Part shown: positions 1 to 64,000 of the stretch, one piece after another | Layout: each line of letters starts with the position of its first letter | How positions within the stretch are numbered: position 1 is the first letter of the stretch | Source: a virus | DNA length: 64,000 bases | Reading direction: 5' to 3' (one strand) | Virus record (IMG/VR): IMGVR_UViG_3300002064_000002 | Notes under the pieces: model-generated | Seen by the model: the letters and a program-made list of their open reading frames with translations, nothing else | Databases searched by the model: none | What the model was told of the DNA's origin: nothing | Translations under genes and position numbers: made by a program

Positions 1-3000
1 GTATGATATCATCTGTATTACTTAATCTTTTTTTAACCAAATCGATGAGAGGCTTGTCATCAATAGTAACTCTACTCTTATTGTCCTTTGTCTCTATCTT
101 ATATGCTCCTACGTCAGAAAGTACATTGGATACCTTAAATATATCCACTCCTTCATAATCCGTAAGTTGACTAAATCTAGGGATAAGTACTCCATCCACG
201 TATCTTTTCTGTCCCTTGATCTCTACTCTGGTATCATTCACCAGTTTATTCATAGCAGCTAGTCCTTCTTTCCACTTCTTATTAAGGGTGCCCTCTATCT
301 TTTCTTCAGATGTCTTGTTGGTTTTTACAGTACCAAAAGCTATTGATTTTATTCTATTGATCAATCGATTGGCTAGATTGAGTTTAATAGGCTCTACCTT
401 TGTGACTCCATACTCTCCTGCTATCTTACCTACGGATACTTTACTCGTATCTATCTTCTCTCCCAGACCATCTACTTTATCATCTTCCAGTTCTAATACA
501 TCATCCTGAGCAGTAGCATTACTCTTCTTGACTCCATTACCATCCTCTACTACTTCTTTTGGTGCTACTTTTATCTTTGTGTCACTGATGATTCTCTTGA
601 TGAGCTTATCTATATTCTTGAATATTTCTCCGTTAAAATTTATAACATCATCTGTAAAAAGTACTTCTACTTTTCCTATATCTGCAATATTCTCTACTCT
701 AATAATTAACTTTGTGCGGTCAATTTCATTAAGATCTTCTAACTTTCTACCTGAGAATTCATCTCTGAGTAATGTGACTTGCTTTTCTAGTTCTGACCGA
801 TTACTGGAATCCGGATCAATAGGATCTTGTTCTGCAATGTCTTTATCGGTCTTACTTTTATCCAGATCTTCTTCCTTTTTATCTATCTGATCAGTCTTCT
901 TTTCTGCTTCATCTGAAGCCAGTTCTTCCTCTGTCTTCTGTTGCTCCTGTTCTGCCTGCTTCTCTATTCTTTCCTTGAACAGGGTCATTATTTCTGCATT
1001 CTCCTTTATGAATTCCTTTAACTTCTTTTCAGAGGTAAGAAGTCCATTCATTCTCTGGTCCAGTATTTCCTTGGATGTCTTATTAAGTATGAAGTCCTGT
1101 ATCTCCACTAAATTGGATTCTTCCACAAATTCTCTATTGATCCCTAAAGTTTCTACTTTATCTATGGATTCTCTCATGGATTCTCTCAGAATGGTATCCA
1201 ATTTCTCATGAGTAGTATCAGTTGCATTTACTTCTTCCAATAGTCTTTCCAGAGTAGTGACCCTGTCCATTACCTTAGGGTCTTTTTCTATTGTCTTGAG
1301 GCTATCCTTCAGATTCTGTAATCTTAATTGAGTAGCTATTTTCCAATTCTTAAGTCCTTCTTTTATAGTGGGAGCATTCATTACATTATTAACTCCGGTC
1401 TGAAAGTCCTCCCCTACCTTTTCCAGTATGGCTCTACTATTTAGTTGCATCTCTCTTGTAACATCTTCTCTTTCTGATGCATAGTAAGCCATTTTCTTTT
1501 TCATAGAAGAATGAAGAAAGTTAGCTAATTCTTTCTTAGGAGTATTTTTTGTGAGCTTTCCTCTACTAAACTTATCAACCAATTCCATGTACCACTTATC
1601 ATCAGAAAAAGGATTAATCTGATAGATCTGCTCTATATTATCAATGGCATTCAGACTTCTTTCATAGGAACCTATTATATCAGATACGTATTCATCCCTC
1701 TGGGCTTTCCCTGTATCATCGTTCTTGAAATCTGTACCATAGGTATTATTGAATTCTTCAATATCCATGTTAGACATTTCTGCTAACCTTTGTTTTTGTA
1801 GTTCATGTGTTCCATGGTTTCTATCTGACTGAGCCATGTTAAAAGTTAGATCATGCATTCCTCTTTTTACCCCGAATGCCACTTGATCTCTTTCAGCTGC
1901 TTCCTGTATATCAGCTGCAGCTTGACTCATATTGAGATCTTGTCTAGAATAAGATGCAGTGATCCTATTATTTATCTTATCAGCTTGCGTGTTGATATTA
2001 TTAATGCCTTGACTGAATGTATCTATTCCAGTATTGAAACTGTCTGCTGCATTTCTTGCTCTTGATCTTGCTCCATATGCACTCATGATACCACCTGGGG
2101 TCTGCATCAATCCACCTGCAAATGCACCCCCTAAGAATTCCATAAGTCCTTCTTGGTTAAAGTTACCTTCTACACCAGACATGACTCCTCCTATAAAGTT
2201 GGCATTAACTCTTGGGTCATACATGTTAGTGGCCCCTATACTGGATGCTCCTTGTAAATATTCTTCAAGACCTTCTGACCCTGCATCCTTAAGTGATTCC
2301 CACGCACTCTTTCTGATAGCTCCTTTTGCTACTGCTTTCTGTTTGAGCTTATCAAGTACCACACTCTTTATACCCTGCTGCTTAGTTACTATGTTTCTTC
2401 CCATAAGAAGAGGTCCGAATTGAGCTATATTGGAAGCAGCTACAATAGGGATCACCATACCATAAACAGTTTGTTCTATGTTCTTAGCCTGCTCATGAAT
2501 CTTTGTCATCTCATCCGCATTAGGAGCATACCCGTATTGTTCAGTATGTTCCTTTACTCTGTTATTGATATACTCTGCAGAAGTCATTTTAGCATGTATA
2601 CCAGCTTCCCCCTGTGCAAATAAAAGAGACTTAAAAGCTTGCTTTCCTTTTGCTTTTATAGCTTCTCCTCCTGCCATCTGAGAAAGACTTCTTCCAGTTG
2701 GTGCTACTATCTTACTAATCTGTGTACCAAGATTCTTAAACATACTAGTTAAGTTCTTAGCATCCTTAAATAGTCTAGTAGCATTTCCTCCGATCAATGC
2801 TCCAGCATTACCTGTAAGTCCAGCTGCTGCTGATATTATAACATGGCCTATTGCCATATCTAAAACTGGTGCAATAGCTGTTCCTAAAGTGGGAAATAAT
2901 TGCTTAGCAGTAGTGTTCCAGTTTCTGAGGGAAAGGGGATTTTCTGATTGATCATTTGTAAGATATTGAGGATACATTCTTTCAATATTCTCAGTGACAT

Positions 3001-3496
3001 CAATCATCATATTGTTATAGTCCGAATCAACTATCTTATCCAAACTTCCTGTTTCTGCTACTCCTTTTACTGCTGATACTGCACTCAAATATGAGGACAG
3101 TGCATGTCCTTTCAATGTAGCTCCCATCTTAGATATGGAATCCCCCCATGAGAAAGTATGAGCTGCAGCATATCTTTCCTCCATATTGGCATATGGAGAA
3201 TAGGCTATGTTCCTATCTGTATATCTGGTAAGATCATGTGCTGATACTATTGGCTTCTTAGGTCCTTCAGCAAGAGTGTTCTGAGACATCATCTGTCCTA
3301 GCTGATCTGCTGTTAAGGAAGCATCCACTGGAGCATTTTCCTTATCTCTTATAGCAACAAGATCTCTGAAGCTAGGCATATGGAATGCTTCTAGAGAATA
3401 GCTAGGGATTATAGGATCTCCAAATACTGGTTCAGTACCGTCTTGGCTATTTATAAATTCATCTGGATTGAAATCACCTGATACATTATTGTCCAT
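1..3496 (-). CDS. N-terminal part (more than 1,160 aa) of a giant virion/ejected protein, at the position of the crAss-like giant vRNAP-associated genes; runs off the window
   Basis: Not in the ORF track because its stop lies outside the window. ATG at 3496 overlaps the stop of the upstream gene and reads MDNNVSGDFNPDEFINSQ. The frame was open in every stretch I translated, including 2-49 (LIDLVKKRLSNTDDII). It has Gly/Ala-rich hydrophobic segments (GHVIISAAAGLTGNAGALIGG, SEGLEEYLQ, EFLGGAFAGG). No polymerase motif was seen in this part. Confidence 0.8.
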   Translation of the reverse strand, partial: MDNNVSGDFNPDEFINSQDGTEPVFGDPIIPSYSLEAFHMPSFRDLVAIRDKENAPVDASLTADQLGQMMSQNTLAEGPKKPIVSAHDLTRYTDRNIAYSPYANMEERYAAAHTFSWGDSISKMGATLKGHALSSYLSAVSAVKGVAETGSLDKIVDSDYNNMMIDVTENIERMYPQYLTNDQSENPLSLRNWNTTAKQLFPTLGTAIAPVLDMAIGHVIISAAAGLTGNAGALIGGNATRLFKDAKNLTSMFKNLGTQISKIVAPTGRSLSQMAGGEAIKAKGKQAFKSLLFAQGEAGIHAKMTSAEYINNRVKEHTEQYGYAPNADEMTKIHEQAKNIEQTVYGMVIPIVAASNIAQFGPLLMGRNIVTKQQGIKSVVLDKLKQKAVAKGAIRKSAWESLKDAGSEGLEEYLQGASSIGATNMYDPRVNANFIGGVMSGVEGNFNQEGLMEFLGGAFAGGLMQTPGGIMSAYGARSRARNAADSFNTGIDTFSQGINNINTQADKINNRITASYSRQDLNMSQAAADIQEAAERDQVAFGVKRGMHDLTFNMAQSDRNHGTHELQKQRLAEMSNMDIEEFNNTYGTDFKNDDTGKAQRDEYVSDIIGSYERSLNAIDNIEQIYQINPFSDDKWYMELVDKFSRGKLTKNTPKKELANFLHSSMKKKMAYYASEREDVTREMQLNSRAILEKVGEDFQTGVNNVMNAPTIKEGLKNWKIATQLRLQNLKDSLKTIEKDPKVMDRVTTLERLLEEVNATDTTHEKLDTILRESMRESIDKVETLGINREFVEESNLVEIQDFILNKTSKEILDQRMNGLLTSEKKLKEFIKENAEIMTLFKERIEKQAEQEQQKTEEELASDEAEKKTDQIDKKEEDLDKSKTDKDIAEQDPIDPDSSNRSELEKQVTLLRDEFSGRKLEDLNEIDRTKLIIRVENIADIGKVEVLFTDDVINFNGEIFKNIDKLIKRIISDTKIKVAPKEVVEDGNGVKKSNATAQDDVLELEDDKVDGLGEKIDTSKVSVGKIAGEYGVTKVEPIKLNLANRLINRIKSIAFGTVKTNKTSEEKIEGTLNKKWKEGLAAMNKLVNDTRVEIKGQKRYVDGVLIPRFSQLTDYEGVDIFKVSNVLSDVGAYKIETKDNKSRVTIDDKPLIDLVKKRLSNTDDII

Positions 3497-6400
3497 TGCT
3501 TGTAAGTGTTTTTTCTATGTCTGGTATTACTTCATCTATTCTTGCTTCAATACTTCTTTTGTCTGCTCCTCCTGCAAAAGTTACTTCTTGACCCATTATA
3601 TTATTGCCCATCTCATCCATAAATACTACCCTGGTCTCTTGTGGGCTGATATAACTGTATCTTATTCTTATGTCTCTACCTGATTTTGTCTTTCTAGTCA
3701 AGTCATGAAATGAATTAGGGATAAGAGGTAAAGACCTATCCATGGCATCTAAAGGAGAAACCGTTTGTAGAGCTGGAGAAAATACTTCTATAAAAGGGTT
3801 GTTGATATCTAATACTTTGTTTACAGGTTCTCCTCCTGGTGGGTACATCTGATACATATATCCTGTTTCTTCCAATGCTTCTGGAGATATATGAATCTTT
3901 AGATAACCATCTTCTCCTGCCATTGCTTGAGTGACATTTGCCAAGTCTATACTATTATTGTTAAGAGGAATCAGATTACCTGATCTTAATGATCTATCTA
4001 ATTCCTTCTCTGAATCAAGAGGTGCCATACTCTGATACGCCATTCTCATAGCATATGTTCTGGCTCCTTCCATTTTATGTTTAGCGGCTGCTCCTTTATA
4101 TAAACTCTTATCAAAGCTGTATATTTTTCTTTCCACCATTTCATAGCCACCATTATTCTGTATGAAATCGGCTACTCTATCTATATTCTCTTGTCTAGTA
4201 AGCCTATCATCCATGTGGTTTGTCAACTTCTTATTTCTAGCCATTATCTGCTTATTTCTCACAGACTGCTTGGCCCCCGGACTAAGTGGATCAGCTTGCA
4301 GTTGTTTAGCTTGTTGTAAGAATATATCAGCTTGCTCATCTGTAATATCTTCTATTCTATCATAGTTCATTCCTTGCATGAGGTGCTGTCTGGCAACTTC
4401 TCTCATATTCAGAAAGTCAGGTGTATTATCAAATTCTGCAGAAAGACCTGGTACTGACATTCCATCATTTACCAGCATATGTTTCATTACTTCTTTTGTA
4501 GGAATCTTCTGGCTCTTATGTGGTGTGAGGTTCTTCAGAAGGTTTGTTTCTTGAACAAGATCATTGAATCTTCTTTTAAAAGCTCCTTGCTCTGCAGCTG
4601 ACATGTTAGAAAAAGGACTTCTAACAGCAAAGTTAAAAGTACTTTGTTGCTGATTAGTGAGTTGGTTGATGTTTAATAAAGGAGCATCACTACCAGTAAA
4701 ATACTGCACTAATTCTTTATTGTCTTTAATATCATTCATGAATTTTGTCCATTCTGAATTGACATTTTGCTTTGCCTGTACTTCCATCTCAGCAGTATAA
4801 GGAACTTGTTCTCCATCTCTACCTATAACATAGTCACCTAAATTCTGGTCTCTGGATTGCTTTGCCTTTAGTTTTACATCTTCTGATAATGCAGGATTAT
4901 CAATAATAGGGTGTTTGTAAGAATTGTTACCTAAAGTTATTCTCATTTCATCCGGATTCATATTAGGTATAAGATCAGAAAGGAACGGGTTGGGTTTCTT
5001 ATTAGCTTTATCTACAGTTTCTGCTATTGCTTCCACTCTTCTACCAGGACTTATAGTAGTAGGTGTCTTCAATGCTCCTCTAAAAAAATTACCTACACTT
5101 TCCATCCAAGTAGTTTCTGCTATGCTATCCTTTATTCTAGTTGATCCCATCATAAAGGCATTAGGATCCACTTCTCCTGAATCCAATGCTTTCACTGCAT
5201 TCTCTGCTTTCCAGGCTACATTCTGGCTATCTACCAATGCAGTAGCTTGTTGCTTAAATCCTAAATCGCTACTTCCTTGCATAACATCCTGTATACTGGC
5301 TACTTCAGGTATACCATTAAATAATGTAGCTATAACACTTCCTGCAGCTCCAGATTGTTGAGTAGGAACATATTCTCCATTTACCATCTCTAGTCCATAT
5401 TCTTCTCTTGCTTTAAGGTCCAATGCACTTTCTTTCAATCTAAAATCTCTTTCTTTGAAAGCCATATTATCCAAATGCCTGTTCTGAACATTCATCATTT
5501 GAGTCTTTCTCAATCTGATGTCCATAGCTTTTGCTGCCACCTCGTTTACTATATGCTCTTTGTTCAATCTGAAGTTAGCAAAAGTATCAGCCATACCATC
5601 TCTCATCATTCCTTTAAGACTGTTCCCAACTATAGCTTGCTTTTGAGAACTGGATAAGCTACTAAATTTATTGACATCCATCATACTTGTACTGGACAAT
5701 CTATTTGCTTGTTTCTTAAGATTAGATAGTTGTTCTTGATAACCTTGGGTAAGACTTGGATTAGTACTAGCAGCTATGGCTTTTTCTGCGCTCTTTATCT
5801 GACTATCCAGGCTTGATAGCATTTGAGCATTATTACTATTATAGTCTTTGATTATAGCATTTACAAACTGCGGGTCATTTCCTCTTTGAAGTAGTGCATA
5901 TTTTGCGTCTATTCTCAATTGTTCTGCCCCTGCTCCTCCTATATAGTTATCAAATGCACTATTAATACTTTTTCTGGTCTTTCCTTTCCCACTGTATTTC
6001 ATAGCACCAAGCCCTCCGTCTTTATCAGGAACTATCTCCATTATTTCTATTTCCTCAATATCCTTTTGTAACTCTGACATAGAGCCATAATGATCTGTAT
6101 AATTCACATACCTGGGATTCTGAAATCCGGCCATAAACTCGTCATCTCTAAGGTCTGCATTAGTGTAGTTATTAAGTTCTGACATAAATACTGCAGCATT
6201 CTTTTCTCCATACCCAGCCTTAGCAGGATCTTTTGCATTTCTTATCTTCTGAAATTCCTGTAGAGAACTTCTTACCTGCTTATCTACCTGATAGTCCTGA
6301 AATAGTTCTTTATCATTAGCTATACCATTAAAGATATCCATATACTGATTCATGACATCTCCTCTGGTAATATCTCCTAAATGTCTACCTTGCTTAGTAA

Positions 6401-6626
6401 AGAAATCATTGATCTTATTATTATGCGCCTGTGCTCTACCTTGTGCTCCCTTATTTAGAAAGTTCAGGTTCATAGCACCATTGTACAGACTTTGTAGTTC
6501 CTTGTACGATTCCTTATACTTCTGATCCTTATACTCAACTAGCTTAAGCATAAGAGCAGTATTGTTCTTAGCTGGTGCTACATTGTAATTAAATAACTGA
6601 CTTGTCTGCGGTGTAACTAATGGCAT
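3486..6626 (-). CDS. Large internal virion (cargo) protein, 1046 aa
   Basis: Long helical, Gln/Asn-rich ORF between the cargo genes and the giant gene, as in crAss-like phages. Confidence 0.65.
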   Translation of the reverse strand: MPLVTPQTSQLFNYNVAPAKNNTALMLKLVEYKDQKYKESYKELQSLYNGAMNLNFLNKGAQGRAQAHNNKINDFFTKQGRHLGDITRGDVMNQYMDIFNGIANDKELFQDYQVDKQVRSSLQEFQKIRNAKDPAKAGYGEKNAAVFMSELNNYTNADLRDDEFMAGFQNPRYVNYTDHYGSMSELQKDIEEIEIMEIVPDKDGGLGAMKYSGKGKTRKSINSAFDNYIGGAGAEQLRIDAKYALLQRGNDPQFVNAIIKDYNSNNAQMLSSLDSQIKSAEKAIAASTNPSLTQGYQEQLSNLKKQANRLSSTSMMDVNKFSSLSSSQKQAIVGNSLKGMMRDGMADTFANFRLNKEHIVNEVAAKAMDIRLRKTQMMNVQNRHLDNMAFKERDFRLKESALDLKAREEYGLEMVNGEYVPTQQSGAAGSVIATLFNGIPEVASIQDVMQGSSDLGFKQQATALVDSQNVAWKAENAVKALDSGEVDPNAFMMGSTRIKDSIAETTWMESVGNFFRGALKTPTTISPGRRVEAIAETVDKANKKPNPFLSDLIPNMNPDEMRITLGNNSYKHPIIDNPALSEDVKLKAKQSRDQNLGDYVIGRDGEQVPYTAEMEVQAKQNVNSEWTKFMNDIKDNKELVQYFTGSDAPLLNINQLTNQQQSTFNFAVRSPFSNMSAAEQGAFKRRFNDLVQETNLLKNLTPHKSQKIPTKEVMKHMLVNDGMSVPGLSAEFDNTPDFLNMREVARQHLMQGMNYDRIEDITDEQADIFLQQAKQLQADPLSPGAKQSVRNKQIMARNKKLTNHMDDRLTRQENIDRVADFIQNNGGYEMVERKIYSFDKSLYKGAAAKHKMEGARTYAMRMAYQSMAPLDSEKELDRSLRSGNLIPLNNNSIDLANVTQAMAGEDGYLKIHISPEALEETGYMYQMYPPGGEPVNKVLDINNPFIEVFSPALQTVSPLDAMDRSLPLIPNSFHDLTRKTKSGRDIRIRYSYISPQETRVVFMDEMGNNIMGQEVTFAGGADKRSIEARIDEVIPDIEKTLTSNGQ

Positions 6627-6629
6627 AAT

Positions 6630-8573
6630 TTATTGTCTTGCAGGTAAATTATTAAATTGTGGTTGAGTGAACCAAGCAGCATTACCTGGAGTTAAAGCAC
6701 CTTGTTTGAACATAACTTGAGCAGTTTCTGGATCAATTCCAAAATGCTCTCCAAATTGACTAGCTAATTCAAGCTCTTGCTTATTCTCAGCCATTCTCAT
6801 ACTATTATCAAATATCCTAGTCATTAGCTTATTTCTTTCAGCATCTGCTACAGACTTATTCTGATTGGTTTGTTGATAGTATTGGCCAAGAGCTCTGCTC
6901 TGATTCAAGTTATTTTGATTAGCTGTTTGGTACATCGACCTTACATTATTATTATAGTTATTTGCATAACCTTGATAATTCTGCTGTGCTATTTGGCTGT
7001 TACTATCCTGTAGCCTAGAATAAGCCTGATTCAAATAAGCTTGTTTCATAGATTCAGGTAATCGGCCATTATTCATCTGCTGACTTAGCATATTGAATTG
7101 TCTCTCTCCCCTAAGATTATTCTGAGGAATAAACTGTGTATAAGGCGCCTTTTGACTAACATCTGGTAAATATACATCTGGAGTTCTTACACTACCATAT
7201 TGTGCTGCCAAATATCCATTATACAGATTATTCAGAGAATCGATTCTGTTTCTTCTATCTTTTCTAAAAGGCTCTTCTTGTGGTTGATTAGGAGCTGGTA
7301 AATCTTCATAGTTATAAATAGTAAGTCCATCACTCTGTTCTATTTCTCCTTGTCCTGGTATATTAGGCTCTCCTACATTCATAGCCAAAGCTGGAGGATT
7401 CCTCTCAGGCTCAGGTAATGGAGCTTTAGGTATTTGTGGTATGTTAGAAGGAGCAGCTGTAGTATTAGTATCTATCATAAACATACGACCTCCTTGACCA
7501 TCTGCATCTATACCATCTATCTGACCAGGAAGTCCTGGTGTACCTGATATATTAACTCCCTGTCCAAATCCACTGTTTACATCTCTCCTTGTTTCATTTA
7601 TAGCTTGACCAAATACCTGACCTAGTGCTTCTCTACCTTGCTGATCTATTCCAAATCTGTCATACATTTCAGATCTATCTCCTAAATAAGCTTTTTGGTA
7701 TTTAATAAATTCATTATTAGGATCTGTAGGGTAGATTGTTTCTTCTCCCCTCATTATCCCTGAGTTATTTACTAAAGGATTATCTCCAAACCAGTATGGT
7801 GAATCCCCTAAAGGATCGATTACATTGAAATTTTGTCCATTAGGTCCTTTAAGAGCAAATTGAGTTTGTCCACTATTAAAGTTATTCTGAAGAAACTCTA
7901 TAGATTCTCTGTTATGCTTAGAATTCATGGCAAATCTACCATCACCAAGATCCTTGATATGAAAATACTGCCCATATTGCTGCTGAATCCAATTGTTTGG
8001 TGGATCTCCTGGTCCACCATATGGTTTCTTAGGTAATCCACCATACTTAAGATTATCCATCTTAGCTCTACTAGAATCTACACTCTCTTGATATGAACCA
8101 GTTAATCTTTCAAGATCATTGTCCATTCCTTTAGAAGCCTTATGACTTTCTTGTAGTACAGATAGTGATTCTAGTATAGCCATGTATTTCTGCTTCATAA
8201 TCTGAGCAGTACGTACAGTAAGAGGATCTTTGGTAAAAGGATCGTTAATAAGTTTATCCCAATAACCAGTATCAAACTGCTTAGATATATCAGCAATAGT
8301 TTTTTTCTTATCCCAACTCTTTCCAAAGATTTCTTTTAAGAATGTCTCAGATAACTTAAGATCTCCTATTTTAGTATTCTTAGCTATAGATAGTTTTCTA
8401 TTATCAGAAAATACATAGTCATCTGGAGATAGCATTACATCAACTCCACCAGCACTGTGTCTAGGTCCTTTGAATTCATAAGAGTTACCAGTGCTCTTTT
8501 GGAGCATCGTCTCAGAACCTTCTGTCTCAACATTGTCCAGAGAACCCATATTTTGTAGTGGGTACTTATCCAT
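6630..8573 (-). CDS. crAss-like cargo protein (C1-like), 647 aa
   Basis: N-terminal VETEGSE..GPRHSAGGVDV..DYVFSD motif of the kind seen in crAss-like cargo proteins; KYGG/PYGG motifs; Gln/Asn-rich C-terminus; located downstream of the muzzle gene. Confidence 0.65.
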   Translation of the reverse strand: MDKYPLQNMGSLDNVETEGSETMLQKSTGNSYEFKGPRHSAGGVDVMLSPDDYVFSDNRKLSIAKNTKIGDLKLSETFLKEIFGKSWDKKKTIADISKQFDTGYWDKLINDPFTKDPLTVRTAQIMKQKYMAILESLSVLQESHKASKGMDNDLERLTGSYQESVDSSRAKMDNLKYGGLPKKPYGGPGDPPNNWIQQQYGQYFHIKDLGDGRFAMNSKHNRESIEFLQNNFNSGQTQFALKGPNGQNFNVIDPLGDSPYWFGDNPLVNNSGIMRGEETIYPTDPNNEFIKYQKAYLGDRSEMYDRFGIDQQGREALGQVFGQAINETRRDVNSGFGQGVNISGTPGLPGQIDGIDADGQGGRMFMIDTNTTAAPSNIPQIPKAPLPEPERNPPALAMNVGEPNIPGQGEIEQSDGLTIYNYEDLPAPNQPQEEPFRKDRRNRIDSLNNLYNGYLAAQYGSVRTPDVYLPDVSQKAPYTQFIPQNNLRGERQFNMLSQQMNNGRLPESMKQAYLNQAYSRLQDSNSQIAQQNYQGYANNYNNNVRSMYQTANQNNLNQSRALGQYYQQTNQNKSVADAERNKLMTRIFDNSMRMAENKQELELASQFGEHFGIDPETAQVMFKQGALTPGNAAWFTQPQFNNLPARQ

Positions 8574-9760
8574 TATTTTTTCTTTTTCTTACGTTTCTTA
8601 GTTGGCTTTGAATAATTAGCTATTCCTCCATATCTCTGAAGTCTGTTAAACATCTGATCTACTTTCTGATTACTGTCTCTGTAAGATTCTAGTAAGTCTC
8701 CATCTGGATTATAGATTTCTACTAAAGATTCTCCATTGTTACCAGTAGCAGTTGTCTCATAGATGTAACCTGTTTCAGGATCTGTTCTTGTAATGCTACC
8801 CTGATTTCTGCGACTATATGTATTGTCTCTAACTGTATTACCTACATTAAAAGGACTATATCTATTGTCAATAATCTGATTTCTATTTAAAGTATTATTT
8901 CTAGAAATAACTCTGTCAGTTATCTGGTCTAATTTTGTAGGTCTAGGATCATAATAAGAGTTTGAAGATCCTGTATATCTATCATCTACCATATTACGTC
9001 TAGCTACTGGTCTGTTTGTAGGTCTAGCTACTGGTTGATTTCTCTCTATTCTAGTTTCATCAAAAGTTCCTCTAAGATGCTCTGGAGTATCTGCCTCACT
9101 AACTGCTTGTCCATTTCTAGTTAAGACTCCATCCAAGTAATATAGTCCTTCTGGATAAGTACCGTTATTTTCATTGAATACAGTTCTCTTAGCATTCTGT
9201 ACAGCACCTGCTTCACTTGGTAGATCAGCAAAGCTAGTTCTAAGACTTGGATCTCTAGGATCTGGCATTAGATTATTGTTAGCTGTAATAGGATCATTAC
9301 CTACTGTCTGGTATTGATCAAACACCTCTGGATCGTATTGAGGATCAAATCCTTCATTAAAGTTATTACTGAATTGATCTGTACCAGGGTTCCTTCTGGC
9401 TCTTCTTCTAGCTTGTCTAAAAGCTCTCCTTTCCTGTCTTCTTTCTTTAGGGGTTGTACCATCTTCATAATACCCATATCTACCTTGTGGTAAACCTTGT
9501 TGAGTCTGCTGTTGAGGTACTTCAGGTATCTGCTGGTTAAATTCTAATGCACCATTATCCTGCCCTTCAGGAAATAATTCATTCTGTAATGCAGGAAACC
9601 CGGCCAGTATGCCGGACAGAGCAACGTTGTATTGTTGAGGATGCTGAGACAGTTCCTTTAGTTTTTCTTTATCATGATCCACTTGATCTGGACTAATGGA
9701 ATTTAAGTAGAAATCTACTATCCTGTCAGCATATGGAGTTAGGTCTATATTATTGTTCAT
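8573..9760 (-). CDS. Putative virion cargo protein, 395 aa
   Basis: Translationally coupled ORF in the structural operon; RYG motifs; low-complexity sequence. Confidence 0.55.
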   Translation of the reverse strand: MNNNIDLTPYADRIVDFYLNSISPDQVDHDKEKLKELSQHPQQYNVALSGILAGFPALQNELFPEGQDNGALEFNQQIPEVPQQQTQQGLPQGRYGYYEDGTTPKERRQERRAFRQARRRARRNPGTDQFSNNFNEGFDPQYDPEVFDQYQTVGNDPITANNNLMPDPRDPSLRTSFADLPSEAGAVQNAKRTVFNENNGTYPEGLYYLDGVLTRNGQAVSEADTPEHLRGTFDETRIERNQPVARPTNRPVARRNMVDDRYTGSSNSYYDPRPTKLDQITDRVISRNNTLNRNQIIDNRYSPFNVGNTVRDNTYSRRNQGSITRTDPETGYIYETTATGNNGESLVEIYNPDGDLLESYRDSNQKVDQMFNRLQRYGGIANYSKPTKKRKKKKK

Positions 9761-9797
9761 AATTATTATTATTTACTTTTATAAGTTAAGCATTTTT

Positions 9798-10475
9798 CTA
9801 GTAATAAGCCAAATTGTACTTAGGATTGTTGGAATAGTTAGGTTTGAATCCTGTAGAATACGCTGATCTTTCCACTCCTTGTACTGCAAGAGGTTGACCA
9901 TGCACACTGGAATACCCTACATCTTTTGACCTTCCTATCTGCTTATTGTTATGTATAGCTGTACTAGAATCCCAATAATTACTTATTTGAGGAAAGTTTT
10001 TACTGTAGGTCTTATTATAGGGCCTGTTATCTAATATGGTACCATTACCCACTACTCCACCATGTACTGCTTTTGGTTTAGTCTTGTATACTGGAATACC
10101 ACCATATCTTCCTACTGTAGTTACATCTCCACCAAATCCTACATGCGGATCATTATATCCAAATGTCTGTTTAGGAGTATCTACAAATGAATCATAATAC
10201 TGATTAGATCTTCTGTTATCATAGTAGTCCTGGTTCACTCTACCTTGATTATAATTATATAGTGCATTGGATCCTGCATTGAGAGCTCCAAATGCTCCCA
10301 TTAGATTTGCTCTGCTATTTGTCTGTCCTCTAGCTATAGAACTATCATAGTTACTTTGGTAACTAGGTAGCGCTCCTAGTAGTGAGTTTACAGAATCTTG
10401 CTGATATCCAGTATAGGGATTGTAATACGTTCCATACCTGGCTTCTTTCTTTTTCATATATCTTCCCAAGCTCAT
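9798..10475 (-). CDS. Putative virion cargo protein, 225 aa
   Basis: Directly follows the muzzle gene; Tyr/Gly/Asn-rich; RYGT, RYGG and VHGG motifs. Confidence 0.55.
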   Translation of the reverse strand: MSLGRYMKKKEARYGTYYNPYTGYQQDSVNSLLGALPSYQSNYDSSIARGQTNSRANLMGAFGALNAGSNALYNYNQGRVNQDYYDNRRSNQYYDSFVDTPKQTFGYNDPHVGFGGDVTTVGRYGGIPVYKTKPKAVHGGVVGNGTILDNRPYNKTYSKNFPQISNYWDSSTAIHNNKQIGRSKDVGYSSVHGQPLAVQGVERSAYSTGFKPNYSNNPKYNLAYY

Positions 10476-10477
10476 AA

Positions 10478-13400
10478 TTATTGTTTAATCGTTTCAAACA
10501 TAGCTAATGCTAGTTGTACTGTAATCTTACAGTCTTTGTTATTATTCTCTCTTAAATGTACTTTAAACCACTTACCTCTTATATCATTAAACTGGTCTGT
10601 GTTAGTTTTCTGCTTAGCAGGTAATGTATAAGTACATCCATTATCATCCCTGCAAATAAATGGAGGTGTTACTTGTGCATTCTGTAATCCATTAATCCTA
10701 GCAATACATCCCTCCATCAAATTCACTCCTACCTTACCTGGAGGACATACATGGTTTTCATTCTCCGGATCCTTTATGAATGTATCTACCAATCCTGTAG
10801 AATAGCAGTCATTGTATACTAGTACCTGATCAAACCATTCATTCTTCTTAAGGATGGAGCAATCATATCCTCTATACTCTTTCCATTCTGAATAGATCTC
10901 TAGGCTTTGTAGAGTATGTACTTGTATTTCTTTTTTCATCAAAAACCCTATTTCAAATGGATATGTTTTCCCATAGTAAGTATTATAACAATACTTATCA
11001 TTATGCTTCCATAGCCCTTTATCATTCCTGGAAAGGATGTTATTAGGTAAACACATATACTCATCAGGTACAAAGCTATTGTGACTAATAAACTGCTGCA
11101 TAGCTGGTTTATATGTAAGGGTCCATCCTGTATCCTTATCCGTAATATAGATATTGTCAGAACAGTTATCATACGTAGCTATAATCTCTCCATTAGCATA
11201 TTCTTTAAACCATGATCTCATTTCTGCTGATACATCCTGTATTTGATTAGTATAGTTTAAGAACCTCTTTCTCTTCCTATCAAACCAGAATACACCATAC
11301 CTAGTATTAACTATAGAGTTACAATCAATAGTTCCACCAAATCCTGTACATTCATCTGATAGACGTTGTAATCTTCTATCGAATATATTCGGACTTCCAA
11401 GATATATCTCTTGTCCTGAATTAGTAGTAAGACTATCTTCTGGTTGAGTAACATACATAGCATCCTCAAATGCTACTAGAAGTCTATAGTCATCTATGGC
11501 CCTTATACAGGTAAATCTACCATCTTTATTAGAAAACACATGTCTATTAAGTGGAGGAAATGTAAGCCAATTATCCTTACCTCCGTCTACATTTGTCCTA
11601 TTAGAATATATAATCTCATTGTATGCTATTTCTGGATCACATAAATCAACTGTATTTTCTGGTAGATCTTGTCTATGTATCCCATTAAAACAGTACTGTA
11701 AATTATAAAGATGTAATTCTCTGTTATGATAGTCTGTTGCACAAGCTATATCTGCTAAATCTCTAAGAGGATATGGTTGGCTTTCTGCTACTTCTGAACA
11801 AACTCTCCAATCTGAATTAAACTTAGATTCTCCCCAAAAACATGCTACTCCTGTGACATGTGTATAGAATACACCTGGTCTAGATAAGTAATCAGATCTT
11901 GGACTGCCATTTAATCCTGGTATTAATGTTCCAACTATAGTTTCTAAAATATCTATAAGAAGTTGAGTTAATTCTCCGCCTCCTGAATCACTACCATTAA
12001 GGTCATCTGGTACCATATCTCCATCCGCATCATTATCCGCTATCACTCCAAACCCTATAGTATTGATCAGTCGCACTATTGGATCCGGTAGATCAATATT
12101 AATAGGCTTTATACATACTCCTAACTCCTGTATAGGTTCTAATACATAATCATTATCTATAAATGCACTAGATATACCAGGTATAATACCTTGTATAGCT
12201 TTTGCAAATACTGACTTTTGAGTAGTATCCATCCAGTATCTTGTCTCAGCACATAACCAGTTCAGCCTTAAGTTAAAGTCTGTATTAGGGGGTAGTGTTA
12301 AGGGAAGATTAGAAAAGAAAGGTTTCTTCCTTACTACCTGAAATTGACTGATATAAATATCTCCTCCAAATATGCAGCCTGTATCTTCACTCATACTACT
12401 ACAAGTAACTGCTTTAGTTATTCCTGCATTAATACCCTGATACTGATTAGGTAAACTTTGTTTTACTCCTGCATAATATGAAACCGCTTGAATAGGTACT
12501 TCTTCATCTGTTTCTGGATCTGAAGCTGTACTACAGTAGCCAAATGATACTCCTGTATTGCAATCTTCCAAATCGGCATTTTGATCTTGAGGGCAGAATA
12601 CATCTGAATAGAGTAATCTAGTCTTATCCTTTTCACATGGGTTCTCTAAAGGCGCATTAAGCTTTAAGTATCTTGAAAATGCTCCACACCAGTTGTCTAC
12701 TCTAGTTCCATCATTAAGCGTTTGTCTAATAGGTTGTACATCTTGAGAAAGCTCTATAGACCTTCTTATATTTCCTTTCTTTATATTCTTACAGTTATAG
12801 GCATTGTAATCTGCTTTTGCAGTATATTGAATAGCATAATTTCTAGGGGTGATAAAACTCTTTACTATATTATCTGCTGTATTTATACCTTGTGAATAAT
12901 GAAAAAGAAGAGTAGGTAACTGCTCAACAAGAGGTAAGCTATCTATGAAGCCTTGTTGGTCACTACATTCATTAGTAGTAGTTTTTGTTCCAGTAATTAC
13001 ATCTCCTAAGCAAGGGCATTGATCTGCCCATTTTACTGATCTTTGTACTTCTGATAAGCTAGAAAAAGTAGGAGAAGTTTGACTAAAAGTCCCTCCTAAT
13101 AAAGGATTCCCACAGTAAGTACTTGTCTTTCTATTTAGTTCTACTGACACCCAACCATCTGAGTTAACTTGTATAGGACCATATTCTACTATGTTACATG
13201 TAGGTAATGTAACTATTCCACCAAGATTCTGTGTGCATTCTTCTACACAAATAGTTATGCTAGTAGAGCATCCTGCAGTAAGTCCTGATACTCTTAAATG
13301 TAATTCAGCTTGTTTGTTAAATAGCGTTGGATTTATTAAAGCACATGGATTAACAGCATCCATTACTGGGTCTCCTGGTCCATTGGTAATAGCAAATTCA

Positions 13401-15883
13401 GTTACCTTATAGCAATCACCTTGTAAGCCGGTATTAGGATCATTGCCAAACTCATCACATTCACATTTCTCATCTGCTTGTTGAGTGTTAGTTCCTTCTG
13501 TAGTATTCTCTCCTTTAATAGTTCCTGCACTACCTATCTGTATTCCAGTAGGAGGGGCTCCTATTGTACCAGGAACAGTGTTAATAATAATAGGAATACT
13601 AGTAGTAAGCACTGTTCCTGTTATAGGATCAACGGTTACTGTAGCGCCTATGCCACCATTATTAGTAGTATCTTCATCTACAGTTTCTGTAGTATCTACA
13701 TCAGTAATTACTGCAGCTTTTCTAATGCATTCTTTCATTACTTCAGTCTCCTTACATACTTGACCAGAGAGAGCAAATGCAGCTTCTGCTATACCTGCAG
13801 TTTGAGATACTAATTCAGCTAATTGACTTGGTAACTGATATTTAGGATAATCTTTAGTTTCATGATAAAGCCCCTCTACCCTGCCTACTTCTTCAGAGTA
13901 AAGACAAAGTTCTTGTCCATTACCTCCTTTCACATAGTGAATATCCGGAGAATGAAAAGTAAATTCTTGTTGACTATAGTCATTTAACCCAGTCCACTGA
14001 CCAAAGTTATCTCTCTCATTACCAGGATTAGTAAGGAACTGATCCTCACACAGGTCATTGAATGGATAGTTAGGATACTTTACTGGATCTTCCTCACAGG
14101 TCTTTTCTATATTTCCTGTATTAAAAAGTAGTCCTTTATGTAAAATCGATTGGTTCTGCTGTCTATCTTCTACATGAATCTGATATCCTTTAACTGGTAT
14201 AGGATTTCCATTCATGTCTAATGGTGGTTGTATATTCTCAAAAGCAATAGCCATTATATTGACACATGCTTCTCTACACTTTACATCTGGATTAATAAGT
14301 GTATCTGAAGTATCTCCAGAATACTGTAAACTATTATTGTGAATATGCGCTACATTAATAACTGTACCATCGTTTTTAGTATAACTAACACAATTACTAG
14401 GAAATTTATGGTATCTAATTGGCTTACATCTTAGCTCTATACATGGGTAATCTTCAGGATAGAAATAATCTCTACTTTCCCAATACGCGAATAAACCTTC
14501 TGCTTCTACTTCTTCTTCACATTGAGCACAATTTAGTCCTCCTCCTAAAGGATCAAGGCCATCTTCTCCACTTTGTTGTTCATCTACTATATTCACATTT
14601 GTTACTGTAGCTGTATTATATATCTCCCAGTACTTCTTATCAATTTGATCACAGCTTGATTGAGTAACTTCAAAATTATCATTATTTATCTCTGCATTAG
14701 AGTTAGAATCAAATCCAATGTGATCTCCAATAAAAGTACTAAGAGCATCTGATGGTATATGCGTTTTGTGGGACCAAGATCCATTAGGTAACTGCCATGA
14801 GATGTAGTGACTATATACCTCATCTCTCATATAACTAGGATACTTCCCAGCATTACTAGCGCTTACTCTAACACTTTTCCATTTACTTTTTATCTGACAA
14901 GCCTGAGGTCTATAATCAAAATTGAATCCTAACTTAGGTTGTGCAAGGATAAGTGATTCATTATTCACATCAAGAAATTCAGATCCTCTGATATAAGGAC
15001 TTTGCTGAAGTAGTAGTGCGTTTTCTACTATCTGATTTTCATTAGTATCTAATCTATTAATACCTACCTGATTCTGGCTGGCATGAAAATAACCTACTCT
15101 TTGTGCTTCAGTGCCTCTATCTTCTCTATGCGCTATAAGAACTACTTCGTACTGATCAAATGTATCTGATATACATCCTTCAAATTCTATATTGATTCCA
15201 AATGTATTATTGTCTTTATCAAATAACTTGATAACTTGAGGTAGTATATGGTAATCACTAATTCTTTGTCCATTTTCTGTGAATGCTATAGCTATCTGAT
15301 ATACTCCTCCAGGAATAAGGCCTCCTGTATAATTAGTAATAGTTGGACAAGGCCATTTGATGCATCTACTAAGTTCTAATGCTTCACAGTCTACATCTGA
15401 ACTGAATTCATCCTTACAGTCATCACAGTCTGTAAGACTTTTATAAGGAATACATTTCTCTATGTCAAATATCTTAGGTGTAAGGCATTGATTGGTCCAA
15501 TAGATTCTAGGGCTTCCTTCATATAGTTTATATGAACCTACTATTTCATCAGGCGTATGTATACATTCTGAAATGAGCTTGGTAGTACTAGTACAAGTAT
15601 TAGCATCGAACAGATCTATTCTTCCTTTCTCTCCATCATCTAGAATAATAGCAAATCTCTCTTGATCCAATCTTATAGCTCCTCTATATTCCCAACCAGT
15701 AGGAAACTCATAGCATAAGCTATTTCCTAAAACATTCTGTACAAATGAAATATTACCTTCATTTTCATAGCCTGATATATCTCCATTAAGAAGATAATGG
15801 ATATCTCCGCTCTTCTGTAAAAGAGGGTGTTTGTCACTAGAAAGATGTATTCCTGCAAATATGTTCTGTCCTATATTATTCAT
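10478..15883 (-). CDS. Tail muzzle / stabilisation protein (P22 gp10-like crAss family), about 1800 aa
   Basis: Contains YMRDEVYSHYISWQLPNGSWSHKTHIP, IRYHKFP and IIYSN..DNWLTF segments typical of crAss-like tail stabilisation proteins, and follows the ring proteins. Likely start is ATG 15883 (MNNIGQ), overlapping the upstream stop, rather than 15919. Confidence 0.8.
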   Translation of the reverse strand: MNNIGQNIFAGIHLSSDKHPLLQKSGDIHYLLNGDISGYENEGNISFVQNVLGNSLCYEFPTGWEYRGAIRLDQERFAIILDDGEKGRIDLFDANTCTSTTKLISECIHTPDEIVGSYKLYEGSPRIYWTNQCLTPKIFDIEKCIPYKSLTDCDDCKDEFSSDVDCEALELSRCIKWPCPTITNYTGGLIPGGVYQIAIAFTENGQRISDYHILPQVIKLFDKDNNTFGINIEFEGCISDTFDQYEVVLIAHREDRGTEAQRVGYFHASQNQVGINRLDTNENQIVENALLLQQSPYIRGSEFLDVNNESLILAQPKLGFNFDYRPQACQIKSKWKSVRVSASNAGKYPSYMRDEVYSHYISWQLPNGSWSHKTHIPSDALSTFIGDHIGFDSNSNAEINNDNFEVTQSSCDQIDKKYWEIYNTATVTNVNIVDEQQSGEDGLDPLGGGLNCAQCEEEVEAEGLFAYWESRDYFYPEDYPCIELRCKPIRYHKFPSNCVSYTKNDGTVINVAHIHNNSLQYSGDTSDTLINPDVKCREACVNIMAIAFENIQPPLDMNGNPIPVKGYQIHVEDRQQNQSILHKGLLFNTGNIEKTCEEDPVKYPNYPFNDLCEDQFLTNPGNERDNFGQWTGLNDYSQQEFTFHSPDIHYVKGGNGQELCLYSEEVGRVEGLYHETKDYPKYQLPSQLAELVSQTAGIAEAAFALSGQVCKETEVMKECIRKAAVITDVDTTETVDEDTTNNGGIGATVTVDPITGTVLTTSIPIIINTVPGTIGAPPTGIQIGSAGTIKGENTTEGTNTQQADEKCECDEFGNDPNTGLQGDCYKVTEFAITNGPGDPVMDAVNPCALINPTLFNKQAELHLRVSGLTAGCSTSITICVEECTQNLGGIVTLPTCNIVEYGPIQVNSDGWVSVELNRKTSTYCGNPLLGGTFSQTSPTFSSLSEVQRSVKWADQCPCLGDVITGTKTTTNECSDQQGFIDSLPLVEQLPTLLFHYSQGINTADNIVKSFITPRNYAIQYTAKADYNAYNCKNIKKGNIRRSIELSQDVQPIRQTLNDGTRVDNWCGAFSRYLKLNAPLENPCEKDKTRLLYSDVFCPQDQNADLEDCNTGVSFGYCSTASDPETDEEVPIQAVSYYAGVKQSLPNQYQGINAGITKAVTCSSMSEDTGCIFGGDIYISQFQVVRKKPFFSNLPLTLPPNTDFNLRLNWLCAETRYWMDTTQKSVFAKAIQGIIPGISSAFIDNDYVLEPIQELGVCIKPINIDLPDPIVRLINTIGFGVIADNDADGDMVPDDLNGSDSGGGELTQLLIDILETIVGTLIPGLNGSPRSDYLSRPGVFYTHVTGVACFWGESKFNSDWRVCSEVAESQPYPLRDLADIACATDYHNRELHLYNLQYCFNGIHRQDLPENTVDLCDPEIAYNEIIYSNRTNVDGGKDNWLTFPPLNRHVFSNKDGRFTCIRAIDDYRLLVAFEDAMYVTQPEDSLTTNSGQEIYLGSPNIFDRRLQRLSDECTGFGGTIDCNSIVNTRYGVFWFDRKRKRFLNYTNQIQDVSAEMRSWFKEYANGEIIATYDNCSDNIYITDKDTGWTLTYKPAMQQFISHNSFVPDEYMCLPNNILSRNDKGLWKHNDKYCYNTYYGKTYPFEIGFLMKKEIQVHTLQSLEIYSEWKEYRGYDCSILKKNEWFDQVLVYNDCYSTGLVDTFIKDPENENHVCPPGKVGVNLMEGCIARINGLQNAQVTPPFICRDDNGCTYTLPAKQKTNTDQFNDIRGKWFKVHLRENNNKDCKITVQLALAMFETIKQ

Positions 15884-16814
15884 ATCTCTTCGTACTTGGA
15901 GCTGAATAATAACATTCATCCCATATAGCCATTCTATATCTATTAAATCTTCTTATAAATGTATTAGACATATTATAGAATTCCTGGAATTCTGATGCCT
16001 TATATACCATTCTAGCATTTTCTGCCTTTACAAAAAGATCTTGCTTCATATCAGCATATCTTCTTTCCATATTAGGTTCTCCATTCCAATATAAAGTTTG
16101 GACGAGCTCGTGAACCATATCTGCTTTTATCCACTCTTTAATAGTTTCATTATCAGGAATCAAGTAATCATCTGCTGTTTCAAATTCTGCCACATACTCT
16201 ATGTATATCATTCCAGAATCAAAGTTTGTATTGATATGTCCATTTCTAATATCTATTTCATTTTTATTCCTAGACATCATATTTAAACAATCTTTAGCAC
16301 AACTAGGGCTACTTTGCTTTGTAGGACATAAAAGTTCAAAATTAGAATGCGTATATGTTAAGCCCGGTCTATCAAACTTTTGAACTATTTTGTACATGTT
16401 TCCACACTCATCGTGGCATACATCACAAGCTGATTCACATAGGTTTAATTCACAGACATGCTGTTCTTCAGTATATACTGTTTCCTCGAATCTACTATGA
16501 CATCTGGCCTTCTCCTGAAAGCATGCTAATGCTAGTTTTAACTTTCTAAAATCTTCTGGTAATTCTGCTTTACAATTTTCTACTTCCACTACAGTAAACT
16601 TTTGGGGAGCATGGTTCATCTTCAGTTTAGAAAGGCAATACCTGATACGGGCATATAATACAGATTCATCCATAGAGTTCTGCTCGAAGAAGCTAGATAG
16701 CTTATTCTTTACTTCTTCTATAAGATCACTAGCATTACAGTACTCTATGTTAGAGTAGATGTAATCTCTGTTATGTAGATTATATGTAGCTGGCTTAACT
16801 CTCTTTAAACTCAT
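15876..16814 (-). CDS. Tail ring / tubular protein (P22 gp4-like)
   Basis: Conserved position before the muzzle gene; VVEVENCKAELPEDF and GHINTNFDSGMIYIEY..LIPDNE..EWIK pattern. Confidence 0.7.
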   Translation of the reverse strand: MSLKRVKPATYNLHNRDYIYSNIEYCNASDLIEEVKNKLSSFFEQNSMDESVLYARIRYCLSKLKMNHAPQKFTVVEVENCKAELPEDFRKLKLALACFQEKARCHSRFEETVYTEEQHVCELNLCESACDVCHDECGNMYKIVQKFDRPGLTYTHSNFELLCPTKQSSPSCAKDCLNMMSRNKNEIDIRNGHINTNFDSGMIYIEYVAEFETADDYLIPDNETIKEWIKADMVHELVQTLYWNGEPNMERRYADMKQDLFVKAENARMVYKASEFQEFYNMSNTFIRRFNRYRMAIWDECYYSAPSTKRYE

Positions 16815-17428
16815 GTAGTAGTTGATTTATTCTGAGAATGATCATATCCTACACTTTTGAAAAGTTGTAGTTCTTGTAGTGCAGCAGTCATAGCTCCATC
16901 TATAAGATAATCAGGAAGAATTGTATTTTGATCCAGTTTAGAGCATGTGTCTTTATCATCACTACTGGTAAGATCTTTTGGGATATAACTAACTGATATA
17001 CAAGGATAACACTTAGAGAGATAAAGATATCCATTCTCTAAATAAGCATAGTTTTGTTTATTTCCCTGTATGCCTGTCTTTCTGATGAAGGAACTAGGGT
17101 TAACAAGATGAAAGTTAGTACTTAAGTCTGCCGTTGCTATATATCTATATGTTAATCCTGTCTTAAATTCTACGCTATCAGGAAGCTTGGCTCTACAAGA
17201 AAGTTTACAGATAGGAACACAAGTATCTTCTAATTCATTAACTTCTTCTGTATCTATACTGGCTGTCTCAAATACATCTATATTGTAGATATTCTTTTTG
17301 TCTCTTTCTAATAAGAGCTGTGCTTTAGTATAAAATATATTCCAGAGATGTCTATTGGTAAGAACTGTATCTCCAGTGTGTTCTTTTATATCATTTCTTA
17401 GTCTGGATACAATTTGTCTTATTAACAT
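16811..17428 (-). CDS. Tail ring protein
   Basis: MLIRQIVSRLRNDIK..LTNRHLW and YAYLENGYLYL pattern; lies between the IHF-like and tubular genes. Confidence 0.6.
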   Translation of the reverse strand: MLIRQIVSRLRNDIKEHTGDTVLTNRHLWNIFYTKAQLLLERDKKNIYNIDVFETASIDTEEVNELEDTCVPICKLSCRAKLPDSVEFKTGLTYRYIATADLSTNFHLVNPSSFIRKTGIQGNKQNYAYLENGYLYLSKCYPCISVSYIPKDLTSSDDKDTCSKLDQNTILPDYLIDGAMTAALQELQLFKSVGYDHSQNKSTTT

Positions 17429-17840
17429 CGGCTAAATACTCGTAGGTTTGAAAATGTTTGTAGTTTCCTGACTTGATTTGTTTGGCTAAAGATCTTCTAA
17501 AAGGCTTGTACATTTGTATTTTGTACATATCACAAAAAATAAATGGCCTTTTCTTTCTTTTCTCATACCTGTTAAACTTAGGCATGTAATAAGGAATATA
17601 AACCAATCCTTCTGTATGTGAATTCCTATAAAGTACATTTTGATCTTGTTGATAATCTCTGGTATTGAACATAAACCCAGCTATCATTATTCTTCCAAAA
17701 CCTCTTGGCATTTGTACTCCATCCTCATTTTCACTTAGTTCTTTTGCTAACTGCTTACCAAACTCATACATTACCTTTCTATCTAACTCTTTAAGTTGTC
17801 TTTCTGGGCAGTATACTGTAAGTGCTGGTCTTTTGCTCAT
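17391..17840 (-). CDS. IHF/HU-like DNA-binding protein
   Basis: FGKQLAKELSENEDGVQMPRGFGRIMI resembles the HU/IHF fold; conserved crAss-like position. Confidence 0.55.
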   Translation of the reverse strand: MSKRPALTVYCPERQLKELDRKVMYEFGKQLAKELSENEDGVQMPRGFGRIMIAGFMFNTRDYQQDQNVLYRNSHTEGLVYIPYYMPKFNRYEKRKKRPFIFCDMYKIQMYKPFRRSLAKQIKSGNYKHFQTYEYLADVNKTNCIQTKK

Positions 17841-17907
17841 AATAATTATTATTAACTAATAAATAGTCAGGATAATAGTTATAATATAAGCATTTTAAAG
17901 ATTAAGA

Positions 17908-19554
17908 TCAATTATTTATAGTGAGGGTTACTTCTGTACAGGCTGATGTACAACCTTCATTAGCTGGGTGAGAGTATGTATATGTATAATTACCTGCTAA
18001 TGCTTCACATCTGTCTACAGTTACTACTCCATTAATTAGTTCTTGTCCTACATATTCTGTACTAGGTGTAGAGCAAGTGCCAGGTTCCCATGTCCCTCCA
18101 GCATCTTGATTGATTAATAGATCATTTAAATCTATTTCAACTGTTCTAGGTGTTATACTAGGCATTCCATTTATACCTGCATTAGCTTGCAGTGTATTTG
18201 TATAGTCATCAGAATTACAATCCCAAGATATAAGTACATCATCACTAATATTTCCACTATCACTAGCTAAACATATAGTTATTATTCCTTCTACATTCTC
18301 TACTATAAATCTATCAAAGCAATGTTCCCCAAGAACACTGATCAAGTATTCAAAGTCTCTATAAATTTGCTTTGTTTCCCATTCTCCTACTAAACTAGAT
18401 TGATAAGCATTAGGATATTGATTAGGATTTCCTTGTAACCATCCTGTAGTATTAAAGGCTCCATCTATAATATCTTTGCCCCAATAAAAGAATACTTTTT
18501 CTACTCCCTTAGCACATGCTAAAAGATAAGCTCTAAGAGAGTAAGCTGATTGCTGTGCTTCTCCAAAAGGTAATTGAGCATGATTCCATCCTATCTCTGT
18601 AATATATAAAGGCTTATTAACTGCAGTAGCATACTCTATCATATCTGCTATTTCTGCATGGCCATTAGGATCATTATAATACATTAGTTCAGGTTTACCG
18701 GTTAAAGTACTACCTGATCCTTGCTGGCCATCTTCAAAGCTATATGGATGAATAGCTACAAATTCATCATTAGTATTTTCATAAAATGAAGTGTGGTTAT
18801 GGTATAAAGTAGTACCTATATTAGGATCTGAGTCTTGAGTAGAAGTGGCTCCTGATTGTCCATTAAATGTAGATCTAAATCCATCCATAAAAGCATGGTA
18901 TTCTTCATCTCTACAATTATGCCAAAACTCATTAAGATGAGCTTGATTAAATAAAGGAAAACTGTCATTTAGATAATTACCCATGTCTATACCTACTTGC
19001 TTAATCTCTGCAAGATGTGTAGCTGTAAGAGGAATATTGGGACAAGGAAGAGACATTCCTGAAGTAACAGTAGGGAATACTATAGGGTATGAAGACCACT
19101 CGTCTCTATCCCAGTGTTTATACTGAAACTGTCTTACTCCGTTTACTGGATCGAATATTCTAGAAAGAGCAGCCATTGTGCATCCTTCTGGCATAGGGTA
19201 ATCGTCTGAACAGTTAAACCTCTGCATGGCTAATTCAAACTGAGAAAAACTTGTAGAGCAACCTGTTCCATTAGGACATACTGAACTAGGAGGGCAGTCA
19301 TTAGGTGGACTGTAAGTTTGCGGTGTCTGATACCCTTGTCCGTTAGTTGCATCAAATCCATTATGATACACATCTTCCATAGAGAAAAAATATCTCATAT
19401 TAGGAATCCATTCATAAGGGTGAGTATAAGTATTACCAGTAACTCCTGTATAAGACCATGGATTTAAAGTATTCTGGCCAAATTGGTCGTTAAAACTTTC
19501 CAAGTTCTTATGCTCATTAAGTCCTAGCCCTTCTTTTAGTTTTTTGCTTGCCAT
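17908..19554 (-). CDS. Clan GH-A glycoside hydrolase (TIM barrel) with a C-terminal Ig-like domain; putative tail-associated depolymerase
   Basis: LNEFW..EEYHAF (acid/base), FVAIHPY, KPLYITEIGW (nucleophile), GVEKVFFYW; C-terminal LNDLLINQDAGGTW..AGNYTYTY..C..TEVTLTI. Confidence 0.7.
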   Translation of the reverse strand: MASKKLKEGLGLNEHKNLESFNDQFGQNTLNPWSYTGVTGNTYTHPYEWIPNMRYFFSMEDVYHNGFDATNGQGYQTPQTYSPPNDCPPSSVCPNGTGCSTSFSQFELAMQRFNCSDDYPMPEGCTMAALSRIFDPVNGVRQFQYKHWDRDEWSSYPIVFPTVTSGMSLPCPNIPLTATHLAEIKQVGIDMGNYLNDSFPLFNQAHLNEFWHNCRDEEYHAFMDGFRSTFNGQSGATSTQDSDPNIGTTLYHNHTSFYENTNDEFVAIHPYSFEDGQQGSGSTLTGKPELMYYNDPNGHAEIADMIEYATAVNKPLYITEIGWNHAQLPFGEAQQSAYSLRAYLLACAKGVEKVFFYWGKDIIDGAFNTTGWLQGNPNQYPNAYQSSLVGEWETKQIYRDFEYLISVLGEHCFDRFIVENVEGIITICLASDSGNISDDVLISWDCNSDDYTNTLQANAGINGMPSITPRTVEIDLNDLLINQDAGGTWEPGTCSTPSTEYVGQELINGVVTVDRCEALAGNYTYTYSHPANEGCTSACTEVTLTINN

Positions 19555-20255
19555 TACTGAATATTTAAATCTATTTCTCCAGATCCAGTAGCTGTACCTG
19601 AACTATTACAATTAGGATTTACTGTGCCGTTACATTCTGCTACTGTAAAGGAAATGTGCATTGCCTTTCTACAACTTTCATTTACAGCCAACCATGCTAT
19701 TAATTCAGTAACACTATTGGCTTTTGGTGCTGTGCTAGTATTACTTATAAATATATCATAGTCACCTACGCTAGGCAAAGTAAAAGTAAAATCTGCTGTA
19801 CCATTTGCTAACAAAGTATAAGCTCCTTGTGTTTCTATTAGATTTTCATCTGGTCCAAATAGTAGAAAAAGAACTCCTGCTAATTGATCAGGATCTATTT
19901 GATCTGCTGTTAAGTTAATAGTTACTTCTGTATTATTAGGATCAAAACAAACTGCATTTGCATTTGTAAAATTAGGTTCTACTAGATCACAAACATCAGG
20001 ATCTACTGGTATAGTAAATCCACCTTCGTCTATAAACTGTTGTAGAGTCCTTCCATCAGATAGAATAATACATTTAGCTTCTAGAGTACTAGCACATCCT
20101 TCAGAACAATATTCTACATCTGTTATACAATCAGGAATTGGAGTGGCTTCTTTCCCATCAGCTAATGTAGGACACCCTTTAACATACACAGGGTAGCAAG
20201 GGTGTTTTTTACAACTAGGTGTTCCACATACATTACAATTTGATTTCTTAGCCAT
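19554..20255 (-). CDS. Cys-rich tail fibre-associated protein
   Basis: About 14 Cys in 233 aa, with a beta-rich C-terminal half; in the structural operon. Confidence 0.5.
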   Translation of the reverse strand: MAKKSNCNVCGTPSCKKHPCYPVYVKGCPTLADGKEATPIPDCITDVEYCSEGCASTLEAKCIILSDGRTLQQFIDEGGFTIPVDPDVCDLVEPNFTNANAVCFDPNNTEVTINLTADQIDPDQLAGVLFLLFGPDENLIETQGAYTLLANGTADFTFTLPSVGDYDIFISNTSTAPKANSVTELIAWLAVNESCRKAMHISFTVAECNGTVNPNCNSSGTATGSGEIDLNIQ

Positions 20256-20940
20256 TTTGAAGGGTTTCTATAGTAGCAGTTAAAGTATTAATCTGCGACT
20301 GTAAATTATTATTACAGCAATCATTGCTGTCTATTTCTAATTGCAACTCATTTAATTTGTTTTCTAATTCGTCTATCTTATCACACTTTTTTCTAAGTTC
20401 CTTCTCTATACTAATAACTCTAGATATAATAGCTTGCATATACTCTTCAGTAGTAACTTCTGGACCACATAGATTCTGTGGAGTAATGCAATCTTCTGAA
20501 GGATCTAAATCAGTAGTCCAAGTATCTTGGTTACAGTACTGAAGATTAGATAATAGCTCAAAAGTATTAGGTATAGTATTACCTGAGTCATCTGTTTGAG
20601 TACAACAGTCATCTGTACTATCATCTTCGCACTCCGGGCAATCTGGATCTACATAGTTGCATGCTTTATCTATAATAGCTTGAAGTACTTGCTTGTGGTC
20701 TGTGTTATCATCCACATTCAGGCACCTCATTTCAAGATCTGAAAAATCAAGAGCTGAACATACCGCACCTACAATGCCCTCCAGAAGAACGTCGCTTGTT
20801 ATACAAGAGGTCTTGTTGTAACCGTTTATTTGTATTCCAGTAGTTTCTGGTGGAAGAAGACATTGCCAATCGAAGTCCACATGGACAATCTGACCTGCTG
20901 GAATTGGGTTTGTTATCGCATCTGCACATCCTTTTGACAT
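20248..20940 (-). CDS. Cys-rich protein with C-terminal coiled coil (tail fibre/hub-like)
   Basis: About 16 Cys in 230 aa; heptad run KIDELENKLNELQLEI..LQSQINTL. Confidence 0.5.
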   Translation of the reverse strand: MSKGCADAITNPIPAGQIVHVDFDWQCLLPPETTGIQINGYNKTSCITSDVLLEGIVGAVCSALDFSDLEMRCLNVDDNTDHKQVLQAIIDKACNYVDPDCPECEDDSTDDCCTQTDDSGNTIPNTFELLSNLQYCNQDTWTTDLDPSEDCITPQNLCGPEVTTEEYMQAIISRVISIEKELRKKCDKIDELENKLNELQLEIDSNDCCNNNLQSQINTLTATIETLQNG

Positions 20941-20984
20941 ATTCTGCTTTTATATTAGTATTTGAATTAATATCTATTCCGTAC

Positions 20985-21230
20985 CTACTGGCTTGGCGTT
21001 GTTTGTAGTATTTGTTGTTCAAGTTCATTTATCTGCTTTTCATATTTTTTACAATCTGTAGCAAATACTTGCATTTGATTGAGAACTATTTTACTATTTG
21101 TTCTTTTGAACAGTTTATTAAGATATGCAAATGTATACGGACAAGTACTTACGTCTTGTGTATTGCTACTTAATTTTCTCTTTATCCTGGTAGTTTTTTT
21201 CTTAAACCAGCTTCTTGCACAATTACACAC
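20985..21230 (-). CDS. Small Cys-containing hypothetical protein
   Basis: In operon; begins MCNC. Confidence 0.5.
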   Translation of the reverse strand: MCNCARSWFKKKTTRIKRKLSSNTQDVSTCPYTFAYLNKLFKRTNSKIVLNQMQVFATDCKKYEKQINELEQQILQTTPSQ

Positions 21231-21717
21231 AGTCTTCGTTGTTTAGTTTATCAATATCTTTCACTGCATCATTGAACAGCTTTATTGCTTTTTCTGTATC
21301 ACAGTTACTATTATTTACCATCCCCTGAGCTATTTCTAGATCCATCTTAAGATCATATAGTTCTTCTAGCTTTTCTTCATCATCTTGGTGAAGACATGCT
21401 GCATTTTCTATCTTCTTTATTTCAGGGCATATATTCAGATAACAACTAGATACTTCAGTTTCTTCATTAGGACACACTGATTGCTTGAAATGATATAAAC
21501 CAGATGGTATAGAGCCTATCTTTAAATGCTTACTGCGAATCAATGTTATACCATTGATATTGTACGGTATATTTACGTAACTATTCCAATTAGGAGGGTA
21601 AATCTGTAAAACAGGATTAGTAGTCTCTACTGTATCCATGTACTCTGATGTATCCATAAATGCAAGTACACAGCAATCACACTGCTCTACTATGCTACCT
21701 GATATAGTGTGTTCCAT
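21223..21717 (-). CDS. Cys-rich structural protein (tail hub-like)
   Basis: Coupled ORF in the tail region. Confidence 0.45.
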   Translation of the reverse strand: MEHTISGSIVEQCDCCVLAFMDTSEYMDTVETTNPVLQIYPPNWNSYVNIPYNINGITLIRSKHLKIGSIPSGLYHFKQSVCPNEETEVSSCYLNICPEIKKIENAACLHQDDEEKLEELYDLKMDLEIAQGMVNNSNCDTEKAIKLFNDAVKDIDKLNNEDCV

Positions 21718-22394
21718 TAATTAAACATTTGTATTCTTGCAGCAATAGTACTGTACCTGGCTTGGTCCATTATATCTTCTGCTAAAAGTAATGTAGTTAA
21801 ATCTAGTACTTCTTGTAAGCTGGCTTTATCTAATTCAGGATCAATGTCTGCTTTACCTTTGCAGTCTGATATAATTCCCAACATATCTATCTCTCTAGGG
21901 CATCTGTAGTATACTAAGGTGACTTGCTTACACTTAAATTCTCCATCTGTATAGAATCTAATCTTATCATTAGCTATAGTAAAGAAAGTTTCCTGCCATT
22001 CCATACTGGGCCTTTGTGCATCATCTAAGAGTAGCATATTAACAGCTCCCTCTTCTCTAGCGTATGCGTAAACAGTATGATCACAATCTCCACAGTTAAT
22101 ACCAAAAACTCTTCTATAGTGGAAGAAATCTTCTGGTACATCTATAGTGCAATACTGTTTATTTTTACCAATACTTGGGCTCTTGCAATGCTCTTCAGTA
22201 AATTGCTGTAGCTCTGTCTGGATCGTTTTATTGATCTCATCCATCTCTACTCTCTTTTCCATCCAGTGTAATTGCATTTTGTTGAATGCATTGACAAACT
22301 GTCTTTTACTGACTTTACTGCCAGATCCAGAGTCTAATTTGTTCAATCGATCCATCATGGAGTTATACAGATATGTTACACTAGTAGTACTCAT
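21717..22394 (-). CDS. Tail ring / adaptor protein (crAss conserved)
   Basis: RLNKLDSGSG..QFVNAFNKMQLHW, VPEDFFHY and VTLVYYRCPREI pattern. Confidence 0.7.
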   Translation of the reverse strand: MSTTSVTYLYNSMMDRLNKLDSGSGSKVSKRQFVNAFNKMQLHWMEKRVEMDEINKTIQTELQQFTEEHCKSPSIGKNKQYCTIDVPEDFFHYRRVFGINCGDCDHTVYAYAREEGAVNMLLLDDAQRPSMEWQETFFTIANDKIRFYTDGEFKCKQVTLVYYRCPREIDMLGIISDCKGKADIDPELDKASLQEVLDLTTLLLAEDIMDQARYSTIAARIQMFN

Positions 22395-22720
22395 TAGTGT
22401 CTCTTCTCTAATTGCTCTATCTTAGCTTGCATAGATTTCATAGCTAAGTCCATTTTACCTACAGCATCTAACATAGCAGTAAAACTATTTCTTATTTGAT
22501 CATCTGAAAAAGTCATAGCTTGTGATTCTACTTTAGCCTCTACTGTACCTGTGGATTCTTCACAATCTTTACATTCACAACAGCTACTACCACATTTATC
22601 AGCTTCACATAGCATCTTACTTACAGAGACTCCGTATGGTTGAGTAGTAAATATCCAAGGATGTACATATCTGTACTTACCATTACAATCTTCTACACCG
22701 CCTTTTTGATTTTTACTCAT
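22394..22720 (-). CDS. Hypothetical structural protein
   Basis: Cys cluster followed by a C-terminal coiled coil. Confidence 0.45.
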   Translation of the reverse strand: MSKNQKGGVEDCNGKYRYVHPWIFTTQPYGVSVSKMLCEADKCGSSCCECKDCEESTGTVEAKVESQAMTFSDDQIRNSFTAMLDAVGKMDLAMKSMQAKIEQLEKRH

Positions 22721-22737
22721 TATATTCTAATTTAAAG

Positions 22738-22768
22738 AAAAAAAGGAAAGGAGAATGTTCTCCCTTCC
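22738..22768 (-). terminator. Intrinsic terminator after the capsid gene block
   Basis: Minus strand GGAAGGGAGAA-CA-TTCTCCTTTCC followed by a T run. Confidence 0.75.
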
Positions 22769-22799
22769 TCCAGAAAATATTTGTTACAAGCAAAACTTC

Positions 22800-25013
22800 T
22801 TACAAGAGTTTGCTAACTCCATTGTCTAGTAACGTGGCATTGAAGAAATTTGATAACTCATCAAATATTGGATCTCCTTTTTCCACAAATATCTTAATCA
22901 ATTCTCTGTTCTTACCATGAGAAGCATCATGCCAGCTTTGGCCTTCTCTTTCATAATCATGGTAAAGGCTGATGTGATTATATACTTTAGCTGCATTAAA
23001 ACCATAAGCATAACCTAATCTTTGTTGTAAAAGATTACCTAATTCCTGCTTAGGATTTAAGTATTGATACAATTCATACTCTCTAGATAAGATTTCTTGT
23101 CTAGCTACGAATCTACCATCACCTTCTCTAGTAGTACCATATTGAACCACTGTCCAGTCTACTGCCATAGTGTCACAAGCTGCATTAAAATCTGTATCAT
23201 CATACTGAGAGATGATAGATACTTCAATTTCAATTGGCTCTCTTTCTACATTATCATCGATTGCAAAAGTACATTCTAAGATCTCCTTGTCAATAAATGC
23301 TCCTGTAAATTTAAGACCACATAAGCAATCAGGATCTTCTTCAGTTATCCAGACTGGGCAAGAACCAATTACTTCTCCTGCATCATCAAGTACATCTTCA
23401 TACTCTACTCCTTCACAAGCACAACAGTTCCAAGAGAAACCTTTGTATGCTCCTACAGTGTCAAACTTTGCACCATCCTTACCAAATGTATCACAACCAT
23501 CTTCAAGACAGTCAGAACATTGTGTAGCTACTATTTCAAATACACACTTGTTAACTTTCAACTTATCAGATACTGTTCTAATACTGATATCAACAAGATC
23601 ATAACCTAAATTACCTCTATGGTCAGAGTAGTAAGCAATAACATCAGCTAAGATATTAGCTGCTGCTGCTTCTGCCTCTTCTTGAGTAGCATCTGAAGGA
23701 AGACAATCATCTTGCTTAAGTGTTAAGCACATTTGTCTTTCTACCTTATACGTAGGGCCTGCATCACACCAGCTATACTCTGCTTCATATTCGCACCACT
23801 TCTGGCAAGAACCAATGTGAGTAATAGTAATGTCAGCTAAACCGTGCTCTTTAAGAGCTTCTGCGTCTGGTACACATACCTGAACAGTAAGTTTATCACA
23901 ATCCACACCAAGTAAATTAACCTTACAAGATGCATCTACTCCAGGTACCTTTCCTCCTGCAGCTACCAATAGTGCTTCAATTGCAGTCGGTGCAGCCATA
24001 GGGTCTGCATAGTAGCTTTCTTCAAACTCCTCAAATGTAGCTACTCCTGCAGCTGCTGGTGCATTGAAACAAACAATAAGCTTGTCTCCACCACATGCTG
24101 GTGTACCTTCTGGACACTCAGGGCAGTTATCACATTCAAGAGCTTTATATCTCTTCTGTACATAATCAGCAGGTTGTACACATTCTGGATGTGGATCATC
24201 TGATGTTATCTTAGCATTTACTCCAGCTCCAGGAGCTGCATTAGGATCACAAGGAATACATACTTCGTATGTACTGTATGGCCTATCATGTCCAATACAC
24301 TCAATATCATATGTAGGATATTGCTTCTGTACAGCAGCTAATGCTCCTGCAGAACCATCATCACATACTTCTAAAGTCCATTTATTAAATGGCTTCTTAT
24401 CAAAGGGATCTTCAGCTGGGCAGCAAGATTTTACTTTTTCTACTTTAAAATAGTTTTGTACGTAGAAAGATGATCTTTGAATTGCTTCTAAGATATTATC
24501 TACTGTCTTATCACATCTTTCATCTTCACAACAATCATCACAGCAATCTGTGTTGAAAGGAATGATCTCATTCATGTTTCTATGAAAAGTGTTTCTCACA
24601 GCTTCTCCTCTTACATTGATCAATAAACCGTAGTCCTTACTACATTCAAAATTAAGAGTTTTACAATCTGATATACCATCCCAACCAAGGTACCCTACAA
24701 AGGGCTTTGGTGTATCATTTGCACCTTTGAAAGTATGAGCTCTCTTGATACGATGAATAGGTAGTGATCTAATTGGTAGCTGAGCTCCAGATTGATCTGG
24801 GAATAAACTGTTGTTAGCTCCCATAGAAGGGGACTTCCAAACTAGCTCATAAGTCCTGTCCTGCTTATACTCTGCTTTTGTCACAGATAGACCTGACTCG
24901 CAGTCGATGAGTGCAAGCTCAAATGGCTTTAGCTCATACGCTCTCTTACCTGCTGGTGCTATACTCTTAGGTATAAATACAGTTGGTACCTGGCGATTTA
25001 ATGAATAATGCAT
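22800..25013 (-). CDS. Cys-rich virion protein, auxiliary-capsid-like, 737 aa
   Basis: Second gene after the major capsid gene in crAss-like order; about 40 Cys. Confidence 0.55.
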   Translation of the reverse strand: MHYSLNRQVPTVFIPKSIAPAGKRAYELKPFELALIDCESGLSVTKAEYKQDRTYELVWKSPSMGANNSLFPDQSGAQLPIRSLPIHRIKRAHTFKGANDTPKPFVGYLGWDGISDCKTLNFECSKDYGLLINVRGEAVRNTFHRNMNEIIPFNTDCCDDCCEDERCDKTVDNILEAIQRSSFYVQNYFKVEKVKSCCPAEDPFDKKPFNKWTLEVCDDGSAGALAAVQKQYPTYDIECIGHDRPYSTYEVCIPCDPNAAPGAGVNAKITSDDPHPECVQPADYVQKRYKALECDNCPECPEGTPACGGDKLIVCFNAPAAAGVATFEEFEESYYADPMAAPTAIEALLVAAGGKVPGVDASCKVNLLGVDCDKLTVQVCVPDAEALKEHGLADITITHIGSCQKWCEYEAEYSWCDAGPTYKVERQMCLTLKQDDCLPSDATQEEAEAAAANILADVIAYYSDHRGNLGYDLVDISIRTVSDKLKVNKCVFEIVATQCSDCLEDGCDTFGKDGAKFDTVGAYKGFSWNCCACEGVEYEDVLDDAGEVIGSCPVWITEEDPDCLCGLKFTGAFIDKEILECTFAIDDNVEREPIEIEVSIISQYDDTDFNAACDTMAVDWTVVQYGTTREGDGRFVARQEILSREYELYQYLNPKQELGNLLQQRLGYAYGFNAAKVYNHISLYHDYEREGQSWHDASHGKNRELIKIFVEKGDPIFDELSNFFNATLLDNGVSKLL

Positions 25014-25016
25014 AAT

Positions 25017-25886
25017 TTATCTATTTTTAAGTTGTTGTCTTATGCTGTAATTAGCATCAGCTTTCTTCCCCATACCAAGTTCTTCCTGGTTCTTGGGATT
25101 GAGTAAATACTCGATTGCTTGTTCTTCTGTACTTCCATATACTGTAGTACTCATTACATTATAATACTGCCCCTTATTGTTCTTCCTGATGATATTCATC
25201 TTGTAGGCTTCCCTAAAGTCGACTGTAGTATATATAATATCTTTTCCTTTGTTAATAGCAGAATTAAATAGCACTAATGCTTCATCTTTAGTACTAGTCA
25301 TATTCCCATCTAAATATGATCTGAGCTTTACATAAGCTTTTGCAGGATCATTACCAATACCAGCTGATTGAGGAAGAATATATTTAGCAGTATATATAAG
25401 TTGCTGCTGTCCTTTAGTCTTCTTCATCTCCTGAAGATCCATGATGGCCGTATCTAATCTTTCAAGATACGTTGCCTTCATTTCCTCCTCGTCGCCATCA
25501 TTGTAGATGACCATCTTGTAGTTAGCCATCGGATTCGAGGCTTCTTCAAGGTTGGGGGCAGCTTGCCCCATGTTCTTCATTACTGATACCGCTAATAGAT
25601 GCTCCGGATTACTTTCTAAGTCATAGGCGTTAATAGTATGATCATAACTCAATACAATCTGTAACCATTCTCCTCTATGCTCTGGATCTTCAAAGCTCAA
25701 GCCATAGTGTTTTTCAACTCTATCAACTTGCTCTTCAGTCAATCCATGATCAAATTTTCCATTAACATAAGGAATTTCAAAACTGGTAGATGTTTGTTCA
25801 AACATACTTAGTCCTTCCTTTTCCAGACCTAGCTTAAAGCTACCATTACTTGTTTGCTTAACTATAACAGGTTTTTTCTGTGTCAT
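25017..25886 (-). CDS. Conserved crAss-like protein following the major capsid gene
   Basis: GKFDHGLTEEQVDRVEKHYGL..YDLESNPEHLL..MVIYNDGDEE pattern and position. Confidence 0.6.
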   Translation of the reverse strand: MTQKKPVIVKQTSNGSFKLGLEKEGLSMFEQTSTSFEIPYVNGKFDHGLTEEQVDRVEKHYGLSFEDPEHRGEWLQIVLSYDHTINAYDLESNPEHLLAVSVMKNMGQAAPNLEEASNPMANYKMVIYNDGDEEEMKATYLERLDTAIMDLQEMKKTKGQQQLIYTAKYILPQSAGIGNDPAKAYVKLRSYLDGNMTSTKDEALVLFNSAINKGKDIIYTTVDFREAYKMNIIRKNNKGQYYNVMSTTVYGSTEEQAIEYLLNPKNQEELGMGKKADANYSIRQQLKNR

Positions 25887-25895
25887 TTTCTTATT

Positions 25896-27635
25896 TTATG
25901 CTCTTGCAAGCGATGTATTATTTTTACCAAAAGTAGGGTCATAAATCGGTCTACCATTGAATGGATTAATTGGCTTAATAAGAAGAGACTTAGTAATGTC
26001 CTTCACAAAGTAAGCTTTGTGTCTCTTTTCCATGAACACCTCAAAACCTGGGTGGTGGTTAGATCTCTGCCAGCTACCTGAATTACCAAATGTATTACCC
26101 ATGTATGCCATCTTTCCTTGTATTACAGAATGTCTATAATCCCAATCCGGACCGTATACTAACTCAACTATATTACCTGAATCTGCATTCGTGATATCAT
26201 CGATGATAAACATATAACTAGATAATCTATGTCCACCAATTCCTTTACTCATTGGTACAATAGGATTAACCTGTGGATTAGCATCAATAGGATCAAGACC
26301 TGGAGCTAATTCAAAACTTACATTACCGTATCCGTTGGCCATTTCCCAGTTGTTAAATTCTGGATTTGTCCAACCTAGTCCTTGGTTATTGTTCTTACCA
26401 ATACCAGTGATATAGTCATTACCTTGAAGTACCATACCTGCTTTACTAGGCTGTCTTCGTAGCATATTCTTAATAAGCGCTAGTCCACCTTGACCAGTCT
26501 TAATTACAATCTTATTACCTTTGAATGGTTCAATTCTGTCCTTAATTCTACTAGCAAGGATAAACTCAAACTTCTCTAATGTAAAGTTAAATAGATTGTA
26601 AATATGTTGATTACCCATATTCAATTGGTGGAAAAGACCAAGACTTGATTGTGCTTTTGTCTTACCATCATAATCAATTAATCCACCTGAACCCCAGATA
26701 GCTTCTTGTTCTACCATAGCTTCAAGCCATGCCATACCTAGTGCTTCTATCTTAGGTACCCACATTCTCTTCACTATATCATACTTCATGGCATCTTTAT
26801 ACTTAGAGCCATACTTTTTCTGATATCCGGCTTTGAGCATTTGAGGACCATGTCCTTGTAGAGAAAGATCATAACCAGTTGAACCTGGTCTAAATACATA
26901 CATTTCTACAATCTCTCTATACTTATCCAATCCAGCTACTGTCTCCTTAGAGATCTTTGAGAAAGCTGCATCTCTAGTTACAGAATAGTGTAGTTGAGCA
27001 GATGTATAACCTACTGTATTAAAGTACTCTCTCATTCCACCTGAGAATGTTGGAATACTAGAATAAGTTTCAGAGTATTCCGTTTCCACTGTAGTAATAG
27101 GGAAAAACTTAGTACCTGGTCTTAAATATTCTTTTGGAAACCAACGGTTTGCTTGGTCGACTGACTTTAGCTTTACCGTTAAGATTACTCCGTCACCATC
27201 TTCGATGATTTCATCTGGAGTAATTAGGAGGTGGTGAGGGTCATGCTGATCTACTGCTATAATATAACCATGATCATACTTTCTTTTGTTCACTTTGATT
27301 TTGAACTTCTCACCGGCTATACCTGGTTTATCTCTTCCTGAGATGTCTTCCATAATATAGCATGGTTCATCATGAGTAGGGTGTCCCCACTTAAAGATGT
27401 GCCCATCTACATAAACTCTATTCTGGCCCATGTTGGAGAAAGAATAAAGATATGGTTTCATTAAATAACCAGCAGTGACAAAAGGTTGTACAATACCTAA
27501 GTCTGTGATTTTTTCTTTTCCTCTACTGAGATGTTTTACGTGAGATTGATCTAAGTGAGAGTGGTGGTCATACTCTGTAGTCTGTAAATAGACTCCGTTG
27601 TTAAGTACTAAGGGTGTTGTTCCTCTATTTGCCAT
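25896..27635 (-). CDS. Major capsid protein (crAss-like)
   Basis: 579 aa; KPGIAGEKFKIK..KYDHG, REYFNTVG and IVIKTGQGG features; follows portal and scaffold-like genes. Confidence 0.85.
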   Translation of the reverse strand: MANRGTTPLVLNNGVYLQTTEYDHHSHLDQSHVKHLSRGKEKITDLGIVQPFVTAGYLMKPYLYSFSNMGQNRVYVDGHIFKWGHPTHDEPCYIMEDISGRDKPGIAGEKFKIKVNKRKYDHGYIIAVDQHDPHHLLITPDEIIEDGDGVILTVKLKSVDQANRWFPKEYLRPGTKFFPITTVETEYSETYSSIPTFSGGMREYFNTVGYTSAQLHYSVTRDAAFSKISKETVAGLDKYREIVEMYVFRPGSTGYDLSLQGHGPQMLKAGYQKKYGSKYKDAMKYDIVKRMWVPKIEALGMAWLEAMVEQEAIWGSGGLIDYDGKTKAQSSLGLFHQLNMGNQHIYNLFNFTLEKFEFILASRIKDRIEPFKGNKIVIKTGQGGLALIKNMLRRQPSKAGMVLQGNDYITGIGKNNNQGLGWTNPEFNNWEMANGYGNVSFELAPGLDPIDANPQVNPIVPMSKGIGGHRLSSYMFIIDDITNADSGNIVELVYGPDWDYRHSVIQGKMAYMGNTFGNSGSWQRSNHHPGFEVFMEKRHKAYFVKDITKSLLIKPINPFNGRPIYDPTFGKNNTSLARA

Positions 27636-28807
27636 TACATGTTAAATTTTATTCCAGTGTCAACACCTTGTACAGATTTAGGGACTTGTACATTGGTTCG
27701 ACTCTTTTTAGTTGCAAATTTGCGTTCTTTAATAAATTTATTAGTTTCTTCAGTCCTTACTTGCTTACCTAAAAAATTCTTTACAGCATCTGGACCATTT
27801 TGAATTACCATTAAACCTAACATTAAATTAGGTAGTGCATCCGGTTCTTTTGAGTATTTAGCTTGTCTTACTAGAGCTTCTGCATATCCCATCTCTACTT
27901 CTGAACCTTTCATCCTTACTGGGACTTCATCATTCATAATAGCAGAATAGAGAAAATTTGCATCTTCTCTTGTGATTGGCATGCCTTCTAGCTTTCCTCC
28001 TTTCAGTATACTCATTGTTCTTTCCTGAAGATCTACTTGAAGATCAGCTTCAAATTGTCTAATCTGAGCTAATTGCTCATTCTTAGTTCTTACTATACCC
28101 TGTGCCTTTTCATCTAACTTAGGCTTCACAGTTACAGCTTCTTTTTCAAGAGCTCCTTCTATTCCCTTTAGCGTCTTGATCTTTTCTTGAATCTCTTCTG
28201 CTTTCCAGTCATTAGATTTATAGTACTCCTTGACTATCGTTTCAGCATCTACATTCGGATCTAGCGCAGTTATATTCTCTGCATTGATCAGGGTTTGTAC
28301 ATACTGTTTGATATCATCTTCTGGAGCATTGGGATTATTGACATTATAATCAATTAATTGTAGAGCTAAAGGACTGAGCTTTTGTTGTAACCTAGACTGC
28401 TCAGCTTGCATTCCTTTTTCAAAATGCTGTTGTTCCTTTGCCCTAAGGTTAAACTCTAGAGTTTCTGTCAGCGCATCCAATGAAAATTCTTCTGGATTAA
28501 GGTGATCAGGAATTACTTCCATAAATCCTTTAGTACTCAAGTAAGAAGCTACTTCAGGTATGTATTGTTCTAATATTTCAGTTTCTGCAAAACTAGTATC
28601 AGGATCTGAAATCGTTGGTTCCTGCATATAATTTGGATCCAAAGGCTCGTCAGGGTTTATTCCTGGTTCTACTCCCGGAGGAGTACTCGGCTCTTGCATA
28701 TTCCCCAGTTCGTTTACCGGGTTTTCTATTATGGGAGTAGGATTAGTATCTCCTTCGTCGCCAATTTGTATGGCATTGTTAAAACTTAAACCTATATCTT
28801 CTGACAT
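27635..28807 (-). CDS. Putative scaffolding protein
   Basis: Acidic Pro-rich N-terminus and helical body; lies between the portal and major capsid genes. Confidence 0.55.
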   Translation of the reverse strand: MSEDIGLSFNNAIQIGDEGDTNPTPIIENPVNELGNMQEPSTPPGVEPGINPDEPLDPNYMQEPTISDPDTSFAETEILEQYIPEVASYLSTKGFMEVIPDHLNPEEFSLDALTETLEFNLRAKEQQHFEKGMQAEQSRLQQKLSPLALQLIDYNVNNPNAPEDDIKQYVQTLINAENITALDPNVDAETIVKEYYKSNDWKAEEIQEKIKTLKGIEGALEKEAVTVKPKLDEKAQGIVRTKNEQLAQIRQFEADLQVDLQERTMSILKGGKLEGMPITREDANFLYSAIMNDEVPVRMKGSEVEMGYAEALVRQAKYSKEPDALPNLMLGLMVIQNGPDAVKNFLGKQVRTEETNKFIKERKFATKKSRTNVQVPKSVQGVDTGIKFNM

Positions 28808-28870
28808 ATTTTTATAAAATTATTTTGCTGTTCTTATTAAATTACATTAAAAATCTTATTTTGTCAAGGG

Positions 28871-31534
28871 TTAGTCTAAAACTTTTGTTCTTTTATTTCT
28901 AGCTATGATATCTTTCTCTCTTATTTCTAGCTCCCTATCCTTTTGTTCTAGTTGCTTCAACTTCACTTTTTCTTCCAGTTCATCTCTGATTCCGTCTCTA
29001 TCTGCATTCCTCTGATCTATGCCTGCTTTCTGTTCAAACATAGCTCTATCATAGTTCAACTTATCATAGTACTCCTTCTGTCTTTGGTTCTCACTTTGTA
29101 GTTCCAAGATCTCTTGCTGTATAGTATTGGCATCATCATTAGAATCACCAACTGCTTTAATTTGTGCTACTAGAATATCTTTAGCTCTATCTTTATCATT
29201 CTCTATAGCTTCTGCTTGTATCTTCTTATCTTCTAGCTCTTGCATAGCCTGCATTTGTTGCTGCTGCGCCTGTTGCTGAGCCTGCTGTTGCTTCTCTTGT
29301 TGCTCCATTCTCTCCTGAGTAAGCGCCTTTAGTTTATTAATAGTCTCTGGAATAGATTTACTAGAAAGTACTGATGCTATATCTTCTAGTGGAGTACCTG
29401 CTGCTTGATTAGCCGCATAACTATGTATCTGTTGTAAGATATTAGCATCTGCTACATTAGATTCTCCGTAGATCTGGAATGTATTGAGTAGGAACCCTTC
29501 AGTGTTAATATTAAATATGACCCTCATTCCATCAGAGTTCATATAATTTATGGAAGATTCTGGAGATTCGCTGGCTATGTATTGAGCAGTCTCTATCATA
29601 CCCATTCTCAATCTCTTCATTATGACATCTAGTCTGGTAAATAGATGCTGAATGAGTACTGATGACCTTTGTGCTCCTTGTGCTACAAGAGTGGCTGACA
29701 TTCTAGGCTCTACTTTACCGAACATATAGTCCTGGCTAAGGCCCACCTGATTATAGAACTCATTTTTAATACTCTGAGCTATCTGTATCTTCTCTAAAAC
29801 ATCGCTTGTTTTATTAAGATCCACTACTTGACCTACACCACCATGTATCTGCATAGCAGATTGGCCAAGATTGGAAAGGCTAGTATCCAATGGCGCTATG
29901 CCAACATCTCTAGCTGTCATCATGAACTTGAGAAGATTGTTATTACCCCAGCTTTCTCCCATTGACTCTGTAGGAATAGTAGCTTGATTGAAAAGAAGAA
30001 ACTTACCTACTTCAGTAGTAATAAGCTGCTGGTTTCTATTCCAGATCCAGTTATAGTATATTTGCCAAGGAGCTCCCATTTCTGTAAAACTCTTACTTTG
30101 ATTATATTTGTTAGTAACCGGTCCACCATAAACAGGCATGCTAGTTCCATATCTACTTTTGCCATCAGAATATTGGATCTTGTACTTATCTAACTCTACC
30201 CATATCTCATGATTACTGTTCCCCGTGGAACCATATGTATATCCAGATACATTTAAGCTAATCTTCTTAGCTCTCCATAACTGGTTGACATAAAACCAAT
30301 CTACATGTTCTCCTTCTACTAATGTCTCTACAGTTTTTATCTTACTGTCTTTTCTATACTTAGGTTTGAAGGTTACTTTAAAGCTATCATCTACCAAGTC
30401 AGAAAACATTACATCTCCTTTCTTATATGTATACTTTCCTACCTTTTGAGGTAGATTGAAGTAAACTGTAGTCTTCTTAACCATATGATTTGAATCATAT
30501 GGTGATCTTGAAGCTCCATGATGAAGATATCCTGAATGTTGATAAGCAGAGCCTGTAACATAAGCTCTGCCTCTATCCATATCTCTGAACTGTAGATAAT
30601 TCTGAGTGGATTCAAAATCTTGAAGTCTATTACCAGTTATGGCACCAGCTTGTCCATTCACTACAAATCCCTGTGCAGCATATGTATTCAACCAACTATT
30701 TACTGATTCCAAGCTATCTGCTGATAAATCTTCAGATAGTTCATTGATAAGAGTGGTAATGGTGGATTCTTCTTCATAACCGAACATCATACTTTCTGAG
30801 TAGCATTCGGATTCTGGATCCTTTATATAGAAACATTTTGCAGGATTAAGAACTTTTGGGTAGTAATCTCCATCATGACATTCTATTGTAACTGCTGGAT
30901 GTTCTGTAACCATAATTTCTTTAAGCACTTTTCTCTCCAAAGACTTTATGTCATGCTTTCTATCATCCACCCTGACAATATGATTGGCCCACTTCTCTAT
31001 TTCCGTCCTATAATCTTTTGTATAATACCCTTGTATCTTCTTACTCTCCATAAAGAGCTTTTGTTGCTCCTCATCAGCATTAGGGTTCTGTGCTAGGAAA
31101 GCTTCTTGAGCTTTAGTAACTAGTAACTGCCTTAATTCATTATTAAGAGATTCTAGTACATTATTACTATTCTCCGGATTGATAGCTCTTACATAGAATT
31201 CGGAGTACTTCTTGTCATTCTCTCCAAGAACAACATTAATGGCATTAGGAATGAGAGGGTAAAATGAAAGACCTATATCCTCTAGTCTAGAATCCTTAAG
31301 ATCAAATTCTAATTCTTCAGGTATTTCTTCATCCAGGTAATCTTCTATATCAATTACTCCTTCTGCTAGATTGTTCAGCTTTCTGAACTTCTCTTGCTTA
31401 TCCATAAGCTGAGATCTTCCCACTGCAATGAAGTAATTAACTACTTCTTGAACTAACGCAGACCCCATGCCTGTTTTAGGATCAAATTTATCTTTTTCCT
31501 TTATTAGGAGATTTAGTTTTCCTGCTGTATTCAT
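28871..31534 (-). CDS. Portal protein
   Basis: 887 aa directly after the terminase; FYPLIPNAINVVLGE, PWQIYYNWIWN and a Gln-rich C-terminal coiled coil. Confidence 0.85.
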   Translation of the reverse strand: MNTAGKLNLLIKEKDKFDPKTGMGSALVQEVVNYFIAVGRSQLMDKQEKFRKLNNLAEGVIDIEDYLDEEIPEELEFDLKDSRLEDIGLSFYPLIPNAINVVLGENDKKYSEFYVRAINPENSNNVLESLNNELRQLLVTKAQEAFLAQNPNADEEQQKLFMESKKIQGYYTKDYRTEIEKWANHIVRVDDRKHDIKSLERKVLKEIMVTEHPAVTIECHDGDYYPKVLNPAKCFYIKDPESECYSESMMFGYEEESTITTLINELSEDLSADSLESVNSWLNTYAAQGFVVNGQAGAITGNRLQDFESTQNYLQFRDMDRGRAYVTGSAYQHSGYLHHGASRSPYDSNHMVKKTTVYFNLPQKVGKYTYKKGDVMFSDLVDDSFKVTFKPKYRKDSKIKTVETLVEGEHVDWFYVNQLWRAKKISLNVSGYTYGSTGNSNHEIWVELDKYKIQYSDGKSRYGTSMPVYGGPVTNKYNQSKSFTEMGAPWQIYYNWIWNRNQQLITTEVGKFLLFNQATIPTESMGESWGNNNLLKFMMTARDVGIAPLDTSLSNLGQSAMQIHGGVGQVVDLNKTSDVLEKIQIAQSIKNEFYNQVGLSQDYMFGKVEPRMSATLVAQGAQRSSVLIQHLFTRLDVIMKRLRMGMIETAQYIASESPESSINYMNSDGMRVIFNINTEGFLLNTFQIYGESNVADANILQQIHSYAANQAAGTPLEDIASVLSSKSIPETINKLKALTQERMEQQEKQQQAQQQAQQQQMQAMQELEDKKIQAEAIENDKDRAKDILVAQIKAVGDSNDDANTIQQEILELQSENQRQKEYYDKLNYDRAMFEQKAGIDQRNADRDGIRDELEEKVKLKQLEQKDRELEIREKDIIARNKRTKVLD

Positions 31535-33612
31535 AAAAAAGGTGATCTTGTTCTTCTTCTACCCAATGCCGATCTTGACATAGTTCTACTATAATTTACG
31601 ACTTTTTTAACTTCTTTGCTTTTACTCTGTACTTTCAGTCCTCTATTGGTATTAGATTTAGCTGCTAAAAGGGTGAGGCCGAATGCATCGATCCTATCAT
31701 TATTACTCTTTGGCTTCCAGTCTAGCATTTCTCTAAGAAGCATTTTATCCTTGATTCTGGTTACTCCATAGATATCTTGACTCTTACCGGTCTTATCATC
31801 ATATCTCACATCGATTACTTCTGTGACATATTCTACTACCAAAGACAGGAGATACTTTTTCATCTCTATAGAGATGTAAAGTCCATAATCAGAATTAGTA
31901 TAAGCCTTAATAACCATATCCTTGGAAATAGGAGCATCGGACTTTCTCATGATATGGACCTGCTCCCTTTCCTTGATCATCCATTCAAGGAAGTTTCTAT
32001 TATTATTCTCAATGAGAGCTCTAGCATTGTAATACTTGATAAGTTCTCTAGTAACCCTGTAGGTCTCATAAGGATCTTCTCTTCTACCAGTGTACCAGGC
32101 CACTATCTTTTCTTCTGAATATTCTCCGTTTATCTCATGAGCTGCTTTATAGATATAAATCGATTGAAGAGAAACTGTAGTACTACCAGCTACTGGAGAT
32201 ACTGTATCCACTCCTGCATAATACAGACCAAATGGTGCATTAGGATGAGGCGCTTCATCAATAACTATACATCCATTCTTATTACTGGCTCTTTTAACTG
32301 GGTGTTCTTCCACTATAGGATACTTGGATCCTATCTTATGCATAAATCCATACTCTGCCTCATGTAATGTTACATCCATAGGCTTATAGTTATGGATCAC
32401 CCAGTCATAATGTGGTTGTATAATATGTACTGGAAAGTCATTCTCTTCTCTACTAGCAAATGCATCTTCTATAGTTCGAGGTCTCTGAGACTTATAAATC
32501 ATATAAGACTTATAACTCTTTTGTTTCTCCAGCTCTGCTAATTCTTCTATTCTATCAACAGCTGCTTGTAATAGTGAATTTCCATTCTCATCTATACACT
32601 TACCATAAGAATATTCTTCAGGAATAAAACCACAAGTCAGTCTATCATGTCCGGACCATACATTAGGAAACCCTAGCATATTGTTAGCCTCTGGGCTATC
32701 AGAGATATCTTTAAGAGGTTTACTCTGCTTCAAATTACCAACTGCTCCTGCTATATGTACATATCCAGTAATTTGATCTCCCCATTGAAGTGCTGGTCGA
32801 GCATATTCTAGTACTTGATCTAAGTTAGGGGCTACCCCGGCTTCTTCCAGGTATATCTCATCCACTTTACCAGATACTACTGCTGCCGGGTTGTTCTTAT
32901 ATGTAATTCCCTTAAGCTTGGAGAATAAACCACGTTTGGTACCGTCCTCCATCTCAATATACTCTATCCAATTCTTTCTCTGGCCAGAGTTGTTTCTAAA
33001 CCATCCAGTATGTGTATTCAAGTGATTGGCATTTTGATCTAGAATAGACCATGCCTCATTTACGTATTTCTCGTCCCAGGCAGCTACTCTCCCAGAAAAT
33101 CCCTTTTCAAACCAGTACCTCTTGAGAATCTTTGCAAGGAACTTAAGAGATACACCTATTTGTCTTTTCTTTACCCAGGTAGTAAATTTATCAGTAAGCT
33201 CTGCTAATTCTACAGACTGAAACATCCATATATCAGTATCAAAGATATATGGAAGCGTAACATCATTATCCTGCTTGATGGGAATGGGAATGAAGTTTAA
33301 ATAGAAATAATGATCACCAGTTATATAGTAATCATTATCAATCAGTACTCCTTCATAGCACCTTTTTTTCTCCCTCTCCCAGAAACTGATCCAATCTCTG
33401 GTGCCTTCTACTAAATCTATATAAAGACCGGTTTCTTGCCATTTCTTTCCCACAGCCTGAACTTGATGTATTCTACTATCAAGATCCTGGTCTCCAGGAA
33501 GTTTCTTTAATCTCTCTATTAGATCAACCCTTTCTTCTTTAGAAAACGGTATACTGGACCACTCTCCTGTTTTTGAATTGTAAGTTGTAAGGTTTTCTTT
33601 GAATTTATACAT
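31531..33612 (-). CDS. terL: Terminase large subunit
   Basis: Walker A-like VKKRQIGVS, Walker B IYLEEAG, nuclease AGVDTV and NDRIDAF. Confidence 0.9.
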   Translation of the reverse strand: MYKFKENLTTYNSKTGEWSSIPFSKEERVDLIERLKKLPGDQDLDSRIHQVQAVGKKWQETGLYIDLVEGTRDWISFWEREKKRCYEGVLIDNDYYITGDHYFYLNFIPIPIKQDNDVTLPYIFDTDIWMFQSVELAELTDKFTTWVKKRQIGVSLKFLAKILKRYWFEKGFSGRVAAWDEKYVNEAWSILDQNANHLNTHTGWFRNNSGQRKNWIEYIEMEDGTKRGLFSKLKGITYKNNPAAVVSGKVDEIYLEEAGVAPNLDQVLEYARPALQWGDQITGYVHIAGAVGNLKQSKPLKDISDSPEANNMLGFPNVWSGHDRLTCGFIPEEYSYGKCIDENGNSLLQAAVDRIEELAELEKQKSYKSYMIYKSQRPRTIEDAFASREENDFPVHIIQPHYDWVIHNYKPMDVTLHEAEYGFMHKIGSKYPIVEEHPVKRASNKNGCIVIDEAPHPNAPFGLYYAGVDTVSPVAGSTTVSLQSIYIYKAAHEINGEYSEEKIVAWYTGRREDPYETYRVTRELIKYYNARALIENNNRNFLEWMIKEREQVHIMRKSDAPISKDMVIKAYTNSDYGLYISIEMKKYLLSLVVEYVTEVIDVRYDDKTGKSQDIYGVTRIKDKMLLREMLDWKPKSNNDRIDAFGLTLLAAKSNTNRGLKVQSKSKEVKKVVNYSRTMSRSALGRRRTRSPFL

Positions 33613-33767
33613 TCCTCTAGTTCTTCTTTCAGTTGAAGATTAGTCTCTTCTAACTTGGCCACTCTGCTTATCAATTCTTTTATATGAAGATCGGTAGCTT
33701 TATCAATTAGTCCTTTAAAAGCTCCTTGTAGGTTGTTTTTGCCTTTATTGTTTAAATCAGATGTCAT
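33519..33767 (-). CDS. Small coiled-coil hypothetical protein
   Basis: In operon, overlapping the terminase 5' end. Confidence 0.4.
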   Translation of the reverse strand: MTSDLNNKGKNNLQGAFKGLIDKATDLHIKELISRVAKLEETNLQLKEELEECINSKKTLQLTIQKQESGPVYRFLKKKGLI

Positions 33768-34254
33768 ATCCTGTTTTTCCTTTACCTCTTGCTTTTTTCA
33801 GTTCTTCTTCTCTCTTCTTTTTCAGCTTTTCAAACTCATCCATTATCTTACCACACTTTTCCATCAAACCTCTAAAGTGAGTTATATTTCCTGTTTCTTT
33901 ACTATCATCTATCTGTGTAGTTTCTAAGTAAATGGACATTTTATCTATTGCAGTTTGGTTAGCTTTAAAGAACCTTTCAGTGGCAGATTCATAGAATGTA
34001 GTAGCTTTTCTTACTGCTTCTTCTAGCTCTGAATCAACTAACTTATATTCTCCAGGGAAGTCTTTATAAATAGTAGCATCTCTGGTTTGCTCCGGTTCAT
34101 TAAGATACGGTGAATGAGGATCTGTACTATAATACACAAAACACAAGGCAGGTAACGGATCCTCATACTTATCCATTAATGCCTTGAATTCTGGTATCAA
34201 TAATACATTCTCATTAATTACAACAACTTTATTTTTTATTTCAAATAACTTCAC
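33757..34254 (-). CDS. Conserved crAss-like protein upstream of the terminase (possible small terminase)
   Basis: LLIPEFKALM..LCFVYYSTDPHSPY pattern and position. Confidence 0.55.
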   Translation of the reverse strand: MKLFEIKNKVVVINENVLLIPEFKALMDKYEDPLPALCFVYYSTDPHSPYLNEPEQTRDATIYKDFPGEYKLVDSELEEAVRKATTFYESATERFFKANQTAIDKMSIYLETTQIDDSKETGNITHFRGLMEKCGKIMDEFEKLKKKREEELKKARGKGKTGYDI

Positions 34255-34365
34255 TTTCTAGGTATCTTAATTTTCATATCAGGAGTAGCTGGCCCAGCTT
34301 GTACTATCTTTTTCAGTCTCTTTAAGTATTCTTTTTTTGTCTCTTTATATTTCTTCTTACTCAAA

Positions 34366-34806
34366 TTATAAAGTTACGTTTGTTAGATTATTTAGGTCAG
34401 AAATACCATTGTACTTTACAGGTTCAGTAAAATCATTAGCTTCCATAGTCCAAGTTTCTAGATTAGTAGTCCATGCTAGTGAACCAGTACTCCATTGATG
34501 TCCCATCTCTGCTGTACTCCATTCCAAGTAATCTTCTCCTAGAACTTGCTCTAGTTTATTGATTACATCTTTGAAAGGTATACTTTCTGTATTCACAAAG
34601 TGAAATGTCTTACTTGCAAAATCTAATGTTAATTTCATATCTTCTTTTTGTATACCCCATAAATAGTAACCATACTCTAATATTCTAAAATCATTTACTT
34701 GTATTCTTGACTTCATCTTCAAGTGAAAGCTTATGATATCAGCTAAAGTCTTTATGTTTTCATCTCTAGTAGTACCAAATCCATTTCCAAAAGTATAATG
34801 AATCAT
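34366..34806 (-). CDS. Hypothetical protein
   Basis: Coupled ORF in operon. Confidence 0.5.
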   Translation of the reverse strand: MIHYTFGNGFGTTRDENIKTLADIISFHLKMKSRIQVNDFRILEYGYYLWGIQKEDMKLTLDFASKTFHFVNTESIPFKDVINKLEQVLGEDYLEWSTAEMGHQWSTGSLAWTTNLETWTMEANDFTEPVKYNGISDLNNLTNVTL

Positions 34807-35609
34807 CGATTACTCATTCTATAATGATCAAATATTGCTTTCACTTCTGTTCTCAAATAAGGAACTTGAATAGGATTTACATGATCTACTATACCATTTT
34901 CTCTGTCTGAAAAAATAACATGCTCTATAATAAGCTCTACTGGAGGAAAGCCATACATTTCTAAAATGTATCCATATCCGGATAGCTGTAGAGCATATTC
35001 ATTGTAATTAAGAGTAGCCAAGTGACTGATAGGAGGGAGAAAACGTTCTACTACTTTACGACCTAAAGCCTTCTTAAAGTAAGCTTTCTCCTCCATATCA
35101 ATAGTGGCTGAAGTTTTATAGTCAATAATCCTACACTTGCCTCCTTTAGTAATCTCTACTTGATCTGCTTGTCCTGCTATTTTATGCTTATGGCTGTAAC
35201 ACATAAGCTCAGGATATATTCCTGGAGTAAGGGTACTTAAGTCTATTGCTTTTTTCTTATCATTCACCACTTTATTAGAAGTAGCTCCTTGTGCTATCAA
35301 CTGATCTTCTCTCCAATCATGGTATTTACTACCAGTGGCAAGAGCTCTCTGACTTTTTTCTTTCCATACTGATCGGATCCATTTAGCTGTCATTGGAGGA
35401 TTGGCCCATTTTTCTTGAGCTTTCTCCAGTGGCATTTTCCATTTTTTAGCTAGATCTGCTATAACTTCTTCTGGAGTTCTCTTATCCAAATAGGCTTGAG
35501 CAATTGCATTCCAATCTTTTGGCTGATGGAATTGCTTCAGTAGAGTAGTCATACTGATGTACTGCTCATCCTTATGCGTATAAATATGTGTAGAATCTAC
35601 GTACTCCAT
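34803..35609 (-). CDS. PD-(D/E)xK nuclease (Cas4-like fold, no Fe-S Cys set seen)
   Basis: IAGQADQV..IIDYKTS..YALQLSGY. Confidence 0.8.
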   Translation of the reverse strand: MEYVDSTHIYTHKDEQYISMTTLLKQFHQPKDWNAIAQAYLDKRTPEEVIADLAKKWKMPLEKAQEKWANPPMTAKWIRSVWKEKSQRALATGSKYHDWREDQLIAQGATSNKVVNDKKKAIDLSTLTPGIYPELMCYSHKHKIAGQADQVEITKGGKCRIIDYKTSATIDMEEKAYFKKALGRKVVERFLPPISHLATLNYNEYALQLSGYGYILEMYGFPPVELIIEHVIFSDRENGIVDHVNPIQVPYLRTEVKAIFDHYRMSNR

Positions 35610-35926
35610 TACTCGAATACTTCTACATTAAAATAAAGAGCGAATGATTTATCTACTGCAGTTGCTTCCTTATCCTTCTTAGCAAATACAGCTACTTTCT
35701 TTCTGTACTTCTTTGCAGCTGGTCTCTTAGTTAAATTACCAGATAATACAAAGTTGCTCTTAGGAGCTACCTCTACATCTTTTTCCATAACTGAGCAACC
35801 ACATGTAGGTTGTACAGTAAGATACACAGTATGGTCTGTCTCATTAACTCCTTTAAATTGGTAAGGTATAAGCGCTGCGTTTTTTACTTTACCAAGATCA
35901 ATATCTTCTGATTCAAATTTTATCAT
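35609..35926 (-). CDS. DUF1573-like Ig domain protein
   Basis: DLGKV..YQFKGVN..VQPTCGCS motif. Confidence 0.7.
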   Translation of the reverse strand: MIKFESEDIDLGKVKNAALIPYQFKGVNETDHTVYLTVQPTCGCSVMEKDVEVAPKSNFVLSGNLTKRPAAKKYRKKVAVFAKKDKEATAVDKSFALYFNVEVFE

Positions 35927-36333
35927 AATCCTATTCCTGTAAATTTTTTAAATGTATCTTCATTCATCCATTTTGGATAGCAACCTAATTCACATGCTTC
36001 ATCTTCATATAGCTTCTCTGGAAAATCACAAAAGCAATGCTTACAATAGCCTTTCTCTAAGCACTCTGGAGATTTTTCTAATATCTGAGTAGTTCTCCAT
36101 TCTGCTTGTGCTTTCTTAAATTCTATTTCTTTTCTTTTTTCAAAAGGCAACTCTTCTAGATAAACATCTATAGCACCATTAACTTGTTCAGATAAGATCT
36201 CTGATCGATCTAAAATATCTTTATGTTTATTTACTTCCTTAATCCTCTGCTTAGCAGTAAAGTAATTCTTTATGCTAGACCACGTCAGCTTCTTCCCTTT
36301 CCCTTGTAACTTTGCCTTTATCCAATGGATCAT
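35923..36333 (-). CDS. Protein with a C-terminal Cys cluster (putative Zn finger)
   Basis: CLEKGYCKHCFCD..ACELGCYP. Confidence 0.55.
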   Translation of the reverse strand: MIHWIKAKLQGKGKKLTWSSIKNYFTAKQRIKEVNKHKDILDRSEILSEQVNGAIDVYLEELPFEKRKEIEFKKAQAEWRTTQILEKSPECLEKGYCKHCFCDFPEKLYEDEACELGCYPKWMNEDTFKKFTGIGL

Positions 36334-36667
36334 CCCTTAACAATTTAAATTCAATAGTAAAACTGATATCATCCAATATAGGTTTTATATGTGGATGTAA
36401 TTTAGTCTTTTTTCCAGTACCATGTACTAACCCATCCTTTCTGAATCCTGTAATCATATTACTGACAGAATTTCTGTTTTTAAGAGGTAATCTACCTTCC
36501 TTAAGAGATACATCGATTGCTTTATGCCTATACAGAAAGATATATGCTAGGAGCATTAGCTCTGTATCATTCAAAACTTTAGGTCTAAGTATATACCTTA
36601 ATTGAAATGCAATTAGATCAACTTTGCTTAACAGTTCGCATTTCGGATGTCTGATTGTCTTCATCAT
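36275..36667 (-). CDS. Putative winged-HTH protein
   Basis: LNDTELMLLAYI..SVSNMITGFRKDGLV. Confidence 0.45.
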   Translation of the reverse strand: MMKTIRHPKCELLSKVDLIAFQLRYILRPKVLNDTELMLLAYIFLYRHKAIDVSLKEGRLPLKNRNSVSNMITGFRKDGLVHGTGKKTKLHPHIKPILDDISFTIEFKLLRDDPLDKGKVTREREEADVV

Positions 36668-36698
36668 AAATATAATTTAATAATAATTATTATTTAAG

Positions 36699-37001
36699 TC
36701 AAGTCTTTTTAGGTCTTTTTAGCTTTCTTAACTTTTGTATGGTAACATCTAGTTTACCTCCTTCCTTCAATCTAGTCATTCGTTTAGCCTTAGCTTCTGC
36801 CCTGTATAGAAAAGTAAGTAGTGCTTGTTCTCTTATCTTCATCTTCCCTAAAAAGAAAAAATCATATTCTCTATGAGAAAGTTGCCTAAGTTCATTAAGA
36901 AGATTTTCTGAATAAAGCTGTACATTCTGCTCTACATACTCTGGCTCTAGATTCATTTCCTTAGCTACTCTACTGGCTATCTCTTTCCAATCTGATATCA
37001 T
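36699..37001 (-). CDS. HU/IHF-like protein
   Basis: EIASRVAKEMNLE..FLGKMKIR. Confidence 0.45.
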   Translation of the reverse strand: MISDWKEIASRVAKEMNLEPEYVEQNVQLYSENLLNELRQLSHREYDFFFLGKMKIREQALLTFLYRAEAKAKRMTRLKEGGKLDVTIQKLRKLKRPKKT

Positions 37002-37003
37002 TA

Positions 37004-37399
37004 CTATTCTGTTATTATAGTGAGCTCCTGAGAGTTTAATTGCTTCTCATGTAGAAAAGCAAACCATTCCAGTTCTTTCTCTGACAGTAACATCTCTATT
37101 TCCTTCTTAGTAGTATCATGTTCGTCTGTAAAAGTGAGAACTAATTTTTTTTGCAAATGCTGGTATAGAAAAGACTCTAAGTCTTCTTTACTCCATGGTA
37201 CAAGTACTTCTCCTACTGATCTCCACATAGCCAAAGTGTACCCATTTTTATAAACATATTCGTTAAAACAGACCAAGTCATCTAGACTTACTGCCATTGG
37301 TATTACTTTCCTGCCACTTTCTTCAAACTCCATTTCACCTGTAATAACATCAGGCTTTTGCTTACCCATAATCTTAACCGTTGGTATGTCCACTATCAT
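37004..37399 (-). CDS. Hypothetical protein
   Basis: Coupled ORF in operon. Confidence 0.5.
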   Translation of the reverse strand: MIVDIPTVKIMGKQKPDVITGEMEFEESGRKVIPMAVSLDDLVCFNEYVYKNGYTLAMWRSVGEVLVPWSKEDLESFLYQHLQKKLVLTFTDEHDTTKKEIEMLLSEKELEWFAFLHEKQLNSQELTIITE

Positions 37400-37583
37400 C
37401 TTTAAAATTTACTTGTTCTTGTAATGCATTACTTGGAGCTACTATTACCATCAGGTCTACTCCTATCAAATCGTCAAAATCTGCCATCTTAGCATGTTCT
37501 CCAAGATCTACTTCTATTCTAATAGATCTATCGGCCATGAGCTTTGGTCGTACTAATATTGCTCCACTTGTTACGTTTATCAT
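37374..37583 (-). CDS. Hypothetical protein
   Basis: Small beta-rich ORF in operon. Confidence 0.45.
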   Translation of the reverse strand: MINVTSGAILVRPKLMADRSIRIEVDLGEHAKMADFDDLIGVDLMVIVAPSNALQEQVNFKDDSGHTNG

Positions 37584-37733
37584 ATTTTCTATTTTAATAT
37601 TGTCCCCACATAATTATTTCTTCTCTCTTATAGAGAATTACATTCCATAAATTATATCTTTCCTTGAATTCTCTTAGTGTACCTGGGTAGTAAAAGGTTA
37701 AGGGGCTGTCATCTGTTCCCATTTTTATCTGTG

Positions 37734-37982
37734 TCATATCAGTACCAGTCCATATTGTTTCTCAATCGCTTCTATTCTCACAGCAGCTACTTTGCGTCCT
37801 ACATTCATTATTCTCTTATATCTCTTATTCATTACTTTTCTCCATTGCTGTCTATTCTCTTCTGACCATGCCAAATACTTCTTTCCGTCTTTCTCTATCT
37901 CTATAGAATATTCCATAATATTATGAAGTGCAGCTTGCATAACTCTTTCCTGCATATGCTTATTCTCCTCTCTGTTCGTCAT
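37734..37982 (-). CDS. Hypothetical protein
   Basis: Coupled ORF. Confidence 0.45.
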   Translation of the reverse strand: MTNREENKHMQERVMQAALHNIMEYSIEIEKDGKKYLAWSEENRQQWRKVMNKRYKRIMNVGRKVAAVRIEAIEKQYGLVLI

Positions 37983-38355
37983 TGTTGATTAAATTATTAT
38001 AAATCTGTTCTGCTATATATCCAGTCAAATATGTGAAAGCTTCTTCTGTATACTCATTAAAGTAAATATCTACTGCATTATTTATAGTGACTGCAGCATG
38101 TAAGCTCTCATGTACTACTGTATTAATATTAAAGTGCTCTTTCTTAATTATCATATGAGCCACCCTGTGCCCATCATCATCTGAATATAAAGAAAAAGAC
38201 AGCGCTTGAAAAGAATCTAATGGATCTTTATCCTTTAATCCATTCTTTTCATATGACAAATTCAAGGTAGCTAATAAATCTTTCTCTGTAGTAGGAACAT
38301 AGACATTAAGTCTTATTTCATATACTGGAAAATGTAATACTAGATTTGGTGCCAT
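37960..38355 (-). CDS. HExxH zincin-like metallopeptidase
   Basis: NTVVHESLHAA followed by EEAFTYLTGYI. Confidence 0.6.
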   Translation of the reverse strand: MAPNLVLHFPVYEIRLNVYVPTTEKDLLATLNLSYEKNGLKDKDPLDSFQALSFSLYSDDDGHRVAHMIIKKEHFNINTVVHESLHAAVTINNAVDIYFNEYTEEAFTYLTGYIAEQIYNNLINNDEQRGE

Positions 38356-38382
38356 GTGATCAAGATAATAATTATTATTAAC

Positions 38383-38416
38383 AAAAGAAACCTCACCATA
38401 ACTAAATGACGAGGTT
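38383..38416 (-). terminator. Intrinsic terminator
   Basis: Minus strand AACCTCGTCAT-TTAGTT-ATGGTGAGGTT followed by TCTTTTGTT. Confidence 0.6.
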
Positions 38417-38447
38417 AATGAACATTTTCTGAAGCCTATTCAGTTCT

Positions 38448-38720
38448 TTATTTTCTTTTTAATGCTAAGAAAGTTCCTATCAATCCTCCTACTAAGGAGC
38501 AGAGTACTATAGGTATATACTCAAACTTGAAGTTAGTAAGTATCTCATTCATACTGATAGCTCCTATAGCTATTGATATCAGCCAAGTAATATGCACTAC
38601 AGCTCCAGTTAGTAGTGCTCCTTTGATATCATTATTTGATATGCATTTTACATTCAAAGTTCTAAAACCTATAAATACAAGCTGTGTAATAAATATAATT
38701 ATTGAGTAATATAAAATCAT
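38448..38720 (-). CDS. Small membrane protein with three hydrophobic segments
   Basis: Three hydrophobic stretches in 90 aa. Confidence 0.55.
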   Translation of the reverse strand: MILYYSIIIFITQLVFIGFRTLNVKCISNNDIKGALLTGAVVHITWLISIAIGAISMNEILTNFKFEYIPIVLCSLVGGLIGTFLALKRK

Positions 38721-39232
38721 AGTAATAATCTACTTAGTTGTTTTACTTTGGTTACTAACTCTAATTCTGTTCCATTATTATCTAAGATGATATCTGCCAT
38801 ACCTTTATTCAATTTCATGCTAGAAATATCCTCCGGAGGTACTCTCTGCGAAGCATCTACCCAAATACAAATATCATAAAGCTGATAAGCCTTAGCATAT
38901 CTGAACTCATTATCATCCCTTAAACCATTGTAGATATCATAATCTCTGAATATCTCTCTGGCCAATCTAGTAGGGTCATTACTGTTATAATTAGAAATTG
39001 TATTGTACCAAAACGCTCTTCTTTCTCTCCTACCAAAATAAATAGCTTCTAGGTCTGGGTTAGGCTCATTGGCTCCATAATAATTGAACACCAATTCTTC
39101 CTGGATTTCTGGTACTTCAAATAAAGCATACCTACTAGATGAGGTATTCTTCAATCCAATCATACTTTCTAGCATATTAGCTACTGTATCTTTTCCAGAA
39201 CGAGCGTGGGATATAAGTAAAACTTTCTTCAT
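38717..39232 (-). CDS. P-loop dNMP kinase-like protein
   Basis: LISHARSGKDTVA, GLRDDNEF and ADIILDNNGT. Confidence 0.65.
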   Translation of the reverse strand: MKKVLLISHARSGKDTVANMLESMIGLKNTSSSRYALFEVPEIQEELVFNYYGANEPNPDLEAIYFGRRERRAFWYNTISNYNSNDPTRLAREIFRDYDIYNGLRDDNEFRYAKAYQLYDICIWVDASQRVPPEDISSMKLNKGMADIILDNNGTELELVTKVKQLSRLLL

Positions 39233-39630
39233 ATAGCGTTATCCTTGTCTTCAAATAAAGGAATGCAGTTAGTTAGTACTTTAAGTAAGTCTTCTACTCT
39301 TAGGCCATGTCCATCATAAAATAAATAAATACGTTTCAGTAATTCCATATAAGTAGGAATATAACCATACCTATTATCCCCATTACTTACTTTACCAGAA
39401 AAAGATAGTTGGTTAAGTCTTTGTAGTAATCTTTCATCTATTACGTTTCCTTTATATTCTTTTTCCTTATTTACCAGAATCTCTATTTGCTCATCTAACT
39501 CCGATAACCTCTTCTCTATTCTAGCTGTAGTTTTTTCTAATTCTACTTTAGCTTCGTGTAATATGAGCTGGTGGTCGGCTCTCTCTGCTAAAAGATCCTC
39601 TTTACTAATTTTTCCTTTTATAATATTCAT
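39229..39630 (-). CDS. Hypothetical coiled-coil protein
   Basis: Coupled ORF. Confidence 0.45.
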   Translation of the reverse strand: MNIIKGKISKEDLLAERADHQLILHEAKVELEKTTARIEKRLSELDEQIEILVNKEKEYKGNVIDERLLQRLNQLSFSGKVSNGDNRYGYIPTYMELLKRIYLFYDGHGLRVEDLLKVLTNCIPLFEDKDNAI

Positions 39631-39654
39631 ATCTGTATTTTTACCAAAAATAAT

Positions 39655-39684
39655 AAAAAAACCCCACTGTTGCAGCAGTGAGGT
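39655..39684 (-). terminator. Intrinsic terminator
   Basis: Minus strand ACCTCACTG-CTGCAA-CAGTGGGGT followed by TTTTTT. Confidence 0.65.
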
Positions 39685-39715
39685 GTAAATAACTCGATTA
39701 TAAAATGAAAATTCT

Positions 39716-39928
39716 TTATGTATACATTGTCTTTATAGTATTTGTAAATGTCTTCAATATAGTTACTAAATCTTTAACATTAAAATTCTGAAAATCAATC
39801 TCTTTCTTTAATCCATCGATTAACTCATAAGGTCTAGACTCTTTAGTCTTAGGATTACCTCCAGAACCTAAAACTACCTTTTTATCTTTCACAAGTTTCT
39901 CTACCACTAGATTAGCTAATTCTTTCAT
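39716..39928 (-). CDS. Hypothetical protein
   Basis: 70 aa ORF between a promoter-like site and a terminator. Confidence 0.45.
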   Translation of the reverse strand: MKELANLVVEKLVKDKKVVLGSGGNPKTKESRPYELIDGLKKEIDFQNFNVKDLVTILKTFTNTIKTMYT

Positions 39929-39960
39929 ACTAATTTGACTTAATAATATTCTGCATAACG

Positions 39961-39990
39961 TAAAGGTAATAAAAATAAGATCCTACCAAA
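39961..39990 (-). promoter_or_regulatory. Possible Bacteroidota sigma-A-type promoter overlapped by an inverted repeat
   Basis: Minus strand TTTG-N18-TACCTTTA against the consensus TTTG-N19/21-TAnnTTTG; AAGATCCTA/TAGGATCTT inverted repeat overlaps it. Confidence 0.3.
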
Positions 39991-40064
39991 TTGATAGGAT
40001 CTTAAACTTGTTAAATTTGCCGAGGCATCTTTTTTGTACAAAGTACTCTGCAATATACTACTTT

Positions 40065-40337
40065 TTATAAATCTAGCAAATTATATGGATCTAAATACCA
40101 AAACATCTCAAACATATTATCTTCATCGATTATATGCCATAATGCTAATAAGTTCTTGTGCATTAGTTTCTTAGAGTCTGGAGAAAACATTGGATTATCA
40201 TCCTTGTTGATCAATCTCTTACCTTCTATGAACTCACTCTTTTTATACAGATCCTGCAATAGTTTTAATTCATGCCTAGAGATTTTAATCGATTTCTTAG
40301 GAGTATCAGTGAACATTTGCATAATAGGTACCATCAA
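40065..40337 (-). CDS. Hypothetical protein
   Basis: Coupled to the RepL-like gene. Confidence 0.4.
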   Translation of the reverse strand: MMVPIMQMFTDTPKKSIKISRHELKLLQDLYKKSEFIEGKRLINKDDNPMFSPDSKKLMHKNLLALWHIIDEDNMFEMFWYLDPYNLLDL

Positions 40338-40824
40338 ATAAAGTCTTCACATCTTGCCTAATGACATTGCCATTAAATGCTAAATAAGGATTAAAGACCC
40401 AGTATTTAGTATGCACTTCGTTTTTATTGTAAACTTCGAACTTAGCTATAACTCCCAACTTGAATAATTTATCCACAAATTTCATTATAGTATTCCTATT
40501 CTGACCAAGATACTCTGCTATGAAAGAAATAGTACTCTCCGGATGTAAAGGTCTTAGACTATTTGTATAAGCTTCTGCTTGTACTGCCATCTTAAAAGCT
40601 ACAGCTAGTTCTTTATCACTTACTTGTGTTTTAAGTAAATTCCAAGCTTTAGTGTTTATTCTAGTAAATGATTCCATCAGATCAAATTTTATCATTCCAT
40701 TATTTCTCTTCTTCCTAGAAGATGAAGTATTAATCTCCCTTACTTCTCCAGTTCTCTGATTGACTGCCATTAAAGTTTCATCGTGATCCACTCCTACTGT
40801 AGTATCATAATCCTTCTTGCGCAT
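40306..40824 (-). CDS. RepL-like replication/HTH protein
   Basis: IAEYLGQNRNTIMKFVDKLFKLGVI..YWVFNPYLAFNG. Confidence 0.65.
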   Translation of the reverse strand: MRKKDYDTTVGVDHDETLMAVNQRTGEVREINTSSSRKKRNNGMIKFDLMESFTRINTKAWNLLKTQVSDKELAVAFKMAVQAEAYTNSLRPLHPESTISFIAEYLGQNRNTIMKFVDKLFKLGVIAKFEVYNKNEVHTKYWVFNPYLAFNGNVIRQDVKTLFDGTYYANVH

Positions 40825-41470
40825 ATTTTCTGTTTTAATGTTAAATTTAATAGTTCAAATATAGTCGAATTCAATAGCAAAACCAAGCATTTGCACAGTT
40901 ATACGCAAAGATGTGCATATATGTGCGCAAAATCTGCACACATGTGTTCAGCAATATTATTAATTATCAGTGAGTTACAAGCATCTCTTCTTTATTCTTT
41001 ATTAGTTCTTCAAACGCTATAAACCAAAAATAAAAAAATTTTCAAAAAATTTCCAACATTCATATTGACATACCCCTACCCAAAACCATATTTACCCGAT
41101 ATATCTAAGTCTAGAAACCATATCTAGCCATCATATCTAAGTACTCTACCTCTGAATGCTACCCTATGAACCGCCATGGGGGTCAGTGTACCTTCGGTAT
41201 TATTAACAATTAAAGACGTTATTATGCCGCGAATACTGTAGTGGACGGAGAACAAGTCTCCATCACAATCAAGAACAAGTTTACACTATGTTCTGGTGTT
41301 GTAGATACCTCTGCCGAGGTATTGGAGATTGGATAAATCCAATCTATGCATGGGCAATCTAACGATTGCCTGTGCATCTTCACCTTTCAGGATGAATAGA
41401 GACTACGTCTAGAATACGCAATAAATTGCCGTATTACAGACAATTCACTAACACATTAAATCATTAGATT

Positions 41471-41659
41471 ATGATAGTATTTGTATTTTATATTCCTATT
41501 AGAAGTAATGAATTGGCTATTACTGTGATTGCTGATACAGAAATAGAAGCTAAAAAGTTATTGTTAACTCGATATCCTGAACATAAAGGTAAGTTGGAAG
41601 TATTTACTTCTGAACCTTTAGTTAAAGGTGTTTTAAGCATAGAGCAAAAATATAACTAA
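41471..41659 (+). CDS. Early hypothetical protein
   Basis: First plus-strand ORF, with TTCACTAACACATTAAA leader. Confidence 0.55.
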   Translation: MIVFVFYIPIRSNELAITVIADTEIEAKKLLLTRYPEHKGKLEVFTSEPLVKGVLSIEQKYN

Positions 41660-41683
41660 ATACAGTAGCCTTGTAGCTACTGT

Positions 41684-41750
41684 CGTCAACCAGTAGACGT
41701 TAAAATGAAATCTGAAGAGACTGGACGAAACTGCAATTGCAGTCATTTCA
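41684..41750 (+). ncRNA. Type I hammerhead ribozyme
   Basis: Stem I TGAAAT/ATTTCA; core CTGAAGA; stem II G-ACTGGA-C; GAAA; stem III CTGC-AATT-GCAG; GTC cleavage triplet ending at 41744. Loop II ACTGG is complementary to CCAGT in the loop of the upstream hairpin CGTC-AACCAGTA-GACG. Confidence 0.85.
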
Positions 41751-41774
41751 CTAACACATTTAAACTTAAGAATC

Positions 41775-42080
41775 ATGAAGATTTTAATTATTAATACAGA
41801 TAGAGATGAGAATGCTTCTAGTCATATGGTAACATTTACTGATAATGCCATTAGACTACAGTTATACTATAAGTATAGCTCTTTAATGGGTATTTCTGCT
41901 AATCATAGCTGGGATAAGTATACTTTTATTGATGAGAAAGCAGGATACATTGATACATTTAAGACTATGGATAGACTTCAGAAGGAGAATCCATTTTTAG
42001 GTAATGTTTTGATAGTCACTCATGAACAATGGTTAGATAAGCAAGAATCTAATTGGAGAGACAATTCAAGGTATTACTAG
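41775..42080 (+). CDS. Early hypothetical protein
   Basis: ORF directly 3' of the hammerhead cleavage site. Confidence 0.55.
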   Translation: MKILIINTDRDENASSHMVTFTDNAIRLQLYYKYSSLMGISANHSWDKYTFIDEKAGYIDTFKTMDRLQKENPFLGNVLIVTHEQWLDKQESNWRDNSRYY

Positions 42081-42144
42081 TAATATAGCAGAGCTTCTAT
42101 TGTAGGAGCTCTGTTATGTTTTTCACTAACACATTAAAAAACAA

Positions 42145-42336
42145 TTGATTATGGAATTAATTATTTCAAGTAAGAAAATGAAAGAATTGATGAAAACAAT
42201 GGATGATACTCCTAAACCTTTTATTTCTACACAAAGAGATAAAGAGATAGTAAAAGGTATTGAGATTATGGAATCAATGAATGTAAGAAGTATTGAAGTT
42301 GATTTATCAGAAGATAATGCTGATATATTACATTAA
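42145..42336 (+). CDS. Early hypothetical protein
   Basis: Same TTCACTAACACATTAAA leader. Confidence 0.5.
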   Translation: MIMELIISSKKMKELMKTMDDTPKPFISTQRDKEIVKGIEIMESMNVRSIEVDLSEDNADILH

Positions 42337-43289
42337 TATTAGTTGGTATAACAGGGATTAATAGTCTCTGTTATACTAACTATAATTTTCTCCTAGAAGC
42401 AACTCTATAGATATGCTCCGCATATCTGAACAGATCCATCAGGCTATTACATAGCCAGATCATAACTAGTCGGCTATAGATCTGCTATTGAATTCAGTAA
42501 AACCTAGGACAATTGATACGGTAATTGTATCAGCAATTGATATTAGCGACTGGATTCAATAAGTCTAAGAAAAGTCTAGCTGGGTATTGTTAGAGTAAAA
42601 ATAAGATAAAATAAACAATTGTTCTTATCCAATTGCGTAAGGATACACCATACTATTAAATTAGTAGAGCATCATAATATGAGCTTGGATGTGTAGCAAG
42701 GTGCAACCTTGTAAGAACATTGTTTTTTACACCAAATTATATTCTTAATAATTATTGTTAAGAAATAAAAATGACAAATACGAACAACTGTTCGTATAAT
42801 TACATGGTGAAATAGGCTATAAAAGTGACTATTTTTGATGTTTTAAGAAGTTTTAACAAACCCTTAACATTTTATGTCAGAAAAAACCACTAACTTAGAA
42901 AGGAATCTTTTATTTACTTTTAAAAGAACTTAAAAAAACTCTTAAAAACAATCGCTATTAAGAACAAATAGCGTAATACTCTAGAACAGAATATTTATAC
43001 TAACTAATATGCATATTATTAAGGAGTAATGCAACTGTTATAGAGAATTTAAGGGAAATTTATAGAGCAATTGACAATCTCCCCCTTACAATCATTGTTT
43101 AATTAGAGTTTATAACTCCTTGATACTTAATTAGTAAGCTTTGAGTACAAATGATTGAAGACAAACCTATTCCCCCCTTATATCCCTTCATATAAACTTA
43201 CCAAATCCCCCCGATTAGGTAATTATGGCGGCAATCTATAGCCTTATCATCATAATCATTATTAATTCACACATTAAAAGACATTTGTT

Positions 43290-43751
43290 ATGCACCATCC
43301 TCACAGATGCATTACAATGGTTGATAGACTACCTATAGTTGGTCAATACATTAGTTTTGCAGAGAATCCGAATTATTTACCAATACATTTGAAAGTATGT
43401 GAAGTAGTATCTGTTAAGTCAGTTACTGCTAAAGAGTTAGTTGAAGGTCAAGAGGTACCAGAAGGTAATTTGGCTGAGTTACTAGCATTTGCTGTTACTG
43501 CAGAGTTTAAGAATATCACAACTGTTACTATGAAAGTAGAAGGTTTTGATATGAATAATAACTTTGAGCAAGTAGATATAAAGTTTAGTTATCCAGATAA
43601 CTGGAGTCAACTATACTTTATGGAAGATAGACCTGAGCATAAAGGTCATTACCAGAAGAAGTATGAAGAAGCAATGGAGATCTATTTTACAGGAATTATT
43701 GCTGAAGATAAGTATGCTCAACAGAATGAGTGTTGGAACTTCTTAGACTAA
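43290..43751 (+). CDS. Hypothetical protein
   Basis: 153 aa ORF with A-rich leader. Confidence 0.55.
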   Translation: MHHPHRCITMVDRLPIVGQYISFAENPNYLPIHLKVCEVVSVKSVTAKELVEGQEVPEGNLAELLAFAVTAEFKNITTVTMKVEGFDMNNNFEQVDIKFSYPDNWSQLYFMEDRPEHKGHYQKKYEEAMEIYFTGIIAEDKYAQQNECWNFLD

Positions 43752-43886
43752 TACAGCTCTGAATAGCTGACGAATATTCAGGATACAGCCAGAATGATCA
43801 TGAGATTGTTCTGGCTTATTTATTTACATTAACTGTTGGTTCTACTGGTATTTTAATATAAAATTAAATTCACCAAAGTCTTTATT

Positions 43887-44180
43887 ATGACTGTTTTAGA
43901 ACTAAAAGGTCTTATAGATAACCTTGTAGATAATAATCGTGGAGATTATTCTATAAATATCTTAGCTGATAAGTCTACTATTTGTACTCAGGAAGGTTGG
44001 ACAGAGTCGTCCACTTTCAAGAAATTACAGATAGAAGATGTTGGTACTTATGCTACAGAAGTAGTAGAAGTGCCTTGTCCTTGTTGTGATGCGCCTCTTA
44101 CTGAATATTATCCTATTACGGATAATGAAGGTAAGCACATTACTGAAGATGGGTATGTAGTATTACATTTTACATCTTGA
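43887..44180 (+). CDS. Hypothetical protein with a CPCC motif
   Basis: EVPCPCCDAP. Confidence 0.5.
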   Translation: MTVLELKGLIDNLVDNNRGDYSINILADKSTICTQEGWTESSTFKKLQIEDVGTYATEVVEVPCPCCDAPLTEYYPITDNEGKHITEDGYVVLHFTS

Positions 44181-44236
44181 CAAATAGACCAGTAAAACTG
44201 ACAGTTATTTTTATTTAACATTAAAAGACAATAGTT

Positions 44237-44467
44237 ATGAAAATTTTAGTAATAAAGACATGTGATACATGTCCATTCTTTGATAGTAATGAGTTTTTAG
44301 ATCGTGGTTTATACATGACTGGAGATTATGATCCTATTTGTGAAGCACCAGATAGTAAAGTTGAATTTAATTGTAGTAAAAGAAAACCTTTTAGTATTGA
44401 ACAGATAACTGATTTAGTTCCTCCTACAGAATGTCCTTTAAGAGAAGGTATACAAATTACATTATAA
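44237..44467 (+). CDS. Small Cys-containing protein
   Basis: CDTCPFF..PICE..ECPL. Confidence 0.55.
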   Translation: MKILVIKTCDTCPFFDSNEFLDRGLYMTGDYDPICEAPDSKVEFNCSKRKPFSIEQITDLVPPTECPLREGIQITL

Positions 44468-44807
44468 AGAAACTCAATTCAATTGCCAAATGAGAGGTAG
44501 TTGTCTTATAAATTACATGTATTATCACTAAAAAGCAGGTAATACATGGATGCTGATGATACAATCAGTAGTCTCATTCAGATCTAACACCAATAGACAG
44601 AAAAAACAAAACAAGTAGAATTGGAAAATATAAAGCTTTTAGATTTGAAGTCTAATTGCTTTATTGTAAATCTACAAATCTAGGTGGAGACCCGGTTGAT
44701 AGGATTAAGCCAAATAGAGCTTTAGATCAACATCTTTTTAGCTCCCAACAATAGTACTGATCGTGCTTGAGGGAGCTATTTTTATTTACACATATTAAAG
44801 AAAAGTA

Positions 44808-45416
44808 ATGAAACTAAATATAAACTTAGGAGAAGATTGGAAAGATAGAGTGTGGTTTACATCAGACTGGCATCTAGGTCATAAGAATATAGTAGGACCT
44901 AGTGTTAGTAAATGGAAATCAGGTTATAGAGATTTTAAATCATTAGATCAGATGAATGATACTATTATTAATAATATCAATTCTCTAGTTATGCCTGATC
45001 ATATTCTTTTTAATGTAGGAGATATTTGTATTAGAGATAACCCTAGATCTTGGTATGATAGAATTAATTGTAATAATAATTACATCTGTGTAGGTAATCA
45101 TGACAGGTTATCAAAATTAAATCAGATTCCAAACGCTATAGTATCAGACATATTTAAAGTAAAATTTAATAATTTAGATTTAAGAGTATTTATGTCTCAT
45201 TATGCGCATAGAGTATGGGATAGATCTCATCACGGAGCATATCACATCTATGGACACTCTCATAATAGTTTAGCAGATGACTGGGGACTAAGTCTAGATG
45301 TTGGTATTGATTCTATATACGCTAAATTTGGAGAGTATAGGCCAATATCTTACAAAGAATTAGAAAACTATATGAAAAGCCGTGAAATTAAAGCGGTGGA
45401 CCACCATAGAAAATAG
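44808..45416 (+). CDS. Calcineurin-like metallophosphoesterase
   Basis: FTSDWHLGH, VGDI, VGNHD, MSHY and IYGHSH. Confidence 0.85.
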   Translation: MKLNINLGEDWKDRVWFTSDWHLGHKNIVGPSVSKWKSGYRDFKSLDQMNDTIINNINSLVMPDHILFNVGDICIRDNPRSWYDRINCNNNYICVGNHDRLSKLNQIPNAIVSDIFKVKFNNLDLRVFMSHYAHRVWDRSHHGAYHIYGHSHNSLADDWGLSLDVGIDSIYAKFGEYRPISYKELENYMKSREIKAVDHHRK

Positions 45417-45418
45417 TT

Positions 45419-45583
45419 ATGAGAAAGATTAGTCAAATAGAAAAAAGAGCAATAGCTTTTGGAATAGTTTTAGGAGTATTAGGATCTGTAATGTCATTAA
45501 CAGTAGTCTATGGTAATGCTGAAGAAGTATTTTACTTATTACCCCTTCTTATAATTTCATCTTTAATATATTCTAGTTATTAG
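45419..45583 (+). CDS. 54 aa membrane protein with two hydrophobic segments
   Basis: Read by hand (below the track cut-off): MRKISQIEKRAIAFGIVLGVLGSVMSLTVVYGNAEEVFYLLPLLIISSLIYSSY. Confidence 0.5.
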   Translation: MRKISQIEKRAIAFGIVLGVLGSVMSLTVVYGNAEEVFYLLPLLIISSLIYSSY

Positions 45584-45698
45584 ATTTAACCTGAAATCTT
45601 ATAGATTCGAGGTTAGATTCTAGTTTTTGTCAGCGCCTTCTTTGTTGAACTCTCAGTTCACAGGAGGCGCTTTTTATTCACACACAAATCAATTACAC

Positions 45699-46010
45699 AT
45701 GTTAAGTTTATTCAACCAGACTGGTCCAGTACCAGCATTAGACAAAATAGAACCATTAAGAATGGCAGCACTTATGTCTCACTTTGTAGACATGAGAGTA
45801 TTTGAAGAACGTTATGGCCGTGATATATTACAAAAAGCTATTGCAGATGGTGTATTTAGCTATGTCATTACAGAACAAGGTGATATTAATGCTAAAATGT
45901 GCAATCCTTCTGCTATATATCAGCAGATATTTCCAGATTATATGAGAGAGATGTTTATTAAAGCATTTGCTCCTAAGTTTGATATCAATCGTTTTACAAA
46001 TTTAAATTAA
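45699..46010 (+). CDS. Hypothetical protein
   Basis: Start moved to ATG 45699, which follows the hairpin and A-rich leader. Confidence 0.5.
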   Translation: MLSLFNQTGPVPALDKIEPLRMAALMSHFVDMRVFEERYGRDILQKAIADGVFSYVITEQGDINAKMCNPSAIYQQIFPDYMREMFIKAFAPKFDINRFTNLN

Positions 46011-46075
46011 GAATTCAATCAGAGTTGAACCTGTTCCTCAATGTCATAGGGTTCTGAGTTCTTCTCTGGTTTTAC

Positions 46076-46131
46076 GGGGCAGTGCAAGAGATATCATGGG
46101 ATATCCAAGGGTTCGACTCCCTTCTGCTCCA
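46076..46131 (+). ncRNA. 56 nt tRNA-like mini-RNA with Ala-type acceptor, no D stem and no anticodon loop
   Basis: Acceptor GGGGCAG/CTGCTCC with G3-U70 and A73; T arm AAGGG-TTCGACT-CCCTT; central hairpin GATATC-ATGG-GATATC; no encoded CCA. Confidence 0.7.
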
Positions 46132-46224
46132 CAATAGAATATAAACCAGACTGCTTTAAATAGCACCACACGCTTAATGTGGGTCTGGTTTTATTCATAA
46201 TATTTATTATTAACAATTAAATCA

Positions 46225-46803
46225 TTGATAATGAAGAAAATACAGACAATATTTGATAGAAATTGGGAAGAAGATCGCAAATGCATAGATAAATTAATAG
46301 TAGATGCTGAAGATTTGTACGATTGTTTTGCTACTGAGAAAATAGATGGCACTAATATCAGAGTAACTATCAGGTCTGGTAAAGTAATGAGAGTAGAAAA
46401 GAGAAGAAATCCATCCAAGCAGCAGAAAGCTGAAGGTATAGTTGAGCCATGGTATGTAGATGCGTCCAGACAGGAAAACCAAGACAAATGGATATTCGAT
46501 GCAGTAGATTCTACAGATTTTAGTGAGATAAAGGATGGTGAATGGAGTGCTGAAGCATTTGGAGAAAACATACAAGGAAATCCTTTACAGTTGAAAGGCA
46601 ATCAAGTATTTGTATTTAGTTGTAAAGAACAGTTGAAGAAGATTACTTTTAAAACCAGACCTACATCATTTCAAGAACTGAAAGCACACCTTAAAGAACT
46701 TAAATCTTTTTTTAATCCTGAAGTAGGTATAGAAGGTATAGTTTGGCATAATCTACATTATGATGATATGTACAAGATAAAAGTCAAAGACTTTACTTAT
46801 TAA
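46225..46803 (+). CDS. ATP-dependent RNA ligase-like nucleotidyltransferase
   Basis: Motif I TEKIDGTNIR, EAFGENIQGN, motif IV IEGIVW, motif V YKIKVKDF. Confidence 0.8.
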   Translation: MIMKKIQTIFDRNWEEDRKCIDKLIVDAEDLYDCFATEKIDGTNIRVTIRSGKVMRVEKRRNPSKQQKAEGIVEPWYVDASRQENQDKWIFDAVDSTDFSEIKDGEWSAEAFGENIQGNPLQLKGNQVFVFSCKEQLKKITFKTRPTSFQELKAHLKELKSFFNPEVGIEGIVWHNLHYDDMYKIKVKDFTY

Positions 46804-46822
46804 TAATTAAACTCATACACAA

Positions 46823-47200
46823 ATGAAAGGTAGATATAAATTATGGCTTGGAATAGCAGCCATAGGATTAATAGCTGGAGGATTACAAGTAGATTGGCAT
46901 TGTATTGATATACATCCGAATTTAAAAGATGAGACATTATCATTTTCATGTGCAGCTGGTAGTATTGTATTAACTACATTGTTCTATATACCCGCTGCTC
47001 TTTTTTTTATAGCTCAAATTATAGGTTTACTAATTATAATTGGACTTGTAAAGTATACAAACAAACAAAATAAATTTGTCAATATCTATGAGATGGAAGC
47101 AGATGAAATAATTTCAAATAAATGGGAATATTCTATTATACCTGTAGTAACAGTAGTAGTAGTAAAATTTATTAACCGATGGGCTGATTCTAAGCTTTAG
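46823..47200 (+). CDS. Membrane protein, paralogue 1 of 3
   Basis: Hydrophobic segments; ends INRWADSKL. Confidence 0.6.
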   Translation: MKGRYKLWLGIAAIGLIAGGLQVDWHCIDIHPNLKDETLSFSCAAGSIVLTTLFYIPAALFFIAQIIGLLIIIGLVKYTNKQNKFVNIYEMEADEIISNKWEYSIIPVVTVVVVKFINRWADSKL

Positions 47201-47219
47201 AAACTAAAAACTAAAAACT

Positions 47220-47570
47220 ATGAAAGAGAGATTAATAAAACCCAGGTATTATTTTAGAGCTTTAGTATTAATAGCTCTAGGTATTATGATATATCCTACA
47301 ATAGTAAATACAGTTATACCTTGGATACAGAATTGGGATGCCAGATCTATAAGAATTTTTATTATATTGGTAATAGGATATAATATTATAGTTTTTCTTA
47401 TTTATGGAATTTCTCAACAACCAACTTGGAAAGATTTAAAACAATGGGAAGCAGATGGTAGCTTAGAAAGATTTCTTAGTATTAATTTTATTTGTATTAC
47501 AATAACTATTGTATACCATATATTTACTGGAATAAATGCATTTGAAAACTATTTAGATAAAAACTTATGA
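47220..47570 (+). CDS. Membrane protein, paralogue 2 of 3
   Basis: Ends FENYLDKNL. Confidence 0.6.
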   Translation: MKERLIKPRYYFRALVLIALGIMIYPTIVNTVIPWIQNWDARSIRIFIILVIGYNIIVFLIYGISQQPTWKDLKQWEADGSLERFLSINFICITITIVYHIFTGINAFENYLDKNL

Positions 47571-47914
47571 AAAAATTAAGACCAAGGCATTACTTAAGAA
47601 TATTCCTAGGTATTTGTTTTATGATATTAATATGGACATCTTTTGATGTTAAAATCATATCATTTCTAAATGATATATATACATGGATTACATGTCTCAA
47701 TAAAGAAGAAATAATTGGCTTTTCTATTGTATACAGTTTATTTGCTGCTTTTATACAAGGAAGTTTGATATATGATAGTAAAGATGAAGGATGGTTTTAT
47801 TATTTTGTCTGTATAAATATAATCACAATACCACTTTTGATTATATACTATGGTATCAAGATACCTGTATTAAATTACATTAAATTAGAAGAATACTTAG
47901 ACTCAAAACTATGA
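47567..47914 (+). CDS. Membrane protein, paralogue 3 of 3
   Basis: Ends LEEYLDSKL. Confidence 0.6.
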   Translation: MKKLRPRHYLRIFLGICFMILIWTSFDVKIISFLNDIYTWITCLNKEEIIGFSIVYSLFAAFIQGSLIYDSKDEGWFYYFVCINIITIPLLIIYYGIKIPVLNYIKLEEYLDSKL

Positions 47915-48336
47915 AGATATTTAAACAATTAAGACTGCCATCTAAGAAGTTAATGGCATTGACAGCTGGATTTATATTCTTCGGAGGATTAAATTTATTG
48001 ATAGCTAATTACATAGCTACTATACCTGGAAATACAATCTACTATTTAATGTTATCAGCATTTACGGTATTCCAATTCTATGGTACAGTAGAGTACGCTA
48101 GTAATTTCACTAATCATACTGTAGATATTGATCTAAGATCTTATGAAGAAAAAGAATTAGACAATATACAGCATCAAAGACAGCAATTAGAAGCAGCACG
48201 TAATAATCTTATTCTTACCGCAATACATGATAATTGGAGTAAAGAAGAAGCTATGGACAAATTAGAACTTCTAGATCTTATGGCTGAACGTATAGAGCAG
48301 CCATTATTATTAAATAAAGAAAATGACATAGTATGA
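47911..48336 (+). CDS. Membrane protein with C-terminal coiled coil
   Basis: Two hydrophobic segments followed by a helical tail. Confidence 0.5.
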   Translation: MKIFKQLRLPSKKLMALTAGFIFFGGLNLLIANYIATIPGNTIYYLMLSAFTVFQFYGTVEYASNFTNHTVDIDLRSYEEKELDNIQHQRQQLEAARNNLILTAIHDNWSKEEAMDKLELLDLMAERIEQPLLLNKENDIV

Positions 48337-48533
48337 GTAAGATAAAGATAGAAGTTGATGCACAAGTTACTAGAATGCTTGCTGGAACTATTCCAATAGA
48401 CATGGTAGTGACTTCAGTAAATTTTGATGAAAATACTTTTAATTGTGGCCCTTGGACATTTGATTTGGATACAGGTATAGAAATAGATGATGAAATATCA
48501 GATGTTGTATCTTTTATAAAAGAGATGCAATAA
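48333..48533 (+). CDS. Hypothetical protein
   Basis: Coupled ORF. Confidence 0.5.
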   Translation: MSKIKIEVDAQVTRMLAGTIPIDMVVTSVNFDENTFNCGPWTFDLDTGIEIDDEISDVVSFIKEMQ

Positions 48534-48831
48534 AAATTAACACTATTCTATCGTTTTTAGTAAGGTGCAGCGCCCTCTCAGAGCCTGCACCTGCTTTTAT
48601 TCATACATAAAGAAATTAATATGAAACAGAAAGATGTACGTTTACTAGATGGATCATATCCTATAAGAATGTTAGAGCCTAATACAGAAGTTATTGTATT
48701 AGATGACTCAAAACAACCAAAGAAGTCTAAAAAGAGAAGAAGACAAAAGTCAAGATAAATGTGTGTGAATGGTCTGGCGTCAGAAATGGCGTCGGACTTC
48801 ACATCTAATTCATAAACTAAAAATAATAAAA

Positions 48832-48981
48832 ATGGAAATATTAATATGGTTAGTAATTTTAATAGTATTAGGACCTGTAATACTCTCACTGGTAATATAT
48901 GCAGGTGGATTTGTAGTATTTATAATTACTACTATAATAGAATTATTAACAGGCAATAAGCCACCAGATAAAAGAGGATAA
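48832..48981 (+). CDS. Small membrane protein
   Basis: Likely start at ATG 48832 (MEILIWLVIL). Confidence 0.45.
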   Translation: MEILIWLVILIVLGPVILSLVIYAGGFVVFIITTIIELLTGNKPPDKRG

Positions 48982-48982
48982 T

Positions 48983-49291
48983 ATGGAGCTAATATGTATA
49001 AATGATGTATTTATAGCAGAATTAAAGGCATTGATTCCAGTACGGCCAATAAACCAGAAGCTTTACAGGGTAAGGGATCTGTTTCAATTGAAGACAGGTC
49101 CTAAGAAGAATTTTTGGGCAGTACATTTGGTAGAGATACAAAATCCTAAAATAGAGTCTGCTATACCAGGAATGATGTATGAACCTTCATTTAATCTAGA
49201 TCGATTTACTACACTTAGTGGTCATCCACCTAGTGCAGAAGAAATAGAGAATTTTATTAACAATTTAAAGACAATTAAAGATGAAAGGTAA
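48983..49291 (+). CDS. Hypothetical beta-barrel (SH3-like) protein
   Basis: LICIND..P..KLYRV..VHLVEI..FNLDRF pattern. Confidence 0.45.
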   Translation: MELICINDVFIAELKALIPVRPINQKLYRVRDLFQLKTGPKKNFWAVHLVEIQNPKIESAIPGMMYEPSFNLDRFTTLSGHPPSAEEIENFINNLKTIKDER

Positions 49292-49817
49292 AAATTTAGT
49301 GTATGGCTGTATAGCTATAATGGTATGTGTATTAGGATTTTTTTCTTATTACACCGGTACGCACATGTATGAGACACCTCTACAAGAAAAAGCAGGACAT
49401 GTAGCAATATTAGCATCGTTTGCTATAATACTTTTATTATTATGTATAGCACAAGTAGGTAGTGCTATACATTTAATGATTGTAGTAGGATTTATTTGTT
49501 TGATATCAGTTACTGGTATTCTAGCACAAACTGCTGATAATTTTGATGAAAGAGAATTTCATTATATATCTTTACCACAATGTTTTTTAGAATGTGAAAA
49601 TAGTGAATTTACTATTTTTCCTTGTACTGTAGATTATGAAGTATATCATGATATGATTCAAATAAAACCTTGTAATGAAGATATTCAAATTACATACATT
49701 TGGGGAGATTGTACAGAGACTTCTGTTAGTCATCAATGTCATAGTAATGATATGTATTTTGAAATGGGAGATAAGATAGTATTTACAGAAATATTTACTT
49801 CTCTTAGTAAGAATTAA
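49281..49817 (+). CDS. Membrane-anchored or exported Cys-containing protein
   Basis: Three hydrophobic segments ending GILA-Q, then a Cys-containing soluble domain. Confidence 0.55.
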   Translation: MKGKNLVYGCIAIMVCVLGFFSYYTGTHMYETPLQEKAGHVAILASFAIILLLLCIAQVGSAIHLMIVVGFICLISVTGILAQTADNFDEREFHYISLPQCFLECENSEFTIFPCTVDYEVYHDMIQIKPCNEDIQITYIWGDCTETSVSHQCHSNDMYFEMGDKIVFTEIFTSLSKN

Positions 49818-49898
49818 GGTTATATTTTGGTATGTCAGATCCCTGGGCTTTTTAGAATGTGCCTGGGGATTTTTTTATTCACACAAAAAAAAAAGATT

Positions 49899-50054
49899 AT
49901 GATAGTATTCATAGGGCTTATAATTTGGGTTTTACTAATGGTTTATGCTCCTGATTCTTATGAGAAATTAAAAGCATTTGTATTAGAGATATGGGAAGCT
50001 ATACACACTTGTATAGTTAGTATACTAGACATTTTAATGGACAATAAAAGATAA
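49899..50054 (+). CDS. Small membrane protein
   Basis: Likely start at ATG 49899, after the hairpin and leader. Confidence 0.45.
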   Translation: MIVFIGLIIWVLLMVYAPDSYEKLKAFVLEIWEAIHTCIVSILDILMDNKR

Positions 50055-50059
50055 ATGTT

Positions 50060-50281
50060 ATGAAATTTAAACCTGGAGATCGAATTAAAAGAATAGAAGG
50101 GAAAGAAACATTTTTAAAAACTGGAAATATTTATACTGTAGCAAATATGAATCCTCTTAATGACTGCAGAGTAATATTGGAAGGAGCTGATCATGATTCA
50201 ACTGATGATGAAGATCAAGGATTTTACGTAGATTATTTCAAGATGGTTACTTCTATTGATTTTTCTTACACAATTTATTAA
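50060..50281 (+). CDS. SH3/KOW-like FSYxIY-family protein, copy 1
   Basis: MKFKPGDRIKRI..GNIYTV..FKMVTSIDFSYTIY. Confidence 0.75.
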   Translation: MKFKPGDRIKRIEGKETFLKTGNIYTVANMNPLNDCRVILEGADHDSTDDEDQGFYVDYFKMVTSIDFSYTIY

Positions 50282-50292
50282 AACACACAGCA

Positions 50293-51579
50293 ATGAAATA
50301 TTTATGTATTGAGAATTCAGGACTCATTCTTCCTGATGATTTTAGTCTTATGGGTACATCTACTAAAGTAGGTAATAATAACAAAATAGGCCAATATGGA
50401 TCCGGTTTATGTTATGCTATAGGAGGACTTATGAGACCACCTCATAAATTACCTGTAGTATATTCTGGAAAAGAACAGATAACACTTGAAGCAAAAACTA
50501 TAGACTATAGAGATGCTCCAGTAAAAGTGCTACACGTTAATGGTGAAAAGACTTCTATTACTGAAAATCTTGGTAAAGAAGCTAAATGGTCTACATGGAT
50601 GCTTTGCAGGGAAATTCTGAGCAATGCCATAGATGAAGAAAATTTCAATTTATATCAAACTGATGAAATATTACCAATAGAAGATAAGAGTCAGATTTAT
50701 ATTTATATGAATGATGAGATAGATATGTTTCTAAAAAACTACAATCATTATTTTGCTTTTGATAGAAAAGAAGATTATACAGATGAAAAAGGTAATCGAT
50801 TCTTTTTAAAGAAATTTAAAAGCCCTATGGTAATATATCGTAAAGGCATCAGATGTTATGAAAATACTTATGCAGATGAATCTTTAGTAGATATAGATTT
50901 TGCTGATATTTATATTAATGAGTCTAGGGTAGCAGACATACATCAAATATATAGTAGAATTAAAGATGTGGTAAGTAATGCAGATGTTTCTGATAAAGTA
51001 ATGATAAAACTATTACAGCAAGGAAAAATTGATAAATCTCTTATTCCAGCTGTATCTAGTGTGTCTGATGAATTTTTTGAATCTATTAAAAGAATAAGCC
51101 AATTCACTAATATTATAACTAAAGAGATTGACCCTAATATAACTGGTTTAGAAGGAGATTCAGATATTGTATTACCTACTTCTTATTATCTAGAATTTCA
51201 AAAAAGAGGTTTTGTAGAAAATAAGTTTGAAATTATACAAGGGGCTCCAAGTGATTTTACTAAAAGTAAAAACATAGATCAAGATAAAATGAAAGAGATT
51301 AAATTTTATCTAAATCATTTCATGGAGAATAAAGGTATAAAAATACATGTAGGTAAATGGAGTAGTTCTGTTTATGATACTATACACAGTAATGAACATA
51401 ATTGTTTTTTCATAAAGAAACATATGTTTAATAATCGTGATACACCTACAATAGCTAGTAAGCTATTAAGAAATAGAAGTCAAGAATATTATTATAATAT
51501 ACTGGAGAAGAATTACAAAGAAGCTGTACTTGCTCAAGATTTTAACGAGCAACCAGTAGACGATTCTCTTCCATTCTAA
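50293..51579 (+). CDS. Circularly permuted GHKL ATPase with an SSB-like acidic tail
   Basis: IENSG and KIGQYGSGLCYAI precede REILSNAIDE; the protein ends PVDDSLPF. Confidence 0.7.
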   Translation: MKYLCIENSGLILPDDFSLMGTSTKVGNNNKIGQYGSGLCYAIGGLMRPPHKLPVVYSGKEQITLEAKTIDYRDAPVKVLHVNGEKTSITENLGKEAKWSTWMLCREILSNAIDEENFNLYQTDEILPIEDKSQIYIYMNDEIDMFLKNYNHYFAFDRKEDYTDEKGNRFFLKKFKSPMVIYRKGIRCYENTYADESLVDIDFADIYINESRVADIHQIYSRIKDVVSNADVSDKVMIKLLQQGKIDKSLIPAVSSVSDEFFESIKRISQFTNIITKEIDPNITGLEGDSDIVLPTSYYLEFQKRGFVENKFEIIQGAPSDFTKSKNIDQDKMKEIKFYLNHFMENKGIKIHVGKWSSSVYDTIHSNEHNCFFIKKHMFNNRDTPTIASKLLRNRSQEYYYNILEKNYKEAVLAQDFNEQPVDDSLPF

Positions 51580-51667
51580 GATGCTTTAGTTAATAATTCC
51601 GTTTTACAAGGCTCATCGCAATAATGTGGTGAGCCTTTTTATTCACATTTAAAAAATTAATACAGTT

Positions 51668-52135
51668 ATGGGTAAGAAGAAAAGTTCAAACGCAGAAATA
51701 GTTGAAGATTTAGATGCACAAATTGCTGCAATTGAATCTGGAGTAATGCCAGTAGGTGGAGTAACTACTACTACGTTACAAGGATTTGGTGATATTAATA
51801 ATATTACTGAATATCCTATTCTAAGAGCTGCTATGGCTAGTATATTAGTCAAGAGTGCAGCAGAAGAGAAAGCTGATAAATTATTAGCTGGTGAAGAAAC
51901 AGTGCCTGTTATTAAAATTGAAGGTAATACTCCAGATCAATGGACAGCCTTATTGAAGAACAGATATGTTGTGATAACCAATGATGCAGATCTGAAAGAA
52001 TTGAAAGAGCTTAGAGAAGAGTTTAGACAATTAGTAACAGATGAAGAGAAGCAAAAGATGGCAGAGAAAAAGAAGGAGAAGTTGCTGAAAAAATTTGCTG
52101 ACAGAGGTATTAACAATTCTACATTATTAAGATAA
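51668..52135 (+). CDS. Hypothetical protein
   Basis: 155 aa ORF after hairpin and leader. Confidence 0.6.
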   Translation: MGKKKSSNAEIVEDLDAQIAAIESGVMPVGGVTTTTLQGFGDINNITEYPILRAAMASILVKSAAEEKADKLLAGEETVPVIKIEGNTPDQWTALLKNRYVVITNDADLKELKELREEFRQLVTDEEKQKMAEKKKEKLLKKFADRGINNSTLLR

Positions 52136-52353
52136 TGGTACGCTTTAAACCAGGAGATAGGGTTAGGAGAATTGGTAGAAGTAATTCTTATATTAATAAA
52201 GGTAATTTAGCTACAGTAAGTGAAGTTTCTAAAGATCACAAAAGGATTCTTTTAGTAGAATATAAAGATTCTGGTTATGGAGTAGATTGTGGATTCTATT
52301 CTAATTATTTTGAACTTGTATCTTCTGCTAATTTTTCTTATTTAATCTATTAA
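52135..52353 (+). CDS. SH3/KOW-like FSYxIY-family protein, copy 2
   Basis: MVRFKPGDRVRRI..FELVSSANFSYLIY. Confidence 0.75.
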   Translation: MVRFKPGDRVRRIGRSNSYINKGNLATVSEVSKDHKRILLVEYKDSGYGVDCGFYSNYFELVSSANFSYLIY

Positions 52354-52476
52354 GTTAATTATTTAGTCCATTATACAGAGAGCGAGGTGAAAGCCTTGCT
52401 CTCTTTTTATTAACAATTAAAAAGACGAAGGAATAAGTAATATTATGTATATTGTGCAAACAATTTATCTAATATT

Positions 52477-53388
52477 ATGAAAGGAAAAATATACAGTTTG
52501 TCAGATCCATTTACATTAGAAGTAAGGTATATAGGATTTACTAGATCTACAATTAGTACTCGTTATAGTCAACATAAGCATGAAGCTATTAAGAAAAAAA
52601 AACTGAGTCATTTATATAATTGGTTTAGGGTTTGTATAGATAAAGGAAAATTACCACTGGTTGAAGTAAAAGAAGATAACATACCTATAGAAAAGTGGCA
52701 GGAGAGAGAACAACATTGGATAGACCAGTATGGGAATCTTACTAATCAAAAAAAAGGCGGGTGTGGAGTACATTTAAACACTAATAAAAAGGGCAGACTA
52801 AGAAGTATAGAAGCTAAAAGAATAGAAATAATACAATTAGATTTAAACGGAAATTACCTTAAAAGCTGGAGTTCTATGAGAAATGTAGAAAGACATTTTA
52901 GTGGGAAAAACACAGGATTACTAGCTAAAGCTAGTAAGACTATGGGAACAGCTTACGGCTATCTTTGGGTAAGAGGTGATGAATATGATTCTAATAAAGT
53001 TTATTTACCTAAGAATAAAGTAAAAATAGAAATATTTTTGTTTTGTGCATTTACTAGAAAATTTATAAAGAGGTATAATTGCAAAGCAGACTTAGATAGA
53101 GAATTAGATTTTGGGACTTCTACTGCTTGTTTAAGAAATAATCTATTATTAAGGAATACATATTACATTAGAGATAGCATAGTGGATAATTTAGTGCCTC
53201 CTACACCTACAGATGTATATCTATTCAACAAAAAGTACTATACTACTTACACTATTTTATGTAGAGAAAATAATATTCAGAATAAACTACATAACGTTAA
53301 GTTTAAAAAAAGTTTAATTACTAAAGCAGTAACTGAAGAAATGATACAACAACTAAGACTTTCTTTTAAAAACAGAAGAGGAAAATAA
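52477..53388 (+). CDS. Free-standing GIY-YIG homing endonuclease with a NUMOD1-like domain
   Basis: KIYSLSDP..RYIGFT..RYSQH..E..WI..LTN; IIQLDLNGNYLKSWSSM. Confidence 0.8.
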   Translation: MKGKIYSLSDPFTLEVRYIGFTRSTISTRYSQHKHEAIKKKKLSHLYNWFRVCIDKGKLPLVEVKEDNIPIEKWQEREQHWIDQYGNLTNQKKGGCGVHLNTNKKGRLRSIEAKRIEIIQLDLNGNYLKSWSSMRNVERHFSGKNTGLLAKASKTMGTAYGYLWVRGDEYDSNKVYLPKNKVKIEIFLFCAFTRKFIKRYNCKADLDRELDFGTSTACLRNNLLLRNTYYIRDSIVDNLVPPTPTDVYLFNKKYYTTYTILCRENNIQNKLHNVKFKKSLITKAVTEEMIQQLRLSFKNRRGK

Positions 53389-53416
53389 TTTTATTAACCG
53401 ATTAAATTTACACATC

Positions 53417-53629
53417 ATGCAAAAATCAGATACCCCCCACATTGAACTTAAAAGAGAAGACATTGTAGAGTTCAGACATTTGGCTTCTAAGACCAGGTTT
53501 GTAGTAAAACAAGTGCTAGGATCGGATGTACTTTTAGATAACCCTAAAAGTCCTAGAAGAAGACAAGGAAAAGATCTTCTTACTATGCCTATGAGAGATC
53601 TTGTTAAGATTAATGTTAAAGTGAATTAA
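53417..53629 (+). CDS. Small SH3/KOW-like protein without the FSYxIY tail
   Basis: LKREDIVEF..FVVKQV. Confidence 0.45.
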   Translation: MQKSDTPHIELKREDIVEFRHLASKTRFVVKQVLGSDVLLDNPKSPRRRQGKDLLTMPMRDLVKINVKVN

Positions 53630-53781
53630 CTTGGTATGTTATTTCAGAGTGGCAGATATCTATCTGCTGCTCTGTTTTTAAACCTTGAATTACAATGGAA
53701 ACAAATACAGATAAAGAAGATTTAACAATGCTCATAGCATTAGGTATAATTTTATTAGTGAATTTATTAAGCAGTTAAAGA

Positions 53782-54063
53782 ATGAATAAAAAATATTATA
53801 TATTAAAGAAAGGTAAAATGTTCTTCACTATAGAAGAAACTACTGAAGAAAGTAAGACTAGCGACTTACTTACAATAATGACAAGTATTATTTTATTTGG
53901 TTTATTAGGATTATATTCAGTAACGTATTCTACTACTTTATTCCCAGAAATTATATTGATAATTATAAGTGTAGTTTTTGTTCTTAAAAAGGGGAAAAGT
54001 GATAAAGAAGCAACTTATACTAAAGATGCTTTGATTATTAAACTGGAAAATGAACTGGAATGA
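53782..54063 (+). CDS. Membrane protein
   Basis: Two hydrophobic segments. Confidence 0.5.
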   Translation: MNKKYYILKKGKMFFTIEETTEESKTSDLLTIMTSIILFGLLGLYSVTYSTTLFPEIILIIISVVFVLKKGKSDKEATYTKDALIIKLENELE

Positions 54064-54254
54064 AATTTAAAAAAGGTGATAGAATAAAAAGAATTCATAA
54101 TAGTTCTTCATTAGAGAAAGGTAAAATTTATATTGTAAAAAAAATACACGGAACTTATTTGTCAGTAGAAGATAGTGCAAGAGAAAAACCGACTTATTTT
54201 TCTAAATATTTTGAACTGGTATCTGCAGCTAATTTTACTTACACTATTTATTAA
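54060..54254 (+). CDS. SH3/KOW-like FSYxIY-family protein, copy 3
   Basis: MKFKKGDRIKRI..FELVSAANFTYTIY. Confidence 0.75.
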   Translation: MKFKKGDRIKRIHNSSSLEKGKIYIVKKIHGTYLSVEDSAREKPTYFSKYFELVSAANFTYTIY

Positions 54255-54264
54255 ATCATTAATT

Positions 54265-54486
54265 ATGTTGAAAGAAGGAGATTTAAAAGTAGGAGATGAA
54301 GTTGTTGCTTTGGATACAGGTTATAGTAATAAATTGACTATTGGACACATTTATACAGTAAAAGATCTGGCAACTGAAGATAAACTTAGAAATGGCATTC
54401 TTCTACATGGCAGACCTAGTGCATATTGGCAAAGATATTCTAGTTTTAAACTAGTAACTAAAGAATTTTCATATTCTATTTATTAA
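54265..54486 (+). CDS. SH3/KOW-like FSYxIY-family protein, copy 4
   Basis: Start at ATG 54265: MLKEGDLKVGDEVVAL..FKLVTKEFSYSIY. Confidence 0.75.
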   Translation: MLKEGDLKVGDEVVALDTGYSNKLTIGHIYTVKDLATEDKLRNGILLHGRPSAYWQRYSSFKLVTKEFSYSIY

Positions 54487-54503
54487 CAATTAAAAACACA
54501 CAC

Positions 54504-55460
54504 ATGAAAAAAAATAAATTTGATGGTATAAGCGTAATGCTTATCATAGCAATAATAATTACACTAGTTTTTTTAGTACAAACACTTACAGCACAAGAAT
54601 CAGAAATTAGTTTTTGTAATAAAGAATGTACAAGTGTAGCATATCAATCTGCTTGTCTTCAATGTGAAGATGTTCGTATTGAAATTAATCCTGTTGTACC
54701 TTACACTATAAGTAATGATAGTCTTATAGTACAGTATAGTTCTAATGAAGAATTACAGATAACTATATATTTTACATTTGGTAGTTGTGTAGGTAGCAAT
54801 TGTGATCTAGATGTGGATCAACTACAGTACACAGTTTACTATACGCCTCCTTGTTGCGATCAATATATCTGTAGTTCAGAATATGATTGTACAATAGAGG
54901 AGACTTTTATAGATACTACTTTAAGTATATCTAATACTGGATGTAATGTTTATAATGTAGTAGAGCACATAGCCATACCACCAAGAGTAGATACTTTAGT
55001 TGTAGTGGATACAATTACATTAACACAAATAGATACTTTAGTTGTAGTAGAAACAGAGATTCAGATACAAATTGATACTATTACATTGTTAGAATTTGTG
55101 CCTATTACTGAATGGGATACTATTTATGTATATGATACAACTGTATTAGAAATAGTTTATAAAGAAGAATTAGTTGATGATATAGTTTATGTACCTAATG
55201 CAGTTAATCCTAATAATAGTAATTATGAGAATAGTTATTTTATGATATTTTCTAAAAAAGATTATTTAATAAAAGATTTAGAGATATTTGATAGATGGGG
55301 GAATTTAGTGCATGATTTACATATGACTAGTACTAATGTACAAGCATGGGACTGCACGTATAGAAATCAAAGCGTATCTGGAGTCTATAATTACAAATTT
55401 GAAGTAGATACTGGATCTGGATGGGTATTTTATAAAGGAAATTTTATAATTATTAAATAA
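54504..55460 (+). CDS. Secreted protein with a type B T9SS C-terminal domain (gliding-motility-associated CTD, CHU_C-like)
   Basis: Signal peptide ending LTA-Q; Cys-rich domain; D-T-[ILT] stalk; C-terminal YVPNAVNPN..F.I..LEIFDRWGNLV..WDCTY..GVYNYKF..KGNFIIIK. Confidence 0.85.
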   Translation: MKKNKFDGISVMLIIAIIITLVFLVQTLTAQESEISFCNKECTSVAYQSACLQCEDVRIEINPVVPYTISNDSLIVQYSSNEELQITIYFTFGSCVGSNCDLDVDQLQYTVYYTPPCCDQYICSSEYDCTIEETFIDTTLSISNTGCNVYNVVEHIAIPPRVDTLVVVDTITLTQIDTLVVVETEIQIQIDTITLLEFVPITEWDTIYVYDTTVLEIVYKEELVDDIVYVPNAVNPNNSNYENSYFMIFSKKDYLIKDLEIFDRWGNLVHDLHMTSTNVQAWDCTYRNQSVSGVYNYKFEVDTGSGWVFYKGNFIIIK

Positions 55461-55660
55461 TGATTTTTAAAAAAGGAGATTTAGTAAAAAGAATTAAAAG
55501 TAATTGGGGAGGAATTAATGTAGGAGATATTTATATTGTAGCAGAAGATACAAAGCCTGGTTTAAACCATGTTAAACTTACTATAGATTCTGAGATTAAT
55601 TATAGAAAAGACTTATTTAAGTTAATATCTAGTACACAATTCTCTTATACAATATATTAA
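55460..55660 (+). CDS. SH3/KOW-like FSYxIY-family protein, copy 5
   Basis: MIFKKGDLVKRI..FKLISSTQFSYTIY. Confidence 0.75.
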   Translation: MIFKKGDLVKRIKSNWGGINVGDIYIVAEDTKPGLNHVKLTIDSEINYRKDLFKLISSTQFSYTIY

Positions 55661-55662
55661 TT

Positions 55663-55875
55663 ATGAAAAGAAAATTATTTAAGAAAGGCGACAGAGTAAA
55701 AAGAATAAATAATTCTATTGGAAATATAATTAAAGGAAAAATCTACACTATATTAAAAGATGAAATTTCTGAACATCAAGAATTACTTTTAGTAGAATGT
55801 CCTAGTAAATATTACTATTATTCTAGCTCATTTAGATTAGTATCTTCTGTAGAATTTTCATACACAATATATTAA
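55663..55875 (+). CDS. SH3/KOW-like FSYxIY-family protein, copy 6
   Basis: LFKKGDRVKRI..FRLVSSVEFSYTIY. Confidence 0.75.
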   Translation: MKRKLFKKGDRVKRINNSIGNIIKGKIYTILKDEISEHQELLLVECPSKYYYYSSSFRLVSSVEFSYTIY

Positions 55876-55877
55876 TT

Positions 55878-56099
55878 ATGAAACAACGAACATTTAAAGT
55901 AGGAAACAAGGTAAAGAGAGTTCCAAATTATTGTGGAAATCTTTTTAAAAAGGATCAGATCTATACGATCTCAGAGTTAATACTACAAAGAGATAAAACT
56001 ATAAATCTAGGAATTAAAGGTGTACCTTATATAAATGGCTATGATTCTAATTTATTTGTACTTGTAGAAAAGACTGAATTTTCATACTCAATTTATTAA
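55878..56099 (+). CDS. SH3/KOW-like FSYxIY-family protein, copy 7
   Basis: TFKVGNKVKRV..FVLVEKTEFSYSIY. Confidence 0.75.
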   Translation: MKQRTFKVGNKVKRVPNYCGNLFKKDQIYTISELILQRDKTINLGIKGVPYINGYDSNLFVLVEKTEFSYSIY

Positions 56100-56153
56100 A
56101 ACAAACTATGAACGGAAACTTATAATAGATTTTATAATCCATAAATATATATT

Positions 56154-56876
56154 ATGAACCGTTTTTACATTTTAATAGTATTCACTATTCTAGTGAGTAC
56201 TATACAAGCACAAGAATTTCACTTCACTAAAACACTTGAAGTGGAAAGACATTTACAAACCAGGCATTTCAGCTATGAGACATTAGTTGGATTAGGTGGT
56301 TTATTTACAGAGATTAATACTCAGACAGGTAAAGTACAGAATGGAGTTAATTTTGCATTTAGTAAATTACCAAGACAAATTAGACCAGACGATATTAATC
56401 TTGATGTAGTATCAAATACTATTACTAAAAGACGTACTAAGTATATTGAAAGACATATGTTGTACAGAGGTTATCACCTTTATAGTGATGGAATAGATAT
56501 TAGTGGTAGATATGGTATTGGTACATCCAATGCTACTTTTATCACAGCAGGAGTTAATGTATCAGCTTATTTAAGTCCTGGTATATTGAATCATTTATTT
56601 ACTGATTTTGAACCTATTGAATTAGGAACTTTTACAACATTTAAGTGGTATGATGCAATAGCCGTTGGTTATAGTATAGATGCCACATACGAGTCTATTT
56701 ATTACAATAAATCAGTAGATCACAGTATTGACATTAAAGCTAATTTACTATTACAAAATGACAAGAAAACAAATGACAGATTTATGAGTCTGTACCTTAC
56801 AAAGTCATTGTATATAGGATCAAAAGCATTTAATGGATGGAGACTGGGTTTAGCAGTCAGTCTTCAAAAGAATTAA
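56154..56876 (+). CDS. Exported protein, predicted outer-membrane beta-barrel
   Basis: Signal peptide ending IQA-Q; amphipathic strands ITAGVNVSAY, AVGYSIDATY, HSIDIKANL and WRLGLAVSL. Confidence 0.5.
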   Translation: MNRFYILIVFTILVSTIQAQEFHFTKTLEVERHLQTRHFSYETLVGLGGLFTEINTQTGKVQNGVNFAFSKLPRQIRPDDINLDVVSNTITKRRTKYIERHMLYRGYHLYSDGIDISGRYGIGTSNATFITAGVNVSAYLSPGILNHLFTDFEPIELGTFTTFKWYDAIAVGYSIDATYESIYYNKSVDHSIDIKANLLLQNDKKTNDRFMSLYLTKSLYIGSKAFNGWRLGLAVSLQKN

Positions 56877-56935
56877 GATGAAGAATAAAAATACTATGAG
56901 CAAACACATTTTATTCAATCTTAAATTATAATATT

Positions 56936-57718
56936 ATGAATCGAGTTATAGCAATATTACTAATCATTACAGTACCATTTATTGGTATTGCACAGAGTAC
57001 TGAGCTTTTAAAGAAAAAGTACAGTCATACAGTTAAAGACCGGGCAAAATATCATAAGATCTCTAAAGACTTATTGCAGCAAGTAATGGAATCTTATATG
57101 AGATATACTACGCCAGGCCAGGACACACTATTTACTATTTACATTGAAGACCTATATACTACTACCAGTAGTCCATGGGTTGTATTAGACAATATGTCAA
57201 AGAAGATCATAAAATGGAATAATAGTATAAAGAAATGTACTGATAATATTGATTGTTGGAAGCATGCTTATTTTCCTAAGATAAAAGGTAGTCTTCATAA
57301 TCAACCAGATACTGATAGAGAATTACAGGATATGGATGGTTATTTTAAAGATGTACCAGTAGTTAAAGAAGCTGAGCCTGAACTTATTAATATAGAATTA
57401 GGAGCAAATGGTTTCAGGATTAAAGAATGTAAAAATGGATCATGCCCTAGTGATTTAGCTAAGCAGCCATATAAGATGCCAGAAGTAATTGTTACTGAAA
57501 TATTTGATGATGTTACCCAAAAGAACGTTCCAGTGGTACAATACTATGAAGAACAGATAAATCTTGAGTTAGGTCACTCTGATGCTATATTAGCACAATT
57601 TAACATGTGTATAGACAATAGAAACTTTGATAGTGCAAGATACCATCTCACTAGATGGAAACAAAAAGGAGAAAATATGGAGCTTTACGTAGCAGAGCTT
57701 GAGAAATTTTCTGATTAA
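56936..57718 (+). CDS. Exported protein, 260 aa
   Basis: Signal peptide ending GIA-Q. Confidence 0.6.
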   Translation: MNRVIAILLIITVPFIGIAQSTELLKKKYSHTVKDRAKYHKISKDLLQQVMESYMRYTTPGQDTLFTIYIEDLYTTTSSPWVVLDNMSKKIIKWNNSIKKCTDNIDCWKHAYFPKIKGSLHNQPDTDRELQDMDGYFKDVPVVKEAEPELINIELGANGFRIKECKNGSCPSDLAKQPYKMPEVIVTEIFDDVTQKNVPVVQYYEEQINLELGHSDAILAQFNMCIDNRNFDSARYHLTRWKQKGENMELYVAELEKFSD

Positions 57719-57741
57719 TTAACTTTTTAAAAACTAATAAC

Positions 57742-57930
57742 ATGGAAAAGATTATTTTAAAAAACGTTACAGTAGTAGGTAAGATAGACTTAGATGCTCT
57801 TAATGAAAGAGAAAGAAAAGTTAAGCAGAGAAGAGCAAAAAATAAAAAAAGAGAAAAAGTAAAACTGGTATTCAACCAGAGAAATTTACAAATAAAAAGC
57901 TTATTGGACAGGAAGTTCAATCAAGCTTAA
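57742..57930 (+). CDS. Small basic protein
   Basis: Lys/Arg-rich 62 aa ORF. Confidence 0.5.
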   Translation: MEKIILKNVTVVGKIDLDALNERERKVKQRRAKNKKREKVKLVFNQRNLQIKSLLDRKFNQA

Positions 57931-57982
57931 AGATGTCTTTTAATTGTTAGCCCTCTCATCAGAAATGGTGAGGGGGTGTTTT

Positions 57983-58126
57983 GGGAGGATGGCGGAATGG
58001 TAGACGCTAACCGGTCACTGGCGGTGAGAGTAGTTTAATTAGTTAAATAGTAACTGTATCCAGTAGAGCAGTGAAGGACTGATGTAACGTAATAACTCGT
58101 AGAGGTTCGATTCCTCTTCCTTCCCA
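57983..58126 (+). ncRNA. 144 nt tRNA-like RNA with class II D arm, no canonical anticodon loop and an expanded middle region
   Basis: Acceptor GGGAGGA/TCCTTCC(C); D arm GCG-GAATGGTAGA-CGC; T arm AGAGG-TTCGATT-CCTCT; about 90 nt lie between the D and T arms. Confidence 0.7.
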
Positions 58127-58322
58127 CTAAGTCATAGAAACATTAATAAAAATTCTGTTACGAATTACAGGTGCCATAGAGCACAAACTAAAGTAGTAGA
58201 GAATCTAATTATTAATCTGGATATGATTATTTATATACTATATAGTGCGACTATATGGTTTTTATTAACACATTTTTAAACAGCTTAAAACAAGCTAAAA
58301 ACAATTTAAAACATTTAAGATT

Positions 58323-58862
58323 ATGGAAAACAATGTAAATTTCCCAAGCACAGAAGCACCTTCAGTTTTAACTATTACTTCAGTAGAAGAAAAAACAGCT
58401 ACTGATGGTAGATTGTACAAAACTGTACGAGTAAGTCACACGCCATACAAGATGGTATTGGACTTTGCTACTAATGAAATGATTCCTGTAGCAGGAGATT
58501 CTATTAGCTCTGGTTTCAATGTATGGGAGCGTGATTCTGATACAATTGGTGGAAGAATTAATCCTGATTATGCTTCTTATAAAGAAGGAGTAAAGAAGTT
58601 AGGATCGATTGTTAAGAGCTTTGTAAAGCCTTATGAAATTGATGATATTATGAATGATACTATCAGAACAGTAAATACTGCTTCTGTAGTTGTTGTTGGT
58701 GATTCAACTGCTCCAGATTGGGATCTAGCTGTAAAGGCAGAATTCAGAAATCGTGGTCAAGAATTAGACTTTGAAGCTACAGAGCGTATTTCTGAGGCTA
58801 ATGTAGTACAAGATCTTCAAGCTCAAAGAGTTAAAGAAGCTAAGGCAGATGCTGCTCTATAA
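58323..58862 (+). CDS. Putative single-stranded DNA-binding protein (crAss-like OB fold)
   Basis: LGSIVKSFVKPYEI..RTVNTASVVVVGD pattern, recalled from crAss-like SSBs; near the polymerase gene. Confidence 0.45.
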   Translation: MENNVNFPSTEAPSVLTITSVEEKTATDGRLYKTVRVSHTPYKMVLDFATNEMIPVAGDSISSGFNVWERDSDTIGGRINPDYASYKEGVKKLGSIVKSFVKPYEIDDIMNDTIRTVNTASVVVVGDSTAPDWDLAVKAEFRNRGQELDFEATERISEANVVQDLQAQRVKEAKADAAL

Positions 58863-58937
58863 GAATAGGGATTAGGTTTGTAACAGAAGGTCTTCACTTA
58901 ATTGTGGAGACTTTCTTTTTTATTAAAAAACAAGACA

Positions 58938-59549
58938 ATGAAAAAACAATTATACTTCCAATTATTCTTTATTATATTAGGATTCACAATTGTGGGTTTT
59001 GATAGGATAGATGAAATAAGTACATTAGACAAGAATTTAATTTATGCTGCTGTATATACAGAGCAAGATCCTAGGTATACATCTGATTTTGAGATACAGC
59101 TCATAGTAGAATGTATCATTTACAAAAAGCATAAGTATATGAAAGATAGTTCATTTGCTGATTATTTTTTTAAGTATCCAGATCATTTTCAAGGTCTTAG
59201 AGATATTCAAAAATTTAATGATGCTAATTCTAGAAAAGCTACTACTAATAAAATTATACTGGCTAATAGAGAAAGATTAGTGAAAATCAAGAAAATAGTA
59301 GATGATAGAATTAAACAAGGTACTGCTAGACCTATAGAATATTACCATCATTCATACACAAAGAATATAAAATTTAGCGATGGCTCTACTAAGAAGTTAA
59401 ATACTAAGCATATTGAGTACGTGGAGTGTAAAGTAGAAGAAGGTACCCATATAAAACATACAGATAATTTGTATCACGATTTCTTTGAGGTGAAATCTCC
59501 ATCTGCAAAATATTACAGATATAGAAATATCCTCAAAACTATTTATTAA
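58938..59549 (+). CDS. SleB-like (Hydrolase_2) cell wall hydrolase with an N-terminal hydrophobic anchor
   Basis: LIYAAVYTE..IVECII..HFQG..EYYHH..HDFF; likely start ATG 58938. Confidence 0.55.
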   Translation: MKKQLYFQLFFIILGFTIVGFDRIDEISTLDKNLIYAAVYTEQDPRYTSDFEIQLIVECIIYKKHKYMKDSSFADYFFKYPDHFQGLRDIQKFNDANSRKATTNKIILANRERLVKIKKIVDDRIKQGTARPIEYYHHSYTKNIKFSDGSTKKLNTKHIEYVECKVEEGTHIKHTDNLYHDFFEVKSPSAKYYRYRNILKTIY

Positions 59550-59566
59550 CAATTAAAATCTAAGTT

Positions 59567-60586
59567 ATGTCAAAGACTACATTTAAAAAAAAGCTTTCCA
59601 GTAAAATAAAATATATGCCTTATGGCAATAGAGCCGTAGATATGTCTCATGTCAATACATTAAAAAGATCGATCCTGCAATATGGATTACTTAGATCTGT
59701 AGTTACTTTTAAGACTAAAATATTTTCTGGAGAAGGAAAAATTGAAGAATTTATAGGCGATGGCCAACATATGATTAAAGCAGCAGAAATGCTTGGTAAA
59801 GCACATGAGTTAACTGTTATTCAATACACTAAACCATTAGAAACTATTAAAGAAATAATTCTCTTTGTAGCCAGTCTTAATACTACTAGTAAAAAATGGA
59901 ATTTATCTGATTTTGTAAATATCTGGAAATATGAAAATATTGATTATGAAAAATTAGTAAAGTATAAAGTAGCTTATCCTTCTTTATATTATAGTCACCT
60001 TGCTATAGCATTGAACCCTAGTAATAATCATAAGACTTCTATAGGTAATATTATAAAGTCAGGAGATTTTAAAATTGCTAAGAAAACTCATGATATATCT
60101 AAGATGATATTAATTTTAGATCAACAGGAAGTAGATGTGATTTTAGCTAGTGTATTAGGGTATTTATCATTAAAGATAGAAGACAATAGTATGTTTATAG
60201 CTCATATTTTAAAAGGTAAAGGAGAAAAAGGTAATAATTGTATGGCTGGGAATACTTCTATATTTATAGATGCTGATCAAAAAGACGAAGATCCTTTTCA
60301 ATACCAAATTGATATGCAAAGTAAGATGGATAAGGTTACTAAAGATTTTGTAGAAGAAGTTATGAAGGCAGATAAAGAACATTATACTAAAATGGATAAT
60401 GCTAAATCTGCTGTTTATAGGAAGACTAGAACAAATGATGTAGCTGAGCAAATGAAGCAAAGCAATGCTTTAGAGGATACTATTACTAGTAAAGAATTCT
60501 TATTTGAGAAGTTAAATTTCTATCAGGATGACTCTATTATGTATGACAAGCTTCTCAAGATAGGAAGAGAAAAGAAGTTTATTTAA
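59567..60586 (+). CDS. ParB/Srx-like N-terminal domain fused to an unrelated C-terminal region
   Basis: NRAVDMSHVNTLKRSI..GLLRSVV..IGDGQHM. Confidence 0.6.
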   Translation: MSKTTFKKKLSSKIKYMPYGNRAVDMSHVNTLKRSILQYGLLRSVVTFKTKIFSGEGKIEEFIGDGQHMIKAAEMLGKAHELTVIQYTKPLETIKEIILFVASLNTTSKKWNLSDFVNIWKYENIDYEKLVKYKVAYPSLYYSHLAIALNPSNNHKTSIGNIIKSGDFKIAKKTHDISKMILILDQQEVDVILASVLGYLSLKIEDNSMFIAHILKGKGEKGNNCMAGNTSIFIDADQKDEDPFQYQIDMQSKMDKVTKDFVEEVMKADKEHYTKMDNAKSAVYRKTRTNDVAEQMKQSNALEDTITSKEFLFEKLNFYQDDSIMYDKLLKIGREKKFI

Positions 60587-60651
60587 TTAGTTAATATTAT
60601 AGAGTCACTACTACTACCAATAGTGGTGGCTCTTTTTTAAATAAAATAAAT

Positions 60652-60852
60652 ATGGCAAGAAAGAAAAGATTTAAACCAAGTGATAAGAATATGCATAAAT
60701 ATAATGTAATAGATAAAGGAGGACAGTATCCTATTTATATTAGAAAAGATGTGGGAACATACAGTACAATCACATTTGATGGTATTGTAGTAAACAGTAA
60801 TGATGAAAAAATTAATGAAGGAGACGTATTAAATCAAAACGAAGAATTATGA
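60652..60852 (+). CDS. Hypothetical protein
   Basis: ORF after a hairpin. Confidence 0.45.
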   Translation: MARKKRFKPSDKNMHKYNVIDKGGQYPIYIRKDVGTYSTITFDGIVVNSNDEKINEGDVLNQNEEL

Positions 60853-61430
60853 AAAGACCTAATATAGTAGACTTTGTTAGAGGAGGACTTCCAGATTATT
60901 GGAAATATTCTACAGCAATGTCTAAATATGCAGACTATTTAGAATTAGAACTTACTATAGGAAGAAAAGAAGAAACATCAGCTCATATTTTATTAGATGA
61001 AACTACTATAGAAGAATTTTTTGAGCAACTTACAATAGAAGAGCAATTAGAACTAATGACTAATAGTGCAGAATTAATGAATAGAGATAAGTCTCAGATA
61101 CTAAAAAAAGCTATGCTAACTTTAGTAACTGATGATATGCTTTCAGATACAAACTACACTTTATTAAAGAAAGGAAGTGTAACAATGGAAGACTATGAAA
61201 AGACTACTGTTAGAGGACCGGAAGCTTATAAAGGAGCTTTAGATGATATGCATCCAGGAGATATATCAGAAGATACATCTGAAAGCAATGCTATTGATAC
61301 TATACAATTACTTTTAGATAAAAAAATGGAGCAAGTAGATTGGCCTTCATCTGAAATCCAGACATATGCTCAAGGATTGTCTGATATGTATAATTATTTA
61401 CAGAAAGATAAAAGTTTTATTCACCATTAA
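60849..61430 (+). CDS. Hypothetical protein
   Basis: Coupled ORF. Confidence 0.5.
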   Translation: MKRPNIVDFVRGGLPDYWKYSTAMSKYADYLELELTIGRKEETSAHILLDETTIEEFFEQLTIEEQLELMTNSAELMNRDKSQILKKAMLTLVTDDMLSDTNYTLLKKGSVTMEDYEKTTVRGPEAYKGALDDMHPGDISEDTSESNAIDTIQLLLDKKMEQVDWPSSEIQTYAQGLSDMYNYLQKDKSFIHH

Positions 61431-61439
61431 AATAGAAAA

Positions 61440-63689
61440 ATGATATACACTTACGGATTTGAAATAGAGGGGAAAGGAATAGCAGGGATAGATTCGTTGG
61501 ATGACATTGCAAATCATTTACTATCATTGGAATATATTGGATTAGATACAGAAACTACTAGAAAGCATAAAAAATATACCTATAGTGAACAATGGTATAA
61601 AGCTGGTTTAGATCCGTATTTAACTGATATTCTAATGATACAGATGGGTAACGAAGAACATCAATATATATTTGATATGCGTTCTGAAAAATGTAAAGGA
61701 CCAGAATTCAAAGAGTTCTTGGAAAAGATTCTTACTGAGAAGAAATTGAAGAAGATACTCCACAATGCAAAGTTTGATTTAAAGCATATATTGCATAATT
61801 ATGAGATCTGGACAGAGAATATTTGGGATACTATGATATGTGAGCAGATACTGTATAATGGATTAAATTACAGAAATAGTTTAATGGATTTAGCTAAGAG
61901 ATATCTTGATGCTAAAGACGCTAATAAGATGAATCTTTTCAACGGTGATGATTATATTACTGAAGAAAAAGATAAGATACTTAGTGATGATGATATGTTC
62001 TTATTAGGTACGGTAGAAGAAGGTAATGATCAGATCATACTGGATAAGTCTGTTAGAAAAGAGTTCGTGGAGTGGGGCGATAAGCCTTTCACCTTGGAAC
62101 AAATTTATTATGGTAGCGACGACTGTATTTTACCATGTAAGATCTATAAGCTGCAAAGAGTTGGTAGAAGAATTAAGGATGAGCAATGGAGGCCAGATCT
62201 TGCATTTAGAATGGAAAATAAAGTTACTCAATGCTTAGCTGATATAGAGCTAGTAGGTATGCCTTTTGATGAAGCATTATGGAGAGATACTTATGCACAG
62301 AATGTTATTGTACTAGCAGAAAGAAAGAAGGTACTAGATGATTTTGTAATTAATAACTGTCCTGATTTTACTGGATCAATTGATATGTTTAGAAAAGAGC
62401 CTGTATGTGCTGTACAATGGTCTAGTTTTAAGCAAGTAGTTACATTATTTAAAAGATTAGGTATAGCTAGAAAGGAAAGGTCTAAGCAAACTAAGAGAAA
62501 AGAATGGACTGTGGGAGCTAAAGTAATGTTTAGGCAATTATCTAATGATCTTAAAATACAGTTTTATAAAAATGAAATGCCAGAGGATCTGGATCTTCTA
62601 GCTAATGACTATAAAGGCCTCATACTAGCTTACCTATTGTACAAGAAGTCAGAGCAGTTAACTACTACATTCGGATTGGATTGGTTAAAACATATACATC
62701 CGGTTACTGGTAGAATTCATACTAATTTTAGGCAGTATATGTCTACTGGTCGTGTATCTTCTTCTAGACCAAATTGCCAGCAGCTACCCAGTACTCCTTT
62801 ATTTAGGAGATGTTTTACTGACGGTACACCTTATGTGAACTGTGATTACGCTTCTCAAGAATCACGAGTCCTAGCAGATTTGTCTAAAAATGAGACTTTA
62901 ATAGATTTCTATAATAATGGACACCCTACATTCGGATCTGATCTTCATTCTTATACAGCTACTATGATGTATCGAGCATTACTCGGAGATTCAGATTTGG
63001 TCATTACTAAAAAAACAGATGCTGCTAAAAGAAATACAGCTAAAGGAGTAGGTTTTTCTATAGTATATGGAGCATCAGAATATTCTATAGCACAGAATTT
63101 AGGTATTACTGAAGAAGAAGGAGTAGCATTTATTAATTCTTATTTTGATGCTTACCCTGGATTAAGAGAACATTTTGAAAAAGGAAAATCTCATTTTAGA
63201 AAAAATGGATGGATAAGACTATGTCCTTTTTCTGATAAAAGATATTTTTTTAAACAATATGATGAGATGTGGAGACTCTTTAGAGAAGCAGTAGAATTGA
63301 GACCTCAAAGCTGGGAACATATGAATGCACAACAAAAAGAAGAATGTAAAGCTGTACTTAGAGAGACTACTAATTGGAATGATCTATGGAGGGAACATGC
63401 ATTTTTAAGAGGAGCTGGAGAACGTAAATCAATGAATTACTTTATCCAAGGATCTGCAGCTAGTCAATTAAAAATGGCTCTTATACTATTCTATAGAGAT
63501 AGAACAAGTAAGTCGCAGCATATATCACTCGTATGTCATGATGAGGCATTGGGAATGTCAGAAGATACAGATTTACTAGAACAGACCAGACTATTAGTAC
63601 AAAAATCTATGGAAGATGGTGGAGCTTATGTAGTAAAGTCAATACCTATGGTTGCCGAGTCTCAACTTTCCCTTATTTGGGAGCACTGA
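61440..63689 (+). CDS. polA: Family A DNA polymerase with a 3'-5' exonuclease domain
   Basis: LDTETT, HNAKFD, YGSDD (exonuclease); TGRVSSSRPNCQQLP, DYASQESRVLA, AKGVGFSIVYG, NYFIQGSAA, HDE. Confidence 0.95.
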   Translation: MIYTYGFEIEGKGIAGIDSLDDIANHLLSLEYIGLDTETTRKHKKYTYSEQWYKAGLDPYLTDILMIQMGNEEHQYIFDMRSEKCKGPEFKEFLEKILTEKKLKKILHNAKFDLKHILHNYEIWTENIWDTMICEQILYNGLNYRNSLMDLAKRYLDAKDANKMNLFNGDDYITEEKDKILSDDDMFLLGTVEEGNDQIILDKSVRKEFVEWGDKPFTLEQIYYGSDDCILPCKIYKLQRVGRRIKDEQWRPDLAFRMENKVTQCLADIELVGMPFDEALWRDTYAQNVIVLAERKKVLDDFVINNCPDFTGSIDMFRKEPVCAVQWSSFKQVVTLFKRLGIARKERSKQTKRKEWTVGAKVMFRQLSNDLKIQFYKNEMPEDLDLLANDYKGLILAYLLYKKSEQLTTTFGLDWLKHIHPVTGRIHTNFRQYMSTGRVSSSRPNCQQLPSTPLFRRCFTDGTPYVNCDYASQESRVLADLSKNETLIDFYNNGHPTFGSDLHSYTATMMYRALLGDSDLVITKKTDAAKRNTAKGVGFSIVYGASEYSIAQNLGITEEEGVAFINSYFDAYPGLREHFEKGKSHFRKNGWIRLCPFSDKRYFFKQYDEMWRLFREAVELRPQSWEHMNAQQKEECKAVLRETTNWNDLWREHAFLRGAGERKSMNYFIQGSAASQLKMALILFYRDRTSKSQHISLVCHDEALGMSEDTDLLEQTRLLVQKSMEDGGAYVVKSIPMVAESQLSLIWEH

Positions 63690-63710
63690 TTAACAATTAA
63701 AGAAAAAATA

Positions 63711-63974
63711 ATGAAGAGAGATAAACTAAGATTTATGTTGAATTTACATTTCAGAAAAGAACACGTAGAAAAGATCTTGTATAATGTATTAAGTAAGCAT
63801 AGATATGAAGGTATTAAAGGAAGTTCTTTTGCTAATATTAGTAGTTTTATAATGAATGCTTTTCATTGGGGTAGCAGTAAAGAAGGAGCTCATTACTGGA
63901 ACACTTTTCATGACTTTTATCCTAAAAAACCAAATGGAATATGTATTAGTACAAAAGGAATAATAGAAAAATAA
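63711..63974 (+). CDS. Hypothetical protein
   Basis: ORF after the polymerase; the next ORF starts at 63974 and runs off the window. Confidence 0.55.
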   Translation: MKRDKLRFMLNLHFRKEHVEKILYNVLSKHRYEGIKGSSFANISSFIMNAFHWGSSKEGAHYWNTFHDFYPKKPNGICISTKGIIEK

Positions 63975-64000
63975 TGATAATTAATAAAAAAGATATTGAA

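Follow-up and report, generated by a model that had tools for sequence, protein, structure and literature searches.

What would a self-cleaving RNA do in the first intergenic gap of a phage gene module, and would the gene before it or the gene after it gain from the cut? The question is raised by a stretch of 64,000 nucleotides (IMG/VR record IMGVR_UViG_3300002064_000002), here called the window, which comes from an algal or marine metagenome and belongs to an uncultured crAss-like phage. In an earlier note, made from the letters alone, a complete hammerhead ribozyme had been described at positions 41684-41750 of the plus strand, and it had been proposed that the ribozyme may create a defined, decay-resistant 5' end for an early gene.

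Hammerhead cleavage leaves a 2',3'-cyclic phosphate on the upstream RNA and a 5'-OH on the downstream RNA. What hammerheads do biologically in bacteria and phages is for the most part still unproven. According to a long-standing proposal, phage hammerheads cut long polycistronic transcripts into gene-length mRNAs, and clustered hammerheads flank genes in phages and prophages (PMC3088659). In the haloviruses HF1 and HF2, a hammerhead lies 13 nt before the early helicase gene, and the mapped early 5' end is the cut site (PMC3088659).

Genomic context of the element

On the minus strand, from 33.6 kb down to position 1, the window encodes the large terminase, the portal, the major head protein and an 1813-aa protein with a Crassvirus muzzle domain; on the plus strand, from 41.5 kb onward, it encodes small ORFs, a phosphoesterase, a weak RNA-ligase match and a DNA polymerase. 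The rightward module is the replication module and presumably early. The stretch is present in the DNA runs of one algae-metagenome sample, with no RNA run listed as containing 41000-43000 or 41200-42400, and a blastn search of positions 40000-44000 against GenBank phage records gave no match. The ribozyme occupies the first intergenic gap of the rightward module, beginning 23 nt past the stop codon of a 62-aa ORF, with a distance of 30 nt between its cut and the ATG of a 101-aa ORF. The 101-aa ORF has 33 homologues (44-100% identity) in marine and other metagenomes, none of them named, and the PHROGs and Pfam searches gave no match for the three small ORFs (including 41471..41659). The features of this junction are the following.

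41471..41659 (+): upstream small ORF, 62 aa (ORF list), whose mRNA would end with the ribozyme after cleavage
41662..41683 (+): hairpin of 8 bp, directly past the stop codon and abutting the ribozyme (MFE fold)
C41684-G41699 (+): pseudoknot-partner hairpin of 4 bp with loop AACCAGUA (Rfam alignment, model positions 2-18)
41690-41694 (+): pseudoknot strand 1, CCAGU in loop AACCAGUA, complementary to ACUGG 41720-41724 over 5 bp
Between the 4-bp hairpin and stem I (+): linker UUAAAA (sequence)
U41706-U41711 (+): stem I 5' strand UGAAAU, 6 bp with A41745-A41750
41712-41718 (+): catalytic core CUGAAGA (C3-A9, N7 = A; Rfam alignment)
41719-41726 (+): stem II, the one pair G10.1-C11.1 (G41719-C41726), with loop ACUGGA (sequence and Rfam alignment)
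41720-41724 (+): pseudoknot strand 2, ACUGG in the stem II loop, pairing with CCAGU
41727-41729 (+): core G12 A13 A14 (GAA; Rfam alignment)
41730-41743 (+): stem III ACUGC/GCAGU, 5 bp with an AAUU loop, first pair A15.1-U16.1 (A41730-U41743)
41744/41745 (+): predicted cut site, C17 = 41744 and A1.1 = 41745 (position from the family model)
41745-41750 (+): stem I 3' strand AUUUCA, overlapping the first four bases of the gene-start motif
41775..42080 (+): downstream ORF, 101 aa, conserved hypothetical, with its ATG 30 nt past the cut

The 8-bp hairpin is followed on the plus strand by CGUCAACC, with no U-tract. Judged by the combination of a G+C-rich stem and a U-tract it is not an intrinsic terminator on this strand, and the terminator scan lists it on the minus strand only.

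Architecture of the ribozyme and its match to Rfam

A single match at the curated thresholds of Rfam was found in the 64-kb window, namely RF03152 (RAGATH-1 hammerhead) at 41683-41749 (+), with a score of 58.3 bits against a gathering score of 56.3 and an E-value of 3.5e-07 for the whole window on both strands. The alignment is full-length and covers model positions 1-77, and the match is far beyond chance, with a margin of just 2 bits over the gathering cut-off. In a permissive scan of the window (E<=1), RF03152 was the sole ribozyme, the other match being a weak tmRNA-like one elsewhere, and one RAGATH-1 copy is present in the 64 kb. The canonical Rfam models Hammerhead_1, _3, _II, HH9 and HH10 gave no match at E<=10 within 41000-42500, as expected because stem II is a single pair, and no ribozyme family other than RF03152 was found in the same interval at the same threshold.

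The hammerhead core is complete (C3 U4 G5 A6 N7 G8 A9, G12 A13 A14, the pair A15.1-U16.1 and an H17 that is not G), and the Rfam structure line gives a type I topology, in which stem I is open and stems II and III are closed. The full core, the 6-bp stem I and a cut at 41744/41745 had all been claimed in the earlier note, and each of them was recovered at these positions in the sequence and in the covariance-model alignment. The one-pair stem II around ACUGGA (G41719-C41726) was confirmed, and the proposed kissing loop has its basis in the complementarity of CCAGU (41690-41694) and ACUGG (41720-41724). A comparison with the Rfam hammerhead models had been suggested as a check, and one of them, RF03152, matched above its gathering score. 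By every sequence and structure criterion tested, 41684-41750 (+) is a member of the RAGATH-1 family, and its catalysis is predicted.

The nearest-neighbour MFE structure of the element is a competing fold, in which GACUG (41719-23) pairs with CAGUC (41740-44), at -12.6 kcal/mol. The hammerhead fold reaches -8.9 kcal/mol when the pseudoknot is left out of the calculation, and approximately -5.1 kcal/mol more comes from the pseudoknot duplex. Since the competing fold is more stable than the pseudoknot-free hammerhead, misfolding is possible; on paper, the pseudoknot would tip the balance toward the hammerhead fold. In a published hammerhead with a 1-bp stem II, the pseudoknot was essential and could be restored by compensatory mutation, and the ribozyme was fast at 0.5 mM Mg2+ (PMC3088659, 2011). 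The element in the window is similar in that a minimal stem II is compensated by a pseudoknot. The published construct is, however, of type II, with a pseudoknot between loop I and the tail past stem II, whereas the element in the window has a type I topology and finds its partner in a separate hairpin upstream.

Variation and covariation in the RAGATH-1 family

Relatives were collected with an exact-pattern scan for the core and the stem II loop, which matched 36 stretches of IMG/VR and 88 of the metagenome contigs; after de-duplication and an upstream-hairpin filter, 76 unique ribozymes were parsed. It is important to mention that the scan pattern itself fixes GAG-ACU(N0-2)GGA-CGAAAC, so that the form of stem II in the members is no independent test, and that the filter demanded at least 4 bp of loop pairing: paired percentages lean to the structure, and loop-type covariation and the variety of pair types do not. 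The 76 come from viral and metagenome contigs, and in them the two loops, that of stem II and that of the hairpin, vary together in five forms.

Stem II loop CUGG, hairpin loop CCAG
Stem II loop CUAGG, hairpin loop CCUAG
Stem II loop CUUGG, hairpin loop CCAAG
Stem II loop CUGGG, hairpin loop CCCAG
Stem II loop CUCGG, hairpin loop CCGAG

The matched loops of the first 25 IMG/VR members pair over 4.6 bp on average and mismatched cross-pairs over 2.5 bp, and 5 bp are reached by just 0.3% of the cross-pairs between members with different stem II loops. Each position of stems I and III and of the hairpin stem has 3-6 pair types in the 76 members, with 4-6 at positions 3-5 of stem III across the family. 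A 1-bp stem II with a pseudoknot is a recurrent architecture of the curated family RF03152 and not a new design.

With this family the element shares the type I topology, the 1-bp stem II, the loop ACU(N)GGA, the 4-bp upstream hairpin that pairs with the stem II loop, the A-rich linker and the phage or metagenome context. Its own traits are that both pseudoknot loops have the short (CUGG) form, a frequent one among the sampled contigs, that the hairpin loop ends in AGUA, that N7 is A and that stem III is very short. The AGUA end, in place of the usual AGGA, occurs among the 76 members only in the window and in its relative L074 (see below); it shifts the pseudoknot by one register and extends it to the 5 bp CCAGU/ACUGG. 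N7 is A in 9/76 members and U in 67/76.

With respect to the neighbouring genes, the predicted cut lies 21-55 nt before the start codon of the next ORF (>=40 aa) in 39 of the 71 family members with a downstream ORF, and 21-35 nt before it in 24 of those 39, the distance in the window being 30 nt. Five whole phage records carry 1-4 RAGATH-1 copies each, and multiple copies are clustered. An ATTAAC-type sequence that follows the cut in other phages was considered as a counterpart of the window's gene-start motif and was dropped, ATTAACAATTWAAA showing no enrichment over a reversed-pattern control in five other RAGATH-1-bearing phage records. The name of the family is taken from the Rfam label; RAGATH is not mentioned in the main text of Weinberg et al. 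2017 (PMC5737381).

Conservation of the ribozyme in related loci

A mosaic relative of the window was found in L074, a 2.5-kb marine metagenome contig. The block of similarity (92% identity) extends from 41662, where the hairpin just before the ribozyme begins, to 42086, and the differences are distributed as follows.

41662-41750 (+), hairpin and ribozyme: 1 difference in 89 nt
41751-41774 (+), leader: 2 differences in 24 nt
41775-42080 (+), downstream ORF: 31 differences in 306 nt, 92% nucleotide identity

For the ribozyme against the ORF, a Fisher test computed on near-identical counts (1/83) gave p = 0.006. The hairpin 41662-41683 is 100% identical in L074, and the sole change in the ribozyme, A41709G, turns an A-U pair of stem I into G·U and keeps the pair. 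The L074 copy scores 56.2 bits with RF03152, just under the gathering score of 56.3. As far as sequence comparison goes, these counts show purifying conservation of the ribozyme in L074. The upstream ORF has been swapped for an unrelated sequence in this contig, its motif copy being retained, and the third small ORF is absent; the ribozyme and the downstream ORF remain together despite the upstream replacement.

Along 40049-42603, the comparison of L074 with the window reveals cassette mosaicism, and the missing third ORF took its terminator and motif along. The gene-start motif and the hairpin 41662-41683 mark the mosaic breakpoints, and punctuation elements may serve as recombination joints.

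RF03152 was absent from 17 loci retrieved via the rep-like protein and the 101-aa ORF, and it was absent at E<=0.1 from seven loci encoding homologues of the 101-aa ORF. No ribozyme is found in six other lineages with such homologues (L037/L142, L144, L145/146, L147/148, L150 and L151), and the ribozyme is therefore dispensable for that gene family. Two of these loci (L144:780-880 and L147:1900-2000, both +) have a common element with a potential H-type pseudoknot, AGGA..GUGCAU..UCCU..AUGCAC, approximately 40 nt before the ATG of the homologue. It has no Rfam match and may be another RNA device in the slot of the ribozyme.

A type III hammerhead before the same gene family

In one further lineage, L143, a homologue with 56% identity to the 101-aa ORF is preceded by a complete minimal type III hammerhead (L143:1920-1973, +), which stands 27 nt from the ATG. 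The cut site of this hammerhead is GUA; stem I has 7 bp, stem II is GAUC/GAUC, stem III has 6 bp, and the MFE structure is exactly the three-way junction. Rfam did not report this element at E<=10; it was accepted on the basis of manual parsing, of the MFE fold and of 28 similar type III copies in viral contigs. This sub-type is common in viral contigs (IMG/VR), and 24/26 parsed cases have a start codon 14-31 nt past their 3' end.

Like the ribozyme in the window, type III phage hammerheads with a GAUC/GAUC stem II are placed just upstream of start codons, and the L143 example precedes the same gene family. Their topology is permuted, however, so that the ribozyme would stay on the 5' end of the downstream RNA, whereas here it would stay on the 3' end of the upstream RNA; unlike the element in the window, they form stem II with the normal 4 bp and lack a separate pseudoknot hairpin. 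Judging from the two sequences, two hammerhead architectures have been recruited independently before one gene family, a putative convergence that is mildly surprising.

The gene-start motif downstream of the cut

The earlier note had also claimed that nearly the same leader precedes three genes. The window indeed contains just three exact copies of the 14-mer TTCACTAACACATT (at 41444, 41747 and 42122), each of them 13-15 nt before an ATG; the 14-mer turned out to be a sub-type of a wider motif, approximately TTTATT(A/C)ACA(A/C)(A/T)TTAAA, with 23 plus-strand copies in the module. The three copies are the following.

41444..41460 (+): motif copy 1 (TTCACTAACACATTAAA), with an imperfect hairpin upstream and no ribozyme
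41747..41765 (+): motif copy 2, TTCACTAACACATT(T)AAA, exact 14-mer (position-weight-matrix scan)
42122..42138 (+): motif copy 3, with a hairpin (~42089-42117) upstream, then a T-rich run

The hairpin of copy 3 is terminator-like by eye and is absent from the list of the terminator scan. No hidden ribozyme was found before copies 1 and 3 at E<=10.

A weight matrix trained on the upstream regions of plus-strand ORFs gave 24 plus-strand matches in the window and 1 minus-strand match, where approximately 2 per strand are expected by chance, and 23 of the 24 lie within 41199-63686. The motif typically stands 7-13 nt before the ATG. Terminator-like hairpins are five-fold enriched in 41000-60999 (23 vs 4.2 expected), and many of them have a U-tract that doubles as the opening bases of the gene-start motif; sigma-70-type promoters are not enriched in the same interval (113 vs 122.8 expected). 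Because the motif is mostly fused to terminator-like hairpins, the ribozyme can be said to fill the slot that a hairpin with a U-tract holds before most genes of the module, and, the motif being usually preceded by such hairpins and not by ribozymes, that leader needs no ribozyme.

One motif copy, 41199-41215 (+), is followed by a non-coding stretch instead of a gene. For this stretch of 228 nt, 41216-41443 (+), folding gives a multi-branch structure at -79.5 kcal/mol (z = -6.3 vs shuffles), and no Rfam family matches it. In phage phi14:2, two early intergenic RNAs are highly expressed, and no common motif was found upstream of the early transcripts (bioRxiv 10.1101/2020.03.07.982082). By analogy, the structured stretch may correspond to these RNAs.

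The gene-start motif may be an early or middle promoter, or a restart signal. We lean somewhat toward this reading, because of the strand and module specificity of the motif, its fusion to terminators and its copy before a non-coding RNA; that the motif is instead an RNA-level leader signal, as its tight spacing to the ATG suggests, we consider possible but rather less probable.

Eight small proteins end in F-S/T-Y-x-I-Y, and in four of them (50274, 54247, 54479 and 56092, +) the last two codons with the stop (ATT TAT TAA) also serve as the first 8 nt of the motif of the next gene. Part of this invariant tail may therefore be under constraint as nucleotide sequence. Several gene starts of the minus strand (operon starts in the region 9760-38355, e.g. 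before 38355, 36667, 17840 and 9760) have an AT-rich motif of another kind, AATAATAATTATT-like, which may be the equivalent of the plus-strand motif for late or middle genes.

Possible role of the cleavage

We consider it fairly probable that the type I RAGATH-1 hammerhead cuts the rightward transcript after C41744 and acts as intercistronic punctuation that provides a short, unstructured leader downstream. A rightward transcript coming through the ORF 41471-41659 would enter the gap, fold and cut itself. [quoted passage not shown] The upstream fragment would retain the whole ribozyme as a compact 3' end with a 2',3'-cyclic phosphate, and the first base of the downstream fragment would be A41745, carrying a 5'-OH; from there it is 2 nt to the motif and 30 nt to the ATG of the ORF 41775-42080. 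The two cistrons would thereby be uncoupled, and the downstream gene would receive a short, unstructured leader. Cleavage in vivo, co-transcription of both ORFs and effects on stability or translation are what we infer from this arrangement. That a 5'-OH end would resist decay, as had been proposed, is a suggestion from general knowledge of 5'-end-dependent RNases.

The proposal that the ribozyme sets the 5' end of the next gene gains from the positional bias in 39/71 family members, from its linkage with the downstream gene in L074 and from the HF1/HF2 precedent. It loses from the motif-bearing leaders elsewhere that have no ribozyme, from the six lineages in which the ribozyme is missing and from the possibility that the motif is a promoter. 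Like the hammerheads of phages, prophages and HF1/HF2, the element lies between genes, shortly ahead of a start codon, in an early or replication module; the hosts and the sub-type are different, and here one copy is present in 64 kb. In synthetic insulators of the RiboJ type, a self-cleaving ribozyme before the coding region standardises the 5' end of the mRNA. The likeness to RiboJ is limited to the ribozyme standing ahead of a coding region, as RiboJ is engineered and, unlike in the window, the body of the ribozyme stays on the downstream mRNA. In fungal and plant RNA viruses, self-cleavage alone is reported to enable translation initiation (PMC13725137), which is a distant analogy only.

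With the motif as a promoter, the downstream gene would have a 5' end of its own, and the benefit of the cut would go to the upstream mRNA or to insulation. The same physical cut would then have a different beneficiary: the motif would be the promoter of the module units, and the ribozyme, in place of a terminator, would end and protect the upstream mRNA by a structured 3' end with a cyclic phosphate and insulate the next unit from read-through. We regard this as somewhat unlikely. It agrees with the strand and module specificity of the motif (24 plus vs 1 minus, ~2 expected), with its fusion to the U-tracts of strong terminator-like hairpins, with the copy at 41199 ahead of the 228-nt structured non-coding stretch (z = -6.3) and with the lack of a U-tract after the hairpin 41662-41683, which leaves the junction with no intrinsic terminator. 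Nevertheless, L074 exchanged the upstream gene and the ribozyme stayed with the downstream one, the spacing of 7-13 nt between motif and ATG would make very short leaders and also fits an RNA-level signal, and the early transcripts of phi14:2 have no common upstream motif (bioRxiv 10.1101/2020.03.07.982082).

The patchy distribution of the ribozyme, which among approximately eight lineages with the downstream gene is found only in the window and L074 and, as another hammerhead type, in L143, would also suit an active or decaying hitch-hiker at a cassette recombination junction with little effect on the expression of its neighbours; so would the L074/window breakpoints at the motif and at the hairpin beside the ribozyme, and the 1-4 clustered copies per phage genome. 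Such a passenger is improbable in our view, as the element is far better conserved than the adjacent coding sequence, with a single change that preserves its pair, as the position relative to start codons is biased family-wide, and as two hammerhead architectures were apparently recruited independently before the same gene family. It is very improbable, finally, that the model match is an inactive look-alike, trapped in a competing fold or otherwise non-catalytic. The score near the cut-off, the competing MFE of -12.6 kcal/mol and the short stem III would fit this, but all invariant core positions are intact, the element is conserved in L074, its 5-bp pseudoknot is at least as long as in most family members, and the published pseudoknotted hammerhead with a 1-bp stem II is fast at 0.5 mM Mg2+ (PMC3088659).

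A broader form of the favoured punctuation role, which we put forward tentatively and hold to be unlikely as a whole, is that in hosts without Shine-Dalgarno pairing some early crAss-like genes need, for their translation, a free, unstructured 5' end near the start codon, and that ribozymes and terminator/promoter units are interchangeable, hence the recruitment of two hammerhead types. The unit of hairpin, U-tract and motif would normally supply the 5' end, and where it is missing a ribozyme would do so.

The structure and the family of the element are already known, and the sequence in the window is a new example only. The locus is a compact test case for the role of phage hammerheads: it combines a single ribozyme, a predicted cut 30 nt before a conserved gene, ribozyme-free comparators and one comparator of another type. 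The slots with a terminator hairpin and a motif in the same module allow testing whether cleavage substitutes for termination and re-initiation in crAss-like phages.

Other observations in the window

Several further features were observed in the course of the analysis. In the region 3-5 kb downstream of the ribozyme, a phosphoesterase is encoded at 44808-45416 (+; phrog_547, E = 1e-38), and a weak RNA-ligase match is found at 46231-46803 (+; RLIG1 27.3 bits, and RNA_ligase 23 bits, below the cut-off). Cyclic-phosphate and 5'-OH ends, such as hammerhead cleavage produces, are substrates of enzymes of the phosphoesterase and RNA-ligase types. At 46076-46134 (+), a mini tRNA-like element gave a sub-threshold match to the tmRNA family (34.2 bits vs a gathering score of 47). 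ARAGORN called a tRNA-Pyl (anticodon CUA) at 15591-15677 (-), inside the ORF of the 1813-aa muzzle protein; this call is probably spurious, but it is of relevance to a possible TAG reassignment. Repeats of the TGCACA/TGTGCA type are present at ~40890-40950, beside the rep-like gene (40306-40824, -), and they may be origin iterons.

Follow-up and report, generated by a model that had tools for sequence, protein, structure and literature searches.

A putative tRNA-Ala-derived, anticodon-less tRNA mimic gene in an uncultured crAss-like phage

What does a phage encode when a short stretch of DNA at the end of one of its operons folds like the top half of a tRNA and offers no anticodon? A tRNA-like element of this kind, 56 nt long, lies at 46076-46131 (+) of the 64,000-nt stretch of viral DNA analyzed here (the window; IMG/VR record IMGVR_UViG_3300002064_000002). 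The window has matches to Pfam CrAss_Ring_1/2 and DNA polymerase A and belongs to an uncultured crAss-like phage; our profile scan covered 34 ORFs of the window, and the complete genome is ~139 kb. We propose, with a probability of roughly 0.5, that the element is an RNA gene specific to this lineage and built from the top half of a Bacteroidota-type tRNA-Ala(CGC), and that its product is a processed tRNA mimic that is probably chargeable with alanine.

The initial annotation had described the element as an acceptor stem, a linker, a tetraloop hairpin and a T arm, and both its presence and this anatomy are confirmed by the sequence and by the minimum free energy (MFE) fold. The element starts with the 5′ strand of a 7-bp acceptor stem (46076-46082, +), followed by an unpaired 7-nt linker, UGCAAGA (46083-46089, +), a 6-bp inner hairpin with the tetraloop AUGG (46090-46105, +), a single connector base between the inner hairpin and the T arm (46106, +), a 5-bp T stem closing the loop UUCGACU (46107-46123, +), the acceptor 3′ strand (46124-46130, +) and the discriminator A73 (46131, +). 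The trinucleotide UCC stands directly 5′ of the T stem. This arrangement as a whole is the MFE structure (-20.7 kcal/mol, z -1.96), and it is retained when the element is folded with 201 nt of context (z -4.2). All 18 helical pairs are standard, with G3-U70 as the sole G-U. The linker replaces the D arm, and the inner hairpin, with its 4-nt loop, stands where the anticodon arm would be. No 7-nt anticodon loop exists in any register of the element, which is without an anticodon, and its product cannot decode. Two candidate readings along these lines were set aside: a decoding, D-armless tRNA is ruled out by the impossibility of a 7-nt anticodon loop, and UGC within the linker as an anticodon remnant was dropped because no alignment supports it.

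The shape by itself is weak evidence, since dinucleotide-shuffled windows contain on average 0.37 copies of a T arm joined to a 7/7 acceptor stem. Among random 24-mers, ~9-13% form a 6-bp stem once G-U pairs are counted. The inner hairpin is the palindrome GATATC directly repeated 10 nt apart, a direct repeat that a 10-nt duplication could generate. Together with its flanking hairpins, the element forms an island of 43-47% G+C amid DNA of ~30% G+C. As the initial annotation had expected, standard finders made little of it: ARAGORN called neither a tRNA nor a tmRNA at the element, and Rfam returned below-threshold matches only, with mascRNA (RF01684) at 22.2 bits against a required 42.5 and the tmRNA model (RF00023), on the 3′ half only, at 17-21.3 bits against a gathering threshold of 47.

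The acceptor-stem determinants of alanine identity in bacteria are A73, G2-C71, G3.U70 and G4-C69, and a fifth determinant is G20 (PMC9976931). The element has all four acceptor-stem determinants, so the alanine identity previously read from G3-U70 was correct and can be widened to the full acceptor-stem set; G20 has no counterpart because the element is without a D loop. It had also been noted that CCA would have to be added, and this too is right: the bases that flank A73 on its 3′ side are CAA, and CCA is not encoded. An acceptor/T-arm minihelix is enough for recognition by RNase P, the CCA-adding enzyme, AlaRS and EF-Tu. Synthetic alanine minihelices, reportedly described by Francklyn and Schimmel in 1989 (cited in PMC9976931), resemble the element in being a coaxial acceptor/T-arm unit, and differ from it in being laboratory constructs. 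Any RNA made from the element can probably be charged with alanine.

The origin of the element can be read from its two ends. An exact scan for its 24-nt 3′ half in one genome for each of 185,579 prokaryotic species gave 16 exact genomic matches (L135-L150), every one of them in a tRNA-Ala(CGC) gene and none in a tmRNA gene; six of the matching genes come from taxa labelled Bacteroidota or Flavobacteriales, and one from Ignavibacteria. Chance is excluded because the sequence of the 24-nt 3′ half matches tRNA-Ala(CGC) genes only. The first 8 nt of the element, which comprise the acceptor 5′ strand and U8, are common to all 16 of these genes. Over the whole top half, 32 of 33 positions are identical between the element and tRNA-Ala(CGC), and the sole change, G49 to A, turns the T-stem pair G49-U65 into A49-U65 and strengthens it. 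Unrelated sequence stands in place of tRNA positions 9-48 (D arm, anticodon arm and variable loop), and the 24 nt that lie between U8 and the T stem show, judged by eye, no likeness to tRNA genes. Bacteroidota copies of tRNA-Ala(CGC) also resemble the element in having C alone after the discriminator and no encoded CCA. These and the other tRNA-Ala(CGC) genes therefore have the same 5′ 8 nt, 3′ 24 nt, alanine identity set and T loop as the element, whereas they retain positions 9-48, an anticodon and G49.

The initial annotation had likened the element to the tRNA-like domain of tmRNA with the mRNA part removed. That comparison stands for the topology and does not stand for the origin: the nearest crAss-phage tmRNA, that of cr106_1, agrees with the element at 23 of 25 positions of the 3′ half and 6 of 8 at the 5′ end, 29/33 in all, versus 32/33 for tRNA-Ala(CGC). 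A tmRNA D-loop analogue (GG...UCGAC) and a GAC-type junction before the T arm are found in the cr106_1 RNA and in the RNA of mycobacteriophage DS6A discussed below. Both are absent from the linker and pre-T-stem bases of the element, and its position 8 is U, as in tRNAs, which likewise argues against a tmRNA-like reading. Because the element is without both tmRNA motifs, its likeness to the tRNA-like domain of tmRNA is one of topology only. By sequence, what the phage carries is a tRNA-Ala(CGC) top half rather than a cut-down tmRNA. We also considered a full or permuted tmRNA built around the element and rejected it: there is no 5′ partner upstream, an ORF fills the space and nothing scored at gathering level.

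Among known RNAs, the nearest parallel is the TLD-only tmRNA of Mycobacterium phage DS6A (PMC4131195; PMC11915505), which we located at JN698994 28478-28557. The DS6A tmRNA is listed as 'TLD only', and a DS6A-like molecule strongly inhibits tmRNA, perhaps by titration of SmpB (PMC4131195); CDS-less tmRNAs of ~65 bp are found in some plastids (PMC11915505). The DS6A RNA and the element are both phage-encoded and anticodon-less, both have a 7-bp acceptor with G3-U70, A73 and a T arm, and both carry a helix in place of the anticodon arm. The two phages also both encode an RNA ligase, which in DS6A is RtcB. The DS6A RNA, however, is 80 nt long rather than 56 nt and has the GG...UCGAC analogue and a longer P2-like helix, whereas the element has a 7-nt linker without GG, U8 and tRNA-Ala(CGC)-derived sequence. 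Inhibition of tmRNA is a property shown for the DS6A-like molecule, not for the element.

Full tmRNA genes are present in the human-gut crAss-like phages cr106_1, in a standard form of 304 nt (L127 2225-2528), and cr60_1, in a permuted form (L128 2431-2877). These phages are of the same virus order as the window phage, and their tmRNAs share with the element the acceptor-stem type with G3-U70 and a T arm that agrees at 23/25, but they are RNAs of 300-450 nt with a tag reading frame and pseudoknots, while the element has neither a message part nor a D-loop analogue. In cr106_1, 2.2 kb separate the tmRNA gene from a TROVE (Ro60-like) gene downstream of it, a pairing that points to an RNA quality-control island. 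The scan of 34 window ORFs detected neither an SmpB gene nor a Ro gene.

The element ends a unit of genes that runs, in order, from a metallophosphoesterase gene (phrog_547; 44808..45416, +) through a gene for a small membrane protein to an orphan ORF of 103-127 aa (45699..46010, +) directly upstream of the element, the homologues of which are its own strain variants only. The stop codon of the orphan ORF is 65 nt away from the element, and between the two the DNA folds into a hairpin ending in a U-run (46017..46073, +), 2 nt before the RNase P site that we predict between 46075 and 46076. This upstream hairpin may terminate transcription ahead of the element, for which no promoter of its own was identified. 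On the other side, an intrinsic-terminator-like compound hairpin with a U-run (46143..46195, +), a strong host-type terminator that begins 12 nt downstream of the element, closes the transcription unit. The hairpin, from 46145 to 46194, is also matched by another contig of the source sample (run X2), which continues into unrelated sequence starting GGGGCTGCGC; the terminator hairpin may be a unit repeated elsewhere in the phage or in a relative.

Past the terminator, the recurrent motif TTATTAACAATTAAA (46207..46221, +) lies 10 nt before the ATG of a gene for an RLIG1/DUF5565-type ATP-dependent RNA ligase (phrog_14301; 46231..46803, +), whose relatives are mostly from Bacteroidota. Thirteen copies of TTATTAACAATTAAA are present in the window versus 1.4 expected (at 41200, 46207, 52407, 54480 and 59543, with 8 near-copies); most of them lie among the small genes beyond 41 kb, on the + strand, and at both sites checked (41200 and 46207) the motif ends 10 nt before an ATG. 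We regard TTATTAACAATTAAA as a candidate phage promoter or translation leader. Since the ligase gene has this motif of its own upstream, the element ends the phosphoesterase unit and stands outside the ligase unit.

Several other structured RNA features were seen in the window. A second tRNA-derived element, 144 nt long, is found at 57983-58126 (+); on the 5′ side its likeness to phage tRNA-Leu genes covers the 5′ end and the D arm, and on the 3′ side it takes in the T arm and the 3′ end. It has kept a perfect acceptor stem and T arm, while its middle is disrupted and without a normal anticodon arm, and neither ARAGORN nor Rfam made a call there. It starts right after a GC-rich hairpin with a U-run (57951-57982). 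A RAGATH-1 hammerhead ribozyme at 41683-41749 (+) scores 58.3 bits, above the Rfam gathering threshold, and sits between genes in the + strand block that also holds the 56-nt element. The hammerhead and the two tRNA-like elements together suggest that transcripts of this phage are cut at defined points. A tRNA-Pyl(cta) that ARAGORN called at 15591-15677 (-), inside a 1813-aa ORF (10478-15919), is probably a false positive.

The element itself appears to be confined to one lineage. The locus DNA had no match among GenBank phages, and the element alone hit only the T arms of tRNA-Ala and tmRNA genes there. Exact and degenerate patterns in IMG/VR recovered normal tRNA-Ala genes, chance matches and unrelated mini elements, with no orthologue among them; no close relative came up in IMG/VR when the ligase, the upstream ORF or the capsid protein served as query, and the capsid protein has one distant relative in GenBank at 26% identity. 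A pattern scan of metagenome contigs for an orthologue returned 4 unrelated mini elements only. Across GenBank phages, IMG/VR and metagenome contigs, then, the element has no orthologue beyond strain variants, and it follows that neither covariation nor conservation speaks for it. The strain variants come from assemblies L231 and L232 and from a second run of the source sample (X2), with ~1.3% divergence around the locus. The element is identical in all of them, which is uninformative because 0.75 SNPs would be expected in 56 nt at 1.3%. The only two strain SNPs nearby are both in the upstream hairpin, where 46064 C>T retains the pair as G-U and 46057 A>G falls in a bulge.

How might such an element work? 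We envisage that it would be transcribed as the tail of the phosphoesterase operon, that RNase P would cut the transcript at G46076 and that RNase Z or exonucleases would cut after A46131, with the result that the upstream mRNA would end in a protective hairpin. The released RNA would receive its CCA from the host CCA-adding enzyme, as must the product of a Bacteroidota tRNA-Ala(CGC) gene without encoded CCA, and AlaRS would charge it, as it does alanine minihelices. The RNA would then most likely act as a mimic, occupying a factor that reads the acceptor/T-arm portion of tRNA-Ala or tmRNA, the candidates being the trans-translation machinery, AlaRS or an acceptor-arm toxin. The initial annotation had suggested titration of SmpB, AlaRS or EF-Tu, release of stalled ribosomes without tagging, or service as a nuclease decoy, all of them candidate roles. 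Since the element lacks the tmRNA D-loop features, titration of SmpB is a less probable role for it than for RNAs of the DS6A type. The mimicry would be analogous to that of the DS6A TLD-only tmRNA and independent of it in origin. A top half matched at 32 of 33 positions around an unrelated 24-nt middle is the pattern to be expected if the top half alone were maintained.

A more elaborate version of this reading, which we offer as a speculation with the odds well against it, would make the element a two-purpose unit, carved in a crAss-like phage from a host-type tRNA-Ala(CGC). It would serve as the RNase P/Z cut site for a hairpin-protected operon end and also release an Ala-minihelix that interferes with host ribosome rescue or with an acceptor-arm toxin; selection would act on the charged acceptor/T-arm, and phages would have built such mimics more than once.

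A serious rival to the preferred reading, somewhat unlikely in our estimation, is that the element is a dead remnant: a tRNA-Ala(CGC) gene, captured from a host of the Bacteroidota or inherited with an older phage tRNA array, whose middle was recently deleted or replaced and which has yet to decay. The lack of orthologues and of conservation evidence speaks for a remnant, the interior of the element has no tRNA similarity and a hairpin that a short duplication can explain, and the other tRNA-like gene of this phage, at 57983-58126, is likewise aberrant. In addition, the nearest viral relative of the ligase (L151, 58% identity) lies within a tRNA array, and tRNAs are found within 3 kb at 7 of 80 viral ligase loci. 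Decay, however, sits poorly with 32 of 33 retained positions matching while 40 nt were fully replaced, and with perfect acceptor and T stems in both aberrant tRNA-like genes; the AT pressure of a compact genome of 30% G+C should erode a G+C-rich 56-mer, and this one is neatly placed between two structured elements. Alternatively, the tRNA shape might act in cis only, recruiting RNase P and RNase Z to give the operon a defined, hairpin-protected 3′ end, after which the released RNA would have no role. The model for such an arrangement is MALAT1/mascRNA: mascRNA, itself tRNA-like, is released by cleavage at the 3′ end of a longer precursor, and it gave the best full-length Rfam shape match to the element, at a sub-threshold 22 bits; it is, on the other hand, a vertebrate nuclear RNA. 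The position of the element in a 3′ UTR, right after a hairpin with a U-run, is repeated in layout at 57983-58126, and the hammerhead occupies another intergenic gap of the same block. crAss-like phages moreover transcribe with their own RNA polymerases, for which we know of no described terminators. Yet a strong host-type terminator only 12 nt downstream means that processing is not obviously needed, and we consider a role in cis alone unlikely.

The neighboring genes raise a different possibility, namely that the element belongs to an RNA-repair counter-defence module and is a decoy or cofactor that works with the phosphoesterase, 660 nt upstream, and the RNA ligase, which starts 100 nt downstream, against tRNA-cleaving nucleases. 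DS6A, with its RtcB, might be taken as a parallel. This association of the element with RNA-repair enzymes is not conserved: a mini element was found at none of 80 viral loci with related ligases and at none of the four loci of 48%-identical phosphoesterases (where tRNAs were also 0/4), and none of 10 records carrying other mini elements had a phrog_547 or PF12850 match, that is, a metallophosphoesterase. The element moreover has no anticodon loop with which to bait anticodon nucleases, and the ligase has its own upstream motif, so we regard the module as quite improbable. Only slightly better placed, and still improbable, is a strict TLD-only tmRNA, a reduced form that would bind SmpB and stop or divert trans-translation, in line with the proposal for DS6A. 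It would account for the shared topology (acceptor, single-stranded stretch, helix, T arm) with G3-U70, for the 23/25 match of a crAss-like phage tmRNA to the 3′ half and for the tmRNA model being the best clan match on that half, but tRNA-Ala(CGC) is the closer relative and the source of all 16 exact matches, U8 is tRNA-like, both tmRNA motifs are missing and the covariance-model score is 21 bits against a threshold of 47. The identity block might finally matter as DNA, as the attP core for integration into a host tRNA-Ala(CGC) gene. A block of 24-25 nt that runs from the T stem to one base beyond the discriminator matches the 3′ end of the tRNA gene without a difference, and an attP core of the T-loop type has this size and position. 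An attP site has no need of the 8-nt 5′ acceptor strand, however, which is present and perfectly paired; no integrase is adjacent to the element, whose neighbors are the orphan ORF and the ligase, or among the 34 window ORFs scanned; and crAss-like phages rarely integrate. Given the 5′ acceptor strand and the lack of an integrase in that scan, we judge this very unlikely.

One of the phages with a 48%-identical phosphoesterase, represented by a 108.9-kb contig (L235), encodes two aminoacyl-tRNA synthetase-like genes, RecA and GreA.

If the preferred reading is right, and the RNA is made and charged, the element would represent a second evolutionary route, from tRNA-Ala and not from tmRNA, to phage 'top-half' mimics, which are so far known from one mycobacteriophage and would be extended to the crAss-like phages of Bacteroidota. 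Blocking ribosome rescue, or baiting defences directed at the acceptor arm, would then be a new layer of phage-host conflict. The element belongs to a little-described class of phage tRNA mimics, for which this instance offers no more than an anatomy and an origin; what is new here is the tRNA-Ala-derived, D-loop-less form of the phage mimic in a crAss-like phage.

Other Ala-type mini elements, 49-62 nt in length, were found at at least 24 phage or metagenome loci, 20 of them in IMG/VR with a loose pattern and 4 in metagenomes with a second pattern (the loci include L102, L088, L019, L111, L080, L006, L012, L014, L029, L063, L070, L037, L122 and L129-L132), and the class appears to be common in viral metagenomes. 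All of them resemble the element in combining a perfect acceptor stem, G3-U70, A73 and a T arm with the lack of an anticodon, and the 20 from IMG/VR are, as the element is, solitary and outside tRNA arrays. ARAGORN called 0 of these 20. The standard tRNA and tmRNA finders missed every such element on which they were run here, which means that these elements go unannotated. Unlike the shared top half, the interiors are unrelated to that of the element, as are the host phages, and no protein is common to the window and the other mini-element loci. Some of the other mini elements have tmRNA-type motifs and others a D arm, differences which imply that the class has several origins. One family (L014) recurs in cultured Microbacterium phages (Armstrong, Brahms, Skylord and others), where it is unannotated and sits ~600 nt from the right genome end. 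At two further loci, L092 (~676-736) and L089, tRNA-Ala-like genes have kept the D arm and lost the anticodon arm alone, and the L092 element adjoins intact tRNA-Ala genes; these forms are another route to anticodon-less elements.

Follow-up and report, generated by a model that had tools for sequence, protein, structure and literature searches.

Constant aromatic C-terminal tail of variable, predicted small-barrel proteins in an uncultured phage: a probable portable address or docking label

Seven small proteins of a phage from an algal microbiome share a three-part architecture: a variable body, a short spacer and a C-terminal tail, F-[ST]-Y-[TSL]-I-Y-stop, found in all seven copies. Selection acts on the tail at the level of the peptide, most homologous barrels lack it, and related tails stand on unrelated bodies in other phages. 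We conclude that the variable heads probably carry, in this tail, a portable label for addressing or docking.

Seven paralogues with a common tail

The 64,000-nucleotide stretch analysed here (the window) lies in a 139 kb contig of an uncultured phage. An earlier note, made from the sequence alone, had described a family of seven ORFs of 64-73 aa with a common tail. The coordinates (Table 1), a six-frame scan and outside gene callers bear this out: the same seven genes are also predicted in public assemblies, and a scan for [FYWL][STA][YF]x[IVL][YF]-stop returned the seven copies and two junk ORFs (18 and 27 aa). No other predicted protein of the window has a similar C-terminal end. Seven is a lower bound: of the contig's 139 kb, the analysis covered record coordinates ~30.3-115.8 kb.

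Table 1. Coordinates of the family members and of other genes discussed in the text.
Feature	Coordinates	Strand	Product	pI	C-terminal end
Copy 1	50060-50281	+	73 aa	4.7 (acidic)	spacer T-S-I-D, tail F-S-Y-T-I-Y
Copy 1, tail codons	50261-50278	+			
Copy 1, stop	50279-50281	+			
428 aa neighbour	50293-51579		428 aa		D-D-S-L-P-F
Copy 2	52135-52353	+	72 aa	9.4	F-S-Y-L-I-Y
Copy 3	54060-54254	+	64 aa	9.8	F-T-Y-T-I-Y
Copy 4	54265-54486	+	73 aa, counted from ATG 54265	8.0	F-S-Y-S-I-Y
T9SS-substrate gene	54504-55460				
Copy 5	55460-55660	+	66 aa	9.3	F-S-Y-T-I-Y
Copy 6	55663-55875	+	70 aa	9.6	F-S-Y-T-I-Y
Copy 7	55878-56099	+	73 aa	9.6	F-S-Y-S-I-Y
AAA ATPase	L215:13924-15411		495 aa		

Aligned with one another, the copies show 30-42% pairwise identity to copy 1, and all the elements originally listed can be seen: N-terminal F/L-K-x-G-D/N-x-V/I, then G/D-x-I/L-Y/A-T/I-V/I, then F-x-L/M-V/I and the tail. 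The most divergent N-terminus is that of copy 4 (L-K-V-G-D-E-V), and the first strand of copy 7 has G-N in place of G-D. The alignment supports the view that the copies are paralogues differing in their middle. The observation itself is therefore confirmed, while the interpretation first attached to it, variable barrels with a tail docking on one hub, is partly supported.

As for the surroundings, the start of copy 2 shares ATGA with the stop of an upstream 155 aa gene, and the family strand also holds GIY-YIG homing endonuclease, ParB-like and PolA genes. The gene between copies 4 and 5 had been called a T9SS substrate, and it does carry a CHU_C type IX signal. For the supposed GHKL ATPase neighbour, neither Pfam nor the PDB sequences gave a match; its sole match is phrog_8203, the function of which is unassigned. 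Neither of these two neighbours shows a functional link to the family. A search for RNA runs holding the region found none.

Conservation of the tail peptide and strain variation

The last six columns are the most conserved six-column stretch in the seven-copy alignment, with a mean pairwise identity of 84% compared to 34% for the body. A spacer of 3-4 mostly polar residues separates F-x-L-V from the hexapeptide. The tail codons vary synonymously, as the earlier note had said (TTT/TTC; TCT/TCA/ACT; TAC/TAT; ACA/ACT/TCT/TCA/TTA; ATT/ATC/ATA), and these differences support its claim of selection on the peptide rather than on the DNA.

In a strain contig, L001, whose flanking DNA is 99.1-99.4% identical to the window, the stretch of copies 5 and 6 holds a single allele, 52% identical to copy 5 and 41% to copy 6, and its tail is identical despite the diverged barrel; this one-copy stretch includes a scaffold gap. 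Copy 3 differs between strains at residues 43, 44 and 47, all within its variable middle, and nowhere in the tail.

Predicted fold and relatives of the barrel

Predicted structures support an SH3-like/KOW small-barrel fold for the bodies. Modelling of monomers, proposed earlier as a check, gave a barrel: the AlphaFold2 model of copy 6, built from a 106-sequence alignment, has a mean pLDDT of 82 and, by DSSP, four strands (residues 11-14, 27-33, 40-43 and 57-61) as well as a short bridge, and the model of copy 1, from a 7-sequence alignment, has a pLDDT of 74. With VIA-align the top match of the copy 6 model was the Spt5 KOW domain (Z 8.5, rmsd 2.0, 60 residues), followed by uL24 (Z 6-7), PsaE and NdhS (~Z 6), and then NusG and SH3. 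Thus the model and the Spt5 superposition agree with the SH3/KOW-like assignment originally made from the letters alone. The beta-strand addition proposed at the same time finds no support in the model, where the tail is coil. Profile matches to Spt5 and uL24 were weak, and Foldseek searches of the PDB gave weak matches alone, with E values of 0.01 or worse. None of the seven copies reached a Pfam cut-off, KOW (PF00467) and SH3 families included; the best Pfam scores were at chance level, for example 18 bits for DUF6211 against a cut-off of 25.

The barrels belong to a widespread, uncharacterised phage domain, FKxGDxV...FELV (phrog_4317, 13152, 4927 and 14634), with PHROG matches that are reciprocal though weak (E 3e-6 to 3e-3). 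In the alignment of this domain, residues G, D, F and L are almost invariant. Among 1.8 billion cluster representatives, a profile of the seven copies matched 722 at E <=1e-3 and 52 at 1e-10. The earlier statement that no described family has this tail stands, but it does not extend to the barrel. Apart from the window's own seven copies, matches reach only positions 56-68 of the 69 in the profile, mostly 58-62, and the best matched stretches mostly run from positions 1-3 to 58-62. Because these relatives end at F-x-L-V without a tail, we regard the tail as an add-on; the earlier note would have been refuted had the tail been simply a buried core strand of the fold, and this is not what the homologous barrels show.

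In most relatives the domain either occurs as 2-6 tandem repeats within a single chain or is joined to a different domain, often DUF3310 or a nucleotide-kinase-like one. Of 153 re-scanned proteins, from a list biased to high summed scores, 152 had a domain match, and 134 of these had at least two repeats. In the tandem-repeat proteins F-E-L-V is followed by an acidic linker, unlike the tail, and the next repeat. A tail of the window type was absent from 41 of 42 single-domain homologues, many of which have other short C-terminal extensions with aromatic ends (L-P-x-W-F, D-L-P-F), which makes the pairing of barrel and terminal peptide a recurrent design.

Related tails in other phages

Three other phage lineages have related tails on barrels, Y-[EQD]-I-F, Y-E-L-W and Y-E-I-[YW], and in two of them (L125 and L217) the tails also end unrelated small proteins. 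In L125, with 19 called genes, 11 small ORFs end in [YF]-[EQD]-I-F, the codon pattern is likewise that of peptide-level conservation, and three of the tailed ORFs form a family that, by hhalign, resembles the barrel solely in the 7-residue tail. Of the 46 small genes that precede PolA in L217, 19 bear one of two tails: type A, ...Y-[E/P]-I-[YW], on 8 genes and type B, ...N-K-G-[KR]-[FY]-S-I-x, on 11. Two pairs of BLAST-similar bodies in this phage bear different tails. The relationship to the window phage is distant; the PolA of L217 is 29% identical, and L125 and L127 have no other protein detectably in common with it.

The earlier idea that variable heads bear a constant tail is further supported by related tails on unrelated bodies, by swaps between similar bodies, and by the strain allele with its diverged barrel and unchanged tail. 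The count in other phages that the earlier note had called for showed an abundant barrel, and tails of the exact type were found in only four lineages, all of them rarely sampled, which limits generality.

Possible roles of the tail

We hypothesize that the hexapeptide docks all family members in one pocket of a shared partner, while the barrels bring different targets, and give this reading a probability of about 40%. We read the family as stand-alone KOW/SH3-like barrels that expanded, in this lineage, from a common binding domain of phages. In each protein the barrel is the variable head, its loops differing freely among copies and strains, and the spacer behind the last barrel strand leads to a constant aromatic hexapeptide whose carboxylate is free. 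This peptide is probably a portable short linear motif with the core aromatic(-3)-x-[I/L](-1)-aromatic(0). Its partner could be a host or phage machine, to which different barrels might carry different targets (proteins or nucleic acids) or which they might affect differently. We infer that a single hub reads the tail in trans and that this leads to recruitment, not to destruction.

A less probable but serious alternative is a degron, in which an exposed aromatic, non-polar C-terminus after a polar spacer marks proteins for timed destruction or unfolding. Such a mark would be read by an AAA+ protease of the host (Lon, ClpXP/ClpAP or FtsH) or by the AAA ATPase that the phage itself encodes. One tag on many unrelated small proteins is what a shared clearance signal would look like, with no competition for a functional site; indeed, up to 19 co-expressed proteins sharing one pocket would be awkward for a hub and natural for a degron. 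Lon favours tags rich in aromatic residues, the SulA C-terminus among them, and in L217 the type B tail, basic then aliphatic, presumably resembles the MuA-type ClpX motif. Parsell, Silber and Sauer reportedly found in 1990 that non-polar C-terminal residues destabilise E. coli proteins. The window phage does have an AAA ATPase of the classical clade (Pfam PF00004; best PDB matches VAT, Cdc48/p97, FtsH and Rpt subunits, E 3e-13), which is missing in five relatives without the family, three of them complete genomes. However, its gene lies ~45 kb away from the family, and the tails are unlike the L-A-A end of ssrA expected of a ClpXP mimic. Three strictly invariant positions also suit a defined pocket better than the loose preference of Lon, and a degron gives no obvious rationale for two different tails on similar bodies.

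It is unlikely that the tail is instead a ligand of the barrels themselves, or a strand added to a neighbouring barrel, so that hetero-oligomers or a network mimic the tandem-repeat proteins and recruit tagged non-barrel proteins. SH3-like barrels are binders of short peptides, and Sm-like barrels assemble into rings. The covalent repeats usual among the relatives would fit such assembly, as would the barrel genes of the tail-bearing contigs: all four that were recovered have at least one, and three have several. Against this, the acidic linkers between tandem repeats are unlike the tail, the copy number seems not to be fixed, given the single L001 copy in the gap-containing stretch of copies 5 and 6, and the majority of the tagged proteins in L217 are non-barrel.

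Terminal peptides common to unrelated cargo are a signature of virion and cargo address systems. The tail could bind the inside of the procapsid, the scaffold or the portal, resulting in packaging of the small proteins and their ejection with the DNA, in the manner of T4 internal proteins or encapsulin cargo peptides. Although most copies are basic (pI 9.3-9.8), as this would favour, we consider it quite improbable: none of the structural-module proteins of the window has a tail-like end, and the family genes lie on the strand opposite this module among replication-type genes, and in L217 directly upstream of PolA.

Very improbable, in our view, is an intramolecular cap, a tail that stabilises its own barrel or occludes its groove and is conserved for folding with no partner in trans. 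Residues 61-70 of the copy 6 model have a mean pLDDT of 75, which is moderate and higher than expected for a free tail, and the tail may pack on its own barrel in this model. Yet residues 62-70 are modelled as coil with no barrel strand, the last three residues of the copy 1 model average 49, homologous barrels fold tail-less, and like tails stand on unrelated bodies and are exchanged between similar ones.

That the peptide is a by-product of a 3' DNA or RNA element, of translational coupling or of recent gene conversion is suggested by the invariant TAT TAA at the end and by a next ATG 2 bases on in three copies and 10 or 11 in two more, but is already largely refuted by synonymous variation, as the copies differ at five of the six tail codons, by synonymous or Ser/Thr codon changes (mean third-position identity 57%), the DNA 3' of the stop is not conserved, spacers of 123 and 54 nt follow copies 2 and 7, and the L125 tails repeat the peptide-level pattern.

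Comparison with known systems

The reading as a docking label has well-known parallels in C-terminal peptides that dock on hubs, such as D-D-D-I-P-F of SSB, Q-L-[SD]-L-F for the beta-clamp, the tail of SspB on ClpX and the gp45-binding tails of T4. Like these, the family has a short hydrophobic or aromatic extreme C-terminus on a spacer, and their hubs share one pocket among many proteins; unlike them, F-S-Y-T-I-Y lacks a Gln-Leu start, an acidic run and Pro-Phe. Known motifs were rejected on this basis. The beta-clamp-binding motif (Q-L-[SD]-L-F / Q-L-x-L-x-L) has Gln and Leu that [x]-F-[ST]-Y-x-I-Y does not, an SSB tail mimic would need an acidic run before [IL]-P-F, the ssrA-type ClpXP degron (L-A-A-COOH) differs from the T/S/L-I-Y ends, and the proteasomal HbYX motif has a penultimate Tyr, the family having Tyr at -3 and 0, not -1. 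Clamp-motif-like ends do occur on the polymerases of L128, L130 and L126 (N-Q-L-S-M-F or N-Q-I-S-L-F). There are also SSB-like ends on the 428 aa neighbour (Table 1) and on a barrel homologue elsewhere (D-L-P-F).

The class I PDZ ligand pattern [ST]-x-hydrophobic-COOH that had been pointed out is real, occurring in six of the seven copies. Its relevance seems doubtful because the related tails have E, Q or D at -2 and Pfam recognised no PDZ protein among 29 phage proteins (20 window neighbours and 9 further along the contig); TPR and clamp-like proteins were likewise not recognised in this set. Bacterial PDZ proteases are mostly extracytoplasmic, and inspection of the family proteins revealed no signal peptide.

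Terminal peptides also decide destination or fate in the case of encapsulin C-terminal loading peptides, the T4 capsid targeting sequence and the ssrA, MuA and SulA degrons. The likeness, a short terminal peptide common to unrelated proteins, applies to L125 and L217 only. There is no sequence similarity to these systems, the family genes are outside the structural module, and no capsid or scaffold protein of the window has an end matching the tail.

With Spt5/NusG KOW, uL24, PsaE, NdhS and SH3 domains the family has its predicted fold in common, and lacks a Pfam KOW match, an NGN domain and a ribosomal context; sharing a fold with Spt5 KOW does not show shared function. The FKxGDxV...FELV domain is closer, with the same sequence family, KOW/SH3-like fold and conserved first, second and last strands, but the window proteins differ from its usual form in being separate single-domain genes with a spacer and an aromatic tail.

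A possible function of the heads, nucleic acid binding by a KOW-like barrel, may have a precedent in T4 MotB, an early, basic DNA-binding protein that joins an OB fold to what is predicted to be an N-terminal KOW-like domain (PMC7827196). MotB differs in this OB fusion, in coming from one gene copy and in lacking a shared tag at its C-terminus. In its tandem, fast-diverging small paralogues within a large phage genome, the family resembles lineage-specific expansions of small domains such as the ~35 zinc-ribbon copies of Bacillus phage G (PMC7824862). In contrast to such expansions, the domain is a different one, the tail recurs on distant phages and on unrelated bodies, and a single phage (L217) has two exchangeable tail types.

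Seven small proteins share a C-terminal peptide under selection

The family of small proteins with a common tail that the earlier note had read from the sequence was borne out by ORF coordinates, a six-frame scan, an alignment of the copies and a codon comparison (see table; the copies are numbered 1 to 7 from left to right). When the six frames of the window were scanned with a relaxed tail pattern, the same seven ORFs were returned together with two junk ORFs, and none of the other predicted proteins of the window has a similar C-terminal end. Four contigs from other assemblies are nearly identical to the window, and their public annotations include whichever copies fall within each contig: all seven in L002, six in L001/L004, and the first four or five in L003 and L005, which are shorter.

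Identity to copy 1 is 30–42%, and mean pairwise identity is 84% over the last six alignment columns and 34% over the remainder. These six columns form the most conserved six-column stretch of the alignment, ahead of the N-terminal F-K-x-G-D-x-V. By pI, copy 1 is acidic, copy 4 almost neutral (8.0) and the other five copies basic (9.3–9.8). Of the six tail codons, five differ between copies, either synonymously or by Ser versus Thr, with a third-position identity of 57%, and the DNA 3' of the stop codon is not conserved between copies, indicating that selection acts on the peptide. Together the synonymous variation and the unconserved downstream DNA largely rule out a nucleotide-level explanation of the tail, and we give next to no credence to its conservation being an artefact of that kind.

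Coordinates of the tailed ORFs and of other features discussed in the text (positions in the window unless a contig is named)
Feature	Location	Strand	Basis
Seven small ORFs, 64-73 aa, each ending F-[ST]-Y-[TSL]-I-Y then TAA	50060-56099	+	ORF prediction
Neighbour with CHU_C type IX secretion domain	54504-55460		Pfam
Large terminase	31531-33612	-	Structural module, Pfam/PHROG scans
Portal	28871-31534	-	Structural module, Pfam/PHROG scans
Major head protein	25896-27635	-	Structural module, Pfam/PHROG scans
AAA ATPase, classical clade, 495 aa	L215:13924-15411		Pfam PF00004
Tailed small ORFs of L125/L127	L125:1-4116, L127:581-1643		

The body is a phage barrel domain to which the tail is added

The SH3/KOW-like fold suspected for the bodies was upheld by structure prediction. 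Two AlphaFold2 models, based on 7 and 106 aligned sequences (mean pLDDT 74 and 82), both show a small β-barrel, for which the best match among solved structures is an Spt5 KOW domain (Z 8.5, rmsd 2.0 over 60 residues), followed by uL24, PsaE, NdhS, NusG KOW and SH3 domains. Foldseek against the PDB and an Atlas search gave the same fold at lower confidence, and none of the seven copies matches any family in Pfam.

A profile of the seven copies, searched against 1.8 billion proteins, found 722 representatives at E ≤1e-3. Besides the window's own seven, the matches listed are nearly all proteins with 2–6 tandem repeats of the domain, in which a short acidic linker connects F-E-L-V to the next F-K-V-G-D, and these matches end mostly at profile positions 58–62 of 69 (range 56–68), before the tail. 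The domain corresponds to phrog_4317, 13152 and 4927 (function unknown) and to 14634 (labelled DNA-binding protein), and it is occasionally fused to DUF3310 or kinase-like domains. Given the profile matches and the PHROG correspondence, we place the barrel in a known uncharacterised family: judged from its sequence, it is a stand-alone variant of a large phage domain family, and only the tail is unusual. In a keyword search of open-access text, neither this tail nor the tandem barrel family was found to have been described.

In the alignment, a spacer of 3–4 mostly polar residues (T-S-I-D, S-S-A-N, S-A-A-N, T-K-E, S-S-T-Q, S-S-V-E and E-K-T-E) separates the last barrel strand (F-x-L/M-V/I) from the hexapeptide. 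Residues 62–70 are coil in the better AlphaFold2 model (mean pLDDT 75 over residues 61–70), and in the first model pLDDT averages 49 over the final three residues. If the tail were simply a buried core strand of the fold, it should be present in all homologues; it is absent in 41 of the 42 single-domain homologues of ≤100 aa, and a core strand is thereby ruled out. Each protein consists of a variable barrel head, a polar spacer and a constant aromatic C-terminus.

Many of the single-domain homologues bear other short extensions with an aromatic end (L-P-K-W-F, L-P-G-W-F, L-P-A-W-W, D-L-P-F). The metagenomic stand-alone barrels P0170, P0213, P0251, P0276 and P0179 have the ends P-T-D-L-P-F, L-P-K-W-F, L-P-G-W-F, L-P-A-W-W and D-W-S-K-V-F, and the P-T-D-L-P-F end resembles the SSB tail.

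Related tails occur on unrelated proteins in other phages

Tail-bearing homologues are few and lead to three other phage lineages (L125, L126 and L217). The metagenomic contigs that represent these lineages are few and incomplete, and some contain N gaps and what seem to be frameshifts. In L125, a 5.2 kb NCBI contig (GCA_040384425.1), and its strain relative L127 (GCA_040384165.1), 11 small ORFs end in [YF]-[EQD]-I-F. The tailed ORFs of L125 comprise eight barrels and three members of another family, which by hhalign resembles the barrel profile only in the 7-residue tail. L126 encodes one barrel, ending Y-E-L-W, immediately after the polymerase gene. In L217, the first 14.8 kb of an 88,969 bp ENA contig (ERZ2485795 NODE_72), 19 of the 46 small genes upstream of PolA (L217:514-10944) bear one of two tails, which we call type A (...Y-[E/P]-I-[YW], 8 genes) and type B (...N-K-G-[KR]-[FY]-S-I-x, 11 genes). 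The bodies that carry them are barrels and other sequences, most of them without BLAST similarity to one another, and in two BLAST-similar body pairs the members carry different tails, so that the small proteins of L217 seem to bear a C-terminal tag code of two letters.

The PolA of the window phage is 29% identical to that of L217, and with L125 the window phage has only the barrels in common. The core common to all lineages is an aromatic residue at -3, Ile or Leu at -1 and an aromatic C-terminus. Because related tails are found on unrelated bodies and different tails on similar bodies, the tail behaves like a portable module that does not depend on the fold carrying it. This portability across folds and phages goes beyond the original finding and is the strongest new evidence.

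Searches with DNA patterns added no further arrays. A single-tail pattern matched at least 119 loci in IMG/VR, those listed being all junk ORFs; two-tail patterns had no match in IMG/VR and a single one, by chance, in JGI metagenomes, and the type B pattern gave two chance matches only. The phages related to L125 (L128–L130) have no tail arrays near their common 209 aa gene. In L127, two copies retain the tail only in a shifted frame (a 2 nt indel and a 1 nt indel), which reflects either assembly errors or recent frameshifts. Separately, polymerase-like proteins at L128:7232-9349, L130:7275-9287 and L126:2-397 end N-Q-L-S-M-F or N-Q-I-S-L-F, the canonical β-clamp-binding motif, here at the extreme C-terminus of L125-related polymerases.

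Phage context and strain variation

The window occupies ~30.3–94.3 kb of a 139,065 bp ENA scaffold, of which we examined ~85 kb; its GC content is ~30%, and its DNA is present in sequencing runs labelled algae metagenome. By its sequence the window is phage DNA, with a structural module (see table) and a plus-strand region encoding a GIY-YIG homing endonuclease, a ParB-like protein and a family A DNA polymerase. The closest IMG/VR terminase is 43% identical to that of the window and all others are ≤28% identical. As DNA, the window matched no GenBank phage; copy 6 gave no match in tblastn, and the barrel family is missing from five related or comparison genomes.

The gene amid the copies that had been taken for a type IX secretion substrate does encode a CHU_C domain, consistent with a host among the Bacteroidota. 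The 428 aa neighbour beside copy 1 (50293-51579) fared differently: it had been labelled a GHKL ATPase, but Pfam and PDB sequence searches match nothing, its sole match is phrog_8203 (function unknown) and a search for relatives returned none. This protein ends D-D-S-L-P-F, resembling the bacterial SSB C-terminal tail, and in the strain contig L005, which is without window 50533-50677, its version is called as 379 aa.

ARAGORN detects no tmRNA in the window as the source of an encoded tag. It does call an 87 nt tRNA-Pyl with anticodon CTA (amber suppressor type) at 15591-15677 (-), within the 5' part of a 1813 aa ORF; the call may be false or may bear on the start of that ORF. Two more sets of small paralogues lie elsewhere in the phage: four adjacent genes (L211:14359-15388) have a common C-terminal region G-P-[IV]-[IV]-x-[IVF]-x-x-[IV]-Y-x-[HQ]-[LIM], and the two neighbours that make up the second set (L211:8660-9213) have a common ...K-E-G-x-x-Y-W-x-x-[FI]-x-x-D-F-x-P.

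Contigs from other samples are 99.1–100% identical to the window across 5–18 kb. In one of them, L001, window 55471-55850 (copies 5 and 6) is replaced, and one copy lies beyond a 10-N scaffold gap. The replacement copy has 52% identity to copy 5 and 41% to copy 6 and keeps the tail unaltered, and the few SNPs inside other copies fall in the variable middle or the N-terminus, never in the tail. The pattern, in small numbers and with the structure of L001 uncertain at the scaffold gap, resembles diversifying heads on a constant handle. Such heads, together with strain-level allele replacement, are the signature expected of an arms race, which makes the family a reasonable place to seek host-takeover or counter-defence functions. 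The strain contigs also carry indels with flanks of 99–100% identity, namely ~180 extra bases at 41226/41227 in L003 and ~290 at 60092/60093 in L001.

Possible functions of the tail

We propose that one common partner recognises the tail in trans. Docking on a hub, as the earlier note had suggested, ranks first among the readings, with a probability of roughly 0.4, because the three invariant tail positions suit a defined pocket, because a barrel with a terminal peptide recurs as a design in this domain family, and because the swapping of one tail type for the other on similar bodies has the look of re-routing. Among ~35 neighbouring proteins, scanned with Pfam and PHROG, there was no peptide-binding domain as a candidate reader.

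Ranked a close second to docking, and in our view rather unlikely, is a C-terminal degron. Exposed non-polar C-termini destabilise proteins in bacteria and the tail would be an end of this kind, while clearance would suit many co-expressed proteins with one tag. The phage also encodes its own classical-clade AAA ATPase, which in the PDB most resembles VAT, Cdc48/p97, FtsH and proteasomal Rpt subunits and is missing from five related or comparison phage records without the barrel family, although ~45 kb of the 139 kb contig separate its gene from the family, which lies to its left. If the tag is a degron, it would show how these phages time the removal of tagged proteins. We think it improbable that the family self-assembles, more so that the tail targets proteins to the virion, and least probable of these three that it serves as an intramolecular cap.

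Looking across the lineages, we tentatively suggest, with less confidence than we place in hub docking, that the aromatic-x-[I/L]-aromatic and basic N-K-G-K-F-S-I-x tails could form a modular address code in AT-rich, probably Bacteroidota phages, exchanged among dozens of unrelated small proteins and routing them to one or two dedicated readers, with the window's seven barrels as one diversifying head set. Candidates for this role are a AAA+ protease of the host, a replication hub and the classical AAA ATPase encoded by the phage itself. Outside the structural regions of phage genomes, most small genes are functional dark matter. If real, the tag would mark small proteins acting through one host or phage machine, would provide an experimental handle, since a synthetic peptide could fish out the reader, and would give Bacteroidota research a transferable tag.

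Comparison with known systems

Residues that define the clamp-binding motif, the SSB tail, the ssrA end and the HbYX motif are absent from the tail. The PDZ-ligand pattern that had been noted, of class I, holds in six of the seven copies but is not kept in the related tails of other phages, and no PDZ protein was found among the 29 phage proteins scanned with Pfam. The PolA end ...S-Q-L-S-L-I-W-E-H was considered as a clamp motif and dropped, since it resembles what we take to be an ordinary family A polymerase C-terminus. The C-terminal tag is apparently undescribed and, from the sequences compared here, apparently portable across folds and phages. Its principle has precedents in hub-docking tails (SSB, clamp, SspB), cargo-targeting peptides and C-terminal degrons. 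Large phages are known to have lineage-specific expansions of small domains (PMC7824862), and for the head of the family a phage precedent is T4 MotB, which is made early and has a KOW-like domain by prediction (PMC7827196).

What the first reader, a model, noticed from the sequence alone, without database searches (positions are those of the whole stretch)
54504..55460. Phage-encoded substrate of the host type IX secretion system with a glycosylation-motif stalk
The protein has a Sec signal ending before Gln (the Bacteroidota pyroglutamate rule), a Cys-rich head, and a stalk. It carries eight D-[ST]-[LIT] sites (DSL, DTT, DTL, DTI, DTL, DTI, DTI, DTT), which match the Bacteroidota O-glycosylation motif. 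A small DNA duplication (AGATACTTTAGTTGTAGT twice, about 54990 and 55030) built part of the stalk. It ends in a clear type B T9SS CTD. Such CTDs route proteins to the cell surface (established). An early-region phage gene with this design suggests the phage displays its own protein on the infected cell, or jams the T9SS/gliding machinery to block superinfection or alter motility (inference). It lies outside the virion module.
Basis: partly seen in the sequence, partly recalled or inferred. Interest (0 to 1): 0.85.

Follow-up and report, generated by a model that had tools for sequence, protein, structure and literature searches.

The report
Phage-encoded type IX secretion cargo
An uncultured crAss-like phage carries a gene for an exported, cysteine-rich protein that ends in a genuine type B sorting tag of the host's type IX secretion system; it travels with a second phage-specific secreted protein, so the phage probably puts its own protein on the infected cell's surface. 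The general idea has been reported before and has never been tested.

Summary
ORF 54504-55460 (318 aa) has:
- a Sec-type signal peptide ending LTA|Q;
- a head with 11 cysteines;
- a stalk of four 14-residue repeats carrying most of eight D-[ST]-[LIT] sequons (1.55 expected by chance);
- a C-terminal type B T9SS domain.

Support for the sorting domain: PF13585 scores 31.7 bits against a cut-off of 27. TIGR04131 scores 34.8 against 35. There are 1155 HMMER hits, all at subject C-termini. AlphaFold2 pLDDT is 92-98. The structure matches type B CTD models (TM 0.82).

The window is a crAss-like phage, and the gene sits in the replication arm, not the virion arm.

New here: the gene and a downstream secreted 240-aa protein are the only two genes shared with a distant contig (25-29% identity). 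That partner is not PorP/SprF-like. The cargo, the partner and a third secreted protein lie in a 5.4-kb island. All differences between two otherwise identical phage variants fall in this island, and the three genes are under purifying selection.

The function (surface display, exclusion, jamming) remains inference.

Phage T9SS cargo is already published (Bellas 2020; de Jonge 2019), and viral type B CTD proteins are auto-annotated in UniProt. This scan has also noted a similar cargo-plus-barrel cassette on another phage. I rate it a new variant of a known kind, of moderate interest.

The parts
54504..55460 (+). CDS of the 318-aa cargo protein (stop codon included)
   Evidence: 97% identical orthologue P0001 in L001; omega 0.20 between the two
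54504..54593 (+). Signal peptide, residues 1-30, with predicted cleavage LTA|Q (Bacteroidota Q-rule)
   Evidence: Read from the sequence. The Q-rule is from PMC5837995. Q at +1 is also seen in P0033 and in all six phage type B CTD ORFs with a readable N-terminus.
54594..54953 (+). Cysteine-rich head, residues 31-150, 11 Cys
   Evidence: the Cys pattern is partly conserved in P0033; AlphaFold2 gives beta strands at residues 53-113 with pLDDT 63-81
54984..55151 (+). Stalk: four degenerate 14-residue units, each starting x-x-D-T-[LI], carrying six of the eight sequons
   Evidence: units 1 and 2 are 67% identical in DNA; pLDDT below 50
54989..55006 (+). First copy of the exact 18-nt duplicate
55031..55048 (+). 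Second copy of the exact 18-nt duplicate
55176..55457 (+). Type B T9SS C-terminal sorting domain, residues 225-318
56154..56876 (+). Partner gene: 240-aa secreted protein (signal ends QA|Q). The only other gene shared with the distant relative L002. A candidate outer-membrane beta protein.
   Evidence: omega 0.07; not PorP/SprF
56936..57718 (+). Third secreted protein (260 aa, signal ends IA|Q) in the same unit. Not conserved in L002.
   Evidence: omega 0.12
53645..53750 (+). 13-bp terminator-like hairpin (53645-53674), then an 11/12 promoter-like site (53722-53750) that opens the unit holding the three secreted-protein genes
   Evidence: These are consensus matches only. By eye, the next GC-rich hairpin followed by TGTTTT is at about 57951-57985.
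53429..58831 (.). Variable island: every one of the 71 mismatches between the window and L001 falls here. The flanks 49998-53428 and 58832-64000 are identical apart from one 288-nt indel.
   Evidence: run X2 shows the same pattern

Best explanation
The gene encodes a genuine substrate of the host's type IX secretion system, made by a crAss-like phage of a Bacteroidota host.

Proposed path:
1. Sec export.
2. Signal peptidase I cuts after LTA and exposes Gln, which the host cyclase would turn into pyroglutamate.
3. The 11-Cys head folds with disulfides in the periplasm. The D-T-[LI] stalk may be O-glycosylated there.
4. The C-terminal type B domain is recognised by the host translocon and a shuttle protein.
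5. The protein ends up on the cell surface. It is probably held there by the co-inherited 240-aa secreted partner or by a host PorP/SprF-type protein.

The cargo, the partner and a third secreted protein form one transcription-unit-sized island that phage variants exchange.

The most likely purpose is to remodel the infected cell's surface, for example by masking or competing with T9SS-dependent surface adhesins that serve as phage receptors (superinfection exclusion).

Shown here: the domain identity, the phage context, the conserved pairing, purifying selection and the island behaviour. Inferred: every step of export, the glycosylation, the anchoring and the purpose.
For: CTD identity:
- PF13585 scores above its gathering cut-off.
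- 1155 HMMER hits at E<=1e-3 match through residues ~215-318; in the 150 listed, the match ends at or near the subject's C-terminus.
- All 75 sampled hits carry PF13585.
- 10 of the 11 most conserved columns are kept.
- pLDDT is 92-98.
- The top AFDB-cluster matches are nearly all type B CTD proteins; the best domain match has TM 0.82 and rmsd 2.5 A.
- The only PDB sequence match is the CTD of the Aureispira T9SS substrate GhpA.

Export:
- The signal peptide has Q at +1.
- The Cys count is even (12) in both the window protein and P0033.

Host phylum:
- Relatives of the large terminase are crAss-like phages with Bacteroides, Flavobacterium, Cellulophaga or Azobacteroides hosts.

Module:
- The cargo and the partner are the only genes shared between the window and L002, at 24% and 29% identity.
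- dS is about 0.05 in the three secreted-protein genes and 0 in the flanking genes, with omega 0.07-0.20.

Established background:
- Type B cargo binds PorP-like proteins for anchorage (PMC9143113) and needs cognate shuttles (PMC12618676).
- Resistance to tailed Flavobacterium phages usually maps to T9SS and gliding genes (PMC12781566).
Against: - TIGR04131 falls 0.2 bits under its cut-off.
- Two conserved motifs are degenerate. PNxDGxND reads PNNSNYEN, and WDG reads WDC. In SprB, mutating any one of the five motifs stopped secretion.
- The host is unknown.
- No RNA run holds the stretch.
- Both phage variants come from one sample and study.
- The partner has no detectable relation to PorP/SprF and lacks Cys, so it lacks SprF's twin-Cys tail.
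- The partner's model is too poor to call it a barrel: pLDDT 38.9.
- A third partner homologue (L004) has no CTD gene within the 720 nt upstream that the short contig holds.
Confidence: 0.7

Rival explanations
1. Decoy or jammer. The protein is not meant to be displayed. Its slightly degenerate CTD engages a host shuttle or the translocon unproductively. This blocks export of host type B adhesins such as SprB-like proteins, which stops gliding and removes phage receptors.
For: Motifs A and C deviate from the consensus at positions that homologues conserve. Single-motif mutants of the SprB CTD are made but not secreted. T9SS and gliding genes are the usual resistance loci for tailed Flavobacterium phages.
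Against: 10 of the 11 most conserved CTD columns are intact, and the fold is predicted with very high confidence. A jammer would not need a conserved disulfide-rich head, a stalk and a co-inherited partner, all under purifying selection.
Confidence: 0.12
2. A periplasmic or envelope protein that uses the CTD fold only as a binding module. After Sec export it stays in the envelope and works with the 240-aa partner and the other membrane proteins of the unit, for example in lysis, envelope remodelling or DNA-entry exclusion, without passing through the T9SS.
For: The unit also encodes a 93-aa membrane protein (53782-54063) and a third secreted protein. The partner is unrelated to known T9SS shuttles. 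The CTD fold is a generic Ig-like sandwich.
Against: The match is at family level in sequence, not just in fold. The domain sits at the extreme C-terminus, as in all 150 listed hits.
Confidence: 0.12
3. Host-derived passenger DNA, a misassembly or a decaying gene with no role for the phage.
For: The CDS has 27.9% G+C against 33.6% for the window. No relatives exist beyond two protein clusters.
Against: A second assembly has the same gene order. The gene is flanked by the phage's own small-gene family. Its omega is 0.20, with an intact frame in both variants. The L001 stretch of this arm is itself 30% G+C. The head and partner families were not found in 401 Bacteroidota genomes or in IMG/VR.
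Confidence: 0.03

Closest known systems
Type B CTD substrates of the T9SS with cognate PorP/SprF-like shuttle or anchor proteins (SprB/SprF, Fjoh_3952/Fjoh_3951 in Flavobacterium johnsoniae; PG1035/PorP in Porphyromonas gingivalis; PMC12618676, PMC9143113)
   Same: Both have an N-terminal Sec signal, a C-terminal ~90-residue PF13585/TIGR04131 domain with motifs B, D and E intact, and a gene for a secreted partner close downstream on the same strand.
   Different: This one is encoded by a phage. It is a small 318-aa protein with a novel head. Motifs A and C are degenerate. The partner is shorter (240 aa against about 315-345 aa), has no PorP/SprF signal in Pfam, NCBIfam or hhalign, and has no cysteines where SprF has a functional twin-Cys tail.
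Phage-encoded T9SS cargo of 'Cryophage' (Bellas et al. 2020, PMC7468147) and T9SS sorting-domain proteins in gut phage cluster 2 (de Jonge et al. 2019, PMC6949934)
   Same: Uncultured phages of Bacteroidota carry secreted proteins with T9SS sorting domains. In Cryophage these genes are among the variable 'island' genes between near-identical phage variants, as they are here.
   Different: The Cryophage domains are type A, on enzymes (an endoglucanase, a GH39) and a PA14 protein. Here the domain is type B, on a non-enzymatic Cys-rich protein with a conserved partner gene. None of these has been tested experimentally.
Viral proteins auto-annotated 'Gliding motility-associated C-terminal domain' (BFVD/UniProt: Virus NIOZ-UU157, uncultured Caudovirales phages) and the SprB-repeat/PKD/CHU_C proteins of the 635-642 kb phages LR745206.1 and LR756502.1
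   Same: They have a type B CTD at the C-terminus of a phage-encoded protein that carries a signal peptide.
   Different: Their passenger domains are unrelated. The partner family of this window was not found next to them.

Membership tests
T9SS type B C-terminal sorting domain (PF13585 CHU_C / TIGR04131) | Family HMM match above the curated cut-off | tested here: met
   PF13585 scores 31.7 bits against 27. TIGR04131 scores 34.8 against 35, marginally under. All 75 sampled reciprocal hits carry PF13585.
T9SS type B C-terminal sorting domain (PF13585 CHU_C / TIGR04131) | The domain lies at the extreme C-terminus of the protein | tested here: met
   Residues 230-317 of 318. In the 150 listed hits the match ends at or near the subject's C-terminus.
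T9SS type B C-terminal sorting domain (PF13585 CHU_C / TIGR04131) | Five conserved motifs A-E, each needed for SprB CTD secretion (PMC12618676) | tested here: inconclusive
   B (IFDRWGNLV), D (GVYNY) and E (KGNFIIIK) are present. A is partial (PNAVNPNNSNYEN, no DG). C is partial (WDC in place of WDG). 10 of the 11 columns that are at least 90% conserved are kept. The paper's motif logos could not be read, because figures are not held.
T9SS type B C-terminal sorting domain (PF13585 CHU_C / TIGR04131) | Ig-like beta-sandwich fold of CTDs | tested here: met
   pLDDT 92-98. TM 0.82 and rmsd 2.5 A to a 98-aa type B CTD model. Domain-level hits to substrate CTDs in translocon structures 8glk, 8gl6 and 8gl8.
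T9SS substrate (functional class) | N-terminal Sec signal peptide | tested here: met
   An n-h-c pattern with LTA|Q, read from the sequence. No dedicated predictor was available.
T9SS substrate (functional class) | Host has a T9SS, and export depends on it | not testable with these tools
   Only the host phylum is inferred, from terminase relatives. No host genome is held.
PorP/SprF family (PF11751), considered for the 240-aa partner | Sequence or profile similarity to PorP/SprF | tested here: not met
   No Pfam or NCBIfam hit at E<=1. An HMM of 12 PorP/SprF proteins gives E about 1. hhalign gives 11% probability, over the signal peptide only.
PorP/SprF family (PF11751), considered for the 240-aa partner | [quoted passage not shown] | tested here: not met
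   The partner has no cysteine.
Bacteroidota general O-glycosylation substrates | D-(S/T)-(A/I/L/V/M/T) sequon on an exported protein (PMC8550257) | tested here: met
   Eight sequons against 1.55 expected. Seven lie in the 100 aa before the CTD, against a maximum of 4 in 98 homologues.
Bacteroidota general O-glycosylation substrates | A glycan is actually attached | not testable with these tools
   This needs glycoproteomics in a host. Only 3 sequons remain in the distant relative P0033.
crAss-like phages (Crassvirales) | Large terminase, portal and major capsid related to crAss-like phages | tested here: met
   TerL matches phrog_6681 at 3.5e-78 and the portal matches phrog_6547. The best-ranked tblastn matches, 116 covering at least 80% of TerL, are crAss-like phages at 26-29% identity. 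The family level was not resolved.

The most novel reading that the evidence does not exclude
The cargo and the 240-aa protein form a self-contained, phage-borne surface-display cassette. The partner would be a new kind of outer-membrane anchor or shuttle for type B CTDs, unrelated to PorP/SprF and not tied to the gliding track. This would let the phage plant its own protein on any T9SS-bearing host. The cassette would be swapped between phage variants as an island under host-range or exclusion pressure.
Probability: 0.2. Interest if true: 0.75.

Novelty: new variant of a known kind. Interest (0 to 1): 0.5.

Why it matters
T9SS-dependent surface proteins drive gliding, adhesion and virulence in Bacteroidota, and they are the usual route to phage resistance in flavobacteria. 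A phage that loads its own cargo into this pathway, with its own conserved partner, would show that phages rewire this surface machinery during infection.

It would also offer a compact natural tag-plus-partner pair for studying how type B signals are recognised and anchored. The case is testable by heterologous expression in Flavobacterium johnsoniae.

Its weight is limited. The idea is already published for type A signals, the host is unknown, and all the data come from one sample.

Tried and rejected
- Near-identical DNA in GenBank phages: none.
- Relatives of the head or the partner in IMG/VR by back-translated patterns: none.
- Tandem Repeats Finder on the stalk: nothing. The repeat is too degenerate.
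- PHROGs for the cargo, the partner and the third protein: no family.
- Partner as PorP/SprF: rejected.
- Partner fold: the AlphaFold2 model is too poor to search, pLDDT 38.9. The Atlas's own low-confidence model resembles small OMP barrels at TM 0.5-0.6; this is a lead only.
- Partner in the PDB by sequence: none.
- Partner in 401 Bacteroidota genomes: three weak hits that turned out to be off-frame matches over HU-like genes.
- PorP/SprF in the two huge phages: none, and the control genomes did not ring either.
- Passenger region in the ESM Atlas: no usable feature hit.
- Foldseek of the whole model against the PDB: only weak Ig-like matches.
- Own genome: not held.
- RNA evidence: none on record.
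- A spanin-like reading was considered and dropped. There is no coiled coil and no lipobox, and the domain match is at family level.

Full report
**The gene and its features**

The ORF listing and the raw sequence show an ATG-started ORF at 54504-55460 on the + strand, 318 aa. It starts 18 nt after the preceding small gene.
- The N-terminus has a basic n-region, about 18 hydrophobic residues, and LTA|QES. That is a signal peptidase I pattern with Gln at +1, the Bacteroidetes Q-rule (PMC5837995).
- There are 12 cysteines, 11 of them in residues 38-147.
Shuffling the protein gives 1.55 on average, and none of 20,000 shuffles reaches 8. The density is about eight times that of the window's other long ORFs.
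- Six of the eight sites lie in residues 163-213. I resolve that stretch into four degenerate 14-residue units, each beginning x-x-D-T-[LI]. The exact 18-nt duplicate at 54989 and 55031 is the conserved core of units 1 and 2.
- The enrichment is therefore real, but it is largely one repeat that has been copied.
- Seven sequons in the 100 residues before the CTD exceed the maximum of 4 in 98 homologues.

**The C-terminal domain is a type B T9SS sorting domain**
- Pfam PF13585 scores above its gathering cut-off. NCBIfam TIGR04131 scores 0.2 bits below its cut-off.
- An exhaustive HMMER search of 1.84 billion representatives gives 1155 hits at E<=1e-3. In the 150 listed, the match runs through residues ~215-318 of the query and ends at or near the subject's C-terminus. 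All 75 hits that I sampled carry PF13585.
- In the alignment the protein keeps 10 of the 11 columns that are at least 90% conserved. The exception is the G of WDG, which is C here. The PNxDGxND block is also weakened.
- AlphaFold2 models residues 225-318 at pLDDT 92-98, the head at 63-81 and the stalk below 50.
- Foldseek against AFDB clusters returns almost only 'gliding motility-associated C-terminal domain' or type B sorting proteins. The best domain match has TM 0.82 and rmsd 2.5 A.
- The only PDB sequence match is the CTD of the Aureispira grappling-hook protein GhpA.

**Context**
- The - strand arm holds the large terminase, the portal, the major head protein and a 1813-aa virion protein.
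- The + strand arm holds a GIY-YIG endonuclease, a ParB-like protein and a family A DNA polymerase. The gene lies in this arm.
- Terminase relatives are crAss-like phages and phages of Bacteroides, Flavobacterium, Cellulophaga and Azobacteroides, at 26-29% identity. A Bacteroidota host is therefore likely. No closer host call is possible.
- A 13-bp terminator-like hairpin at 53645-53674 and an 11/12 promoter-like site at 53722-53750 open a unit that runs to a hairpin near 57951-57985. The unit contains a small membrane protein, members of the phage's small-gene family, the cargo gene, the 240-aa secreted protein and a 260-aa secreted protein.

**Relatives and the conserved pair**
- Only two protein clusters share the head. 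P0001 is 97% identical and lies on the 20-kb contig L001. P0033 is 294 aa, 24-25% identical over nearly its full length, and lies on the 4.1-kb contig L002.
- In L002 the gene is followed 213 nt downstream by a 230-aa secreted protein that is 29% identical (E 2e-39) to the window's 240-aa protein at 56154-56876.
- A BLAST of all ORFs shows that these two are the only genes the two loci share.
- The partner family has only three clusters among 5.8 billion proteins. The third (L004, 2.5 kb) has no CTD gene in the 720 nt upstream that the contig holds.
- The partner has no Pfam, NCBIfam, PHROG or PDB match.
- I took 12 PorP/SprF proteins from four Bacteroidota genomes. An HMM of them scores the partner at E about 1, and hhalign gives 11% probability over the signal peptide only.
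- The partner has no cysteine, whereas SprF works through a twin-Cys tail (PMC12635249).
- Its AlphaFold2 model is poor (pLDDT 38.9), though it shows long beta hairpins over residues 103-237. 'Barrel' therefore remains a lead.
- The partner was not found in 401 sampled Bacteroidota genomes.

**Variation**
- The window and L001 are identical over 49998-53428 and over 58832-64000, apart from one 288-nt indel.
- All 71 mismatches fall in 53429-58831. A rearrangement of the small-gene paralogues lies directly downstream of the cargo gene.
- The cargo gene holds 19 of the 34 mismatches in the 5473-nt aligned segment that contains it (binomial P = 5e-7).
- Nei-Gojobori estimates are dS 0.054 and omega 0.20 for the cargo, dS 0.048 and omega 0.07 for the partner, and dS 0.059 and omega 0.12 for the third secreted protein. 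The GHKL-like, GIY-YIG and polymerase genes show zero differences.
- The unit is thus an exchanged island under purifying selection. This is the same behaviour Bellas et al. described for the T9SS cargo genes of Cryophage.
- Caveat: the runs that hold the sequence come from a single algae-metagenome sample and study. One of them may be the window's own source.

**How common is this?**
- Literature: Bellas et al. 2020 reported three type A CTD cargo genes in a phage and called it unique. De Jonge et al. 2019 noted T9SS sorting-domain proteins in a gut phage lineage. Matrishin et al. 2023 noted Q-rule signal peptides in Porphyromonas phages. I found no experimental test of any of these.
- GenBank phages: among 50,697 records, type B CTDs are detectable in three, and none is a cultured isolate. 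Two of them are 635-642 kb phages. They encode 1147- and 1205-aa proteins with PKD and CHU_C domains, plus SprB repeats in one and a Reelin-type domain in the other.
- IMG/VR: a narrow exact-motif scan found seven loci, all encoding C-terminal CTD ORFs; six have a signal peptide (the seventh is cut by the contig end). Some sit among thymidylate synthase, ribonucleotide reductase and helicase genes.
- BFVD holds seven viral matches, several already auto-named as this domain. The ESM Atlas has a 107-member viral CHU_C cluster.
- This scan's earlier notes describe a similar cargo-plus-barrel-plus-third-protein cassette on another phage (e1-3262260). I could not test that note. It is not independent support.

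**Mechanism**
- The best reading, at confidence 0.7 for the export route, is a real Sec-plus-T9SS type B cargo displayed on the infected cell. It would be held by the phage partner or by a host PorP-like protein.
- Surface remodelling or superinfection exclusion is the likeliest purpose. T9SS and gliding genes are the usual resistance loci for tailed Flavobacterium phages.
- The rivals are a decoy that jams shuttles (0.12), an envelope protein that uses the fold without T9SS transit (0.12), and junk or misassembly (0.03).
- Every step from export to purpose is inference.

**Verdict**

I class it as a new variant of a known kind, with interest 0.5.

Noticed in passing
window 50060-56099: A family of 64-73-aa proteins ending F-[ST]-Y-x-I-Y flanks the cargo gene on both sides. 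Directly downstream, the window (55471-55850, 380 nt) and L001 (5474-5698, 225 nt) differ by a rearrangement among these paralogues: two genes of 66 and 70 aa against one of 86 aa.
   Followed up: partly
window 53429-58831: All mismatches between the window and the near-identical contig L001 fall in this 5.4-kb island. The flanks are identical, which suggests the unit was imported by recombination from a relative that differs by about 5% at silent sites.
   Followed up: yes
L005 872-4315 (LR756502.1) and L006 698-4315 (LR745206.1): Two 635-642 kb uncultured phages encode 1147- and 1205-aa proteins with PKD and type B CHU_C domains, plus ten SprB repeats in one and a Reelin-type domain in the other. 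Each genome has three CTD-like places. No PorP/SprF gene was found in either genome.
   Followed up: partly
L008 2300-3796, L011 1356-3413, L013 5628-6167 (IMG/VR): Type B CTD cargo genes sit among thymidylate synthase, ribonucleotide reductase, helicase and (by eye) queuosine-pathway-like genes. They lie near a large signal-peptide protein whose N-terminus looks like a TonB-dependent receptor; that resemblance was not verified.
   Followed up: partly
L007 1436-2565, L010 5580-6709 (IMG/VR): Two signal-peptide proteins in tandem (184 aa and a 191-aa CTD protein) lie about 0.7 kb downstream of a lysozyme-like gene. The same 191-aa protein occurs on contigs of 8, 185 and 294 kb.
   Followed up: no
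window 15591-15677 (-): ARAGORN calls a tRNA with anticodon CTA (an amber-reading suppressor type) inside the 1813-aa virion-protein ORF. It may be a false call, or it may relate to the stop-codon recoding known in crAss-like phages.
   Followed up: no
window 60092/60093 versus L001 9942-10229: L001 has 288 nt here that are absent from the window, inside the ParB-like region. L001 has genes of 263 and 170 aa where the window has one of 339 aa.
   Followed up: no
L014-L047 (genome contigs): The exact motif IFDRWGNLVH of this CTD occurs in 34 bacterial genomes, all Bacteroidota where the phylum is named and mostly Saprospiraceae or Lewinellaceae. This is a weak hint at the origin of the CTD or at the host clade.
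   Followed up: no
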